Both the position numbers and the translations under genes were made by a program. The notes beneath the pieces were generated by a model that did no database searches, had not been told where the DNA came from, and saw only the letters and a program-made list of their open reading frames with translations. Below, in pieces: positions 1 to 64,000 of a stretch of 64,000 nt of DNA. The stretch spans positions 6,941,186 through 7,005,185 of the forward strand of contig CM082589.2 in NCBI GenBank assembly GCA_040954595.2, in the 5' to 3' direction. Numbering within the stretch: position 1 is the first letter of the stretch; every line of letters starts with the position of its first letter. The DNA comes from Balanoglossus misakiensis. Lineage: Eukaryota; Animalia; Hemichordata.

Positions 1-340
1 CGTACAGACGTAGTCTCCAGACTACCGGCTATGATTCTATCTCTCTCTGATGTGTAGCTGCTCAGTTTTCCATCAATTAGAAAAACCGCGGAAAAGTTTT
101 CCCAAGGATTTACGGGGATGCTTGATATTCACAGTGAGGGAAGGAAATCCTTGCATTTATCGGGAATTCCACTGGCAAGGCGTACGATTCCAGGTTGTCA
201 GTGATTTTAATCACGCAGTTATGTTGCGACTTTTCCGGGGGGAAAAGCTAGGCTTGTTGAGCCTGCACAGATTGACAGATTGTGCAATTTCATTCATAAA
301 GGTTTCTTTCAATTTCTGCTTCGGCTGAGAGATTTGTGAT

Positions 341-673
341 TTAAAGCCCCAATAGCTGCCACTTTTACCATATTTTTAATCCTTAAAATACTTCAATCTT
401 CTCCTTCTCCTGAAAAATGACACTATTTTGACTTTGCAGGGATTTGAATACTCATGTGCATATACTACAAAAGTTGTGTACTCTTGCAATGGGCAGTTGA
501 ATAAATGGGTGTGGCACCTATTTATTATTCATATCTACACGTACAGCCACAATGAGAAGCTGATAATATGTTTGTGTATATACCCATAAGTTAGCTTATT
601 TAAATGGGCCATTCTGAGTTTGAATGTAAAAATCGTGAAAATAATTAAGGGTTGTCAGCTATTGGGGCTTTAA
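341..673. mobile_element. MITE with TTAA target-site duplication and AG...CT termini (Kolobok-like)
   Basis: TTAA at 341-344 + AGCCCCAATAGCTG ... CAGCTATTGGGGCT + TTAA at 670-673. Perfect 14-bp TIR, no ORF. Lies in a PDE7 intron. Confidence 0.8.
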
Positions 674-710
674 GGTTTGGAGAGAAGTTCTCGCACTGCA
701 CGCGACTCAC

Positions 711-856
711 CTGCGCTTGTCCTGAATAGTCGATGTCCAGCAGCGACGCACCTTCGTAAGCTTGACATGTGATTTTCGGTCTGCGATGCGACGACCGATG
801 TAAGCTCAGGAACTTACAGTAATTGTTCCGGTGCGTAACATCGCTATTCGTCAAAG
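711..856 (-). CDS. PDE7A: PDE7 cAMP phosphodiesterase, coding exon 4 (gene continues off the left edge)
   Basis: ttttttccag acceptor, CAG|gtgagt donor, 146 nt, phase 1 to 0. Encodes (P)LTNSDVTHRNNYCKFLSLHRSSHRRPKITCQAYEGASLLDIDYSGQAQ, comparable to recalled human PDE7A ...RRLLSFQR...LNILDDDYNGQAK. Confidence 0.85.
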
Positions 857-2102
857 CTGGAAAAAAATATGCACGGTTGTGAATACTTAGGAACTGGAAA
901 ACTTGCATATGTAAGTAACAAAATATGTGTGAGGTTAATTTTTCAATTTCTAACATTTAGTGTTTTCGCAATTTCACTTTATATATCTTATGTGCTGCTG
1001 CACTTGTAGCATGTTAGATAAACAAGTACATTTGCTACTTTCATTCTGTTTATTAAAATTGATGACCCTGGCTAGAAATGTATAACAGAGCTTAGAAAAA
1101 TTGAAAGCGGATTGTTAACAGACAGTGACATGTTCACGAAAAAGTCACCTGGCATGAAATGTCAAGTTTCTGTCAAGTCGCCACAGGAAATCACCTATTA
1201 ACTATCCTAACAAGAAGCTAATGATTTGAAAGTACAAACTACACTCTCGAACAGCCCCCCAACTGAGAATTCCACTAAACTTTCTGATGGGAGACAGTGA
1301 TTTTCTACTTATCAACTTGAAACGCTTCAAGTAAGGGATAATTACCCCGATTATATCTTCAAGCCATGTCTAGGCATGATAGGACAAAGTCTGTCATTCA
1401 TTCCAAGACAGCTGTTCAGGTAAGCCAGGACACTGCATAATGCATGCGACTTTTGGCGAAATAATGTGATGCAACTCTCCCAGAGGCAAAATGAAATATT
1501 TATTCTTATCGTCAGACTCCGAGAAAATTAGCGAAATCATTATCTTTGCATTCAAGTGATGTACTGAAAGCAGTATTTCAAAGACACTGCAACCTACAAA
1601 TGGATAATAGCTGTATTTTTTTCCAGTTTTTGTTCAGAGTATATAGTTTCTTATCTTTGATTTGTTTTTGATTGGAAATAAGAATTTCTATATTTGAGTG
1701 ACATTTTCTTGGAATGCACATCTATAAACCTTTGTTCTTGCAAAGTACCCAGTTTGAGAAAGCGATAATTATCCTTGGCAACCAAGCAAAATTTACCTAG
1801 GCAACAAAAAAAGTACAAACACCACCAACAGTGGAGTTCGAACATCAAGTGGGGCTAGAAAAACAAGTTTGGTTTGCACAGGTCTTTAAGAATAAGGGTC
1901 TTTCTTCCATTGTCTTCACGTGAAGGGTTCACGAGAAATAGTGCATCTTGGTTACTATACACATGGTGTCCCAGCTACCATGGATGTAAATTTTTTTACA
2001 CACAATGCCCTAGTTGCCGGGGTTTGTTTTGACTGTATTGAGAATGTTATTAGCAAAATGTCATGCGTCTTGGAAGTTGGAGATAAAGAAAGAGAGACTC
2101 AC

Positions 2103-2189
2103 GTTCGATGATCTTGTGGTCTGTTTCAGGAATAGATCTTCTCCTACGTTCCCTACCAAGGCCTGGTTTGGTCCTAACACGGACATCCC
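2103..2189 (-). CDS. PDE7A: PDE7 coding exon 3
   Basis: ttttttccag acceptor, C|gtgagt donor, 87 nt, phase 1 to 1. Encodes (G)DVRVRTKPGLGRERRRRSIPETDHKIIE vs recalled human [27 protein letters not shown]. Confidence 0.88.
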
Positions 2190-3585
2190 CTGGAAAAAAG
2201 ACCCGCATAACTACATGTAGTACATGTATTGTTTGATTTGTCTGAGCGAGAAAATCTGGCTTTGCCTGAAATTTTATGAGGGGGAGGAGGAACAAGATGA
2301 TAGTGTACTACATTTTGTACGAAGACACCAAAACTGTCTGGTGGATGCTCTCTGAAAACTGACATGAACAAATTACTCGTGGAGAAGAACAACTTCAAGT
2401 CATTCAAAGAGAGCCATATTCTCTGAATGCGACACCCCACTATGTGCTTTTTAAGTGCACAGAAATAAGGCCAAGGTTATCCCAGAACCAACAGAGCCTC
2501 AAAAGAGCCAAAAATCACACACTCTGAATGGACAAAAAAAGAAAAAACAAGGCCCGGCTTGTTCTGACACTGACATACATCCGTCAGAAAACCACACACT
2601 CTGAATGCACATAAAAACAAGCTTGGATTACTCGAAAACAGACAACCTCTTAAAGGTACATACATGTACAACGCGATTCCACGCACTGATGGACAGACAC
2701 TGCTGCTGTAAAAAAAGGTCGTTTAAGGTCAACTGCGGCTGAATTTTTCTCAGTCCTCCATTTATTTCCTTGATGTCTGATAAACTCTTTTCTCACTTCC
2801 CCTTTATTGAAAAAAAAAAATCTTCACCAAGTGTTTTTCTTATCAGGAACTGCAGTACATCGAGGCTGCGTCAAGTTGCCTTTCATTCACTGCAATTACT
2901 GCTTGTATACAAACTACTAGGGCACAGTAACTCACAGGTTGATCTATTGAAAATCGTGACCTCCTGAAACAAGAGCGGTCACATTATTCTGACTTCCTTA
3001 TCAGGGGCTTCTTTGACAGTACATGCTGGAGATGACCCTTGGCGAGCCAGTCTTACACACACACATTTAACCTTTGACCCCCACGCACCGGCACGGTACA
3101 GTACGCTAAGCGAGTGATACACATTACAAACACTACTGGCAGCAAAGTTTGACCACTGGGACAGAAAGTCCACTGAAGGCAGGGTCATGTGATTATCAGC
3201 TTGTCCTACTTTTATGGCGAAGTCCATTATGCGCCAAACAAACACAGTTCATGTGCACATTCCTGAATTGAGCACATTTTATCGAGAACTTGATGAGAGA
3301 AACATGGACTGCTGAAAACAGCTTTGTTGTAATTCGGAGAACACAGCAAAATATGCAATCACATTTGCTTAGCTCATCCCTTAATGATGTATTGGCTGAC
3401 GGCAGTTTTCTTCATCATAATATTGTAACTTGTTTAAAACATATTCAAATTCATTTTAAACATAAACCATTCACAGAAATTAGATATAGAACTTTATTTG
3501 GAATATTACAAAATGTCAATAAACAGTATGTTGGAATCTTTCCAACAATACTGATGTATATAATTTGAATGTAATTTACACTTAC

Positions 3586-3646
3586 CTAACATCCGAACAT
3601 ATATTGCATTTTTGTCAGTTCTATCAAAAGATATTCCACCCCTCCT
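3586..3646 (-). CDS. PDE7A: PDE7 coding exon 2
   Basis: tctctttcag acceptor, G|gtaagt donor, 61 nt, phase 0 to 1. Encodes RRGGISFDRTDKNAIYVRML(G) vs recalled human [21 protein letters not shown]. Not in the ORF track. Confidence 0.9.
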
Positions 3647-5084
3647 CTGAAAGAGACAAAAAGATGCATAAATTTAGAGAAAAATAAATGATTGAGCACT
3701 TTTGTAACAACATATATCTTCTAAAATGGTTAGAAAATTGCGAATAAAAAAAATCTAAAATAAAATGTCTATAATTGGAAAATGTATATTAATTTGCATT
3801 TTTCATACAGTGGTAATTCCATCGTATTTTATGCCAAGTGACGGCCATTTTGTCTAGACTTATGACAAAATGGCTGCCACATACCTGACCCTATTCGCTA
3901 GCACAGCGCAGTGGCAGAATTAGGTTAGGGACTCAGACTAGATGGCATGTCATAGTTACCGACTTTCTGATGTATATAAAACAGCTGTTGCTCTGATTGA
4001 CGTGATATCTCATTTAAGGCAATGTGTTCGACACACAGATGGAACACAGCAAAATATGTGTCTCTGGGAATGATTGATGCGGGCAGTAATTTCACATGAA
4101 AACACAATTTGGATGCAATCACAGCACCCTGCTGAAATAACCGAAGCATGCTGCAACACGTGTGCAAGCCTCGGACCACTGCTGACAGATGCAACTTCGG
4201 CATTTATGGCTGGATCTAAATTCATTTGTCAACAACAATGGATTATTATGAATAAATATTTGCTGTGCGCATGAAACAATTTATTACCACCGTGTCAAAG
4301 ACCTTTTAGCAGTTAACCAACGCAGTGCTCACAACACGGGAAATACTGAAGTAACATTCCTAAATGTTAAAAATGTTTTTGGTTTTAAATGGACATCAAA
4401 AACTGGTTCCAGGTGTTTTTCGAAGATGATATCGATAATCCCACCGCTATACACAGATTAAACTCAAGATTGAAATATGGTCTGTCTGTTTTTAATACCC
4501 CTGGGAGCAGTATGCAAGTGTTATAAGGGCAAGTTTTTTTGTCATACCGTCAATTTTTAATATTGCACAATATTTCTCGTGATTTATAAAATGAGATGCT
4601 TGCAGCTATGTAATAATTCAGGATTTACATGTTACACATCATAGTAAAATTCTTTGATTTTCCATAATATCTTAAGCATTTTCTTTTCCAAGATTTTGGA
4701 AGTTGGTTTTTATTTTTTTAAATCAACAAATGTACGAATTTGTAGCTTGCTGGCTATCATAATATTAAATAGGGAACTTGTCAATGAGTACTGATGCTCT
4801 ACTTGTTCTAGCAGATTGCAAAGGTCTCTTGTTTGGAAGTTAGAGTGCTTCATCAAAACTGCACTAAAGACACGGTTGGCAAAGTTCAAGTATTTTTGAT
4901 TCCGTGTCAAATCACACAGTTCACACAAAAACTATGTCAAAATATTTGAGGAATGGCATATTTGGCAATTCGGCGTCACGTCTACAACTTCGCGATCATG
5001 TGTTGGCATAAATTCACTCCTGACACGGCACGGCATTCCGTGTGAAATGAGTTTTGCACCAAGATGGTGAGGTATCGGAGAAAA

Positions 5085-5293
5085 TACTGTAAAACACTTT
5101 ATTTTCGCGAGCAAATTTTCGCCAAATACTCGAAAGCCAAAATAGCGCGAAATTAAAAAGTCGCGTAATTTTTTTTTAAGATAACGATGCAGTGAATGAA
5201 ATAAGAGAATGCAAAAAATTAATACTCGCGAAACAGTGGCCTCTCTCAATATCGCAAAAATTTCAACTCGCGAAAATAAATTGGTTTACAGTA
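5085..5293. mobile_element. MITE with TA target-site duplication (Tc1/mariner-type ends)
   Basis: TACTGTAAAACACTTTATTTTCGCGAG ... CTCGCGAAAATAAATTGGTTTACAGTA: ~27-bp imperfect TIR with internal CGCGAAA subrepeats. Confidence 0.75.
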
Positions 5294-6410
5294 CATCATC
5301 AGAGCCGCAGCCCAACGTACACTAGGGAATTCTCCCATCAAATTGCACTCCACACAGAACGGCGCTCAAAAGACTTCATGCATAGTATATATATTCCAAG
5401 TCGTATGTTTCACACATTAGGTCCAGTTAACCTGTTGACATAAGCTATTGTCTCCATCACATGTGCCCTGCATCCTGTGCCTCTTGCGCTCGCTCCTCGC
5501 ACGAACGGCAACAGGGTCAAAGGTCACCCATACTGCAGTCTCCCAGGACAACAGAATGGAGGTCAAAACAATAACAGTCAGACTTGCTGCTCGAAGAGTC
5601 GAGTCAAGCACTTTATTGTCACCGGTACAAAAAAAAACTTGCGGAATAAGGTTGTTTTGTCTAATAGTCCAACAGAAATATGCCCCAGATTCAAAATCGA
5701 CAGACTGACCTGGAGCAACCATCTCAAGGTTGCTTGGGACACAGTCAATATCTGATACGCCGGTCGTGAGAGGATGACTGATTAAAGTTCATTCGCATGT
5801 GGGACACACTCGCACATTTATTTTGCATTTTTACAGAAAAAGGACGAGTTTTTCCACCTGGGGACTGTTGTGTTCCATACTTATTAGAAACATATCTCAT
5901 ATGCATTGTAGCGATGTCTCATATTTTGTATGTTTATTAATTAAAATCGACGGCTATGATGATAGCATAGTGTGGTGTCTGGGCACAGCATGGTGTAGAC
6001 ACATCACACTGTTATTGGGCATCATACTCAACAGCTGTTCAACTCATCAGGTGTCAAAAACCATCCCTCCCAGATGGTAGTTGTGGCCCAACCATTTGAT
6101 ATTTTGTGGTTGCAATACCCACTTTGTGTTCTACAATTTACATGTGTACCGCTGTGCACCTTTTGGGTATGCATGTACATGTGTAACCTCAGCCTAGTGC
6201 GATGCCTAAATGGGCATGTACCAGTTGGATTTGGTGTGCATGATACCCAGTTTGGACAACGCTCCCAGGTGGTGTGGTACTGCTAGGCAAGTGGGTTATA
6301 CTACCCACACAGAACAATATTTGGTGGGCAAGATACCCAGCTGATATGGGTACAATGTCCAAGCCGTTATGACAGACACACCAGTGGTTGATACCCAATG
6401 TTGGCAAATG

Positions 6411-6486
6411 TTTAGCTCATATTTTATCTGAAATGAAAGTTGGATGGTCTATTTAGCTCATATTTTATCTGAAATGAAAGTTGGAT
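6411..6486. repeat. Short direct duplication (2 x 35 bp)
   Basis: TTTAGCTCATATTTTATCTGAAATGAAAGTTGGAT at 6411 and again at 6452. Confidence 0.85.
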
Positions 6487-7907
6487 ATGGTCCTGTGTTG
6501 GTAGAAGGGGAAAGAGCAGTTTACTGTGAAAGTTTATATTTGTAGTGGCAGGATTTTAGCCGACACCACCATCGTGCATAAACATGCAACCTCTTTCCAC
6601 TGAACACACTGTAAGGCCATTATGCAAAGATGACATAACCGTGCATGTTTTTGCGAGAGTATGATTTGCAGGTGTTACATTCTTCAAGGTCCATAAACCC
6701 TGCACCACTTCCTGTACAATCCATTTCATTTTTAAAGACTGCGCAGTATCACACGTAGGGATGGACGACAGCTATACACTGGCCGAGATTCAACACGTAC
6801 AATTGAAATATTCCAACTATGGGGCAGGGGTTTTGAAAACAGCCGTGGTCAAAGACAGCCGGGCAATCCTGTCCACATACCAGACTGCTAGTGTCACTAT
6901 TCCACCTACGTCACACAAAATACCAACAATGTCATGATATGTCCACGACGAGAAATATCCCAGCACTGTAAAAATTTACAACACAGTGAACTGAATATTT
7001 AATAGCACAAAACCCGGGGCAGTATATTGCGACTCATTTCCTTGATCTTTTTTTTCCCCGCAGGTGAAATGCAATCATTTTTCCAGATGAAAGAATTTCA
7101 GACCCGGGCAGTCTGCTATTTTCCTGCTAATTTTATCCAGATTAAACAGGTCTGCATTTCTGCAAATATTTTACTTGACGACAAACGGACAGCAATAGCA
7201 CTATACACAAGAATGGAAAAATAAATTACAGTGGGCAGAAACTAATCCACTGAGACGACATGTTTGTCAGTTTTTAATTTCAACGGTAAATACACTTCCT
7301 GATGTTTAAGTTGTTATCTAACTTTTTTAAGAAACTGTGTTTTCTGAAAATCTTACAACACCCATTCAACCGTATTCATCTGCACATACACACAGGTCTT
7401 ATTTCATCACGTATGACAATGGTTACCACTCCCAATTTTGGCAACAGAAGGTTTCAATATTGCAGGATAATCACATCAGTAAATATCTCTGCTGGTGAAG
7501 TGACATTGCCCTTAAAGCAACACACACCCTGCTGCGTGGATACCGAAATACAGTATCGACATATCGCGACACTGAGCGATGTTTTTATATACAATTTCAG
7601 TTAAGACAGGTGCCAGAGTGATAACTTATCTACTTCATTTGATAAATTTCGCTCATTTTTGTTTAATACAATGCTGCAAACTGACAGGTGTCCAAAATAT
7701 TGTTATTAACTTATTGTTACATTATTGCTAACTGACAATTTTTCCTTTTATTTCATATCACAGCTGGAGAGCAATGACTGGAGTTAGTACGTGACTAGGA
7801 GTTCACAAATATCAATTCTCCATCAGGTGTGCAGAATGACTAGTCCAACACATAATGACAAATGACCACACCACCGTCACTTCACAAACAATAGATCACA
7901 CGTTAGG

Positions 7908-8102
7908 TTAAAGGTATACAGTCACCTCCCATTTACATACGCCCATATATGGCTGAAGTGGCGTATTTGGGCGTTCTAAAGAACATATGACTGGCGCTCT
8001 TTTTTTTCGCTTGTGCCACCCACTGAAAATCGGTGATTGGCTAGATCTCAATTTGCCATGGTAACTACAGCTAATTTTCAATAGGTGACCATATACCTTT
8101 AA
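7908..8102. mobile_element. MITE with TTAA TSD (Kolobok-like)
   Basis: TTAA+AGGTATACAGTCACC ... GGTGACCATATACCT+TTAA: 15-bp TIR with 2 mismatches. Confidence 0.75.
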
Positions 8103-8889
8103 AACAGCCACCATTGGGATCTGAACAACCAATTGTTTTCCCTCAAACGAAGGAACATATTTCTTCTGTGTGTTTTGCAGTGATCCGTCCACCGGCCCCC
8201 GAGAAAGACTTCTAGCGACCGACTACAAGAGAGTATGCAACCAGTACTACACTCAGCTAAGCATGAAATGCTGTGAACCTGGGACCCCAGAAAGGTTAGA
8301 GTTACACAGACATGAATAATCCAGTTTGTCTTCGCTTGATGAGATGATGAGCGACCAACTCATGTCATCAGCCAAGTATCACTTCATCTCTCCCTTTCAA
8401 AGGCATTGGTTTGATCCAACCCAACTGTTTTCTAAGTTGGACCTTTACACACAGAAGAAGGGATTGAAAGCAACAGATTGCGACCGAAAAAATCAGGGTG
8501 AACATTTTACACCCTTCTTTAAATATATTATACAAGGTTCTCACACCAGTGTACATGTACTTTGATCCAATATTACCCCCCAGTTATACAAGCTGTTCAA
8601 ATAATAACAGGCCTTGGGGGCTTGAAAAAGTAAAATATTTTTCTGCTTTTGGCAGTGTCATTTTTTCTACTTTTCAATATTATGAAAATATTTTTAGCAT
8701 TTTATTGCTTTTGTAAGGATTCACGGCTAATAGTGATACTTTTATCTCGGTGGTGTTAGAAAGCTTCCCATGAAAACTCAACCTATCGTATCTGTTTTTT
8801 CCCTAAAGCATCTGATGATATTTATTCAGAAAGAAAATTGCACATCGCCACTAGAACCAGAGCACACCTCTCCAACACAGGTTTAAAAA

Positions 8890-9050
8890 CAGTCAAACAT
8901 GTCTTAGTGGCCACCTCTATATAGTGGCCACTTTGTTACAGTCCCTGTGCAATTTACATGTATCTTTAATTTACCTGTCTTTGAAGGCTACCTGTCTATT
9001 AAGGCCAGTTTTGGAAAGTCCCTTGACTGGCCACTATATACAGGTTCCTG
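8890..9050. mobile_element. Degenerate MITE-like element
   Basis: CAGTCAAACATGTCTTAGTGGCCA ... TGGCCACTATATACAGGTT imperfect inverted ends with internal ACCTGTCT subrepeats. Ends are eroded. Confidence 0.4.
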
Positions 9051-10319
9051 CCTACATCAACATATTCTCTCAACATATCTACACTGGTCTTCATAAAATG
9101 CCAAAATGCTGCAGCATAGATGAATTTCTTGCAACACAGCTGATCATACCTCAACATAAACACCTCCAAAAACTGAAACATTTCCCAATACACTGATCAT
9201 AATCTGGCATAGAGTGACTTAGCTGCAATGATTGTAGTGGGTGCTGCTAGGATGATGATGTTGTTCGCAGCACTACCAAACGACATCATCTACCCATCAG
9301 CACCCGCCAGTATAGACTATCTTTGTCAACAACGTACTGAAACACATCTCTGCTCATATTTCAACATCCCCAAGCATAACAGAATTGAACAATCACTTAA
9401 TACCGAGGCTAAACGCAAATCTCGACTTTAAAAAAAAAAACATTTGTCAACATGGCAGACGCATCCCCTCAACCCACTGAAAGTGACAGGCCAACATGTC
9501 TGTACTGTGGACAGAAATAACACATGTGCAGAATGTGGTTTAAACCACAGCACTGGAAAAAAAAATAAAACACTTAATCTCATACAGGTACATCAAACGT
9601 ACATCTACTAGTAGGAGCTATAAAATCCAGGCATTTTTTTTCAGACATCGATTTCCACTAAGATATGCACATGATCAGGGTGCGCAAGACTTCACGTATG
9701 TCAACATCAGATTTGACGAATACCAACCATGACAGCCGTATATGCAGAATTCGCTTCTGAAAACGAGATGTTAATATCGTATGGTAGATGACGTACGGGG
9801 TGTTGACGTGTTGATATCATGTAAAGTGTACTAGACGACTGCAGAGAATCAAAATGACCGGGTCTGTTTCAGTAGCTCTGGTCTGATTCATACTTATCTA
9901 CGCGTGATTCTCAGATTTGAGATTTCACGGTCGGGCTGTATGTATAGACTGCTTTAAACATTCTTGAAAAATAAAAGATTGACGCATACAACCAGGCCTC
10001 CCCTAGACTTGGCATTTTCCTCGTAAGAACAGCTGAAGCCTGACGAAAATATTTCAGGATTAGCTAAAGTTCGGTTGAGAGATTTGAGTACTTTTATAAT
10101 GACTGGCATGAGAATTTGAAGCAAGTGTTTTACTACAGAGACTATGGTACACCGATGCTCTGACAGTGGTACTGAATTTTCATGGCAAGTCAGCTAATTC
10201 AATTTACACTGAGTCAACTTGTTGGGCAATCAGGATCAATGCTAACTTTATTCAATGCTTGAGAAGTTTAGGTGTAGAAAGTGTATTGTTATATACACCA
10301 CAAAGTGATACAACCGTTT

Positions 10320-10450
10320 CTATTATTGAAGACTATCTTGATAGACTGACGTCTATTATTATAGACTATCCTGACAGACCGACGTCTATTTAGTGAAGAT
10401 TATCTTGACAGACTAATGAGTAGTTTTGAGGACCAGTCTTGACAGACTTG
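10320..10450. repeat. Degenerate minisatellite (~33-bp unit, ~4 copies)
   Basis: Repeats of GACTATCTTGAYAGACTGACGTCTATT-like sequence. Confidence 0.6.
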
Positions 10451-12597
10451 TGTATGTGGACACTCTGGTCCCAGGTAATTGGCTGGAATAGCCAAGGTAA
10501 TTGGTCGAACGTATCACAACAAGACCAGATCTCTCAGCATTGATTCTGAACATTGATTCTCGCAACGGTTGATGGGCAAAACGGGACAATGGACGGTATC
10601 CACAGTAGAACAATGTGCAGTGAATCCTCGCCAATGAGCTGCCATTCAGAAAGTGCACTCGAGAAGAAAACGATAAACAAAAAGTACAAAATGTCAAAGT
10701 ATTCGCCCGACATTTCTGGGGGGTGCTTCGGCGAGAGGGGGGAACAAAAAACGACAAAGCCGCTAGATCTGGCCCAAACAAAACAGGAACAAGTGAATTC
10801 ATTTGCATGCGGCTTCATTGGATGCGGTCCCGAGTTAGAGTCAATACGAAATCGCGGCCCGGGTCATCAAATTTGTTGTGCCCAAGCAGCGCATTGTACA
10901 CTCAATTAAATTTTACTGTCATCCCATTTGTCCGTCTATACCGGGACAGCCCCGTTCCTCGCAAATCACGCTTTTATCTCTCTCCTTTTTTTTGTCCGTG
11001 CCGGGCACGCCAAAACATCATGAAACATAGCTCGTGTGGACAACTCCATGGCAGCACCACTGAAGGAAATCCACAGCACATACCCACGCTCACCGGTGAC
11101 AACGATGAAATACAAATTTTTTTAAAATAAAAACATCAAGCTGTCTCTAAGATCAGGATCAATGTTCAGTTTTTCGATAAAAAAATATTAAAACATCACA
11201 GCTATGTGGTAATACAACTAGGCAGCCTGAATGTAGGTCAGGCAGTACGAAAATTAAAGAAACTCGGACAGGCATATCTTCAAAGTTTAACTGCCCTGGT
11301 CCATGACATTTTTTCTTCAGCGCTCTTAAAACACAGAGAAGAGTATGTGTGGGACAGCTGACATACTCACAAGCCTGGTCTCTTTCTCACTGCTTATCAA
11401 TACCAGGCCGCAGAATAATAATCTCAATAATATGCTGATTAATTACTGAGTGTTTAATCTTATGATTAACGAGGTTACTGGCGCATGAAGTGAGTTGGGG
11501 GAGAGAGAAAATGGGACTATGTAGAAAATAATATACAGAGTTGATAGAACACATGACCTCTGTGACCCTGACAGGAGCAGGGGGCGACCATCAATCTTGC
11601 CCATTCATTATGACCACCACAGACATTAAACTTGAGATCCTTCATAAACCCATTGGACACTAACCGTCCGTTGTCACGGTAACAAATCACAGCAAGAGAT
11701 CAACACTGTCACACTTTTTCTTCTTTAATATGACTGGCCAGGCAAATGAGAGATGGCATGTGTCTGTGATATCGGTATTATGGCATTATGGTCTCGGTCG
11801 AAGGAAGCCATCTTAAATCAGTTTAATTTGGAGTCTGATTGCACCAGATACGCACTACACCAAATCAAACTCGTCAGATCATTGCTATCTCTTGCTCTCT
11901 CTCTCTGCACCAGTAAAATTTACCAGTACAAAAAATTCTTCAAAATGCATACACACGTGTGTGCAGATGATACGTCAGTGCCAAATATACGATCCCATTC
12001 TGGAGACCGTGTCAAGCAAACAACCAGTGGTGGTGAGAAAAAATACTAATTTGATATCTATTTTTTACCTTGTTTTCCGCGGTGTCTAAATCCCAATCAT
12101 CAGCAATGCAGAAGTATGCCATGTGAAGCGAACCTAGACCGCTGACAGATTCCACTCAACGGCCATCCTTATACACCTCGAGTGCACACGAGTCAACTGC
12201 CGGTTAGACCTCGGGCTGCCATCCGCTCACATTAAACAAATCTAGAAGATATATATCACCGACCGGTGCTAAGTTTACACTTCAAATCAGTCCAATATAC
12301 CGAGTGGAATGTTGTTTTTTGCTTAATTTGAGAGAACACATGCCTTTACACCCAGACTGTGCTTAAAAATGTGGGAGTGTGTATATATATATGTGGGACT
12401 CTTTTTCACCACTTAAACATTGATTACCGAGCAAATATTGACTCTGCTACTAGTTGCACTCACAGTGACTGTGTCATCAGACTGTGGACGGAAAGAAAAA
12501 AAAACTAGATCACCCCCAGCCGAGGTGGAGTGGACTTGAAATCCATGGTCATGGTCAGTTGTTCGAGGGGAGTGTTTGGAAACACGGTTCAACTTAC

Positions 12598-12960
12598 CCC
12601 ACAGCTTGAAGTTTTGAGTTTTTGGCCCGGGGGCCCCTAGTGGCGGTGTCCGGGTACAGTGATCCTCTGAAGCAGCGCTGCTAGACCGAGGGGGGGTGTT
12701 TGCTTAATCTCAGCTTGGACAAGAGTCGACCGCGGGTGTTGCCCCGAATAAAGTTGGGCTTGACTTGTGTGCGCTGGTGTGTGTATATGTGTGCAGGATT
12801 GTGTGTGTGAGTGTGCGCGGTGTGTAAGCCAGCCAGTATTAAGTGCAACTGCACTGGACCCGTGTGTGTGTGACTGAGTGTGACTGACCTGGTCGGTTGG
12901 CTTTTGTGTCGGAAGTGACGCAAATCAACTGGCTTTGCGTGCGTCTTCTCGCGGCGCTAC
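12598..12960 (-). promoter_or_regulatory. Candidate internal promoter and non-coding alternative first exon within PDE7 intron 1
   Basis: CpG-enriched patch, ETS-CRE composite CGGAAGTGACG at 12910-12920, and a strong minus-strand donor GGG|gtaagt with the exon ending at 12598. Confidence 0.4.
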
Positions 12961-15900
12961 ATGTGATGTCAGTCACACCACTATTAGGTCCCAGGAGTCC
13001 CACAGCCGTGTCAGGAATTCAAAAAGTCAGGGCGGCCGGGAGCTGCTATAAGCGCTGGGCTGCTCACACACACATTAGAGTCCCACTCGGGGGGTGCAGA
13101 AGAGAAGAGTCACTCTCTTGTCAAGCTGAGCTGGGGCAACCCAAAGCAAGACTAACATCTGATAAGCACTTAAAGCAATAAGGTGGCCTGGGAAGTGATC
13201 AATATCTCACGTTGCATGTCTCTCTCTCTCTCTTCTTCTCTCATGATGATGTCACAACTCAATCCCCCCCTGCCTCATTACCATGACACTGGCCGCTATT
13301 TACATGACAATAGTGTCCATTTACACCACACTGGATATGTACATGTACACTCTCCGCAGGTAGACGTCAGCAAGTGTTGAAAAGCGACAACACTCCAACG
13401 TCACTGGGGACATAATTTGCCTCAGGTATGCCGGACGCTCAAAAGAACCCATTCAGCGAGCGCACACTGCACCCTCGACGGAAAAAAACATCGCCAGACC
13501 TCCAAACTAAACACCGTTCCACAAGCAGAACCAGATTTCCCATACCCTGTTTGGCCAAGCATTTTATGCTCCGACACATTGTCTGATATAACAACAACAC
13601 CTTGGAAGACCACTGCATTGGAACCATAACTGTTTACAGCTTAAGTGACAATAATGTCTTTGAAAGACAGAAAATAACTGTTTACCTCCGAGCAGTCTGT
13701 TTAAATAACACAGATGTTCGTTGATTTACGTAAAAAAAATGCATTCACAACTGCTTCATTCTAAAAGTTAGTCAAAATTGTTCGCATGCAAGTAGGTTAC
13801 AAAATAAAACCAGCTCTTGCCACCTTCACAACAAAAAATTCAAACTTCACGTTCCGTTTTCATTTTTACCATGTACCCTGAGTATCTTGCCAGAAAAAAA
13901 AGTTTGGTTAAAGTTTTGCTCAGCTGGGAGATTATTCTGCACCCATGACGTGCAACCAAGTAACCAAACTAAGATGGCAAACTACTTAACCTTCAGAAAT
14001 ATTTGCATATTTCACAGGCATTTAAAATGTCCCATTCAAAAACAACCCCCTATTCTCCCAGTACAGACCTTGCATAACATTTCTGAGAATTGTACCATAG
14101 ATGTAGTTATATCTTCTGCTAAACAGACTAGGGTGACAATCAGTTGAAAAGATATACTGAACTTTATAAACTACTTATTATCAGGTTGTCATGTTTCATA
14201 TATTATATAATAGTGAAGTAACACAAAGGAATGTCATTGCAATCATTGTTATTCAACATATTACATTCATAAAATGTTGTTTTGTATGCATTTTTAAAAA
14301 TTTTGCTGAGCTCCAAGAAAACTGAATAAGCCTAACTTTTCCTTTATTATAACCACAAAAACCTTCAGTTGATTTTTCATTTTCTCTCTTAAAAATAATT
14401 AATATCAAAACTGTTTACAGCCACATCAGTCAAAACAACCGACAATGTATTTTAACCTACCAGAGACACCCCTATTTTTCTGTAAATGGATTCAACCACA
14501 TTGTTGAAAATGATAGGACTGAACCATAGCATCACTTAAAAGGAGATGCTGGTTTTGAACAATTTTAAGGTCTACTGCACGGCAAGACATATAAGTGATA
14601 TGTTTTATAAAGCAAACTTTTCACATCAGGATCATAAACTTATTCTCAGAGGGTGACATCTTTACGTATGTTGTTTCATTACTGCATTTGTTTCGCTAGA
14701 ACAATGGGTATAAATAAAACATGTTTCAGCATGTCGTACATAAAGTTATTGTTAAGAGATACACACGGCCCAAAGCTTGACATAGCTGGAAAGGTTACCA
14801 CCGAGTAGAGTTATAACTCCCTTAACATCTTTAGGACACTGCCCGTCATCCCCCCTCCCCCTTTTTCTGGTGAGGGGGGGGGGGGACCTCAAAAAATGAT
14901 TATGTTAGTTGACACGGCCTCTGAAGAATGTCAGTTATGTAACCAGCCTACACCGAAAACACATTCAACATTTGACTATATCTGTCTGTGCATAACTATT
15001 GTTGAGAGAAGGAAGACAGGCAAACTAGTGGGAATTTTCACTCAAGTCTGGCACAAGTTTCAGCTATGACACCCCCCGTTCAACCACGCAAAGTGGTATA
15101 ATCCTTCGTTTTTCATTGGTACGGTTGAACCCATGTGTTAGGAAATGGGTGAATGGTTAAAAAAATTCACAGAGTAAGGTTTTATTTGATCACGAAAGCC
15201 AAGAAGGCAACATATCGGTGCGCATGCATACGACATGTTGTTTACATTTTCTGTTGGCCATGTAGGAAACCAGACAAAATGATTGCAACCTTGTACTTTC
15301 TTGTGTTACTCAATCTTTGTTTTGCTTTTTGGCCTCTCAAGATCTCGATTCACATGCAAAGTGGCTGATAGCACCGACGAAAACAAGGCAAAATCTCATT
15401 ACCAGGAGTTCAGATCAAACTATCCTTTTCTGGGCGTACACCCACACGAACCACAAGCATTTCAGTTACAGGGAAGATTAAACGACAATTTACATTATTG
15501 AGACTTATTGCCATTGCATTACAACACAAGACAAGAAGAACATACAACATGCATAATATACAACCTGGCTTCATTTTCAAATGAAATATTTCAGGCGCAA
15601 AGTTACTTATTTTTGCATTCATTTTAAATATCATTTTAGTTTTTTATGTCCATGTTAATCTGCTCACTAAAACATGCTCAATTACTCTCAACTCACAACC
15701 TATATATCTGCATAAAATATAATTTTAGGTTTAGCCAGAAATTAAATAAAAGTTGAGCGGTGACAACTGGGCACTGAGTGTGTTTCAGTGAGCAGAACAA
15801 CATAAAATGATGAGCAAATTTTGTGCCTCGTGATTTCAATTGTTTGCCTGTTACAAAACATACCCACATCAATCAGTTTCATCAACTTCTGACATATCAA

Positions 15901-16831
15901 AAAAAAAAAAAAAAAATTTCCATGACCCCCGTTTTACCTAGTAAACTTCATGTCATTATACTCAGGGGTCGGTGATATACGGCACACATTTTGGGAAGTT
16001 GGAGGTGTTCCCATCAATCTCAGCACTATTAAAAAGACAAACTTTGACAGCAAGAAATCTCATCGTTGGAATTCCGCCAAGAGAAAAAGTGGCAAGATCG
16101 CAGGGTGCAAATTACGCATCCAAATACAACTGACACATCTAGTAGCAAATCGGGGATGGAGGTAGCTTTCCTGAAATCAGGAACTCTCAACATCCAGGAC
16201 TACAGCAGTACGGGTGAAACGTGAAAGCACGCAGCGATGACCTTTCAACCCAATTTTTCCAGTCTTGACCCAACCGTGGCGTTAAAAAACAATCACGGGG
16301 GTGGGTCGACCCAATTTGTGGCGGGGATCAGGCTGGAATTGCTGTGAGTGGACGGCACACACCTATGCTTGCTTCCACATCATGGAAGCTGATTGCTTTC
16401 CAGTGGTGTGTCACCAGTAATTACAATATGACAAATCACTCTACCGGCTGTCAGAATAAATGAAGGTAAATGATTCAAAATATTCTGCGTGTACGCGTGT
16501 GTTAATGTCTCTATACATATATATTGAAATTAAACAATTGATCCTAGTGGAGTTGATGGAGGAAAAAGCTAGCAGCAAGCTCATTTTTTTCTACCATATG
16601 TACAGCAAACAAGCTGTTACTAGGTTGTTAGCACTGAAATTTAAAATGGTGTATTCTCTGCTCAACTACTATCACACTGAACGGGGTTCCTCTGCAACCT
16701 TGTATGGATTTCCAGCGGACAGATGTGTGTCTTCCGATGGATTTGCCGGGTTTCAATTCATTCCGGGGATCGGAGGGTTTGCCGGGCGATTTTCAACACT
16801 TTGCAAGGCGTTCAACCCGGAGACTGAGTGC

Positions 16832-16884
16832 GAGAGAGCGAGTGAGTGAGAGGGGGAAGGAAGGGAGGGAGTGGGTTAGAGAGG

Positions 16885-16918
<34 letters not shown>

Positions 16919-17121
16919 AAGAGAGAGACAGACAGACAGAGACAGAAAGAGAGACAGAAACAGACAGATAGAGAGAGACTGAGAGAGAGAGACAGATAGA
17001 GAGAGGAAGGGAGGGAGGGAGGGAGGGGGAGGGAGACAGAGAGAGAGAGAGAATGAGAAAGAGAGAGAGAGAGAGATGGAGGGAGGGAGGGAGACAGAGA
17101 GAAGAGAGAAGAGAGAGAGAG
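16832..17121. repeat. Compound (GA)n/(GACA)n/(GGGA)n microsatellite
   Basis: Purine-rich simple repeat, directly visible. Confidence 0.95.
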
Positions 17122-20100
17122 AATTTACATGTTGAAGAGGCTCTCTGTCTGCACGTATGTTCTGTCGTTCTGATTCCAAATATTTAGAAGTCCTATGTCT
17201 GCATCTCCGCTTGATGAAGCAGGGTAAACAAGACACGGCCTCCTTTTGCGCCCACTGCAAAAAAGTTTTCCAACTCCGAGCGCTTTCCTCCCAATTCCTT
17301 TCATCATTTGCCGCCACATTTCGGATAAAATTGATAAACATAGTGTAGTCTATTTTGGGGTTTATAGGGAGGAAACCTTAAAAACAGCAAAAAGTACACC
17401 AGAATTGTAACGGTCTCTGTATTTACGAGAGGAAAAACAGTGTTATATGTGGACATGTTGATGCTATTTTGGAAATCGTGCATGTATTGATTAATCATGG
17501 GAAGTATTGACTGACCAGCAGAGTATCCTACAGCAGAGTAAATTATACGGCTGCATCAGGTGAAATCATTTTTTGTAAATATTTTTTAATAGTGAGAGAC
17601 AGATTTTCACATTTCCCGCGGTGGTAAATACCCCCCCACTCAAGTTGACCTGTCACAGTCTAGGTCAGTCAAGGTCAAAGGTCGGTCTGATAATCAAAAG
17701 ATGACATTTAAGATTAATACAATTTCTTTCCAAGGAATAATGTTGCTGTTCTTCACTGAATATTTTTTTTCTATTATACATGATAAATTCATTTACACAT
17801 CATGCCCAAAAGCACAACCAGAGCAAGGTACATATCAATAACACATTGATGTCAAGAAATAACTTCGTTAGAGATCAACTGAAGTGTGTCTGCAGAGTAT
17901 AAACGGTGATCTGAAACCAAACAAAATACCATGTTGTACCCAACAAAATAACATATTTTGATATGATACAAGGATGACAATGATATCGTCTTCAGACGCA
18001 AGCAGTGGATGAACTTTAGATTTCTGCTAACAGTTTGAAAATTTATCACATATATCCCACCCTCTCTGTCTCTTTCCCCCCCCCCCTCTCTCTCTCTCTC
18101 CATAAACGGAATTACCGCACTGACCCCATTACCAGCATGGCAGTGCTCATCAATGTTGATGACTGACGTCTGATTCATTTTATTTTCCTGAGAATCACAT
18201 CAAATTACAATCTTGACTAAAAAGACGGTTTTATTATGCAGGCTATCATACTAATTTCAACAAGAGCAACTTTCATCCCCCCCCCCCAAAAAAAAAAAAA
18301 AATCAAAATTTCTAATCCGGCTATCATGACTCTAGGTTTCTAAGACATCAGTTATGTACAATTATGACAATTTGCCCCCCCCTTTTTTTGCACTGTCACG
18401 GAGAATTTATCTTCAAACCACAGAACATACTCATTTTGACCAGGACTAATTAATATTTCAGAATAGCCACTTCATTTTTCACCTCCGAAAAAAAAAAAAA
18501 AAATCTCTGGGCATGCCTAGTTTGAATCTATGTCAAACTAACAAGGCATTGTACAGTTGCCATTTCAACACTAATCTTTCCTTCTTCTTCTCTCTCTCTC
18601 TCTCCCTCCCTCTGCCTTTTCCTAATTCAACCAAGTAGATTTGCCCTTTCAATCCTCGTCTTTTCTGATTGTCTGGTCCAACTGAGGACAGCGATTACGC
18701 ATAATCATTTTGATTTCTTTTCAAACCAAGCCCGTATAACGAACGTAATCATTTGGGTATATTTCCAGGCGAGTGGAAAAATGGAGCCACGAAATGAGCT
18801 CTGATCGCTCCGATGAATGCAGTATGTCAGTTCCAGTGTGCCACTAATGGATATTTGTTTAGGTAGACACACGGCAAGAGACAATTTTGCCATCTCAAAA
18901 CAATCTTTTAATGGTCTACAGTCGTCTGTAGCGAGACATTTCCTATTTGGTGTTTTGCACACGAAAAATCATCTTCACAGTTGATTTTCTTTCTGCTGAA
19001 AATTGCACTCAGATAAAAAAATTCAAAACTGGTGAACAGGGAGACTTAATGTGTCGCTGTTTGTCAACAAATGTGTATAAGTCTTGGCTGTAAAGGGAGT
19101 TCAAAGCTCTTAAAGGCCCATATTGATGTCCGTATTTCTATAAAACAACAGATCTTTCCATGCAGAACTGTTTATTGGGACACAAAGGGTCTGTGTGCAT
19201 AATCTAGCCCCTTTAACAACATTCTTTCAAATTCAAATAAATGGACTTTTAGGAAACAATTTCAGAATGCAAATATGTGAGTGCAAAGTGAACATGTACA
19301 TTGTAAATGAATTTCTAATTGGACGACACCTGATCATGTGAACAGTTTCAGCCAATAAAATCTGTCCTTACTTGAACATTCGTTTAGTTGCATACAACAA
19401 CTCTGGTTATATTACATCATCAAGTTCAAGAAAGTGAGAAACAGAGTAATTTTACGATAACGTTGCCACGGGCTATAATTTGCAATCACGAAAAGGTTGG
19501 TTAATTAGGAAACTTTTTTTTAAGGTTTTCATTACGCAAAGTATTTTTTTCGAAAGAAATTTCAAAGTGAAATACTGAAAATTAATCACTCTCACTAAAT
19601 ATGAAGGTCATTCATTGCAAAAGCCATATTTGACAGAAAAAGTAGAATATTACGATTGAAAAAGGCTTTCTGTAAGTACTCTATATTTCTGTTATCAGAA
19701 ATCTTTTCATCTTGCTTGACACTTGCATTTTGTGTCATAAAGACTTTTAATAGTTAGTAATCGTCATGAAAGTTCATTTACGCTGGCACAGAATAAATTC
19801 AAGACCATTGCTGCTTCAAATCACACTGTACCGAAAATAAAATTTATTCTGTATTCTGCCGAATTGCACGCATCACTCACTGCCCACATAATGCCGTCGA
19901 CCTTTATCCCCTCTTTCTCCAGAGCGGTGAAATCGCACGGGCGTACTCTCGAAACTGAACGATATCCTTCAGCGTTCTGTACATGAAGTACCACGTACAT
20001 CTAGGGACATGTGTTGAATCGTCGCAAATGCTAAATGCAGATGACTTAACCAACAAAATGGACACAAATTCTTCACGGACTCCTGATAGCCGTACAGAAG

Positions 20101-23100
20101 CTACGCTTGACCGGGGGGCATAGAAATGCCATCTTTCCCTGATCTGCGATCGTACGTACTTTGCTTTGCATATATGCAAATTACATTGCCATGATTGGCA
20201 TCGGGGCTCCCTGTGGCAAAAATGTATCACACTGATGACATTTGACTGGATTTGCTCCGAGGTCTATGGTGATCTATGCAAATTCAGCCACAGTTACCGT
20301 GGAGAGCACAAATCTAGCCAATAACAGATTAGCACGGGGTGGTGGTGCAAAAAAATGCGCTACCACGCCCTTTTAACCATATATGGTCATATGTAAATTG
20401 GAGGCAATGCCTGATCATATATCATATCACCCACAATGCCATCTTTGAAAATTCATAGCAGCAAAGACTATATAAACATGCAATACTTTCAACGGTTAGG
20501 TATTCTTTTTGCCATGACCACTTATAGGCCCAAAAAGGTCAAAATGTGGTACAACATTTTATACTTTTCACACATTTTCCGTATTTTCTCCTTAATTTTA
20601 GACCAAATGATTATAATTTTCCATTGTCTGCAGGTCCTGATCAAAATTTTAGAAAAAAAAAATACAGTAAAAGTTATGCGGTTATTTTTGTGAAAAATCA
20701 CAAGTTGACCATGGAGTAGAAAGGGTTAAACACACTCCACACAAGGCATGACAAAATTAAGCTCAAAAGTGAGAATTTTGGCAACAGCTGCTTTGCAGGT
20801 TCCAAGAAATGGACTCTCCAATCTTTGCAAAGCTCTAAAACAGACAGGCACTAAAACTCAGACAGAGTATTAAGGGCACTCAAATATAATAGCATTAATC
20901 TTGTTGACATTTCTTGATGCCCAGAATTATCTGAATACAAGCCTCTACACCATTATCAAATAATACTTTCTCAATTCATGTTGTCAATTGAAACAGGCAA
21001 GAAATATGATCTGAAGGACAATATTTTCAGAATATAAAAAAACAAATCGAAAACAGGATAAATTGGACATGAGAACAAAGTTGAAAATCTGCAGAAATAT
21101 TTAAGAATTGCATCAACCTACATGTATTTATATGTGCTTTAAATGTGTGGTATTACCGGTATTGGCCCTGATTGTGTTATAACAATGACATTTTATATTA
21201 TGACAATTTTGTCAACTTAACTTTTCCCAAATTTTTTTCTCAAATCAAGACCTGCAGAAATGAAAATAATGCCCACTTCTCTAAAATTAAGGAGAACAAT
21301 TAGATAAAATTTGGTAAAAAATGTTAAAATGTTGCACCAATATTTCGACCGACAAAATGTGCCATTCAAACAGTAACAAATTGCAAATGGTTCAAAGTTG
21401 AATAAATCTCAAATCTGCAATTGAATCGAACCATTCACGGTTGCGGGTCCAATGAACGCAATTCAAAAAGCCACACGTATACAATCCACACACTTGTCCA
21501 TGACTGCCATTTTAATGCAATCCTAACAGCAATTTGACAACTTGCCATTTGCCGGCTGTCAGTCAATAATGGGACCAGCAAGTGGCTTAAAAACCTGCAT
21601 GTGATACAGGCTTGTCAGTGAAGACCCTCGCCAAACATTCAGCACGTCAGAAATAATTCCACACTGTAAAATGATAGCATGCGGGTTTACTTTAACATTC
21701 TGCAATGAATTCAACACAGTCAAACAAGTGTCACTTGAAACTTTTCAGATATATCGCAAGTGATTTCTACATTGTCTATTTCACCCAATTCATGACGCTC
21801 AGTCAAGATTTTATGATACCACAAAACCTGAATAATTGTGCAAGCTTACACAATAAAAGGATTGCATACCACATATTTTTCAAATTAAGGAAACTGCCTG
21901 CAATTACATCAAGAGATTTGATGCATTAAAATCTTTCAAAAACTAATTATATTTTGTCAGCGAGAGTTGAAGTAATCAACAAATATGCCACTTATTCACT
22001 TAAAAGCGATCATTTACACCGAAGGTCAGTGAAGATATATTTCATTTATACCGTCTGTAGAGCTGTAAACGATATGACCAAAAACAAATCACGCTGATTT
22101 TCGCGGTGACATATATAAAACCCAATGATTAGATGAATTTAAATAAGATAAAATATAAGTAAGCTTGGTGTATTACGATTCACTTGATTATAAGTCAATA
22201 AAGATATATTTCCTAATGGAGTGCATTCCAGTATTTATAAAAACTCAATGCATGATAAGGGTGTGTAAATGAAGAAAGGACCATAGTGGAGAGAGTGAAT
22301 AATTTTTTGACTGAAATGTACAAAAAAGAAAAATTTCAAAACAATTTTTTTGCTTTGATCCGATGCACATCAAGTGGTTATAGAAAGAATAACTAATACA
22401 CTGACTTACTTGCCTTGAAGAGAATTCAAGAATTTCTCAGCTGGAAACTGAGATTTAAAACGTAGGCCTTTCTCTCTCTTTTTTTAGCCAGTACACAGTC
22501 TCTGCATCAACTCATGAAATCACTAACACACATACAAGCACCCACCTAGCTGATACGAATGGTGGTCCTGAACTTCAACCCCGGAAAAAAACACCGCAGC
22601 GATTCCGGAATCTTCCCCCTTTGCACCGGAGAATTTCACCCTCGACTGCAGTGCCAGGTCGTTGGATGCTGCCCACCCTTGACTTGCAGCATTGGGATTT
22701 TGTACAGCAACAACAACAACAAAAAAAGACGGTGTGTGGCTCGGAACATGCAAGTTGCACTAATATCAAACCCTAGCAAAACAGCAATTCAATGCCCATC
22801 ATATTATAAAGCCTCTTGTGACGTCAATGGCAACTACAAACTGCCGGCCCTGCTCTCTGCAGCTACACACATAACATAATTTAAGGGACCCTCTCCAAAA
22901 CGCGCACATATACCAAACCCCTAAACCTACCAAAATGATTTCTCTTCTATATTATATTAAAGCAAACATACATGCTAGTTGCTACTTAAAAAAATAACTA
23001 AAGACATGTCTATACACAGCTGCATCTTTAAAGGATGTTACTGTTAATCACTTGATATTCATTTCTTTTAAAAGATCATCATCTCGTTCCGTTGACTGAA

Positions 23101-24393
23101 ACACACTCAGTACAAACTGGTTGTTATAACTCAACTCACTGTGAACATACATGTATAACACATGAACACTTCCATCATTAATTTATTTACTTTGATTTTT
23201 GGTTACCAACTACATCCAGTGCCAATGTTAAAGTATATAGTTGTATACTGTAGGTTACGAAGAGGTACTTTCTGGGCTAGGTCTGGTCTAACCCATGCTA
23301 GCACTGAGATATCCCAGTATAAACCCACTTGGATATATTAGTTTTGATCTGTACTGTACAAGGTTTCAAAGACTGGTTTAAAATTTCAGGACTTTCCAGG
23401 AGCACATGAAGCCAGTGAATTATTCTGATCAGCGGTCACACAGTCAATGAGCTGGTTGGAGGAGCCAGGAATCACCATTCGTTTTATTTTAATACCCTGA
23501 CCTCTGTAAAGTGACCTCAATAAACTTTGGAGATGAGCCCTCTATGCAGCGGAGCATGCTATCTTATCGTCACGCGTAAACTTACCAACTGAGAGCATAA
23601 CCTAATCTGCCCTGTCCAGCCGACTGTTTAAATTACACGAAGTTGCATAGAAATCAGAGAAACAATGGGGGTTAAGGCGCATCACGACAAAAGACGTGAT
23701 CACCAAACGATGGAATTTCGGAGAAGGGTTGCCTAGTAGCATTCCCAGGATAGCTGCAGCCTGGAACTTGTGCACGATATATACTGCCCTCTGTGGTGAA
23801 AGTGGATAAGTCTTGGTGAATGTGTGTGCAGGTTTTGGTGTTATTGACGTGATTTTTTTCCTGCATAGTATACAGATCAACTAGTACCTAGTAGGAAACA
23901 GTGAAAACACAACCTTGAATTCAAGTTTTTGCTAATTAAGGACGAGATTGTCGCAAGTGTGAACGTTTTCCTGTAGAAATTCCCCTGTGCGGAACTGAGT
24001 TGTGCTTAAGTAATCCAATGGGATTAGCTGAACTGCGTCACAGAAGCGAAACGACCATTCTAATTGTCCATCATTATGTTGGGATCCTTCTACAAACACT
24101 CTGGGACAAAGAAACAAAATCAGTAATTAGGAGTCAGACAGTGTGTCCACCTACACGAACAAAACACCAGCAGGCAATTAAGTTTGCGCAGTTCGCACCC
24201 CCCACACACCGTGACGTATCCTCTGTGATTTCATTTTAGCTGGCAGTGCACATCCATGCCCACATACCACGGGAAAGTACGGTGGTGTTTGGTTTCTACA
24301 TTGGCAGGCTACCGGTAACACACAAGTGTAGCTAGCAAACAACCATCACCACCACCACAACCACCACCGTTGTCATCATGATCACCGTCAATG

Positions 24394-24394
<1 letters not shown>

Positions 24395-24438
<44 letters not shown>

Positions 24439-24480
24439 ATCATCATCAATCATCATCATCATCATCATCATCACCACCAC

Positions 24481-24521
<41 letters not shown>

Positions 24522-24532
24522 CTATGACCATC

Positions 24533-24564
<32 letters not shown>

Positions 24565-24591
24565 CATCATCATCATTATGACCATCATCAC

Positions 24592-24657
<66 letters not shown>

Positions 24658-24723
24658 TACCATCATCATCATCATCATTACCATCATCATCATCATCATC
24701 ACCAATATCATCATTATCGTCAT
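24395..24723. repeat. (CAT)n trinucleotide microsatellite, ~330 bp with interruptions
   Basis: Directly visible. Lies just left of where homology to the TRIM array unit begins. Confidence 0.97.
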
Positions 24724-25195
24724 GTGGCCCTTACTCTTTCACACAGAGGGGTTTCATATCTCGCCACAGGCTTTGTTTATACCTTTACATTCCACATGTT
24801 CTGAGTACTTGATGGCCAATGCAGACAACTTCGGCCAGAATGTTAGCAGATATATACAAGTCACATTCATAGGTGCTGATTCTCACCTCTTTTGCAGGTA
24901 GACACCACACACTTTGTCTCCAGCAAGCAACTATTTATATAACCTTTGGTAAATGTGTCACACAGCGCAAAAACAGAAGGAATTTCCATATACATGTACA
25001 CAGATTCTGCAAACTCAACAGCAGCAGGTAGCCCTGTGCATGCAACTCTGAAATCAGAAATGAAATATTCAGGCCAATAATCATGGCGTACGATAATTGT
25101 CATCCTTTTCTAGTCAATCACAGACTGTGATGGTTACTACATGTACCCATAGACTATTCATGCAGAGTTGTATTAAAACCGCTTCTTCCATGACA

Positions 25196-25493
25196 TTAAA
25201 GCGGGAAGCTCGTCTCACGCGCATGCGCGTAACTTCCCAGCAAATTTTCCGTTCGATGCATTCAAATAGTGGACTGCCTTCGCTTCCTTCCATATTTCAT
25301 GCCCACCGTATAAGTAGATTCTGGTTTTGTCCCTCCTTTTCACCCACGCCAGTGTCCTTTCCCGATCTCCGACACAGATTATGGTCGCCGCCATCTTGTG
25401 TGAGCACTGCCTTATGGGATTGACTGTTCACTAAACGTCTGTAACCACCGGCTACAGTTGGAACATGCGTGTGAGACGAGCTACGCGCTTTAA
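25196..25493. mobile_element. MITE with TTAA TSD (Kolobok-like), inserted in the flank of TRIM copy 1 only
   Basis: TTAA+AGCGGGAAGCTCGTCTCACGCGCATG ... CATGCGTGTGAGACGAGCTACGCGCT+TTAA (26-bp TIR, 3 mismatches). Paralogous flanks (~30395, ~35077, ~41134) lack it. Confidence 0.85.
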
Positions 25494-26254
25494 ACCTCGA
25501 ACCCAGATATAAATTTAAAAATTGTAGAAAAAGTTTGGAAAGACTTTAGATACTTAAACTGTCTTCAAATCCAATTACATGATGACCAGAGTTCACCCAT
25601 GATGCAGTGCAATTCACTGCTACAAAGTAAAATGCTGTTCCTGTTAATGATTTGGTAAATTGATTAATTGAATAATCTTCAAGACGTTCACTGGGACCTT
25701 GAAAAAAGAAAAAAAAACCTACAGAGCCCCTCCTGGTTATCATAGTGAAAAATAGCGAAAAAATCCAAAGCTTTAAAAAATTCTGAATAGGTTCAATTTC
25801 TTGCATTTATCTGTCAATCGATTTACACACATTATTAAATTCATCATATATCAGTGTGTATTAAAGCTACAATTTTTAGATCTCAAATGTTCAATTATCC
25901 TATGTCAACTTAATTGGTTGTGTTCCAGTCAATGCAATACATGCAAGCTAGTCTTTTTATCCAAAGCTTTAAAAATTTCCAACAGGTGCAACTGGTTCAT
26001 TTTTTTTTTTTTTTTTTGCATTTGTCCATAAATCTACATACTGAATCAAATTTGTATCAGTGTGTATGATATACTTCAGAACAGTTAGTTTCTTCAAGTT
26101 CCTCAATTTGGAGAGCCATTATTTACCAGAACACTGATCCCAATTGTTGAATGTCACTTTTACCCACACCCACCCACACACAAGGCATTTGGCTGTGTTC
26201 CAGTCAATGCAATACATGCAAGTCTTGTTCTGTCTGTCATTGAATACAGTGTCT

Positions 26255-28504
26255 TCACAGAACGTACACTCTGATGCAGTGGTTTTCACTGTCAGCTACA
26301 AACAGCTTCGAGGGCACACAATCAGCTACAACCATTCCTTTTGGGTAATTCAGTCCATCTTCCTTTCTATCAACACGGGATATGAATCTTCCATTGAAGT
26401 CAAACTTCTGAATGCGATGACACTGATCAGTGACATACACATATCTGTCGGGGTCAAGACACACACCAGATGCACCCCACAGCTGACCATCCCCTTTCCC
26501 CGAGATTCCAAATTTGTACAGGAACTGATCATCTGCATTGAAGACCTGAACACGGTCATTGTCACATTCAGCTACAAACAACATTCCTTGGTTGTCCACC
26601 ACCATCATGTTTGGTCCTTTGAATTCGCCATTGTTGTCACCATAGCTACCAAACGCTTTGATGTACTGACCATCCAGTGTGTACTTTCTGATACAGTGTC
26701 CTGCAGTTTTGTCTGTGTTGTTTCCAAACTTTCCATCCCAGTCTGACACATAAACAGCGCCATCTAGAGGGCTAATACAGATACCTCTTGGATTCTTCAG
26801 TTCAGGTTGTCCAAAGCATTTGATTTCATTCCCATCCTCATCACTGACAACCACTTGTTTGTTGTTCACATCTGCGATGAAGTATCTGTTATCGGCTGTT
26901 ACAGCTACATCAACTGGAAGGAAATTCTTCTCAAACTTTGTAAATTCCAACGATTTCTTCCACTTCCCATCCATGCCAATAACTTCTATTCTGTTGTTAT
27001 AAAAGTCAGCTACAACCAAATCTCTGTTTCTGTTGATGGCCAAACTGAAAAGAGTGTTGAACTCTCCTTTACCACTGCCTTTCTTTCCAAGTGTTTTCAC
27101 CAATCCTTTGATGACATCAATTTCAAACGGTGATCCAGGTATTTTCTGATCTCCTATCACCATGGTAACTTGATATTTGCCCTCCATCTGTGTGTGAATG
27201 GTTGCAGTGTGTGTGCCGTCTCCGTTGTCAATCACATCCAGATTTTCCTGCAATCCATTTGGCTTTGTGATTGTCACTTTCACTTCTTGTCTTGGGATGA
27301 CTGTTTTCCCGGATTTATCCTTGGTTGTGATCACTACATCAACGGATTCACCTTTCAGGAGACTCTTCGGAATGTTGTCGACTGTACACTCTGAGATGCA
27401 AACATCAGACTTCACCAATCCCAGATTTCCATCTTTTGTAACATTATCAGACGACACGAACTCTACCACCTCACATGTTGTGTCTGGTTTGGTATCCATA
27501 GCAACCAACTCTTCCATTTGACCCATTACAGCTTGACTGCTGGAAACCAGTTGGGATGGTACCCCATGATGCATCATGGTTTCAACATAACTGCAAGTGG
27601 TGACAAGTTTTTCATATTTCAGCTGGAGATCATCCATCTCTGCTTGGAGACCTTTGACCTCTAGGCTGCAATTCAAGTTCAACTTCTTCACAAGCTCTCT
27701 CTCCTCGTTCTCTATCTTGTCAATGAGGGCGTCCTTCTGTCTGGTGACTTTCTGTTTCTCTGCTGCACACTTTTCGGTCACATCATTACACGCAGCCATA
27801 ACCACTGCTGTATTTTTGTCTACATCTTGAGCTTTCACTTTCAACTTCTCCACCATCTCAGACATCTTCTTACTGCATTCATCAGCAACAACTTGAAGGT
27901 ATTGATGGGTGTGGTCAGGAATTCGATGATCGATTATGGTACACTCACTACAGATTGGAATCTGACAAGTTGTACAGTAGTATTTGACCTCATTTTGGGG
28001 ATGATCTTTGCAGTTTAAAGCCTTTTTTAAAACTGCTCTCCGATTCTTATCTTTCTTGTATTCTTCTACGGTCAGTATTTCGTGTGTTGGAGCACGTTTC
28101 AACTTCTTGTGAATTTTTTCAAGGCAGACATCACAGTAATACTGGTGACAATCTTCACAGAACACTGCGGCCTCAACTTCTCCACAAGATTCACACTTAC
28201 TTGATTGTTGCATGCTGGCTGCTTCTTTTCTACTCTCCACAGTTTGCAAGAGTGAATTCATGAAGAAACTGTTGGTGAGTTTGGACACTCTGCCACCAGG
28301 AAGTTGAACTGGACTCTGACAAGTAGGGCAGTGCAGCCGACCAGTTTTTGCCACCAGTTTTTCCAGACAGGGAAGACAGAAGGAATGATAACAGGGTAGA
28401 ATTTTGGGATTCTTGAACTGTTCCAGACATACAACACAGGACAAGAAATCGTCACCGATTTCATCCAGAATCTCGTCAGATGTTTTCAGTTTAGAGGCCG
28501 CCAT
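26255..28504 (-). CDS. TRIM-NHL E3 ubiquitin ligase copy 1 (TRIM2/3/56/71-like; RING, 2 B-boxes, coiled coil, filamin Ig, 6 NHL repeats), 749 aa, intronless CDS
   Basis: C3HC4 RING CVVC..CYHSFCLPC..CPTC; B-boxes CESC..CEDC..CDVC..H and CKDH..CTTC..CSEC..DH; filamin motif DNGDGTHT..GKYQVT..IPGSPF; NHL repeats (GEFKGPNMMVVDNQGMLFVAECDNDRVQVF). ATG in ATAATGG context; cccag acceptor 72 nt upstream. Confidence 0.95.
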   Translation of the reverse strand: MAASKLKTSDEILDEIGDDFLSCVVCLEQFKNPKILPCYHSFCLPCLEKLVAKTGRLHCPTCQSPVQLPGGRVSKLTNSFFMNSLLQTVESRKEAASMQQSSKCESCGEVEAAVFCEDCHQYYCDVCLEKIHKKLKRAPTHEILTVEEYKKDKNRRAVLKKALNCKDHPQNEVKYYCTTCQIPICSECTIIDHRIPDHTHQYLQVVADECSKKMSEMVEKLKVKAQDVDKNTAVVMAACNDVTEKCAAEKQKVTRQKDALIDKIENEERELVKKLNLNCSLEVKGLQAEMDDLQLKYEKLVTTCSYVETMMHHGVPSQLVSSSQAVMGQMEELVAMDTKPDTTCEVVEFVSSDNVTKDGNLGLVKSDVCISECTVDNIPKSLLKGESVDVVITTKDKSGKTVIPRQEVKVTITKPNGLQENLDVIDNGDGTHTATIHTQMEGKYQVTMVIGDQKIPGSPFEIDVIKGLVKTLGKKGSGKGEFNTLFSLAINRNRDLVVADFYNNRIEVIGMDGKWKKSLEFTKFEKNFLPVDVAVTADNRYFIADVNNKQVVVSDEDGNEIKCFGQPELKNPRGICISPLDGAVYVSDWDGKFGNNTDKTAGHCIRKYTLDGQYIKAFGSYGDNNGEFKGPNMMVVDNQGMLFVAECDNDRVQVFNADDQFLYKFGISGKGDGQLWGASGVCLDPDRYVYVTDQCHRIQKFDFNGRFISRVDRKEDGLNYPKGMVVADCVPSKLFVADSENHCIRVYVL

Positions 28505-29145
28505 TATGATGTTTAGTCGAGTCACGCAGCTTTGGTACTGGCTAGACAATGACGCATACACTATGTACACAGTCACCTGGGTACAGTTGATAACGAAAAT
28601 CCTAGAACAGGGTGACCGTTATCAGTATACCATAATCAATACACTCATATTATCATTCTGTACATGTATCCTGACCTCAATAACACTAACACACAAACTT
28701 AATTTCAGGCTTATGTACCAAATTGATTTTTAACAACCAGTCCCTCCGTTACACTGGCAATTTTGACATGAGGTATTTGAAAATGTGACAATACCTTGGA
28801 CTCACTAGTGGTGTCATGGGGTGTCAAACACATTTCATTTTATGTACACAAGAAATAAAGATGATGTTTGTGTGGATGGGAGCCCTCTATAGGCTAGTAC
28901 CTGAGCAATAAAAGGTGATTCAAGTGTTGTTTGCAATAAAATACTGAGAACAGGTTGACCTGACCTGGCACTGCCAATAACCGCATATCACTTTAAAATC
29001 TTGTATCCACAGAAATATCCAAACAAACAGCTCTGCAGGGTGTGAAACTAAAGACCACTGGACAATTTTATTGCAATTCCTATGATTTTGGTCTGGTAAA
29101 ATTAACATGTTTTTTTTTTCAGCCACAAGAGTTTCTAAGGACTTG

Positions 29146-29463
29146 ATTTTGTTTGCTGTCTTGCATGTACATGTATGCATTTATTTTTCTGGCTTGTGTT
29201 GAATTAGTTTTTTGTCAACCTCTGCTTCTGTGATTTCTCAAAATGGTGTCAATTTTGTTTGCTGTCTTGCATGTACATGTATGCATTTATTTTTCTGGCT
29301 TGTGTAGAATTAGTTTTTTGTCAACCTCTGCTTCTGTGATTTCTCAAAATGGTGTCAATTTTGTTTGCTGTCTTGCATGTACATGTATGCATTTATTTTT
29401 CTGGTTTGTGTAGAATTAGTTTTTTGTCAACCTCTGCTTCTGTGATTTCTCAAAATGGTGTCA
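29146..29463. repeat. Tandem triplication, 3 x 106 bp
   Basis: Unit ATTTTGTTTGCTGTC...AAAATGGTGTCA at 29146, 29252 and 29358. Single copy in the paralogous spacers (~34015, ~38629). Confidence 0.92.
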
Positions 29464-31038
29464 AAGCCATGATGAATAATACATGCCCTTGATGAAACCA
29501 AAATGGGTCTTATACAGTGAAGTTTTTTTTTTTTTTATTAAAAACCTAAAGGCCTAAACACAACCTTTCAGTATCTTTTTTTACCTTTACCATGCATGTA
29601 CTTGACACTAAGGCCAGAAGAACATTACCCTTCCAGGATTGAAACAGAATATAAACTTGTTGATGTTATTTTACATAATCTTCTATCCAGTGAAGAACTC
29701 AAAGGTGACAAATTGTTTTGGGCTTGAATCAAATTGAACAACTATTTTGACTCAAGTACTCAAGCTCACAGATGTTCAATTTAACAACAAAGAAATTCGT
29801 GTTTAACTTTTTTATTTTTATCACTCAATTCTTGGAAACTGACCATTATAGGTTACTTGATAATACAAATAAATGCACTGTTAAATCTCATCAAAACAGA
29901 AAGACTTGTTTTCTATTTCAACATGTTCTGAGCACTTGATTGTCACTGCAGACACAAGTTTTCTGGGATAACTTTGGTCAGAATTTTAGCAGATTGTTTT
30001 TATAAGGTGCTGATTCTCACCTCTTTTACAGATACACACCACACATTTGGTCTACATCAAACAACTATTTATGAGAAGCAACCATAAACAACAGCTCACA
30101 TGCACTATTTTGACAAAAGTTTACAGCATATTTTCTTATGAAAGTTTAACATAGGTGTATTAACCTTTGGTTATCTGTACACAGGTCAGACACAGATTGG
30201 AATTCTGTGTACACAAACTCTGCTATTAAACTCAACATCAGCATGTAGTATTGTGCATGCAACTCTGAAATCAGAAAAGAAATTCTCCTGCCAATAATCA
30301 TGACGTATGATCAATTATCATCCCCTTCAAGTCAATCACAAATTGTCCTACAGACTATCAAGGGAAAATTGTATTAAAACCACGTACACATTGACAATAA
30401 AAACCTTGCACCCAGTTCATATACATTTTAAATTTCAACGTTGAAGAAAAAAAGTGTGGGAAAAACTAAAGTCTGGAAAGATGTTAGAGACAACAACATT
30501 CATTAACTCCCAGGACTAGTATTGGATGATTACCGTACCAATAAAATGATGCTCAAATGTTACCCATGATGCAGTTGAAAATATTCTGATGCAAAGAAAA
30601 ATACTATTCTTGTTTAATATAAAGAGTGATTTGGTAAATATTTCTTAAAATCGGTCGATCTTCAATTGTGTTGACCAGGAATTAAAGAAACTAATATAAA
30701 CACTTCCTCCTTGGTGTCCAAATGAAAATGAAAATATCCAAAGCTTTAAAATTTCTAAACAGGTTCAACTGGTTCATTTTTTTTTTGCTTTTGTCCATAA
30801 ATCTATTTATATATGCTATCAAATTTGTCACATACATGTATCAGTGTGTACGATATACTTCAGAACAGTTAGTTTCTTCAAGTTCCTCAATTTGAAAAGC
30901 CATTTTTACCAGAAGACTGATCCCAATTGTTGAATGTCACTTTTACCCACACCCACCCACACACAAGGCATTTGGCTGTGTTCCAGTCAATGCAATACAT
31001 GCAAGTCTTGTTCTGTCTGTCATTGAATACAGTGTCCC

Positions 31039-33596
31039 TCACAGAACGTACACTCTGATGCAGTGGTTTCCAAAGTCAGCTACAAACAGCTTTGTGGGCA
31101 CACCATCAGCTACAACCATTCCTTTTGGGTAATTCAGTCCCTCTTCCTTTCTATCAACACGGGATATGAATCTTCCACTGAAGTCAAACTTCTGAATGCG
31201 ATGACACTGATCAGTGACATACACATATCTGTCGGGGTCAAGACACACACCAGATGCACCCCACAGCTGACCATCCCCTTTCCCCGAGATTCCAAATTTG
31301 TAAAGGAACTGATCATCTGCATTGAATACCTGAACACGGTGATTCTCAAAGTCAGCTACAAACAACATTCCTTGGTTGTCCACCACCATCATGAATGGCC
31401 CTTTGAATTCGCCATTGTTGTCACCATAGTTACCAAACGATTTGATGTACTGACCATCCTGTGTGTACTTTCTGATACAGTGTCCTGCAGTCTTGTCTGT
31501 GTTATCTCCAAACACTCCATCCCAGTCTGACACATAGACAGCGCCATCTAGAGGGCTAATACAGATACCTTTTGGATACTTCAGTTCAGTTTGTCCAAAG
31601 CATTTGATTACATTCCCATCCTCATCACAGACAACCACTTGTTTGTTGTTATAATCTGTCATGAAGTATCTGTTATCGGCTGGTTGTCCACCACCATCAT
31701 GAATGGCCCTTTGAATTCGCCATTGTTGTCACCATAGTTACCAAACGATTTGATGTACTGACCATCCTGTGTGTACTTTCTGATACAGTGTCCTGCAGTC
31801 TTGTCTGTGTTATCTCCAAACACTCCATCCCAGTCTGACACATAGACAGCGCCATCTAGAGGGCTAATACAGATACCTTTTGGATACTTCAGTTCAGTTT
31901 GTCCAAAGCATTTGATTACATTCCCATCCTCATCACAGACAACCACTTGTTTGTTGTTATAATCTGTCATGAAGTATCTGTTATCGGCTGTTACAGCTAC
32001 ATCAGTTGGTTGGAACTTCTTCTCAAACTTTGTAAAGGCCAACGATTTCTTCCACTTCCCATCCAAGCCAATAACTTCTATTCTGTTGTTATAACAGTCA
32101 GCTATAACCAAATCTCCGTTTCTGTTGATGGCCAAACTTACAGTAGTGTTGAACTCTCCTTTACCACTGCCTTTCTTTCCCAGTGTTTTCAACAATCCTT
32201 TGATGACATCAACTTCAAACGGTGATCCAGGTATTTTCTGATCTCCTATCACCATGGTAACTTGATACTTGCCCTCCATCTTTGTGTGAATGGTTGCAGT
32301 GTGTGTGCCGTCTCCGTTGTCAATCACATCCCGAACTTCCTGCAATCCATTTGGCTTTGTGATTGTCACTTTCACTTCTTGTCTTGGGATGACTGTTTTC
32401 CCGGATTTATCCTTGGTTGTGATCACCACATCAACAGATACACCTTTCAGGAGACTCATCGGAATGTTGTCGACTGTACACTCTGAGATGCAAACATCAG
32501 ACTTCACCAATCCCAGATTTCCATCTTTGGTAACATTATCAGATGGCACAAACTCTACCACCTCACATGTTATGTCTGGTTTGGTATCCATAGCAACAAA
32601 CTCTTCCATTTGACCCATTACAGCTGGACTGCTGGAAACCAGTTGGGATGGTACCCCATGATGCATCAGGGTTTCAACATAACTGCAAGTGGTGACAAGT
32701 TTTTCATATTTCAACTGGAGATCATCCATCTCTGCTTGGAGACCTTTGACCTCTAGGCTGCAATTCAAGTCCAACTTCTTCACAAGCTCTCTCTCCTCGT
32801 TCTCTATCTTGTCAATGAGGGCGTCCTTCTGTCTGGTGACTTTCTGTTTCTCTGCTGCACACTTTTCGGTCACATCATTACACGCAGCCATAACCACTGC
32901 TGTATTTTTGTCTACATCTTGAGCTTTCACTTTCAACTTCTCCACCATCTCAGACATCTTCTTACTGCATTCATCAGCAACAACTTGAAGATATTGATGG
33001 GTGTGGTCAGGAATTCGATGATCGATTATGGTACACTCACTACAGATTGGAATCTGACAAGTTGTACAGTAGTATTTGACCTCATTTTGGGGATGATCTT
33101 TGCAGTTTAAAGCCTTTTTTAAAACTGCTCTCCGACCCATATCTTTCTTGTATTCTTCTACGGTCAGTATTTCGTGTGTTGGAGCACGTTTCAACTTCTT
33201 GTGAATTTTTTCAAGGCAGACATCACAGTAATACTGGTGACAATCTTCACAGAACACTGCGGCCTCAACTTCTCCACAAGATTCACACTTACTTGATTGT
33301 TGCATGCTGGCTGCTTCTTTTCTACTCTCCACAGTTTGCAAGAGTGAATTCATGAAGAAACTGTTGGTGAGTTTGGACACTCTGCCACCAGGAAGTTGAA
33401 CTGGACTCTGACAAGTAGGGCAGTGCAGCCTACCAGTTTTTGCCACCAGTTTTTCCAGACAGGGAAGACAGAAGGAATGATAACAGGGTAGAATTTTGGG
33501 ATTCTTGAACTGTTCCAGACAGACAACACAGGACAAGAAATCGTCACCGATTTCATCCAGAATCTCGTCAGATGTTTTCAGTTTAGAGGCCGCCAT
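31039..33596 (-). pseudogene. TRIM-NHL copy 2, frameshifted by an internal 308-bp tandem duplication (truncated ORF 33596-31659; remainder 31662-31039)
   Basis: Same domain series as copy 1. 31373-31680 is repeated at 31681-31988; 308 is not a multiple of 3, giving ...VDNQPITDTS*. Confidence 0.8.
31373..31988. repeat. Exact 2 x 308-bp tandem duplication in the NHL-coding region
   Basis: The copies appear identical by eye; 2-bp (TG) microhomology at the junction, 31681-31682. Confidence 0.93.
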
Positions 33597-35699
33597 TATG
33601 ATGTTTAGTCGAGTCACGCAGCTTTGGTACTGGCCAGACAATGACACATACACTCTGTACACAGTCACCTGAGTGTAGATCATAAATAAATTCCTAGAAC
33701 AGGGTGACCTTTCTTAGCGGGCATTTGCGTTGCTAAGTCACACAGTGCTGATAAATGATCAGATAATAGTACACAATAAAAGGTGATCAAGTGTTGTTTG
33801 CAATAAAATACTGAGAACAGGTTGACCTGACGTGGCACTGCCAATAACCGCATATCACTTTAAAATCTTGTATCCACAGAAATATCCAAACAAACAGCTC
33901 TGCAGGGTGTGAAACTAAAGACCACTGGACAATTTTATTGCAATTCCTATGATTTTGGCCCGGTAAAATTAACATGTTTTTTTTTTTTCAGACAGAAGAG
34001 TTTCTAAGGACTTGATTTTGTTTGCTCTCTTGCATATACATGTATACATTTATTTTTCTGGCTTGTGTAGAATTAGTTTTTTGTCAACCTCTGCTTCTGT
34101 GATTTCTCAAAATGGTGTCAAAGCCATGATGAATATTACATGCCCTTGATGAAAGCAAAATGGGTATTATACAGTAAATTTTGTTTTCATTTTTTTAAAC
34201 CCTAAAGGCCTAAACACAACCTTTCAATATCTTTTTTTACCTTTACCATGCATGTACTTGTCACTAAGGCCAGAAGAACATGTAATACATAGTATCCTTC
34301 CAGGATTGAAACAGAATATAAATTTGTTGATGTTATTTTACATAATCTTCTATCCACTGCAGTGAAGAACTCAAAGGTGACAAATTGTTTTGGGCTTGAA
34401 TCAAATTGAACAATTATTTTGACTCAAGTACTCAAGCTCACAGATATTTAATTTAACAACAAAGGAATTCATGTTTAACCTTTTTATTTCTATCACTCAA
34501 TTCTTGGAAATGGCCCATTACAGGTTACTTGATAATACAAATAAATGCACTGTTTAAACCTCATCAAAACAGAAAGACTTGTTTTCTATTTCAACATGTT
34601 CTGAGCACTTAATTGCCACTGCAGACACAAGTTTTCTGGGATAACTTTGGTCAGAATTTTAGCAGATTGTTTTTATAAGGTGCTGATTCTCACCTCTTTT
34701 ACTGTACAGATACACTCCACACACTTTGTCTACATCAAACAACTATTTATGAGAAGCAATCATAAACAACAGCTAACATGGAATAATTTGACAAAAGTTT
34801 ACAGCACATTTTCTTATGAAAGTTTAACATAGGTGTATTAACCTTTGGTTATCTGTACACAGGTCAGACACAGATCGGAATTCTGTGTACACAGACTCTG
34901 CTATTAAACTCAACATCAGCATGTAGTATTGTGCATGCAACTCTGAAATCAGAAAAGAAATTCTCCTGCCAATAAATAATCATGACGTATGATCAATTAT
35001 CATCACCTTCAAGTCAATCACAAATTGTCCTACAGACTATCAAGGGAAAATTGTATGAAAACCACTCACTCCTGGACAATAAAAACCTTGCACCCAGTTC
35101 ATATACATTTTAAATTTCAATGTTGAAGAAAAAAAGTGTGGGAAAAACTAAAGTCTGGAAAGATGTTAGAGACAACAACAGTCATTAACTCCCAGGACTA
35201 GTATTGGATGATTACTGTACCAATAAAATGATGCTCAAATGTTACCCAAGATGCAGTGGAAAATATTCTGATGCAAAGAAAAATACCATTCTTGTTTAAT
35301 ATACAGAGTGATTTGGTAAATATTTTTTAAAATCGGTCAATCTTCAATTGTGTTGACCAGGAATTAAAGAAAATAATATAAACACATCCTCCTTGGTGTC
35401 CAAATGAAAAATGAAAATATCCAAAGCTTTAAAAATTTCCAAACAGGTTCAACTGGTTCCTTTTTTTTTTTGCATTTGTCCATAAATCTATTTACATAAT
35501 GAGTCGAATTTGTATCAGTGTGTAGGACATACTTCAGCACAGTTATTTTCTTCAAGTTCCTCAATTTGGAGAGCCTTTATTTACCAGAACACTGATCCCA
35601 ATTGTTAAATGTCACTTTTAGTTTTACACACACCCACACACAAGTCTTTTGGCTGTGTTCCAGTCAATGCAATACATGCAAGTCTTGTTCTGTCTGTCA

Positions 35700-37964
35700 T
35701 TAAATACAGTGTCTTCCCAGAACGTACACTCTGATGCAGTGATTGTTTCTGTCAGCTACAAACAGCTTTGTGGGCACACAATCAGCTACAACCATTCCTG
35801 CTGGGTAATTCAGTCCATCTTCCTTTCTATCAACACGGGATATGAATCTTCCACTGAAGTCAAACTTCTGAATGCGATCACACAAATCAGTGACATACAC
35901 ATATCTGTCGGGGTCAAGACACACACCAGATGGACCCAACAGCTGACCATCCCCTTCCCCTAAGATTCCAAATTTGTACAGGAACTGATCATCTGCATTG
36001 AAGACCTGAACACGGTGATTCACACAGTCAGCTACAAACAACATTCCTTGGTTGTCCACCACCATTCTGTTTGGTCCTTTGAATTCGCCATTGTTGTCAC
36101 CATAGCTACCGAAAGACTTGATGTACTGACCATCCTGTGTGTACTTTCTGATACAGTGTCCTGTAGTCTTGTCTGTGCCATCTCCAAACTCTCCAACCCA
36201 GTCTGACACATAAACAGCGCCATCTAGAGGGCTAATACAGATACCTTTTGGATTCTTCAGTTCAGTTTGTCCAAAGCATTTGATTACATTTCCATCCTCA
36301 TCACTCACAACCAGTTGTTTGTTGTTCTTGTCTGTCATGAAGTACTTGTTATCGGCTGATACAGCTACATCAGATGGAAGGAACTTCTTCTCAAACTTTG
36401 TAAAGGCCAACGATTTCTTCCACTTCCCATCCATGCCAATAACTTCTATTCTGTTGTTATTAAAGTCAGCTACAACCAAATCTCCGTTTCTGTTGATGGC
36501 CAAACTGTAAGGAGTGTTGAACTCTCCTTTACCACTGCCTATCTTTCCCAGTGTTTTCACCAATCCTTTGATGACATCAATTTCAAACGGTGATCCAGGT
36601 ATTTTCTGATCTCCTATCACTATGGTAACTTGATATTTGCCCTCCATCTGTGAGTGAATGGTCACAGTGTGTGTGCCATCTCCGTTGTCAATCACATCCC
36701 GAACTTCCTGGTATCCATTTGGCTTTGTGATTGTCACTTTCACTTCTTGTCTTGGAATGACTGTTTTCCCGGATTTATCCTTGGTTGTGATCACTACATC
36801 AACAGATTCACCTTTCAGGAGACTCTTCGGAATGTTGTCGACTGTACACTCTGAGATGCAAACATCAGACTTCACCAATCCAAGATTGCCATCTTTGGTA
36901 ACATTATCAGATGGCACAAACTCTACCACCTCACATGTTATGTCTGGTTTGGTATCCATAGCAACCAACTCTTCCATTTGACCCATTACAGCTGGACTGC
37001 TGGAAACCAGTTGGGATGGTACCCCATGATGCATCAGGGTTTCAACATAACTGCAAGTGGTGACAAGTTTTTCATATTTCAACTGGAGATCATCCATCTC
37101 TGCTTGGAGACCTTTGACCTCTTGGCTGCAATTCAAGTTCAACTTCTTCACAAGCTCTCTCTCCTCGTTCTCTATCTTGTCAATGAGGGCGTCCTTCTGT
37201 CTGGTGACTTTCTGTTTCTCTGCTGCACACTTTTCGGTCACATCATTACACGCAGCCATAACCACTGCTGTATTTTTGTCTACATCTTGAGCTTTCACTT
37301 TCAACTTCTCCACCATCTCAGACATCTTCTTACTGCATTCATCAGCAACAACTTGAAGGTATTGATGGGTGTGGTCAGGAATTCGATGATCGATTATGGT
37401 ACACTCACTACAGATTGGAATCTGACAAGTTGTACAGTAGTATTTGACCTCATTTTGGGGATGATCTTTGCAGTATAAAGCCTTTTTTAAAACTGCTCTC
37501 CGACTCATATCTTTCTTGTATTCTTCTACGGTCAGTATTTCGTGTGTTGGAGCACGATTCAACTTCTTGTGAATTTCTTCAAGGCAGACATCACAGTAAT
37601 ACTGGTGACAATCTTCACAGAACACTGCAGCCTCAACTTCTCCACAAGATTCACACTTACTTGATTGTTGCATGCTGGCTGCTTCTTTTCTACTCTCCAC
37701 AGTTTGCAAGAGTGAATTCATGAAGAAACTGTTGGTGAGTTTGGACACTCTGCCACCAGGAAGTTGAACTGGACTCTGACAAGTAGGGCAGTGCAGCCGG
37801 CCAGTTTTTGCCACCAGTTTTTCCAGACAGGGAAGACAGAAGGAATGATAACAGGGTAGAATTTTGGGATTCTTGAACTGTTCCAGACAGACAACACAGG
37901 ACAAGAAATCGCCACCGATTTCATCCAGAATCTCGTCAGGTGTTTTCAGTTTAGAGGCCGCCAT
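35700..37964 (-). CDS. TRIM-NHL E3 ligase copy 3, 754 aa (5-aa C-terminal extension GRHCI)
   Basis: Intact ORF with the same domains as copy 1. The TGA of the other copies is GGA here. Confidence 0.95.
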   Translation of the reverse strand: MAASKLKTPDEILDEIGGDFLSCVVCLEQFKNPKILPCYHSFCLPCLEKLVAKTGRLHCPTCQSPVQLPGGRVSKLTNSFFMNSLLQTVESRKEAASMQQSSKCESCGEVEAAVFCEDCHQYYCDVCLEEIHKKLNRAPTHEILTVEEYKKDMSRRAVLKKALYCKDHPQNEVKYYCTTCQIPICSECTIIDHRIPDHTHQYLQVVADECSKKMSEMVEKLKVKAQDVDKNTAVVMAACNDVTEKCAAEKQKVTRQKDALIDKIENEERELVKKLNLNCSQEVKGLQAEMDDLQLKYEKLVTTCSYVETLMHHGVPSQLVSSSPAVMGQMEELVAMDTKPDITCEVVEFVPSDNVTKDGNLGLVKSDVCISECTVDNIPKSLLKGESVDVVITTKDKSGKTVIPRQEVKVTITKPNGYQEVRDVIDNGDGTHTVTIHSQMEGKYQVTIVIGDQKIPGSPFEIDVIKGLVKTLGKIGSGKGEFNTPYSLAINRNGDLVVADFNNNRIEVIGMDGKWKKSLAFTKFEKKFLPSDVAVSADNKYFMTDKNNKQLVVSDEDGNVIKCFGQTELKNPKGICISPLDGAVYVSDWVGEFGDGTDKTTGHCIRKYTQDGQYIKSFGSYGDNNGEFKGPNRMVVDNQGMLFVADCVNHRVQVFNADDQFLYKFGILGEGDGQLLGPSGVCLDPDRYVYVTDLCDRIQKFDFSGRFISRVDRKEDGLNYPAGMVVADCVPTKLFVADRNNHCIRVYVLGRHCI

Positions 37965-39131
37965 TATGATGTTTAGTCGAGTCACGCAGCTTTTGGTACT
38001 GGCCAGACAATGACACGTACACTCTGTACACAGTCACCTGGGTACAGTTGATAACGAAAATCCTAGAACAGGGTGACCGTTATCAGTATACCATAATCAA
38101 TACACTCATATTATCATTCTGTACATGTATCCTGACCTCAATGACACTAACAACCAAACTCTGCATACTAGGACTGGGTAAATTTCAGGCTCGTGCACCA
38201 AATTGATTTTTAACAACCAGTCCCTCCGTTTATACACTGGCAATTTTGACATGAGGTATTTGAAAATGTGACAATACCTTGGACTAGTGGTGTCATGGGG
38301 TGTCAAACACAAACATTTCATTTTATGTACACAAGAAATAAAGATGATGTTTGTATGGATGGGAGCCCTCTATAGGCTAGTACCTGAGCAATAAAAGGTG
38401 ATCCAAGTGTTGTTGGCAATAAAATACTGAGAACAGGTTGACCTGACCTGGCACTGCCAATAACCGCATATCACTTTAAAATCTTGTATCCACAGAAATA
38501 TCCAAACAAACAGCTCTGCAGGGTGTGAAACTAAAGACCACTGGACAATTTTATTCCAATTTCTATGATTTTGGCCTGGTAAAATTAACATGTTTTTTTT
38601 TTCAGCCACAAGAGTTTCTAAGGACTTGATTTTGTTTGCTGTCTTGCATGTACATGTATGCATTTATTTTTCTGGCTTGTGTAGAATTAGTTTTTTGTCA
38701 ACCTCTGCTTCTGTGATTTCTCAAAATGGTGTCAAAGCCATAGTGAATATTACATGCCCTTGATGAAACCAAATGGGCATTATACAGTAAAGTTTTTTTT
38801 AATTTTTTTTTTAAAAACCTGAAGGCCTAAACACAACCTTTCAGTATCTTGTTTTACCTTTACCATGCATGTACTTGTCACTAAGGCCAGAAGAACATGT
38901 ATCCTTCCAGGATTGAAACAGAATCTAAACTTGTTAATGTTATTTTACATAATCTTCTATCCAGTGAAGAAGTCAAAGGTGACAATTTGTTTTGGGCTAG
39001 AATCAAATTGAACAACTATTTTGACTCAAGTACTCAAGCTCACAGATATTTAATTTAACAACAAAGGAATTCATGTTTAACTTTTTTATTTTTATCACTC
39101 AATACTTGGAAATGGCCCATTACAGGTTACT

Positions 39132-39613
39132 TGATAATACAAATAAATGCACTGTTTAAACCTCATCAAAACAGAAAGACTTGTTTTCTATTTCAACATG
39201 TTTGAGCACTTGATTGTCACTGCAGACACAAGTTTTCTGGGATAACTTTGGTCATAATTTTAGCAGATTGTTTTTATAAGGTGCTGAATCTCACCTCTTT
39301 TACAGGTACACACCACACACTTTGTCTACATCATAAAACTATTTATGAGAAGTAACTATAAACAACATAAACAACATTTGATAATACAAATAAATGGACT
39401 GTTAAATCTCAATAAAACAGAAAGACTTGTTTTCTATTTCAACATGTTTTCACTTGATTGCCACTGCAGACACAAGTTTTCTGGGATAACTTTGGTCAGA
39501 ATTTTAGCAGATATAATTATTTTTATAAGGTGCTGAATCTCACCTCTTTTACAGATACACACCACACACTTTGTCTACATCAAACAATTATTTATGAGAA
39601 GCAACCATAAACA
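39132..39613. repeat. Diverged ~240-bp local duplication in the spacer between copies 3 and 4
   Basis: TTGATAATACAAATAAATG...TTTATGAGAAG block occurs at ~39132 and ~39378; single copy in the other spacers. Confidence 0.8.
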
Positions 39614-39676
39614 AGAGCTCACATGCACTAATTTGACAAAAGTTTACAGCATATTTTCTTATGAAAGTTTAACAAG

Positions 39677-40887
39677 CAGTGTTGCAGCCAGCGTGCGCCC
39701 TTGCGACAATGACCCCAAAACTGAAGCCACGGGCGCACTTTCTGGCATACTGCGGGTCACCACGGGCGCACTCTGAGAGTAAAAAATAGCCGGCGCTAAC
39801 TGATGGGTGTACACGTACAAAGAGATTCACTTGTCACAGTTTATGACCTTACGACCTGTAATCGATACAGATAACATCTTCATAGCAAACTTGTAGCAAA
39901 CTTGAGTCCCTCGAGGGACTGTGGTTTATCGTTGAATTTGATACAGTTTACGTACACGCAGCCACCCTCTTGGGAATTGTAATAGTAATACATTGCGATA
40001 TCACGCCTATATCGGACTCAGCTGTGCAGGCAGTGAACTACCGTGACTCCAATTGCTTCTCTGAAACCGACTCTGTCCATGAGTACCAGCAGTCTCAGTT
40101 TTGTTGAAAATCCTCCCACTGAACTTTTAATGTAGATTCAACTGCTAATTTCTTGGATAAGACTCCAAAAAGACAGAGTTGGGAGTATTCGTATTACATG
40201 CTTTAGGACCCCTAGCCAGACAACAATTGATCTTGGAATGAATTCCCTAGCTTTTAGAAATACCCTATTTATTTTATATAATGGGGAACAAGTTTTCTCA
40301 AATTTACTCCTAAAATAATAAAGGACTTGAAAGAATTTAAATTAGTCATTTTTCCTCCACCCCTCCAGCTGAGCAGGTTATTTGGAATAAAGCCAGAATT
40401 CTTGTCAACAACAAGTCTGTTTTTCATCCTTATTTGTATAAAAAGGGGGGGATTATTCATCTTTCTGATAGTTTGGTAAAAACTCTAAATTTAGAAATGA
40501 AGCAGATTTAAAAGATCTTGAATGTAATCAAAATCAGAAAAGTAAAACAAAGACGCATAAACAGTAATCGGCAGTGACTTTAATTATCAGAACAATAGTG
40601 ATCAGATCTTGTCTGTTGTGAACACGTGATTTGTACAATATGTACAAAATGCAGGTTAAAGTATATGGTCATTGTGACACAGACCAAGGAGTCTGAGTGT
40701 TTTATTAAAAACATCAAATTATACAATTTAATGTGGTATGTCATTGTGTATGTATGTGTACGTTTATGCATGGACATACATGTATGCCCATGGTTTATGT
40801 TGTCCCCAAAATATGCAAAATGTCCCCAAAAATAAATAGTGCGGGGACACAGTGTCCCCTGTTATAAAATTCCTGGCTGCAACACTG
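39677..40887. mobile_element. Non-autonomous DNA transposon, 1211 bp, 15-bp TIR, 7-bp TSD
   Basis: CAGTGTTGCAGCCAG ... CTGGCTGCAACACTG flanked by TAACAAG (39670-39676 and 40888-40894). Subterminal repeats CACGGGCGCACT x2 and TGTCCCCAAAA x2. Empty site in paralogous spacers (~30145, ~34823). No transposase ORF. Confidence 0.9.
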
Positions 40888-41777
40888 TAACAAGGTGTAT
40901 AACCTTTGGTTATCTGTACACAGGTCAGACACAGATTGGAATTCTGTGTACACAGACTCTGCTATTAAACTCAACATCAGCATGTAGTATTGTGCATGCA
41001 ACACTGAACTCAGAGAAGAAATTCTCCTGCTAATAATCATGGCGTATGATCAATTATCATCCCCTTCAAGTCAATCACAATTTGTCCTACAGACTATCAA
41101 GGGAAAATTGTATTAAAACCACTCACTCCTAGACAATAAAAACCTTATACCCAGTTCATGTACATTTGAAATTTCAACGTTGAAGAAAAAAAGTGTGGGA
41201 AAAACTAAAGTCTGGAAAGATGTTAGAGACAACAACATTCATTAACTCCCAGGACTAGTATTGGATGATTACCGTACCAATAAAATGATGCTCAAATGTT
41301 ACCCATGATGCAGTTGAAAATATTCTGATGCAAAGAAAAATACTATTCTTGTTTAATATAAAGAGTGATTTGGTAAATATTTCTTAAAATCGGTCGATCT
41401 TCAATTGTGTTGACCAGGAATTAAAGAAACTAATATAAACACTTCCTCCTTGGTGTCCAAATGAAAATGAAAATATCCAAAGCTTTAAAATTTCTAAACA
41501 GGTTCAACTGGTTCATTTTTTTTTTGCTTTTGTCCATAAATCTATTTATATATGCTATCAAATTTGTCACATACATGTATCAGTGTGTACGATATACTTC
41601 AGAACAGTTAGTTTCTTCAAGTTCCTCAATTTGAAAAGCCATTTTTACCAGAAGACTGATCCCAATTGTTGAATGTCACTTTTACCCACACCCACCCACA
41701 CACAAGGCATTTGGCTGTGTTCCAGTCAATGCAATACATGCAAGTCTTGTTCTGTCTGTCATTGAATACAGTGTCCC

Positions 41778-44027
41778 TCACAGAACGTACACTCTGATGC
41801 AGTGGTTTCCAAAGTCAGCTACAAACAGCTTTGTGGGCACACCATCAGCTACAACCATTCCTCTTGGGTAATTCAGTCCATCTTCCTTTCTATCAACACG
41901 GGATATGAATCTTCCACTGAAGTCAAACTTCTGAATGCGATCACACCAATCAGTGACATACACATATCTGTCGGGGTCAAGACACACACCAGATGGACAC
42001 CACAGCTGACCATCCCCTTTCCCAAAGATTCCAAATTTGTACAGGAACTGATCATCTGCATTGAATACCTGAACGCGGTCATTGTCACAGTCTGCTACAA
42101 ACAGTATTCCTTGGTTGTCCACCACCATCATGTATGGCCCTTTGAATTCGACATTGTTGTCACCATAGTTACCGAAAGACTTGATGTACTGACCATCCTG
42201 TGTGTACTTTCTGATACAGTGTCCTGCAGTCTTGTCTGTGTCATCTCCAAACTCTCCATCCCAGTCTGACACATAAACAGCGCCATCTAGAGGGCTAATA
42301 CAGATACCTCTTGGATACTTCAGTTCAGTTTGTCCAAAGAATTTGATTACATTCCCATCCTCATCACTGACAACCACTTGTTCATTGTTCAAATCTGTCA
42401 TGAAGTATCTGTTATCGGCTGATACAGCTACATCAAGTGGAAGGAACTTCTTCTCAAACTTTGTAAATGTCAACGATTTCTTCCACTTCCCATCCATGCC
42501 AATAACTTCTATTCTGTTGTTATTAAAGTCAGCTACAACCAAATCTCCGTTTTTACTGATGGCCAAACTCTCAGAAGTGTTGAACTCTCCTTTACCACTG
42601 CCTTTCTTTCCCAGTGTTTTCACCAATCCTTTAATGACATCAATTTCAAACGGTGATCCAGGTATTTTCTGATCTCCTATCACCATGGTAACTTGATATT
42701 TGCCCTCCATCTGTGTGTGAATGGTTGCAGTGTGTGTGCCGTCTCCGTTGTCAATCACATCCAGATTTTCCTGGTATCCATTTGGCTTTGTGATTGTCAC
42801 TTTCACTTCTTGTCTTGGGATGACTGTTTTCCCGGATTTATCCTTGGTTGTGATCACTACATCAACAGATTCACCTTTCAGGAGACTCTTCGGAATGTTG
42901 TCGACTGTACACTCTGAGATGCACACATCAGACTTCACCAATCCCAGATTTCCATCTTTTGTAACATTATCAGACGACACAAACTCTACCACCTCACATG
43001 TTATGTCTGGTTTGGTATCCATAGCAACCAACTCTTCCATTTGACCCATTACAGCTGGACTGCTGGAAACCAGTTGGGATGGTACCCCATGATGCATCAT
43101 GGTTTCAACATAACTGCAAGTGGTGACAAGTTTTTCATATTTCAACTGGAGATCATCCATCTCTGCTTGGAGACCTTTGACCTCTAGACTGCAATTCACG
43201 TTCAACTTCTTCACAAGCTCTCTCTCCTCGTTCTCTATCTTGTCAATGAGGGCGTCCTTCTGTCTGGTGACTTTCTGTTTCTCTGCTGCACACTTTTCGG
43301 TCACATCATTACACGCAGCCATAACCACTGCTGTATTTTTGTCTACATCTTGAGCTTTCACTTTCAACTTCTCCACCATCTCAGACATCTTCTTACTGCA
43401 TTCATCAGCAACAACTTGAAGGTATTGATGGGTGTGGTCAGGAATTCGATGATCGATTATGGTACACTCACTACAGATTGGAATCTGACAAGTTGTACAG
43501 TAATATTTGACCTCATTTTGGGGATGATCTTTGCAGTATAAAGCCTTTTTTAAAACTGCTCTCCGACCCATATCTTTCTTGTATTCTTCTACGGTCAGTA
43601 TTTCGTGTGTTGGAGCACGCTTCAACTTCTTGTGAATTTTTTCAAGGCAGACATCACAGTAATACTGGTGACAATCTTCACAGAACACTGCGGCCTCAAC
43701 TTCTCCACAAGATTCACACTTACTTGATTGTTGCATGCTGGCTGCTTCTTTTCTACTCTCCACAGTTTGCAAGAGTGAATTCATGAAGAAACTGTTGGTG
43801 AGTTTGGACACTCTGCCACCAGGAAGTTGAACTGGACTCTGACAAGTAGGGCAGTGCAGCCGACCAGTTTTTGCCACCAGTTTTTCCAGACAGGGAAGAC
43901 AGAAGGAATGATAACAGGGTAGAATTTTGGGATTCTTTAACTGTTCCAGACATACAACACAGGACAAGAAATCGTCACCGATTTCATCCAGAATCTCGTC
44001 AGATGTTTTCAGTTTAGAGGCCGCCAT
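41778..44027 (-). CDS. TRIM-NHL E3 ligase copy 4, 749 aa
   Basis: Intact ORF with the same domains as copy 1; cccag acceptor 72 nt upstream of the ATG. Confidence 0.95.
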   Translation of the reverse strand: MAASKLKTSDEILDEIGDDFLSCVVCLEQLKNPKILPCYHSFCLPCLEKLVAKTGRLHCPTCQSPVQLPGGRVSKLTNSFFMNSLLQTVESRKEAASMQQSSKCESCGEVEAAVFCEDCHQYYCDVCLEKIHKKLKRAPTHEILTVEEYKKDMGRRAVLKKALYCKDHPQNEVKYYCTTCQIPICSECTIIDHRIPDHTHQYLQVVADECSKKMSEMVEKLKVKAQDVDKNTAVVMAACNDVTEKCAAEKQKVTRQKDALIDKIENEERELVKKLNVNCSLEVKGLQAEMDDLQLKYEKLVTTCSYVETMMHHGVPSQLVSSSPAVMGQMEELVAMDTKPDITCEVVEFVSSDNVTKDGNLGLVKSDVCISECTVDNIPKSLLKGESVDVVITTKDKSGKTVIPRQEVKVTITKPNGYQENLDVIDNGDGTHTATIHTQMEGKYQVTMVIGDQKIPGSPFEIDVIKGLVKTLGKKGSGKGEFNTSESLAISKNGDLVVADFNNNRIEVIGMDGKWKKSLTFTKFEKKFLPLDVAVSADNRYFMTDLNNEQVVVSDEDGNVIKFFGQTELKYPRGICISPLDGAVYVSDWDGEFGDDTDKTAGHCIRKYTQDGQYIKSFGNYGDNNVEFKGPYMMVVDNQGILFVADCDNDRVQVFNADDQFLYKFGIFGKGDGQLWCPSGVCLDPDRYVYVTDWCDRIQKFDFSGRFISRVDRKEDGLNYPRGMVVADGVPTKLFVADFGNHCIRVYVL

Positions 44028-46319
44028 TATGATGTTTAGTCGAGTCACGCAGCTTTGGTACTGGCCAGACAATGACGCATACACTATGTACACAGTCACC
44101 TGGGTACAGTTGATAACGAAAATCCTAGAACAGGGTGACCGGCGTTATCAGTATACGATAATCAATATACTCATATATCATTCTGTACATGTATCCTGAC
44201 CTCAATGACACTAACAACCAAACTCCGCACATTAGGACTGGGTGCAAACTTCATTTTAAGTTCGCGTACCAAAATGTGATTTTTACAATGTAACAACCAG
44301 TCCTCTCACAACATGTCTTTTACCGTTTTTACCATTGGACTAGCGGTGTCATGGGTGTATGTAAAACACATACCGGTAGATGTCATTTTCTGTATACAAG
44401 AAATATCTGAAAGATGATGTTTGTATGGATGGGAGCCCTCTATAGGCTAGTATTTGAGCAAAAATGACCCTCAATAAGAAACAAAATCAGTCTTACATGC
44501 GACAGAAATTCAATAACTAGTTCACACTCTGTAAAAATATTCCAGATATCCAGAAATTTAAAAAAAATATGTGGATTCTTGCATGGAAAAAAACCATTAC
44601 ACTGTGGTGTCTCAGGGATAGCTAATTACTCGAGAGGACTATTACTTCAAAAAGTATGACATCAATCGCCGGCTGATGATGTCATAAGTGTAGATTGCGT
44701 TGAATCGAACATTTCCAAACGTGACGTCATCACTGATTGTTGATGTCATAGATGTGGGTTACTGGTTGTGTCTGGCGGATTTCGGTCAATCTTGTATTGT
44801 CAATTCTTGATTGCTGACACAACCAACGCACAGTATCAAGATACACTTTGGTGGGTGGGTGGGCTAAAGTATAGGTGAAAAGACTGGAAAATGTGACATC
44901 ATCACCAACTCCAGTGATGTCATAGAATAGATATCTGCAGGGTAATGTATTTTTTATAGTATTGATGATACTTAAAAATCTTGGAAATGACACTGACCTG
45001 CTGAAAAGCTAGTGTCTGTTTCCTGTGTTTTCTGTGGACAATGTTAGGTTTTGAAAAGGTTACAGTGGTCCACCATGGATGATTATGATGAGACTTGCCA
45101 AATTTTTTGAATGCCAACATCTAGATGAAACACTGAGTTTCTGCTTTTTCAATTGTCATATGTTCTTTCAAATATACAGGTACATAATAGCAGATACATG
45201 TACCTTCTATTGTAGAGCACCGTTACCAATGGCAGTACCCATTACGTCAACTCAAAGGCTATTTCTCTTATTTATTGCATTTCATGTAATTTTAATCCAG
45301 TTTCTGATTGTATCTACTATATCTACTCAGAGATATTGGCAATGTTATCCGGATGACTTTCATGTAATATGGGAAAATATTAACTTTCATTTAAATTAAA
45401 AACTGAAGACGCAGCAAAAAATTACACATTTCCCCATATAACAAAGATGGATTGACAATGTAACAGTATGTTTGTATTAGGGCACAATTAGGGGAGGGGG
45501 AGGGGAGCCTCAAACAGCATTGCACAAAACTGAACTGAATAGAAAGTGAGAGTGTGTGTGTGTGATTAGTGTAAAGGCTTTTTACTGGGAAATAGGACAA
45601 GGACTTTCTGACAAAGGACGTATTTAACATTGCAAAACATGATAGAATGTTAACACACTAATTACTTATATCAGCTACAAAATAATAATAACAGGACAAT
45701 TACTTAAATTAATATCAAAAGGACCGCATTAGCATGATAATTACTTGTATATTTATGCAATTCAGTCACAGTTCTGACAGGAATTCCTGGGAGAACACCG
45801 AAGGTCTGTAGTGTGATGTATCCATTGGAAACAACAAAGGAACATCTGAAGGAGAAAGATTGGGCAATTTGCAACACCTTCTAAAATGGTTTGGACTGTA
45901 TATAGCATTGAGGAGTATCTTTTTGTTCTGAGGAAAACAATGCAAAATAGAACAACTACGACCAATATGGTTGAAACTGGATGAGTAATAATAGTCAGAT
46001 GATGACTTGCGATTTCTGGTAAAACTATTATTAGTGTTACAGTATATGTTCATGTATGTTGATTTTAGTGACTGTGTCATCATTCAAATCTCAGTTTCCA
46101 ACTGGGTTGACACTAAGTTAACTCACGACTAGACTGGGTTAGCACTGGGCTAGCCCAGTTAGCACCTCACACTGTTGAAAATGCCAGCACAATTGTAACA
46201 CTGGGTTAGCTCAGGGTTAGCTAAATGGAATCCAGTGACATCAGTATTGTCAGGTACTGGTGTTGGAGTCCAATATAGACCACAGCTCAATAATAGATGA
46301 TTTTACACTCATATAAAGC

Positions 46320-46351
46320 TCTCGCGAGACTTGGTTGATTACCATAGCAAC
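46320..46351. promoter_or_regulatory. TCTCGCGAGA palindrome (BANP/ZBTB33-type promoter motif) next to an RFX X-box-like site
   Basis: TCTCGCGAGA at 46320-46329 and ATTACCATAGCAAC at 46338-46351. Motif match only. Confidence 0.35.
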
Positions 46352-49300
46352 GGGTTGCTAGCCAAGTAATACAAGTCAAGCTTTGTATGAAACGAGAATA
46401 GGTTTCAGAGTTTAACAAAAACTGTAATATGAGACTTGGCCAAACTCTCATGGCCTGATCCACTGTGACCTTACATTACCAGACATTTTTTTCACTTTGC
46501 ATAACAAACGTTGTCCTTTATACTTCCAGGTCATTTTGGGACTTCACAGCACAGATCTTATGAAGATGAAGAATGATTTATATATTTTAATTTGCCAGGA
46601 GAACACAGTACCATTAATCAATATAATTATGTTTTTATTCCGAGTATCAGACATGATAAAGAATAGGATGATCCCACTTTTGTCCTCATAGCCATCATCT
46701 CTGCTAAGACAATACTTTGGCTGATTTTCAAAGATTTTATCACTGCAGGGGAATTGTGTTATTTTGTTTGAAACATCTTTTATATCCATAAGATCTAGAA
46801 TTTGCTAGACATTAAAAATTCAGTTGTTCACTGTCTGCAATGAAATATATTTTTAAAAGTGCATGAAGAAAGAAAGATTTATTAGTTTCCATTTGCATAA
46901 TTTAAAATGATGCACATGAGGAAAGTTAATGCCATTTGTTGTTTATTACAATTTAAATAACCTGCAATCTCATATTTTTGTGGGATTTTTTTTTTTATTT
47001 GGCTACTGAAGTGATTCTGCTCATGGAAACATATTTAATCATCATTTCTTATATGTCAACTCTCTGCCTGGCTGCAAATCTAAATGCAAAATGACATAAT
47101 AACTGCCTCAAATCCATAATTTGACAGAACTATTGATATTCGCAACATTTGCATGATTTACACATATATGCAGATTATTCATATCCAGAATTGGCCATTT
47201 TATAGTTTTCCTAAAATTTTATATTTTGACTTTTTTTTCCAAACAATATTGGCAAATTCTCAGTAACTATCCATTGTTATATGTATAACAGGAACTGATA
47301 CTAGTATTTAATGCTGTATTTGTTACTATGTTTCCAAAATTTGAATATCCAAATTCTTTCAACCAAAGCTAAAGTTATAGGAAATACATACATGACAGCA
47401 ATCATCAATGTTCACTTTAACTGTAGTGTTACAACTATGTCAACTGTTACCAGGATCACTTCATTTAACTACATGTAGTTGTGTTCTGCCACAATCTGGT
47501 AATGAAACCTGGGAAGGAAGATGTTACAATACGAGAAGTTGGACCAATGGTACGTTACAAGGATGCTGTGTCCACATGAGAGAAACAGGAAGACCAGACC
47601 AAATTTTCAAGGAGACTGGAGAAAGTTGCAACAAAGCCTGGAGTGAAAATTACCCTGGAACTGGAAGGCTAGGAAGGTGAGACTGCCCTAATTGTTAAAT
47701 TTTAGCCAAATGCAAATGAACATCATTAACATAACAATAAAAAACCAGTGTTATGTAAATTACTCACCATAAATTCTAAGGGAGCATACACATTTTGCCC
47801 TTCACATACATATAAATATTAATAAGCAATTTCTTCATTAGAAGAAAGTACATGTATTTTAAAAGATTTTCAGTACGAGTCTGTGTGATCAGTAGTTCAC
47901 TGTGCAACACGTGAAACAGCAGACAATGATTTTTTTGCCTCTTACCTAGATTGTATAAGAATAATTCCTGATGATTTTCTTAATTGAGGAGTAGGTGGTG
48001 TAAACAACACTGTCTATGGTTGACTGCAAATGAACACCAATGCTTGTCCTCCAGATCACCCCCGCATCATGTCAGTGTCACAGCTGGTGCAATGCATTTT
48101 ACAAGCAGGAGTAATTTTTCTCAAGTTCATACGGAAAACCTAACAATATATAATACTTATAAAATACAAAGCTACTTGATAGTACCGGTACTAAATTTGG
48201 TTAAACAGCCTTTCACACCTTCACTTATATTTTAATAATAAAAAATTCACCTTGCCATACAGTCTTTCAAAGGGTATAAAAAATCAAACAGTCGAGTCCT
48301 TTTTTTATGAAATGGATATAAAAGTTACCCTCCGTAAGCACACTATTATCACAAATCAACTGAATAATAAAAAGATGCTCATAAATATATTGCAGTCATG
48401 TGTTTTCGTATCTGAAGACCCTACTTTTACAATATTTCAAAATTACGTGTCCCTGTTATTTTGCTGACAACACATATTTCAGCAGCCTCCGGGATGACGA
48501 AAATAAATGGACCACAGAATAATACACACTGCACAACAGAAATATTAAAAACCTTTATCCGAAGTTCCAGCTGTTGTCTCGTTTTACAATATTTTTTGTC
48601 CACGGCTAATCTAAATAGGCAGGTCGTCATTTTAAGTAAATATGCACATTTGTTACACGACTACATTTTGCCTAAACTGTATATGAGTCTTACTGCACAC
48701 AGAAAAATAAATAAATTGAATCACGCAAATAAAATATAATTATTGGCCATATCACACTCAGTGGCAAGTCACAAAGCAAGGAAGTGTCCCGGACTGGGAT
48801 TTGTGCTTCACGAACTTCAAGCCAGTGCAAGTGTTTGACATTTTAAAAAAAAGTAGGGCAACTTCCCTATTTACTTATAACTTTTTTTGCAAACAGCAGC
48901 AGGATGATAGTACCATTGCACTCTGTAAACTAGGTCAATCCATATGTATCTTGTTTACACAATGCAGGTCACTCTTGGTGTTTTTCACAATCTCTCTCTG
49001 TCACCCTGATTCATAAACTGTAACAGTCAAAACCGGTCTTCGTCTCCACAAATTAGACAGTATATTTTTAATTATTTTTCTCAAAATTAATAAAGGTCAT
49101 GTCCTTTGCAAATCCTAAAAGTGTATTAACCCTTACACCTTGGACATCGGGTATGCGGCACCACCATACAATCCAACCTTATTGTTTGTATTGTTCCACA
49201 CTACACATTAGAAAGTAGGCCAACCAGGTGAGCTCAATACCTCAACATGACCTACAGTAGTACAGGTGTAAACAGTGCACAGCATGATCAGATTACAGCT

Positions 49301-49913
49301 GTTACAATTTTTAATTCATCTGCAGCTGCAGAGAGTGGAAGATGGCAACGTTGAATGAACGTGCATTTGGTGCGGGGGACAGAGATCGATATCTTGGTTG
49401 AGTTGGCATGAGAGGGTTTTCCGGGCCACATATAACTGTCGCTTGGTCTCCACAAATGAATGACTTCTGAACAAAGAGGCTCGCTATATGTATAGTACAT
49501 ACACCAGTTCAGCGACTGACATTCGCGAGCGCATACCTGTATCGCTGGTTGTTGCTATTGAGGCGATTTTCGAATGTTGGGCGGTGATGCTAAACTGTGA
49601 TGAAAAATGCACTAAAATGGGTCGAAAATACATAATCGTTTTTTTCTTCTTTGCTTCGTCAGGGGACGACATACCGCAGGCTTCAAACTCCGAATGATAT
49701 GTACATTACCCAATGTAATTGACAACCCGTGTACTTACCAGCACCACCTGTCATCGTTACCTCACTTTGCGCGACCATTTCCCCACGAAAGAAAGTTCGC
49801 ATAATATTCGCCAGTCGCCAGGGAAAACGCGCCAATGACCAGGTACACACAGCTTCATTGCAGAATATACGACACGAAGATGCAGAAATTATAATTTGAC
49901 ATTTGTTACTTAC

Positions 49914-50042
49914 GTGCAGACGAGGAAGGCTTTTGAACAGCGAAGTACTGGAACTGAAAGATATGGCACCTCGGCGCTGGAGAACATGGTTGGGAATTGG
50001 TCTATCTAGGGGTAATACTGGTAACTGGTGGCATACCTCCAT
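49914..50042 (-). CDS. PDE7A: PDE7 coding exon 1 (PDE7A1-type N-terminus)
   Basis: MEVCHQLPVLPLDRPIPNHVLQRRGAISFSSSTSLFKSLPRLH|gtaagt, 129 nt, phase 0. Near-identical to recalled human PDE7A1 MEVCYQLPVLPLDRPVPQHVLSRRGAISFSSSSALF. Phase matches the exon at 3646. Confidence 0.93.
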
Positions 50043-50049
50043 TGCAAGG

Positions 50050-50480
50050 TGCAAAACTGGCAACATTTAAACAGTATACGGTAGAGTTTTGACAGTAAAA
50101 GTCTATCACAGGCTGGCGTCGGTAGAACGCCCTGTTGAAGTCTTCCGTCTGTCGACACACACTGCTTTTCCAGAAAAACTGGTTCGAGTATCCGTCCTTG
50201 TGAACCGCAGCCTATCCCGATATCCTTATAAGTCGTCGAATAAAATCACGCAGAGTCTACTGCTACCGGCAATTTCTGCATAATCTGTCATCTTTTCGAC
50301 TGTCCTCTGCATTTGTTGTCTCAAAACACAAAGGCATTGATCGGGCAAGCACCTTACAGCTCATTTCACAGGAAGCCAGTGTGTTCCCAGCATGCAGTGG
50401 GACAAAAACAGGAAGTGACGACATTTAATGAATATCAAAAAGGGGAATCCCCGGGTTCTATATTGGGAGTCAAGAAAGGT
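50050..50480. promoter_or_regulatory. Candidate bidirectional promoter PDE7(-)/ROCO(+), with ETS-CRE and kB sites and the putative ROCO non-coding exon 1 donor
   Basis: CpG-enriched; CAGGAAGTGACG at 50409-50420; GGGGAATCCCC at 50442-50452; plus-strand donor AAG|gtgagt at 50478/50479. Confidence 0.55.
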
Positions 50481-51114
50481 GAGTCCAGTTTGAGCCGTGT
50501 CTTTTGTCTGGGAATTATTTTGGGAGGCACCCCATTCAGGAATGACCTTTCAGTAGTTTTGTAACAAGAGGCGCTGCCGTGAAGTCCAACATGAATTCAT
50601 AAATCACGCGGCACTGTGGAGAAGTTTAGTCTAGCTGTATCAGTGTATGGATGAGGCTTGGCTTGAGCTGGTCGGTCATCAATCAACCTTTACTGTGCTT
50701 GGCTCAAGGACGTATTTTGTATCGTCTGAACGTATTTAGAAACCTTAGTTGTGTTCGGTTCAGCTAATACAACAGACCAATAAAGATAGTATCCAATACA
50801 CGTAAACGATCCACACACCTCCCTTCTCCTCTAAAAGTGATCCTCTGATTTGAAATGTGGCGGGGGGGGGGGCATGGCGGGGCTTACCCTTTATACAATT
50901 GCTGAGCTATTTTTGGATCGGGTATTTCCATTTAGACTGCCGGCGAGCTGAGCTTCGACGTATGCGCCTCTATTTCGTGAATCTCACCCCCAGTTTTCGA
51001 AAAGGGGGATTTTCTTAGTTGTAAATACGAGGAAGAATTTTCGTAAGTATGCCCACCATAAATTTTGACAAGTTTCGTACTAAGCAGTGGGCTCCCTTAG
51101 CTCATATTGATCAT

Positions 51115-51518
51115 GTTTCACTTTTATGTCCTCTGCCTTTTGTACGGGCCGGTGTCAATTGAAGTCACGTACATTTTTTAAAGACCGGAGAAGCCGGGGC
51201 GTGTTTTTTATTTTATTTTTTTTGATGCCGAAGATTGATTCTTTGATGATAGCCGTGTTTTATTCGCAAAGTCATGTATTCGAAGTATTACACATGTATT
51301 AATCTTTCCTTAGTTTCGTTTCAAGTATTTCATCATCCATATTGTTGCAGTCATTTCGGGGTCACCCTTATTGACTTGAATAACCCCGTTGTATTTTTCT
51401 CATCATTTCCGGTCAACTAAGCAGGGCTGATCATATTGAGACTTTTCTAATGGTGTTTCACTTTATGGAGATAAACGAATGTCCTGCAAAGTTTAAATGA
51501 CCTTTTAAAGAAACGAAA
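51115..51518. promoter_or_regulatory. Cluster of IRF-E/ISRE-type motifs in the putative ROCO first intron
   Basis: GTTTCACTTTT 51115-51125, AGTTTCGTTTC 51312-51322, GTTTCACTTT 51455-51464, GAAACGAAA 51510-51518. Confidence 0.4.
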
Positions 51519-51907
51519 TTTTTACCCCATTTTGTAAAGTCGCTGCAATGGTCCAAAAAAATATATTTCCCATCTTTCCTGCCAATTTTTTTAAAAGCAT
51601 GGTATTGGAATCTGAAATGTTTTCTTGACCTGGGGAAGCTCTCATGAAAATATGCCAATGAATGAATTATATGTATAAGAAAAGAAACTAGTTGGGTTTT
51701 GGTGGGTGGGTGGACAATTTCCATTTGTGGTAGTTTTCTTGTGCATCTTGCAAGTTAAAGGCACACAAAGGCTTGCTTAAATTTTATTAACAAATATTTT
51801 AAAAAGTAAAAAAGTCTATGTACAAAAATTACAAATTATATTTAAAAGATAAAAATATATATATTTCTTTACAGATTTAGTTTCCATGCTCACTTTGGAA
51901 ACAGAAG

Positions 51908-53392
51908 ATGGCAGATGGGAAGGGGTCCCCTGAGGATCCTTTCAAGCAACTTGAGAATGACTTGTTTAAGTTTGAACTACCGGAGCGCAGGCTGTTCTCA
52001 GAGTCACACAGAGAGTATCAAGTCCCTGCTGTATACACAAGCGATGACAGGTGGGGCAGGACTTCGCAGTTCATTTTCGAGGACTGCACGAGCATCCTCA
52101 AGTCTCTGACGGATAAGACGTACTCGCTGACCGTCAAGTGCAAAACCCTGCCGTCGATTCCGGAGTTTATCCGGAGGGACAGGCGGGCGGCCAGGGTGAC
52201 GCAGCTCTTCCTGGCGGTCAACCGGATCAAGGAGATACCCGACGGCATGGGGGCGTTGGTCCAGCTCCGGAACTGCAGCCTGGACCGCAACAAGCTGAGG
52301 TCGCTCAAGAGCGAGTTCGGACTGCTGACTTCCATAGAGAATCTGGACATCGGTAACAATCAGTTCAAGATGGTGCCGAAGGAAATCTTCATGTTGAAAT
52401 CCTTGAGGGTTCTTCGTCTCTCCGTTAACGAAATCGAAGAGTTGCCCACCGGCTTTGCCCAACTCAAGCAGCTGGAGAATCTCCGGATTGGTTCAAATCG
52501 ACTGGAGCGTCTACCGGAAGACTTCGGCGAATGCCACAGTTTGAAGTACTTGAAACTAGCCAGTAATCGCTTCAGGGAGTTCCCGAATGAGATCTTGAAG
52601 TTGCCCAATTTGGAGCAGCTCATGATATCCACCAATAAAATACAGGTGATACCGATGGAGCTTTTCGATAATCGAAAGTTGCAGATGTTTCACGCGGAGG
52701 GGAACCCTCTGCAGCAACCTCCGCTGGCCGTCGTCAGCAAAGGACTCGGCAATATTCGCGAGTACTGGCAGGCGTACAAGAAAGGCGACATCAGAGACGA
52801 CCGTCTACGGGTCTTGTTTCTGGGCGCCACGGGAGCCGGGAAGACGACTCTGTGCCACGCCCTCGTCCGGGGTCCGACGGCCGACGACCCGGAGAGGACG
52901 GTCGGGATAGAGCAGCATCAGTACGAGCTGCGCGACGTGAAGATGACGCTGTGGGACTTCGCCGGGCAGGAACTGTACTACAACACGCACCACGTGTTCA
53001 TCACGTCCGGCGCTCTCGTCATCCTCGTCGTCAACCTGGAGGAGTACAATCGCGACAACTGCAACAACAACGGCAAGAACGTGACAAGTAGTTACGACAC
53101 ACTGGTCGGGATGTGGATCGACCACATCGCCATGCAAGTCCCAAACGCCGTCATTCTGGTCGTGGGCACCCACATGGACAAAGTGGACGATTCTAAACAA
53201 CGGATTGAAGACATCCTGGAAAAAATTCAAAAACATCGGGACACACAAAGAGATAATATGAAGATCAGAATCACACATCTGGAAGAAAGAATTGGTATAT
53301 TGGATAAGGACACAGAGGAAGGTGACCACCAACTTATTCTCATACAAAAGCAGATTGACAACCTGACCAGAATGGCAGAACAAGATCTACAG
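51908..53392 (+). CDS. MFHAS1-like ROCO protein, coding exon 1 (LRRs + ROC GTPase)
   Basis: About 8 LxxLxLxxNxL repeats with a GNPL..PP cap; G1 GATGAGKTT, G2 ERTVGI, G3 WDFAGQ, G4 GTHMD. Acceptor tttctttacag ends at 51874; donor CAG|gtgaat; 1485 nt, phase 0. Confidence 0.92.
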
Positions 53393-53778
53393 GTGAATTA
53401 TTTGTAATATTTTTCAACTGAACAGAACAAAGATGGTGAAAAGTGGTCATTTCTGTCCATCGATGTATGTGTTCCATGTTCATTTCATGGCTGGCTGGGA
53501 ATTCTTTCGCTTTGTCAATGGTGGAGGGCGCCCTCAAGTGGCAAACTTCAGAACATTTCAGATCTAGTACAGACCAGACCCTCACATCACAGTGTCATTG
53601 GAACAGAAACAAAAGGCACCAATGTTCACTCTTTGTACATTCTTGGTAATCTTTCTGCACCAGCCAAACTATCACTGTTTTGCCAGGAAAATAAGTAAGT
53701 TTGTCAGTCAGTTGATGAAATGTGCTTGATACTGGCTTTTAATATTGGCCAACTCTTAGATTTATGTTCTGTTTCCAG

Positions 53779-53986
53779 ATTCAGTTTAAAAGTCCCGTAC
53801 TGGTATGCTCAAAGGAACCACACACAGAAGGTCTCCAGAAGTTCAAAGACACGGTGGTCAGTTTGGCGCTCAACGAAACACTTTTCAAAGACCGAGGCCA
53901 AAATAGACCAAGTTCTTGGAAAGCCACGGAGAGAGTCATCGTGGAAGAACGCAAACCCACAGCAGGTTCTGAGGAAAGCAAGACAG
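53779..53986 (+). CDS. ROCO coding exon 2 (ROC end, COR start)
   Basis: gtttccag acceptor, G|gtaagt donor, 208 nt. IQFKSPVLVCSK...RPSSWKATE. Confidence 0.88.
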
Positions 53987-54400
53987 GTAAGTACAGAGCA
54001 GACCATAAGTGTCCAACATTGGTCAGCTCTTGGCTAACCCAATGCCAACCCAGGTTGGCAAATTTAGCAACTCATTGTCACGTCTTATCAGCATAAAAAA
54101 ATACATAATCAAAAGCAGAGGAGACACCAGGTTACATAATTAGCTGTAGGTATAGTGACAAACTAGCAGACCCATTTTTCGTCTGCTGGGTCAGAGTGAA
54201 AAACTAACCAGCCAGTCCTGTTATTAGCTTGCTAGCCTGTGATTCACTTTGGTTTACCCATTTGTCATCCCTGGAACTGACTGCATCATTGGTGTTGTGT
54301 TGTGTTTGTGATGTGTTGTGTTGTGTTGTGTTCAGTTGTGTCATGTTCTGCTTTGCTGTGTTCACACTCTCTCTCTCTCTCATATCCCCTCCTTGGACAG

Positions 54401-55903
54401 GCATGTGGAATATCCAAGACCTGGTGGCCCGAGTGATGGAAAAAGTACCGGCCATGGAGACTCCGGAACAAGTCTACCCGGTTCTCAAGTACCTGCACAG
54501 TCTTGGGGAGGTGGTTTGGTTCGACGAGGTGGAAGACGTCAAGGAGTGCGTCTTCATCAACCCGGCCGTCTTGATCGACGTCTTCAAGATGGTCATCAAC
54601 GACAAATTGGACAGGACCCTGGACGAGAAGAACTGGCGGGAGATCAAACTCTGCGGCATCACCAAAATACAACTGAAACTCGACCGTCAGAAGTACAAAG
54701 ACGTGGGGCTGATCAGCCACAAGCTTCTGTACATGCTGTGGAGGAAGCTACCGGCCAAGGAGAAGGAAGTGGCCTTCCTGGTGAAGGTTCTGGAACAGTT
54801 TGATCTGTGCTACACAGCAGGGGACATTGGAGTGCACTCGCTGAATGCAGATGCACCTGTTTTTTCGCCCAGCGTCCATACCACCGTCCCAACTAGTGAA
54901 GACATCACACGCAGCCCTTCCGCGGGTGATTTCACTGATCTGGCAGTAGCAGACGAGATGCCGATATCCCCAGTCAGTGACGTCACGCAACCACTGTTCC
55001 AAATGGACTCTCCAGAAGGTCAATACCAGTCAAGTCATCCGTACAGTCAAGTGCTGTATCCGTACCCCGGGCAGGCCTACCCGGCCCCCTTTCATCATCA
55101 TGGGATGTCGCCGCCAGCTGTATACTCAACGTCACCTGGGCCACATGACCAGTTTTATTATCCAAACTACCAGGCACATCCCCAGTATATGTTTGCCAGT
55201 GTCCCAGTTGTACCCACAAATGGATTTCCTAGCCCGCAGCAGTACACGAATCCAGTGCTGCTCCAACAGCAATATCCAAGTCAACAGCTCCCTATCTACC
55301 AAGAACCTCAACACCACCACCACCAACAACAACAACAACATCTACAACAACAACATCTACAACAACAACAACAACAACAGCAGCAGCAGAGCATGGGTGG
55401 AATTCTTAACCCCATGCAAAGCCCACCCCGAGAAGTATTTGTGGGCAGCCCCCAAATGCAAAGCACACCGTCAGTGCCACGAAGTCAACCCAGAGTTTTG
55501 ACGTTGTCCGACGCGAGGTCTGCCGATGAAAGTGATGGAAGCGCGGCCTCCTCTCATGCACAGCACGAAAAGAGACTATCACCACGGAGACCCAGGCGTG
55601 AGAAGACGAAGCTGTACTCCCTCTTCCCCTGCTACCTGCCGGATTCCAGTCAGGCACAGCCGGAGGAGAATCCCCCGAGCTCCGGAGACGACCACCACCG
55701 GATCAGGAACAAAGTGGAACTGTTCCCGGTCATTCCGTGCGGCTTCTTCGAGCGGTTCCAAGTCTGCTGCCACAAGGAAGAGTTGAAGTTCGCCGTCACC
55801 CACATCTGGAAGCACGGGATAAGGCTGACGGCCCAAGGAGTGAACGCTCGGATTCGGAGAGAGGATAACGAGATGCTGATCATGGAGACAAGAAGTGAGA
55901 AAA
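54401..55903 (+). CDS. ROCO coding exon 3 (COR with a long Q/P/Y/S-rich insertion)
   Basis: (CT)n tract then cag acceptor. COR motifs LKYLHSLGEVVWF, VFINP, LEQFDLCY, FPCYLP, IPCGFFERF, HIWKHG. The A|gtaggt donor restores phase with the next exon. Confidence 0.88.
55324..55389 (+). repeat. Coding (CAA/CAG)n polyglutamine tract
   Basis: QQQQQHLQQQHLQQQQQQQQQQ. Confidence 0.9.
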
Positions 55904-56388
55904 GTAGGTGTTTCCCCCATAGGTTTTAACCCTCTCTGCGCCTCCATGCGGTACAGCCCTGTTTGTCTGACTATGGTTGGACCGATACACTATGTTGGAG
56001 GGGGGGGGGGAGCAGTGTTTCATCTAGACAGGGCAATCAGGCAATTCACCCTCTGCTGGCATGTTGGCTCGTCCTGAACGTGGCAATTGGTCAAAGGTGA
56101 CCAGCGCCACGTGAAATGATTTGCCGGAGTGGTGGTGCCATCTTGTATGAAACACTGTTTGTGATTGTGTACAAGCTTCTGTCAACTGCGACAATGTTCC
56201 TGTAATATGACAGTAACATCTAGTGAACTAATACATGTAGTAACCAATATACATCTGTGTCTCTTGCCTGTCTTGGTGTCAAATCAGTTGTGACTAAAAA
56301 CTGTCAACATCTGTATTCAGCTACAGCAGTAGGTATCACATAACCAGTATTTGATTTTCTCACATTTGATGTTGTCTCCTTTTTCCAG

Positions 56389-56578
56389 CGAGTGTCAGTC
56401 TTGGCAACATGTGGTCTGTGATTCTGAAAATCAACGGTTTGATAAACAAGCTGTTGCAACGATGGCCTGGTGTGCGTTCTGACATCTACACAGTGTGTCC
56501 AGTATGTCTAGAGAAAGGCATCGAAGATCCCTTTCTGTTTATCTTGAACTTGCCATTTGAAAAGGAGGCCATTATTCA
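56389..56578 (+). CDS. ROCO coding exon 4 (COR C-terminal part)
   Basis: ttttccag acceptor, CA|gtaagt donor, 190 nt. ...NKLLQRWPGVRSDIYTVCPVCLEKG..., matching the MFHAS1-type LL.EWPGL.....C..C motif. Not in the ORF track. Confidence 0.88.
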
Positions 56579-56822
56579 GTAAGTACATTGTACTTTTAGT
56601 TGTCAGTACCGAAAAAAAGTCCAACATTCAGAAAACTTTGGTGCATAATAAACAAAAGGATTTCAATATTATTCAATAGAGGGCGCAAAGAAGAATTTAC
56701 CTGCCAAGTTTGAATTGGCAAACTCTTGTACCTGTTGTTGACATACAGATTGCCTTGTGGTAAAATAAATGTAAAAGCTGATATTCTTACAATACTCACT
56801 ATAAGCATTGTCATTGCTACAG

Positions 56823-56908
56823 GTATAGCAAGTATCCCGAGCAATGTACTGGAAGTGGTCACTGCGGTCAAATGATAGACTACGAACTAGTCCACCCCAT
56901 TAGCCAAG
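56823..56908 (+). CDS. ROCO coding exon 5
   Basis: ctacag acceptor, G|gtgagt donor, 86 nt, phase 2 to 1. (Q)YSKYPEQCTGSGHCGQMIDYELVHPISQ. Confidence 0.78.
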
Positions 56909-57293
56909 GTGAGTGTCCTCAGTGGATAACAGAACACCTGTCACCCTCTGACGTGTGGTCTTGTCAAATTGTAGTGGGGTTTATATTTACACATTGAACA
57001 GGTAAAATTTGTTAAAAAAGCAATAAAATCTCAAATGTCACACCACAGCCAACTTTGGTAGTTCAGTCATTGACAATGAGAATCAAATAAATCAAAATTA
57101 AATATGGTTGCCTAGGTCACCTAAATATACCTGTACATCTTTACCCAGAAATTTTGTTTTCTTTTGTTCTATATATATGTTAGAATACCAGTGTTCAGAA
57201 TGCAGTAATTTTCTCTGAATTGTGTGCAACGTTTGGTGAGGAATGTAGAACTATAGAAATGATTTCTGTGTGTGTGATTGTTTTATTTTGCAG

Positions 57294-57415
57294 TGGAAAA
57301 CGAAAAACGTGGTGCTATACAGATTAACAACTACTATTTCATCAACAACTGTGAGAATATACAGACTGGCAACGACAGCAGTATGTCCATTGGTACACCA
57401 GAAAAGTCTGTGTAA
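57294..57415 (+). CDS. ROCO last coding exon, with a RHIM-like motif
   Basis: ttattttgcag acceptor, phase 1. (V)ENEKRGAIQINNYYFINNCENIQTGNDSSMSIGTPEKSV*. Total spliced CDS is 3594 nt. Confidence 0.72.
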
Positions 57416-58255
57416 GAACTCCAAGAATGTTTTTCAGCATTTCTGCAAAGGGCCTCGTGTGCAGTGTATCTGATTATGTGCTATAGACAAATGGTATTGT
57501 CTGCCTGTTCAGAATAACAGTTAGGGTTTTCATTTGTTTGGCTGGGGGGGGGGGGGGGGGGGGTTGTGTTCTGTAACTTTAAGAATGCCTTACTGAACTG
57601 TCAGTGATTCTGTGGAACCTGTTTATCCCCAGTGACCAATGGTATGATCCGTCTGGCAATGAGAAAAACAGTAGGAATGTCTCATTTTGTTGGGATATTG
57701 GGAGGGGGACAGAAGACCTTAAATATCGGTGCAGGTGATTTTTGTATCAGAGTCAATATATAATGTAATTTTTATTTTAATAATTTGAGATATAGTAATA
57801 TTATTTTATCATAATTTAATATATTAAAGGCCGGGATTTAAGTTCAGAAACAGATGTTTGGAGTTTGGCTTCAAATAACAGTCTAACATGGTTGAAAGCG
57901 CCACAAACATTTCATATATTATTAAAGATATATTTTGATTTTTGTGCAATGTGATTTTTTAACTCTATTATATTCTAATATGTGCATTTTAGAGCAAATA
58001 TTGGAATGTTTACTTGTTTTTATTGCAATTAAATTAGCTTCACTCTGGTCAGGGACAATCCATCAAGACATAGCAGAGAAGACCATATATAACCCTTGGT
58101 GATGCTTTTGACTTTTGATGGGAATTAAACATTCTGTGAAAGCAAATCAATGTGTTGTTTTCTTTTTTGAAAGATGTATGTACAAATATCCTCTTGGGTC
58201 CTTATGGTTTCACAAGACCACTGATGTCTTCCATTGTGCCCACACACAATCCAAT

Positions 58256-58354
58256 TTAACCGTTTCACCCGCACCACAATGGTTTGGTCCAAACCCATTG
58301 TTTTCTATAGTACTGTTGGACATCTATACAGGAAAATGGGGGTGAAAGGGTTAA
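58256..58354. mobile_element. Short piggyBac-like MITE (TTAA, CC...GG ends)
   Basis: TTAACCGTTTCACCC ... GGGTGAAAGGGTTAA, one mismatch. Confidence 0.65.
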
Positions 58355-60118
58355 TACGCCACAGAAATACAAGTAACCACAGTCTTGTAGAGATATTTAT
58401 TTTTTATGTCATTTAATATGATAGAATTTTCAGTATACATTGTGATGTCTTCTTCATACACAGTACTAAATTAAAACTTATTCTAATATATTTCTTTTAA
58501 AAAGGTTGAGCTAAGTACAAATCAAATTTTTTCATGCACAGAAACCCTTAAACCCATCACTACCAAATTTTGGTAATTTTTTTTCACAAATCTGGTTATT
58601 TTTGTCATTTTTTCCCCTCGCACGACGTGCTTGATAGAACATGGTGGAATGTTGGACTAGTGAGGAGGGTTGTGTTTTTGAATACATCAACTGTTACCAT
58701 GGTTACCTGCAGACAACCCAAACTGAACAGGAGACACACACGGGACAAGGTACAACTGATCTACATCAAGTGGCAACGGTCGCAAAAAACAGCGCACTCC
58801 CCATGATGAGAATACAACCTGTATGCCTGTGCACAAAAACTTGTTTCTAAAATGAAAATGAATGACTATGTCAAAATAATCTACCGGGAAACTACACATT
58901 TTAGCAAATCGCGTAGACAACGATGAAGAATCTTGTTCTTTATGGCTACCAATGTGACAACAATGAAACCTCCAAAGCATCTGTGAAAGACGGGTGCAAA
59001 ATTCAATGTGATTGACACAACTGAAACAATGTCAGTAGACAGTACAGATACCAATCTCAAATTTCATAGTTTTTTTGCTTTATATTTTGACATCTGAGGG
59101 TCACTTCGTCTGTCCTAATAGGAAAGTAATTTTCAGATATTGAAAGTCAGCTTTATGACGACCATCATATGGTAAGCAGACAACAAATATCACATCTTTT
59201 TTTTCAGATATAAAGTCGATTGAAGAGAGTTGCCGCCTAATGGAGACCAGTTGTAAACAAAGTTATACAGAAATCGTACAACAAAACACATCAGAGGCAA
59301 AACTCGCAGTCGTAAATCTCTGTGGACTTATTGAGTTGATATTTGAAAAGTAGTGGTACTGTTCAGTTAGTGAAAACCTAAAATACCCACAGTGCAGCTT
59401 CGGGTGTTACTATTCTTGAATTAATGAGTCTTGCACTTGCAGGCTTTCCACCACAGGAAATCCAAGATAGGTCTTCCAACTGCTAAATTACGCCACGATA
59501 ATTTCAAACATGCGAAACAATGTCAATACTGCCAGCAAATCTTATATCACCATATGCAAAATTTTAAGACCAATTGGCAGTCATGTGAGTTGGTAAAATG
59601 AGAGCTTATTATACATAGGCAGAGTTTCGCGCCTGAGATTTAGCCGAGAAATTTTTCATGCGGGGAAAAAAATCAGCTCTATATTTCTATCGAGGTTTGA
59701 TATTAATTAAAGAAAGAGCATCATGATGTACTGAGCTTCTAAGATTTCACATCCTGCTAGCAATGCACGGTGTTTCACGGATTTCATCGACCATCTGCAA
59801 TTCAAGACAGCTAGTTAACTGAGGCTGAGATGTACATGCTTCCTACAACCCCCATTTTCACAATGCCAAGTTCCACGCTCACCACTGAAACAACTGGGTT
59901 AATCCAACGTCTGGTGGTAAAACAGGTGAAAGCTCCCACCAGACTTATGTATGCATTTGGCAGGAAAATCCATAGTCCTCAGATTTTTACAGATATCTTA
60001 CACGATTCTCACTATGTACAACAGAGGGTGCACCAGGACTGAATATCAGTTCATAGAAGCATCTGAATGTTGCAGCGCCCTCCTGTGTTCTGTGTGTGTG
60101 TCTACAACAGCAGCAACT

Positions 60119-60180
60119 TCACGTTTTTGGCTCCTTCGCTCTTCGTCTCTTCTGCGGCGGCGGGAGTGGGTCACAAATAT
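60119..60180 (-). CDS. Last coding exon of a large acidic low-complexity protein (basic NLS-like tail)
   Basis: ttctctccttgcag acceptor, phase 1 matching the donor at 60631. (D)ICDPLPPPQKRRRAKEPKT*. Confidence 0.72.
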
Positions 60181-60630
60181 CTGCAAGGAGAGAAAACGAA
60201 AAAGAAGATGTCAATTGGTCATCTCTTCAGAGTCAAGGTCTTGACATATTTTTAGTACACTTTTCCAGCCATTTTGTCTGGGTATCAACTGCAGTTTCCT
60301 GTTCAACTCCATGTAGCATAATACCGAGTCTTCAACCCTTTTTCTGCCAGGATTGTTATGCACCACCTTGCTTAGTAGTTAAAATGCATTATTGACCCTT
60401 TTTTCCACTTTAACCTGTTTTAAATATTTTGGCATGGCTCACATACAGAATTTGACGAACTTGGACATAGCCTGGAGTTTACCCCTCCCCCCCCCCCCTC
60501 TCCATATGAGCCACCCATATTTGGCAGATTAACAGGCCTGGGTGCTGGAAGTTTTAACCCACCTGTAAATCAAACCAGTTGCATCTGATTCAGCAGGATA
60601 AGGGTTAACCTGTTTATATTATAATCTTAC

Positions 60631-63600
60631 CTCCTCCACTTGATCTTGTAGTTCGCTTCCTTGGAGGCGATGCCGGTGCCGATATTTCCCTCTGACCACG
60701 CCCCCTCCGTGCGGGAGACCCCCTCCCGCCTTCACTGGGAGACCGCCTCCCCCCGCGTCTGCCACGCCCATAACCTCGTCGCACCGGCGTTTCGAATTTC
60801 ACCGTGAACTCCTCCGTGCTCTCCACTTTGTCTTTTTCCTCGTCGCAGTCCGCGCTCGCGGGTTTCTTGCCGTCGCCGCCCTCCGCGCTCGCGTTGTCTT
60901 TCTTCTCTTTCCCGGCAACCGTGCCTTCCTCTTGCTGTTCTTTGCTCTTGTCGCAATCTTCGGCTTTCTGGTCTGCTTTGACGCACTCTTCACCCTTCGG
61001 TTCAACGCCCGGTTCCGTACACACCGCGGCTTTGCTCTCAGCCTCCTTAGTTCCGCTTGCGTTATTGCTCGTTGTAGTACTGATACTTGACGCTTGCTCG
61101 CCCGACGCCTGTTCCTGTGTGGGCGCTTCCTTGTCCTCCGTGATCGCGACCGGCACGTTACTCTCACTCTCACTCGCACCGACAGCTTCCGAACTCACTC
61201 GGAGAGATTTCGCACACGGACCTTCCGTGTCGCCCTCCTCATGTTTCCTCTTAGCGCTTTCCTGTTGACCTTTAACCTCAGCATTATCCGCGGTCCGCTC
61301 TGATATCTTGTCCGAATCTCTCTGTTCTGTTTCTTTACTACTTTCAACAGAGCTACCACACGGTCCAGATGCTACAGTTTCACTGTCTTTTACTGTCTTA
61401 GCATCTGAATTACTGTCCTCGACACTCGGATTAGGCTCTTGAGTTTCCAAAGGCGAAGATGAAATCTCCTTTTTCTCTTGATCATCTGCTGTTTGTTCAG
61501 CTGTATGTGATGCTGTAGTAGTAGTCACTGCTGTAACAGCATCTTCATCTTTCGTAGCTTGCTTTTCTGTATCATCTGTGACTACCGCCTCCTGCCTTCC
61601 ATCTGTATTTTCCTTTTTATCACAAATTGCATCGCTCTCTTCCTGGTCTTTGAGTTCAGTGTTATCTGTTGCACTTTCAGGCTGGGCGACATCGGCCTTG
61701 TCGTTCTCATTACTGTCTCTTTCGGGGGCTGCCTCTGCGGCAGCGCCCTCATCAGTTCCAGCACTCTGCTGGCCGACTGCATCATTCACAGGCGTGGAGG
61801 CAATTGGACTGATCTCTGAAGGTTCCTCAATAGTCACTTTGGATAGACCCTTGTCTTGTCCTGTTTTCTCCGTTACACAATCACTAGTACTTTCACTGCT
61901 GCCAGCTTGTGGCTGACTCTGATTTGAAACATCAAGGCCTTCTTTTTCAGCTTCTTCCGGCTGTTCCTTCAATAGCTGCCCACCCTCTGGTTTTCCAGAC
62001 TCTGGTTCCGGAGCGGCGTCGACATTTGGCGCATCGCCGTCGTTTTGCTGGCTGTCTTTCGCGGTGGAATCTTTAGGACTCGGTGCAGACGCACCGTCTG
62101 CGCTTTCGGAGTCCTTCCCACTCTCGCTTTTCTCTCGGGATTTCTCCGCGGCCATTTCCCGGTCCAGCATGCTGAACTTGATGTGGGCCGTTTCCACAGT
62201 CCGGATGATGGCCTTGAGTTCCGGCATCATTTCCCCCTTCTCTCCGGCCTTCGCCTGATCCGGCTTCGGTTCCGCGACGTTCTTGGCGACGCTCTTTTCC
62301 GGATCCGAGTTCCTCTTCTCGTCTTCCACCTCCTTGATCATCTGCACTAAGAGATCGCTGCACTTCGACTGCATGTTTTCCGTTTTCCCAGACTCTTGCT
62401 CTTGCTCCGCCATGTTCTCAAGCAAACGTGAAGGCACAGTTGGTGGTGACTCCCTTTTCTCGCTGGCAGCGTCACAACCGCCATCTTGGATCGCAGCTCC
62501 TTCCTCAGTCTGCTCGGCAACCGACGCCGTATCCTCCCGCCCTTCGACACCCTCCGAGCCGACAACCTTTTCTGGCTGTTTCTCTTCTACAACAGTCGGG
62601 GAACTCCTCGCAGGTTCCTGAGACGCGACGTCTCCCGTGTCTTTATCTTCTCTCTCATCCGTTTCCACGGCAACAGCATCGGCAGAACCGGAGGAGCCTC
62701 CGTCCTCTTCCAAACTTACTGCAATGGCCGACTCCAGCCCTTCCAACTCTGTCTCTGATTTTGAATTTTCTGCGGCGACCGGACTGATCTTACTGGAGTC
62801 TGCAGATTTCTCACTTGCATTGTCTTCAAGTTTTGTCTCCACAGTTTCCGTCACACTGTCAATCTCTTTGACTTCACCAGTCGCGTCCACATTTCCATCA
62901 GGCACTTTCTCTTTCTGTAAAACTTCAGTGTGCTTCGCATCAGTTCCTGATGAACTAGCCACATCTTGTTTATCTGTTGTTTCACTTTCCATTGGTTTCT
63001 CAGCCTCTTTTTCAACACTGGTTACCGTTGACGACGCGTCTTTTTCGGCTGCCGTTTCTTCAGAATTCTCACTTGGTCCACTTTTTACATTGCTCATTGC
63101 CTTGTCATCTTCGTCCTTGCTTAGCTCCATGGCAACGATTTCATCAATTCTACTACCATAACTGGCATCTTCTGGTTTAGCGGTTGGCTCACTCTCATAA
63201 ACTTCCTTAACACTTTCCCCGTCATCTTTGGTGTCTGTGTGTATTTCGGTTTGTATGGTATCTTCTGTTTTTGTCTCCAACTCTTTGTCAGCAGAGCCAG
63301 CATCTGGGAGACTTTCCTTTACCTCCTCCTTGCTTATCTGTGCCTCTTGCTTGGGGCTATCAGCGTTAGGAACAAGGTCTTCAGCAACGCTGCTCACTGG
63401 AGCTACGTCTTTTGATTGAATTGTTTCTTTTGTTACTTCCTCTAACGGCTGGGCTTGGTCTTGATCTATCTTCTGCTCGCATGGGTCCTCCTCAGCTGAG
63501 ACATTCTCTCCTTTTTCTTGTGGCGCCCCCTTTTCTTGTGGCGCCTCAGGTTGGGGAGTGTGAGCTTGTGTGTGTTCTGATTCACTCGGCGGTCGTGTCG

Positions 63601-64000
63601 GTGACTTCTGTACGTCGGGCACACCCGGTGAATGCCCCACATTGGGTAACGGGGGTGACTGCCCCACCTCGGGCAAGGGTGGGGACTGGTGACCGATCTG
63701 GGATGTGGGAGGTGGTGACTCTCCTGCTTGGGTGAACGGCGGCGACTGTCTCATTCGCGGTAGTGGCGGCGAGTGCCCAGCTGTGGGCAATGTGGGCGAC
63801 TGTCCTGTACAGGGTGGCGACGACCGTCCGTCGTTGGATAGTTGCGATGTCTTTCCCGAATTATTCAGCTGTGGGGATAACCGTCCTGAGTGGGGTGGTG
63901 ACGGGGGTGACTGCCCTGTGTGTCGCAGCGGAGATCGCTTCCTCGTGGGGGGTGACTGTCCGGGCATGGGCAGCTGGGGTGCCTGTCCAAGTATGGGCAG
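60631..64000 (-). CDS. Very large exon (>3.3 kb, open past the right edge) of an E/S/D/K-rich, probably disordered nuclear protein; identity not recognisable
   Basis: >1120 open codons; G|gtaag donor at 60631; GQSPP repeats at the visible start; RG-rich basic segment (GRGRRGGRRSP..RRGRG..PPRKR) at the end. Confidence 0.85.

What the first reader, a model, noticed from the sequence alone, without database searches (positions are those of the whole stretch)
26255..44027. Tandem TRIM-NHL E3 ligases with hypervariable propeller loops: candidate diversified recognition receptors
By manual count, the four proteins differ at roughly 26 columns in the ~465-aa RING-to-filamin part but roughly 58 in the ~285-aa NHL part. 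Columns with 3-4 different residues fall mostly in two loop classes of each blade. Before strand a: NTLFS/NTTVS/NTPYS/NTSES; LPVD/QPTD/LPSD/LPLD; GPNM/GPFM/GPNR/GPYM; WGAS/WGAS/LGPS/WCPS; YPKG/YPKG/YPAG/YPRG. After the conserved D/E: DVN/DYN/DKN/DLN; ECDND/DFENH/DCVNH/DCDND; DQCH/DQCH/DLCD/DWCD; DSEN/DFGN/DRNN/DFGN. Established: these loops form the ligand-binding top face in BRAT and LIN-41/TRIM71 NHL propellers. Inference: a constant ubiquitylation module with a variable sensor, as in TRIM5 SPRY or fish finTRIMs, here built on an NHL scaffold.
Basis: partly seen in the sequence, partly recalled or inferred. Interest (0 to 1): 0.87.

Follow-up and report, generated by a model that had tools for sequence, protein, structure and literature searches.

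The report
Acorn-worm TRIMs with diversifying propeller face
An animal whose closest database relatives are acorn worms carries four side-by-side TRIM genes (one broken as assembled) that are nearly identical except on the ligand-binding face of their propeller domain, which is under positive selection, so they likely act as a set of intracellular sensors that would tag different foreign targets with ubiquitin.

Summary
Observation confirmed, with one correction. Four minus-strand genes with single-ORF coding regions (RING, two B-boxes, coiled coil, filamin, six-blade NHL) lie in tandem. They differ at 26 of 466 N-terminal and 58 of 283 NHL columns. The 30 positions equivalent to LIN41's RNA-contact offsets have dN/dS of 4-5.6, against 0.35-0.95 elsewhere in the propeller. 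This holds with multi-nucleotide models, tree-free pairs and recombination simulations (at most 3 of 400 neutral runs reach it). The same positions are hypervariable in separate Ptychodera flava and Glandiceps talaboti expansions. LIN41's basic RNA pocket is absent. Selection on the ligand face is shown; pathogen sensing, expression and ligase activity are not. I found no paper describing this for NHL-type TRIMs. The scan had no sequence look-alike, only a loosely similar note on mussel propellers. Verdict: new variant of a known kind, finTRIM/TRIM5-like diversification on an NHL scaffold.

The parts
26255..28504 (-). Copy A: TRIM-NHL gene, 749 aa in one ORF (RING 23-62, two B-boxes, coiled coil, filamin 372-461, NHL 467-749)
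26258..27106 (-). NHL six-blade propeller of copy A; model pLDDT 96, best matches TRIM2/TRIM3 NHL (Z 41, rmsd 1.6-1.8, 269-271 aligned)
31039..33596 (-). Copy B: same gene, broken as assembled by an internal duplication; stop at 31659 gives 645 aa with an incomplete propeller
31375..31990 (.). Exact tandem duplication, 2 x 308 bp, inside the NHL region of copy B (frameshift)
35700..37964 (-). Copy C: intact, 754 aa
41778..44027 (-). Copy D: intact, 749 aa
30430..31123 (.). 694-bp tract (3' end of B plus flank) identical to 41169-41862 (3' end of D plus flank): recent conversion, unequal crossover or assembly chimera
25958..44464 (.). Whole tandem array with homologous spacers (2534, 2118 and 3813 bp; 93-97% alike where aligned)

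Best explanation
This is a tandem, recombining array of TRIM-NHL genes whose propeller top face is under diversifying selection while the RING-to-filamin part is conserved, and the copies likely serve as intracellular pathogen sensors with different specificities that would ubiquitylate what they bind. Shown: domain architecture, intact RING zinc ligands, purifying selection on the N-terminal part, dN/dS about 4-5 at the top-face positions, mosaic sequence exchange, and the same hypervariable positions in separate expansions of two other acorn worms. Inferred by analogy with TRIM5/TRIM21 (recalled) and TRIM56: the coiled coil makes dimers; the NHL faces bind a repetitive foreign surface; clustering activates the RINGs; the target goes to proteasome or autophagy, or ubiquitin chains start signalling. 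The face is aromatic-rich and not basic, so a protein or glycan ligand seems more likely than a LIN41-type RNA hairpin; Brat-type single-stranded RNA is not excluded. Conversion would homogenise the effector half while selection keeps the heads different, and copies are born and lost (B).
For: Positions were defined from the 13 zebrafish LIN41-RNA contact residues, which all fall at five offsets from the blade's Pro and Asp anchors (mapped by hand), giving 30 positions over six blades. 18 of 30 vary vs 40 of 253 others (p=5e-7) and vs 28 of 132 other loop positions (p=7e-5); 9 of 30 have 3+ residues vs 5 of 253. None of 100,000 random 30-site loop sets reached the observed 30 changes. Fixed-site dN/dS is 5.1-5.6 (4.1-4.8 with multi-nucleotide changes allowed; p<=6e-6 on all three topologies), against 0.88-0.95 other top loops, 0.56-0.64 bottom loops and 0.35-0.40 strands; 6 of 6 tree-free pairs give 3.2-5.7 (p 0.0003-0.015). 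M2a vs M1a stays significant in NHL with multi-nucleotide changes (2dL 23.4) and is lost when the 30 sites are removed (p 0.12-0.26). Neutral simulations with mosaic genealogies reach the observed ratio in 0 of 400 in five settings and 3 of 400 in the sixth. Mean entropy at these sites vs bottom loops: P. flava clade (8 proteins) 1.52 vs 0.59; G. talaboti clade (8) 1.31 vs 0.20; second G. talaboti clade (5) 1.26 vs 0.49 (p<=4e-6). Window, P. flava and G. talaboti copies form species-specific clades (SH-aLRT 100, 99, 100; quick tree). Analogues: finTRIM abstract; TRIM56 needs RING plus NHL-like domain to restrict flaviviruses; sea-urchin TRIM45/71-like genes are upregulated in phagocytes after UVB.
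Against: Nothing here ties the genes to immunity directly: positive selection shows a conflict, not the opponent. Only four sequences carry the dN/dS test, and I had seen the variable sites before fixing the 30-site set. Plain M2a was also significant in the N-terminal part (2dL 15-27) and disappeared once multi-nucleotide changes were allowed (p=0.45), so plain site models overcall here. The residue after the last RING cysteine is Gln in all four copies and in the closest P. flava and G. talaboti clades, where many active RINGs have Arg (recalled), so ligase strength is uncertain. Copy B is broken as assembled. The P. flava and G. talaboti evidence is protein variability only, with no dN/dS. 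Top/bottom assignment comes from the model's secondary structure and repeat register, not atomic coordinates.
Confidence: 0.57

Rival explanations
1. The diversified heads recognise endogenous selfish elements (transposon or endogenous-virus RNAs or proteins) or fast-evolving germline targets, extending the RNA-regulator role of TRIM-NHL proteins. The conflict is inside the genome rather than with pathogens.
For: The selected positions are those that contact RNA in LIN41; NHL domains are reported to have evolved different RNA-binding solutions. The selection signal fits any arms race.
Against: The propellers are neutral to acidic (pI 4.9-6.5), with 4-5 Lys/Arg and 5-10 aromatic residues among the 30 positions. 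None of LIN41's eight basic contact residues is kept in all four copies (hand mapping).
Confidence: 0.2
2. The proteins do one fixed cellular job through the top face, and the face diversifies to escape a pathogen antagonist that binds it, or the extra copies act as decoys. They are targets of the arms race rather than sensors.
For: Escape gives the same dN/dS pattern. TRIM56 binds host adaptors such as TRIF through its NHL-like domain and also binds viral proteins.
Against: Radical changes at 18 of 30 central face positions, repeated in separate gene expansions, are hard to square with keeping one host partner; escape does not need many paralogues.
Confidence: 0.13
3. The pattern is relaxed constraint on surface loops of redundant duplicates, inflated by gene conversion, clustered mutation or a mixed-haplotype assembly.
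For: Mosaic informative sites (18 pattern changes vs 25.8 expected, p=0.006); exact 308-bp duplication in B and 694-bp identical B/D tract; spacer A-B is closer to C-D (68 of 2316) than either is to B-C (134 of 2084, 142 of 2089); plain M2a false signal in the N-terminal part.
Against: Relaxation gives dN/dS near 1, not 4-5. Bottom loops have no 3-state column (0 of 56). Simulated neutral mosaics do not reach the ratio. The B-C spacer resembles the other spacers, not the outer flanks. If some copies were alleles the signal would still be diversifying (balancing) selection.
Confidence: 0.06

Closest known systems
TRIM class C-VII / Subfamily C (TRIM2, TRIM3, TRIM71/LIN-41, Brat, Thin)
   Same: RING, B-boxes, coiled coil, filamin, six-blade NHL; model superposes on TRIM2/3 NHL at Z 41 and LIN41 at Z 38.
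   Different: Only 25-32% identical in NHL; tandem and species-specific; ligand face under positive selection, whereas most LIN41 RNA contacts are identical across species and primate TRIM2's two selected sites were reported outside its known domains. An insert of about 11 residues in the blade-3 top loop, absent from some hemichordate paralogues.
finTRIMs and TRIM5alpha (B30.2/SPRY TRIMs)
   Same: Clustered, lineage-specific expansion; near-identical RING/B-box region; C-terminal domain under positive selection at its binding surface (finTRIM abstract).
   Different: The sensor is an NHL propeller with a filamin linker, not B30.2; finTRIMs were found as virus-induced transcripts, while induction is untested here.
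TRIM56
   Same: RING plus NHL-like propeller; both are needed to restrict flaviviruses, and the propeller binds viral RNA.
   Different: One human gene with a disordered linker in place of filamin; not among the 17 positively selected primate TRIMs listed.
Podospora NWD/HNWD fungal NLRs
   Same: Beta-propeller whose interaction surface is under diversifying selection at a few positions per repeat, with sequence exchange between family members.
   Different: WD40 repeats, nearly identical within a gene, on a NACHT scaffold; here the blades are diverged and exchange is between paralogues; no homology implied.
Hemichordate 'TRIM2-like/TRIM45-like/TRIM71-like' annotated proteins (Ptychodera flava, Glandiceps talaboti, Saccoglossus kowalevskii)
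   Same: Closest relatives: 62-67% (P. flava), 54-56% (G. talaboti) identity; same hypervariable positions.
   Different: The names are automatic annotations; no study of them was found in the searches made.

Membership tests
TRIM-NHL (class C-VII) | C3HC4 RING with all eight zinc ligands | tested here: met
   PF00097 at 23-62 in all four; C23 C26 C38 H40 C43 C46 C59 C62 invariant in 25 aligned sequences
TRIM-NHL (class C-VII) | One or two B-boxes followed by a coiled coil | tested here: met
   PF00643, two stretches; coiled coil read from sequence and spacing, not predicted by a tool
TRIM-NHL (class C-VII) | Filamin repeat plus six-blade NHL propeller | tested here: met
   copy B's propeller is incomplete as assembled
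TRIM-NHL (class C-VII) | E3 ubiquitin-ligase activity | not testable with these tools
   Zinc ligands intact; Gln after the last Cys
TRIM71/LIN-41 orthologues | Basic pocket of conserved Arg/Lys binding tri-loop RNA hairpins | tested here: not met
   0 of 8 basic contacts kept in all copies; NHL pI 4.9-6.5 (hand mapping)
TRIM2/TRIM3 orthologues | Orthology in a tree with bona fide TRIM2/3 | not tested
   No canonical TRIM2/3/45/71 sequence came back, so none is in the tree
finTRIM/TRIM5-type (class C-IV) | C-terminal B30.2/PRY-SPRY domain | tested here: not met
   No SPRY hit; NHL instead
finTRIM/TRIM5-type (class C-IV) | Clustered lineage-specific expansion with conserved RING/B-box region | tested here: met
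finTRIM/TRIM5-type (class C-IV) | Positive selection on the ligand surface of the C-terminal domain | tested here: met
finTRIM/TRIM5-type (class C-IV) | Induction by virus or restriction of a pathogen | not testable with these tools
   No expression or infection data were available

The most novel reading that the evidence does not exclude
Marine invertebrates from sponges to acorn worms keep large, fast-turning repertoires of NHL-headed TRIMs as variable intracellular pathogen receptors, an older parallel to the vertebrate B30.2 TRIMs, reusing the same roughly 30 propeller-face positions as a hypervariable binding site. Besides the hemichordate clades, four unnamed paralogue-like proteins that group with a Dysidea avara protein vary at 21 of 22 such positions vs 112 of 250 others, and same-architecture clusters occur in cnidarians, molluscs, echinoderms and sponges.
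Probability: 0.35. Interest if true: 0.82.

Novelty: new variant of a known kind. Interest (0 to 1): 0.64.

Why it matters
TRIM-NHL proteins are known as conserved regulators of development and RNA, and the diversified antiviral TRIMs described so far use the vertebrate B30.2 domain. Invertebrate genomes hold many genes labelled 'TRIM2/3/45/71-like' (140 TRIM-annotated genes in the purple sea urchin) whose role is unexplained. Showing that such copies diversify the ligand face under selection gives those expansions a testable purpose, names the residues to swap, and warns against reading their annotation or expression as TRIM71 developmental function. It bears on how animals without adaptive immunity broaden recognition inside the cell.

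Tried and rejected
No whole genome is held for this window, so total copy number is unknown. Expression: no RNA holder listed; this is no evidence either way. Reality of the duplication in copy B: contigs of three DNA runs (one sample, one study, possibly the assembly's source) were laid on B. None of the 24 pieces listed bridges the junction and the loose ends there continue as the unduplicated gene, but 74 further pieces were not shown, so this is inconclusive. In one search, 14 of 24 listed differences match letters of copies A, C or D and 10 are new, which suggests further paralogues or alleles; not independent support. Promoter motifs: 21 ISRE-like matches vs 6 expected, but 8 are coding-sequence repeats of two sites and 6 are spacer copies of two sites, so the excess is the duplication itself; NF-kB-like matches are absent from the array. 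Both rejected as evidence. Plain M1a/M2a was rejected as a stand-alone test because it also fires on the N-terminal part. The careful tree did not finish; the quick tree was used. The profile search of cluster representatives had not finished and gave no result. TRIM32-influenza PB1 binding was dropped as an analogue because it maps to the coiled coil. The Biomphalaria paper had no whole-word TRIM or NHL passage. No complex was predicted, as no partner is known.
Full report
What is there. The window is animal DNA (41% GC, no N); no whole genome is held. Four minus-strand genes begin at 28504 (A), 33596 (B), 37964 (C) and 44027 (D), each coded in one ORF: RING, two B-boxes, coiled coil, filamin repeat and NHL repeats. 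No other copy or fragment lies in the window. The best database relatives are acorn-worm proteins: Ptychodera flava 62-67%, Glandiceps talaboti 54-56%, Saccoglossus kowalevskii about 40% (70 hits among the 7994 candidates scored). The host is therefore probably an enteropneust hemichordate other than these (inference).

Check of the observation. The excess is in amino-acid changes: synonymous-only codons are 19 of 466 vs 16 of 283 (p=0.37), although fourfold-site divergence does rise from 0.025 to 0.053 along the gene. All comparisons use B with one repeat copy left out.

Where the variation sits. The model of A's NHL domain is a confident six-blade propeller (pLDDT 96.4) that matches TRIM2/TRIM3 (Z 41, rmsd 1.6-1.8) and the LIN41-RNA complex (Z 38.2, rmsd 1.8, 265 aligned, collinear). 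Kumari et al. (PMC5908797; abstract and passages) name 13 LIN41 residues that touch RNA. Counting along the 6fpt sequence printed, all 13 fall at five offsets: two before and one after the blade's Pro, and one or two after its Asp. Applied to six blades this gives 30 positions. 18 of 30 vary, against 40 of 253 others (p=5e-7) and 28 of 132 other loop positions (p=7e-5); 9 of 30 have three or four residues, against 0 of 56 bottom-loop positions. Sliding the set five or more residues off register drops the count from 30 changes to 0-8. Caveats: I had seen the variable columns before fixing the set, and faces were assigned from secondary structure and register, not coordinates.

Selection. Pairwise dN/dS is 0.30-0.43 in the N-terminal part and 0.73-1.13 over the whole NHL. 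Plain M2a beats M1a in NHL (2dL 52-60) but also in the N-terminal part (15-27), and the two halves prefer different trees, so I added controls. With multi-nucleotide changes allowed, the N-terminal signal goes (p=0.45), the NHL signal stays (2dL 23.4, p=8e-6), and NHL without the 30 sites shows none (p=0.26). Fixed-class dN/dS is 4.1-5.6 at the 30 sites, 0.88-0.95 in other top loops, 0.56-0.64 in bottom loops and 0.35-0.40 in strands; all six tree-free pairs give 3.2-5.7 (the pairs are not independent). Neutral simulations with mosaic genealogies, with and without multi-nucleotide changes, reached the observed pN/pS of 3.1 in 0 of 400 runs in five settings and 3 of 400 in one. These are my own implementations; PAML and HyPhy were not available.

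Recurrence. In a 53-protein tree (quick method; 49 of the 70 hits, leaving out most N-terminal fragments and non-TRIM hits) the four window copies, ten P. flava proteins and eight G. talaboti proteins form three separate clades. In 8 of those P. flava proteins (two with broken or missing NHL parts left out), the 8 G. talaboti proteins and 5 of a second G. talaboti clade, entropy at the 30 positions is 1.52, 1.31 and 1.26, against 0.59, 0.20 and 0.49 in bottom loops (p<=4e-6). Site variability correlates between the window and these clades (rho 0.20-0.32). Four unnamed proteins grouping with a Dysidea avara protein vary at 21 of 22 such positions (9 of 12 anchors found) vs 112 of 250 others; their species are unknown. 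These are protein-level results only. Same-architecture clusters occur in cnidarians, molluscs, echinoderms and sponges, which says nothing about their variability.

Array dynamics and assembly. Informative sites are clustered (18 pattern changes vs 25.8, p=0.006). Pairs share exact tracts of 219-351 bp in the coiled-coil region, and B and D share 694 bp at the 3' end. Spacer A-B is closer to C-D than to B-C, as from duplication of a two-gene block. The B-C spacer resembles the other spacers and not the outer flanks, which argues against simple joining of two haplotypes but does not exclude some assembly inflation. If some copies are alleles, the selection result stands as balancing selection.

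How it probably works. Shown: a conserved RING-to-filamin module and a selected ligand face. Inferred from TRIM5/TRIM21 (recalled) and TRIM56 (review PMC13236048, passages): dimers bind a foreign multivalent surface, cluster, and ubiquitylate it or signal. The face has 4-5 Lys/Arg and 5-10 aromatics, the domain pI is 4.9-6.5, and none of LIN41's eight basic contacts is kept in all copies, so a LIN41-type RNA hairpin is unlikely. Against over-reading: no expression data, a Gln after the last RING cysteine where Arg is common (recalled), and no way to name the opponent. I give pathogen sensing 0.57, conflict with endogenous elements 0.2, escape or decoy 0.13 and neutrality or artefact 0.06.

Relation to what is known. 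By architecture these are class C-VII TRIM-NHL proteins, not TRIM71 orthologues by the RNA-pocket test, and not class C-IV TRIMs. In evolution they behave like finTRIMs (PMC2657112, abstract and outline) and like fungal NWD propellers (PMC4986451, passages). In primates none of TRIM3, 32, 45, 56 or 71 is among the 17 selected TRIMs, and TRIM2's two sites were reported outside known domains (PMC3845644, passages). Prior hints exist: Marin 2012 notes tandem TRIM expansions that may relate to external aggression and Branchiostoma-specific Subfamily C genes (PMC3503706, passages and Discussion); an amphioxus gene labelled TRIM71 has Ka/Ks 1.41 in a genome-wide table (PMC5787515, passage); sea-urchin TRIM45/71-like genes rise in phagocytes after UVB (PMC13043383, passages). 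Seven full-text searches (listings only, and only the top 20-30 rows where more matched) showed no paper on positive selection of the NHL face in expanded invertebrate TRIMs. The library lacks most subscription journals, and I read no supplements, where genome papers might list such genes.

Verdict. The feature is real and the selection on the ligand face is well supported and repeated across acorn worms. The immune-receptor role is the most likely reading but untested. New variant of a known kind; interest 0.64.

Noticed in passing
window:51881-55926 (+): ROCO-type gene: an ORF with LRR repeats and a Roc GTPase (51908-53404) followed by an ORF with COR-A/COR-B split by a Gln/Pro-rich insert; about 8 kb from the array, on the opposite strand. 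Only two long coding segments are seen here. LRR-Roc-COR genes are candidate immune genes in some invertebrates (recalled).
   Followed up: partly
window:60617-64000 (-): Open frame of at least 1128 codons, low-complexity and rich in Ser/Pro/Lys/Glu, running off the window end; no Pfam match.
   Followed up: no
window:26700-26760 (-), residues 588-602 of each copy: An insert of about 11 residues in the blade-3 top loop marks this subfamily and is absent from some hemichordate paralogues such as P0019, P0020, P0022 and P0034; five of its positions vary among the copies.
   Followed up: partly
window:29146-29464 and 39131-39614: Copy-specific tandem repeats in the spacers (3 x 106 bp at 99%; 2 x 249 bp at 90%), showing that local tandem duplication is common in this array.
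   Followed up: no
window:35700-35717 (-): Copy C has lost the shared stop codon and ends five residues later.
   Followed up: no
window:24394-24723 and 24790-25827: Long TCA microsatellite, then 65-80% matches to the array spacers, perhaps the old edge of the duplicated unit or a shared repeat element.
   Followed up: no

Follow-up and report, generated by a model that had tools for sequence, protein, structure and literature searches.

Does the ROCO gene at this locus end in a short amyloid-type signalling peptide of its own? The first-pass annotation of the window, by which we mean the whole stretch of 64,000 nucleotides that was analysed, had proposed that an LRR-ROC-COR protein carries a RHIM-like motif on a separate last exon. 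The gene can be assembled on the plus strand from six GT-AG exons with phases 0, 1, 1, 2 and 1 into one stop-free frame of 1197 amino acids (Table 1). Exons 4 and 5 align with the end of COR-B in homologues. The donor at 56908 is a perfect MAG/GTRAGT site, one of only three on the plus strand of the 64-kb window, and another of the three is the exon 2 donor of the same gene. When the YAG acceptors between 56912 and 57800 are ranked by pyrimidine count, with ties split by T count, the acceptor at 57293 comes out on top (12 pyrimidines, 12 T). Because the last exon is entered in phase 1, a single reading frame is possible for it, and this is the frame that had been proposed. With GT-AG borders, matching phases, a perfect donor and the top-ranked acceptor, the exon holds up as originally described and encodes the 19-residue peptide reported for it. 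On these sequence grounds, the 56908/57294 junction and the last exon are very probably real.

Table 1. Positions of the ROCO gene, its parts and its neighbours in the window.
Feature	Position	Strand	Content
ROCO gene	51908-57415	+	
Coding exon 1	51908-53392	+	N-terminal cap, LRRs, ROC GTPase, helical ROC insert
Coding exon 2	53779-53986	+	ROC end, COR start; GT-AG, phases 0/1, perfect donor
Coding exon 3	54401-55903	+	COR-A, PAM2-like loop, low-complexity insert, COR-B start
PAM2-like motif, aa 712-721	54841-54870	+	Predicted to be bound by the MLLE domain of poly(A)-binding protein
Q/P/S-rich insert, 244 aa	54871-55602	+	PolyQ run; Q41, P34, S29; predicted disordered
Coding exon 4	56389-56578	+	COR-B (W-x-G, first CxxC); alignable with homologues from amphioxus and vertebrates
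Coding exon 5	56823-56908	+	Second CxxC-like pair, COR end; perfect donor at 56908
Predicted last coding exon (phase 1)	57294-57415	+	Encodes 40-aa tail; junction predicted from sequence
RHIM-like motif, 19 residues	57335-57391	+	
Core IQTG	57359-57370	+	Non-canonical
TRIM-NHL gene	26255-28618	-	Single ORF
TRIM-NHL gene	31039-33713	-	Single ORF; may be rearranged or broken
TRIM-NHL gene	35700-38033	-	Single ORF
TRIM-NHL gene	41778-44144	-	Single ORF
Open frames	59800-64000	-	GC-rich, purine-biased, charged low-complexity; likely exons of a neighbouring opposite-strand gene

The window also contains a recent expansion of four tandem TRIM-NHL genes that adjoins the ROCO gene. The copies are 92-94% identical, and RING, B-box, filamin and NHL domains are found in the one copy that was scanned. 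In the second copy, the coding sequence is divided between two overlapping frames and a stretch of NHL sequence is repeated.

The LRR-ROC-COR architecture named in the first-pass annotation is borne out by Pfam, which places LRR_8 (77 bits) and Roc (63.7 bits) above their cut-offs on exon 1 and COR-A (41.1 bits, cut-off 35.3) on exon 3; COR-B scores 20.4 bits on the same exon, under its cut-off of 27. The GTPase motifs in exon 1 are intact (G1 GATGAGKTT, G2, G3 WDFAG and G4 GTHxD). N-terminal LRRs followed by Roc and then COR, with no kinase, place the protein in ROCO group 1. The closest named protein is P0001 of Saccoglossus kowalevskii, which is 59% identical over exon 1 and is the sister of the window protein in the 18-row tree described below (100/99), and this points to an acorn worm as the likely source of the gene; the P0001 model ends ahead of the region that matches the last three exons. 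The AlphaFold (AF2) model of the amphioxus homologue P0003 (mean pLDDT 71) matches Roco/LRRK structures, the best match being the C. tepidum Roco 6hlu. A RHIM is expected to be unstructured and to lie outside folded domains. The tail in question follows COR and is probably disordered, to judge from the homologue P0003, whose entire post-COR tail has pLDDT <50 in the model and is predicted to be disordered.

The match of the peptide to known RHIMs is modest in itself. The core tetrad is published as (V/I)-Q-(V/I/L/C)-G (within PMC9444067), and IQTG falls outside this pattern. Both the non-canonical core and the absence of the downstream Asn had been noted previously and are confirmed by the encoded peptide, and the RIP1 and RIP3 RHIMs that had been used for comparison match those aligned in the supplement of PMC4262963. 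From the six vertebrate RIP1/RIP3 rows of that supplement, we took every column with three or fewer residue types, 15 in all, and the window motif matches 9 of them. RHIM positions that it lacks are Asn +5, Gly -2 and Ser/Thr -3, and the alternating hydrophobic pattern is kept on both sides of the core. The G-phi-Q-phi-G signature common to RHIM/PP/BASS3 (within bioRxiv 10.1101/2020.01.06.895854) is only partly present, as no Gly precedes the core. Among 53,518 six-frame sites of the window, taken from peptides of at least 15 aa, the motif alone reaches 9/15, and there is no second such site. The chance per site is 7.8e-6, so that about 0.4 sites with 9/15 are expected in a scan of this size. 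When the 40-aa tail is shuffled with its composition kept, 19 of 40,000 shuffles reach its score and 40 of 40,000 its column count. A hand-picked version with 11 columns gave 9/11 (1 in 100,000 shuffles), but it omitted two conserved columns which the motif fails and so flattered the match; we therefore rely on the 15-column figure.

Pfam support, which had been suggested as a check on the exon, was not obtained: RHIM (PF12721) gives no match to the last exon at E up to 10. The model is insensitive here: among five homologue tails only that of P0285 is matched, below threshold (15 bits, cut-off 20; E 0.018) and with RHIM as the only family found. The window motif is missed by HMMs built from amphioxus QVG/QIG tails alone, where it scores -1.7 and -2.5 and is equalled or exceeded by 2862 and 3842 of 5000 shuffles. 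Once QTG tails are added, the motif scores 7.2 bits (15/5000 shuffles), but it is then second in the window. A PDB sequence search at E up to 10 returns zero matches for the exon, for a 6-row tail profile and for the P0285 tail, and can be judged insensitive because even the canonical-looking P0285 tail finds nothing. For the exon, the ESM Atlas yields three clusters of short proteins, all unnamed, at 0.86-0.90 and with low recognition, and it yields nothing for the P0285 tail, so that this comparison is uninformative.

A point against the RHIM reading comes from single-residue tetrad variants of human RIPK3, which differ in their NF-kB output. Two natural ones, VQSG and TQIG, do not activate NF-kB, although all the variants, these two included, still support ZBP1-dependent death; IQTG is not one of the variants named in the sections of PMC12119088 that describe them. 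If the peptide acts as a RHIM, its core Thr and its lack of the Asn point to one that is weaker or lineage-specific.

The position of such motifs directly after COR in related proteins is stronger evidence than the motif match. We compared 305 proteins (304 fetched and the window model), which include 53 ROCOs with a recognisable COR end; the search with representative sequences yielded mostly LRR proteins and about 30 useful ROCOs. In the 53 ROCOs, post-COR sequence (2,877 residues) contains the strict tetrad 4 times, compared with a single occurrence in the other 60,235 residues, and a widened tetrad occurs 15 times after COR versus once elsewhere, in 14 of these proteins. These counts are not independent, because the tetrad was widened after the data had been seen and three motif-bearing tails were the seeds of the search that retrieved P0282-P0286. 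At least 9/15 columns are matched at 9 of 615,828 sites in all 305 proteins, and five of the nine are post-COR ROCO tails.

RHIM-like tails are found in five lineages: the window, three amphioxus ROCO lineages and one unnamed protein (P0267, IQTG). The amphioxus members of the window's own group (P0003, P0121-P0124) have CQVG or CQMG followed by Asn, and the ANK-LRR-ROC-COR proteins (P0276, P0284-P0286) have VQVG, VQIG or IQIG. The third amphioxus lineage (P0242, P0282, P0283) has IQTG or VQTG, as in the window. Three Branchiostoma species retain these QTG cores, and this points to a variant under selection. When pairwise scores are computed with each lineage left out in turn, 0-1 of 3000 shuffles score as high for the five tails, and 0 of 3000 do so for the window tail against the other ROCO tails, against references that were themselves chosen by the widened tetrad. 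The motif lies 26 aa past the end of COR in the window and about 35 aa past it in the amphioxus relatives. Taken at the sequence level, the window tail and the other RHIM-like ROCO tails probably share a common origin.

The slot after COR is occupied by other modules in other relatives. P0126-P0128 have a Pfam death domain there, P0123 has the CQVG motif and then a death domain, and the Branchiostoma proteins P0282 and P0283 have the QTG-type motif followed by a SAM domain. By eye, we take the corresponding region of P0169 to be caspase-like and that of P0136 and its relatives to be ZU5-like. The RHIM-like peptide is thus likely to be an output module in the part that the death domain plays in paralogues. 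Amphioxus RHIMs are described as sitting at positions usual for death-fold domains (within PMC4262963), and the pattern seen in the predicted ROCO tails matches this remark. In a separate observation, Watersipora P0133-P0135 have a ROC-COR-like region fused to a C-terminal caspase-family domain (PF00656).

The vertebrate relatives of the gene end differently. The bird model P0009 reads on as G-E directly past COR, as the window protein would, which hints at a shared phase-1 intron ahead of the tail exon. Some homologue models (P0002, P0020) stop right past COR. We considered whether the tails of bird, toad, fish and unnamed vertebrate-type proteins are degenerate RHIMs and found this unsupported, with 456-2706 of 3000 shuffles scoring as high. 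The RHIM-like motif is consequently not essential to the window's group, given that its vertebrate members have tails without significant similarity to it. In birds, the slot of P0005, P0010 and P0013 is taken by a C-terminal tail that is conserved, beta-rich and composed of Y/T/S/G, likewise without significant RHIM similarity.

The first-pass annotation had compared the gene with MFHAS1, and this comparator proves to be misplaced. We built ROC-COR trees from 52, 26 and 18 selected rows, the last with the PAM2-like 10-mer removed. The window protein groups with that of Saccoglossus, with some of the amphioxus proteins and with a set from birds, gecko, toad and fish that is labelled 'MFHAS1-like'. 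The unrooted split of this group from true fish MFHAS1 is stable in all three trees, and a 100/99 branch parts the window protein from MFHAS1 in the 18-row tree. A single clade of vertebrate MFHAS1 and the vertebrate members of the window's group is rejected (p-AU 4.6e-5). Orthology of the window gene to MFHAS1 is therefore ruled out by these trees. In the 26-row tree the long LRRK2 branch attaches inside the PAM2 group, if weakly supported (49), which makes the position of the root and a strict monophyly of this group uncertain. The accompanying remark that vertebrate MFHAS1 lacks such a tail is correct: 16 of 17 MFHAS1-type fish and unnamed proteins (P0287-P0303) end without the motif about 10-14 aa past COR, and the remaining one, P0302, is a fused model. 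Four vertebrate Roco proteins only are listed in the relevant part of PMC6337361, and the window's group, with members in birds, reptiles, amphibians and fish, is a candidate fifth on the evidence of these sequences. No mammalian member occurs among the matches listed, which is weak evidence that mammals lost this ROCO.

A PAM2-like motif that the first-pass annotation missed is a second mark of the group. PAM2 is defined by a hydrophobic residue at position 3, Ala 7, Phe 10 and Pro 12 (within PMC2854688). The window protein has L3, A7, F10 and P12 at aa 712-721, and position 5 is A rather than P or V. The pattern L-[ND]-x-x-A-x-x-F-x-P closes COR-A in 28 of the best 75 of 112 ROC-COR matches; all 28 carriers belong to the window's group, and it occurs in none of the other 47. 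Every member of the group that covers the region has it, from acorn worm to birds (the window protein, P0001-P0003, P0005-P0020, P0121-P0125, P0137, P0138 and P0140). A looser pattern gives seven further scattered matches in other proteins. Pfam PAM2 (PF07145) does not match exon 3 of the window, and its matches in homologues are sub-threshold (13.3-17.6 bits, cut-off 20; P0016 17.5, P0137 17.6). The motif is coil with pLDDT 52-57 in the AF2 model of P0003. The Q/P/S-rich insert follows it directly, between COR-A and COR-B. Saccoglossus P0001 has a long P/Y/S-rich insert at the same place that looks dissimilar by eye, and the amphioxus and vertebrate members have merely a short loop there.

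The explanation that we narrowly favour, at somewhat better than even confidence, is a ROCO GTPase whose predicted last exon supplies a RHIM-like peptide, through which a sensor of immune type would be linked to signalling by amyloid. By analogy with Roco biochemistry, and as proposed for LRRK2, ROC-COR would cycle between monomer and dimer in dependence on GTP/GDP; this cycle would perhaps be triggered through the LRRs and would bring the disordered tails together. The clustered tails could then stack into a cross-beta seed, which would recruit a RHIM-bearing partner and lead to inflammation or cell-death signalling. Through the PAM2-like loop in COR, beside the polyQ-rich insert, the protein is predicted to be anchored to poly(A)-binding protein, and this might place it at mRNA granules. 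RHIM-bearing RIPK1 homologues are reported as not found in echinoderms and tunicates, and hemichordates are not named in that section of PMC12119088.

The same exon, with its RHIM-like ancestry, could instead encode a degenerate peptide or a beta-strand binding peptide that does not form amyloid, the output of the protein then lying elsewhere. The departures from the canonical tetrad, the upstream Gly and the downstream Asn would fit such a peptide, as would the failure of profiles of canonical amphioxus tails to find the motif and the vertebrate members whose tails are beta-rich and unrelated or missing altogether. The 9/15 RHIM columns that persist, with alternating hydrophobic residues flanking the core on both sides, and the conservation of QTG in P0242, P0282 and P0283 speak against this, and we regard it as unlikely, if still a serious contender. 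An intron 5 read-through (stop at 56997) or a different last exon, which would make the motif a product of chance, is far less probable than that. The junction is a prediction from sequence, the 64-kb six-frame scan is itself expected to yield about 0.4 such matches, and models P0002 and P0020 finish right past COR; yet a perfect donor falls exactly at the COR end, the acceptor is the top-ranked one, and the best RHIM-like site of the window lies near the amphioxus position.

Finally, the protein may be mainly a regulator of mRNA granules or turnover linked to poly(A)-binding protein, with the tail and the polyQ insert merely aiding condensation. The PAM2-like motif is present in all 28 covering members and lies in a loop that is exposed and of low confidence in the model, P0016 and P0137 have weak Pfam PAM2 matches, and RHIM-like tails occur in some members only. 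This leaves unexplained the RHIM-like tails of lineages without PAM2 (P0276, P0242, P0267), and every Pfam PAM2 match is below cut-off. We consider it improbable as the main function; it is compatible with a RHIM-like output, and the two are not mutually exclusive.

The protein resembles several known systems in part. It shares with the amphioxus RHIM proteins of PMC4262963, such as the RHIM-NACHT-repeat protein BF82280, a RHIM-like motif on a scaffold of NTPase and repeats in an invertebrate deuterostome; it differs in using a ROC-COR GTPase as the switch and in having the motif at the C-terminus. The words 'LRR', 'Roc' and 'GTPase' are absent from the main text of that paper, Figure 1 aside. 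Mammalian RHIMs (RIPK1, RIPK3, ZBP1, TRIF; PF12721) have the same I-Q-x-G with hydrophobic residues at -9, -7, +7 and +9, whereas the window motif has a Thr in the tetrad, lacks Gly -2, Asn +5 and a Pfam match, and sits on a GTPase rather than on a kinase or adaptor. Vertebrate MFHAS1/MASL1, a group-1 Roco in the part of PMC6337361 concerned, has the LRR-Roc-COR order without a kinase but neither the post-COR tail nor the PAM2-like loop. The prokaryotic AP-GTPase (Roc)-COR conflict proteins (within PMC8195603) likewise combine LRRs, GTPase and COR with an exchangeable C-terminal effector slot. The window gene differs from them in being animal and intron-containing and in having a short RHIM-like peptide as its putative effector, and such a peptide is not among the effectors named in the corresponding part of that paper. 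The PAM2-like motif has the L3-A7-F10-P12 of PAM2 proteins (Paip2, ataxin-2, eRF3, Tob; PF07145) in a loop predicted to be disordered, and it adjoins a polyQ-rich stretch; unlike in those proteins, it is inserted within the COR domain of a GTPase, and its Pfam matches are sub-threshold.

A full-text literature search, figures, most supplements and most subscription papers aside, gave no title or opening of an abstract that reports a RHIM on a ROCO protein, and 'Roco protein' with 'PAM2' gave 0 papers. The sections covered of PMC12261475, PMC9573974 and PMC4104024 contain no such ROCO-RHIM report. An animal ROCO that has a putative RHIM-like effector and belongs to a group marked by PAM2 and separate from MFHAS1 therefore appears to be new.

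A broader proposal is possible, though we hold it to be doubtful as a whole. ROCO GTPases might form a second class of intracellular immune receptors in invertebrate deuterostomes, in which RHIM-type amyloid tails and death, caspase, ZU5 and SAM modules replace one another freely on the terminal exon. The gene would also belong to a fifth lineage of vertebrate ROCOs, so far unrecognised, in which the COR loop is a binding site for poly(A)-binding protein. If this is true, the status of mRNA or of stress granules would couple to death or NF-kB signalling by amyloid. Most of the known receptors that signal through amyloid are kinases, adaptors, PGRPs and NACHT/NB-ARC NLRs. With a RHIM output on a Roc-COR GTPase, a new type of switch would join them, and QTG-type cores would widen the definition of the RHIM. 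To the four vertebrate ROCOs of PMC6337361, the PAM2-marked group would add another, masked until now by automatic 'MFHAS1-like' names. Such a protein would also offer a simple test of how the Roco monomer-dimer cycle leads to an output, a question that is still open for the LRRK2 family.
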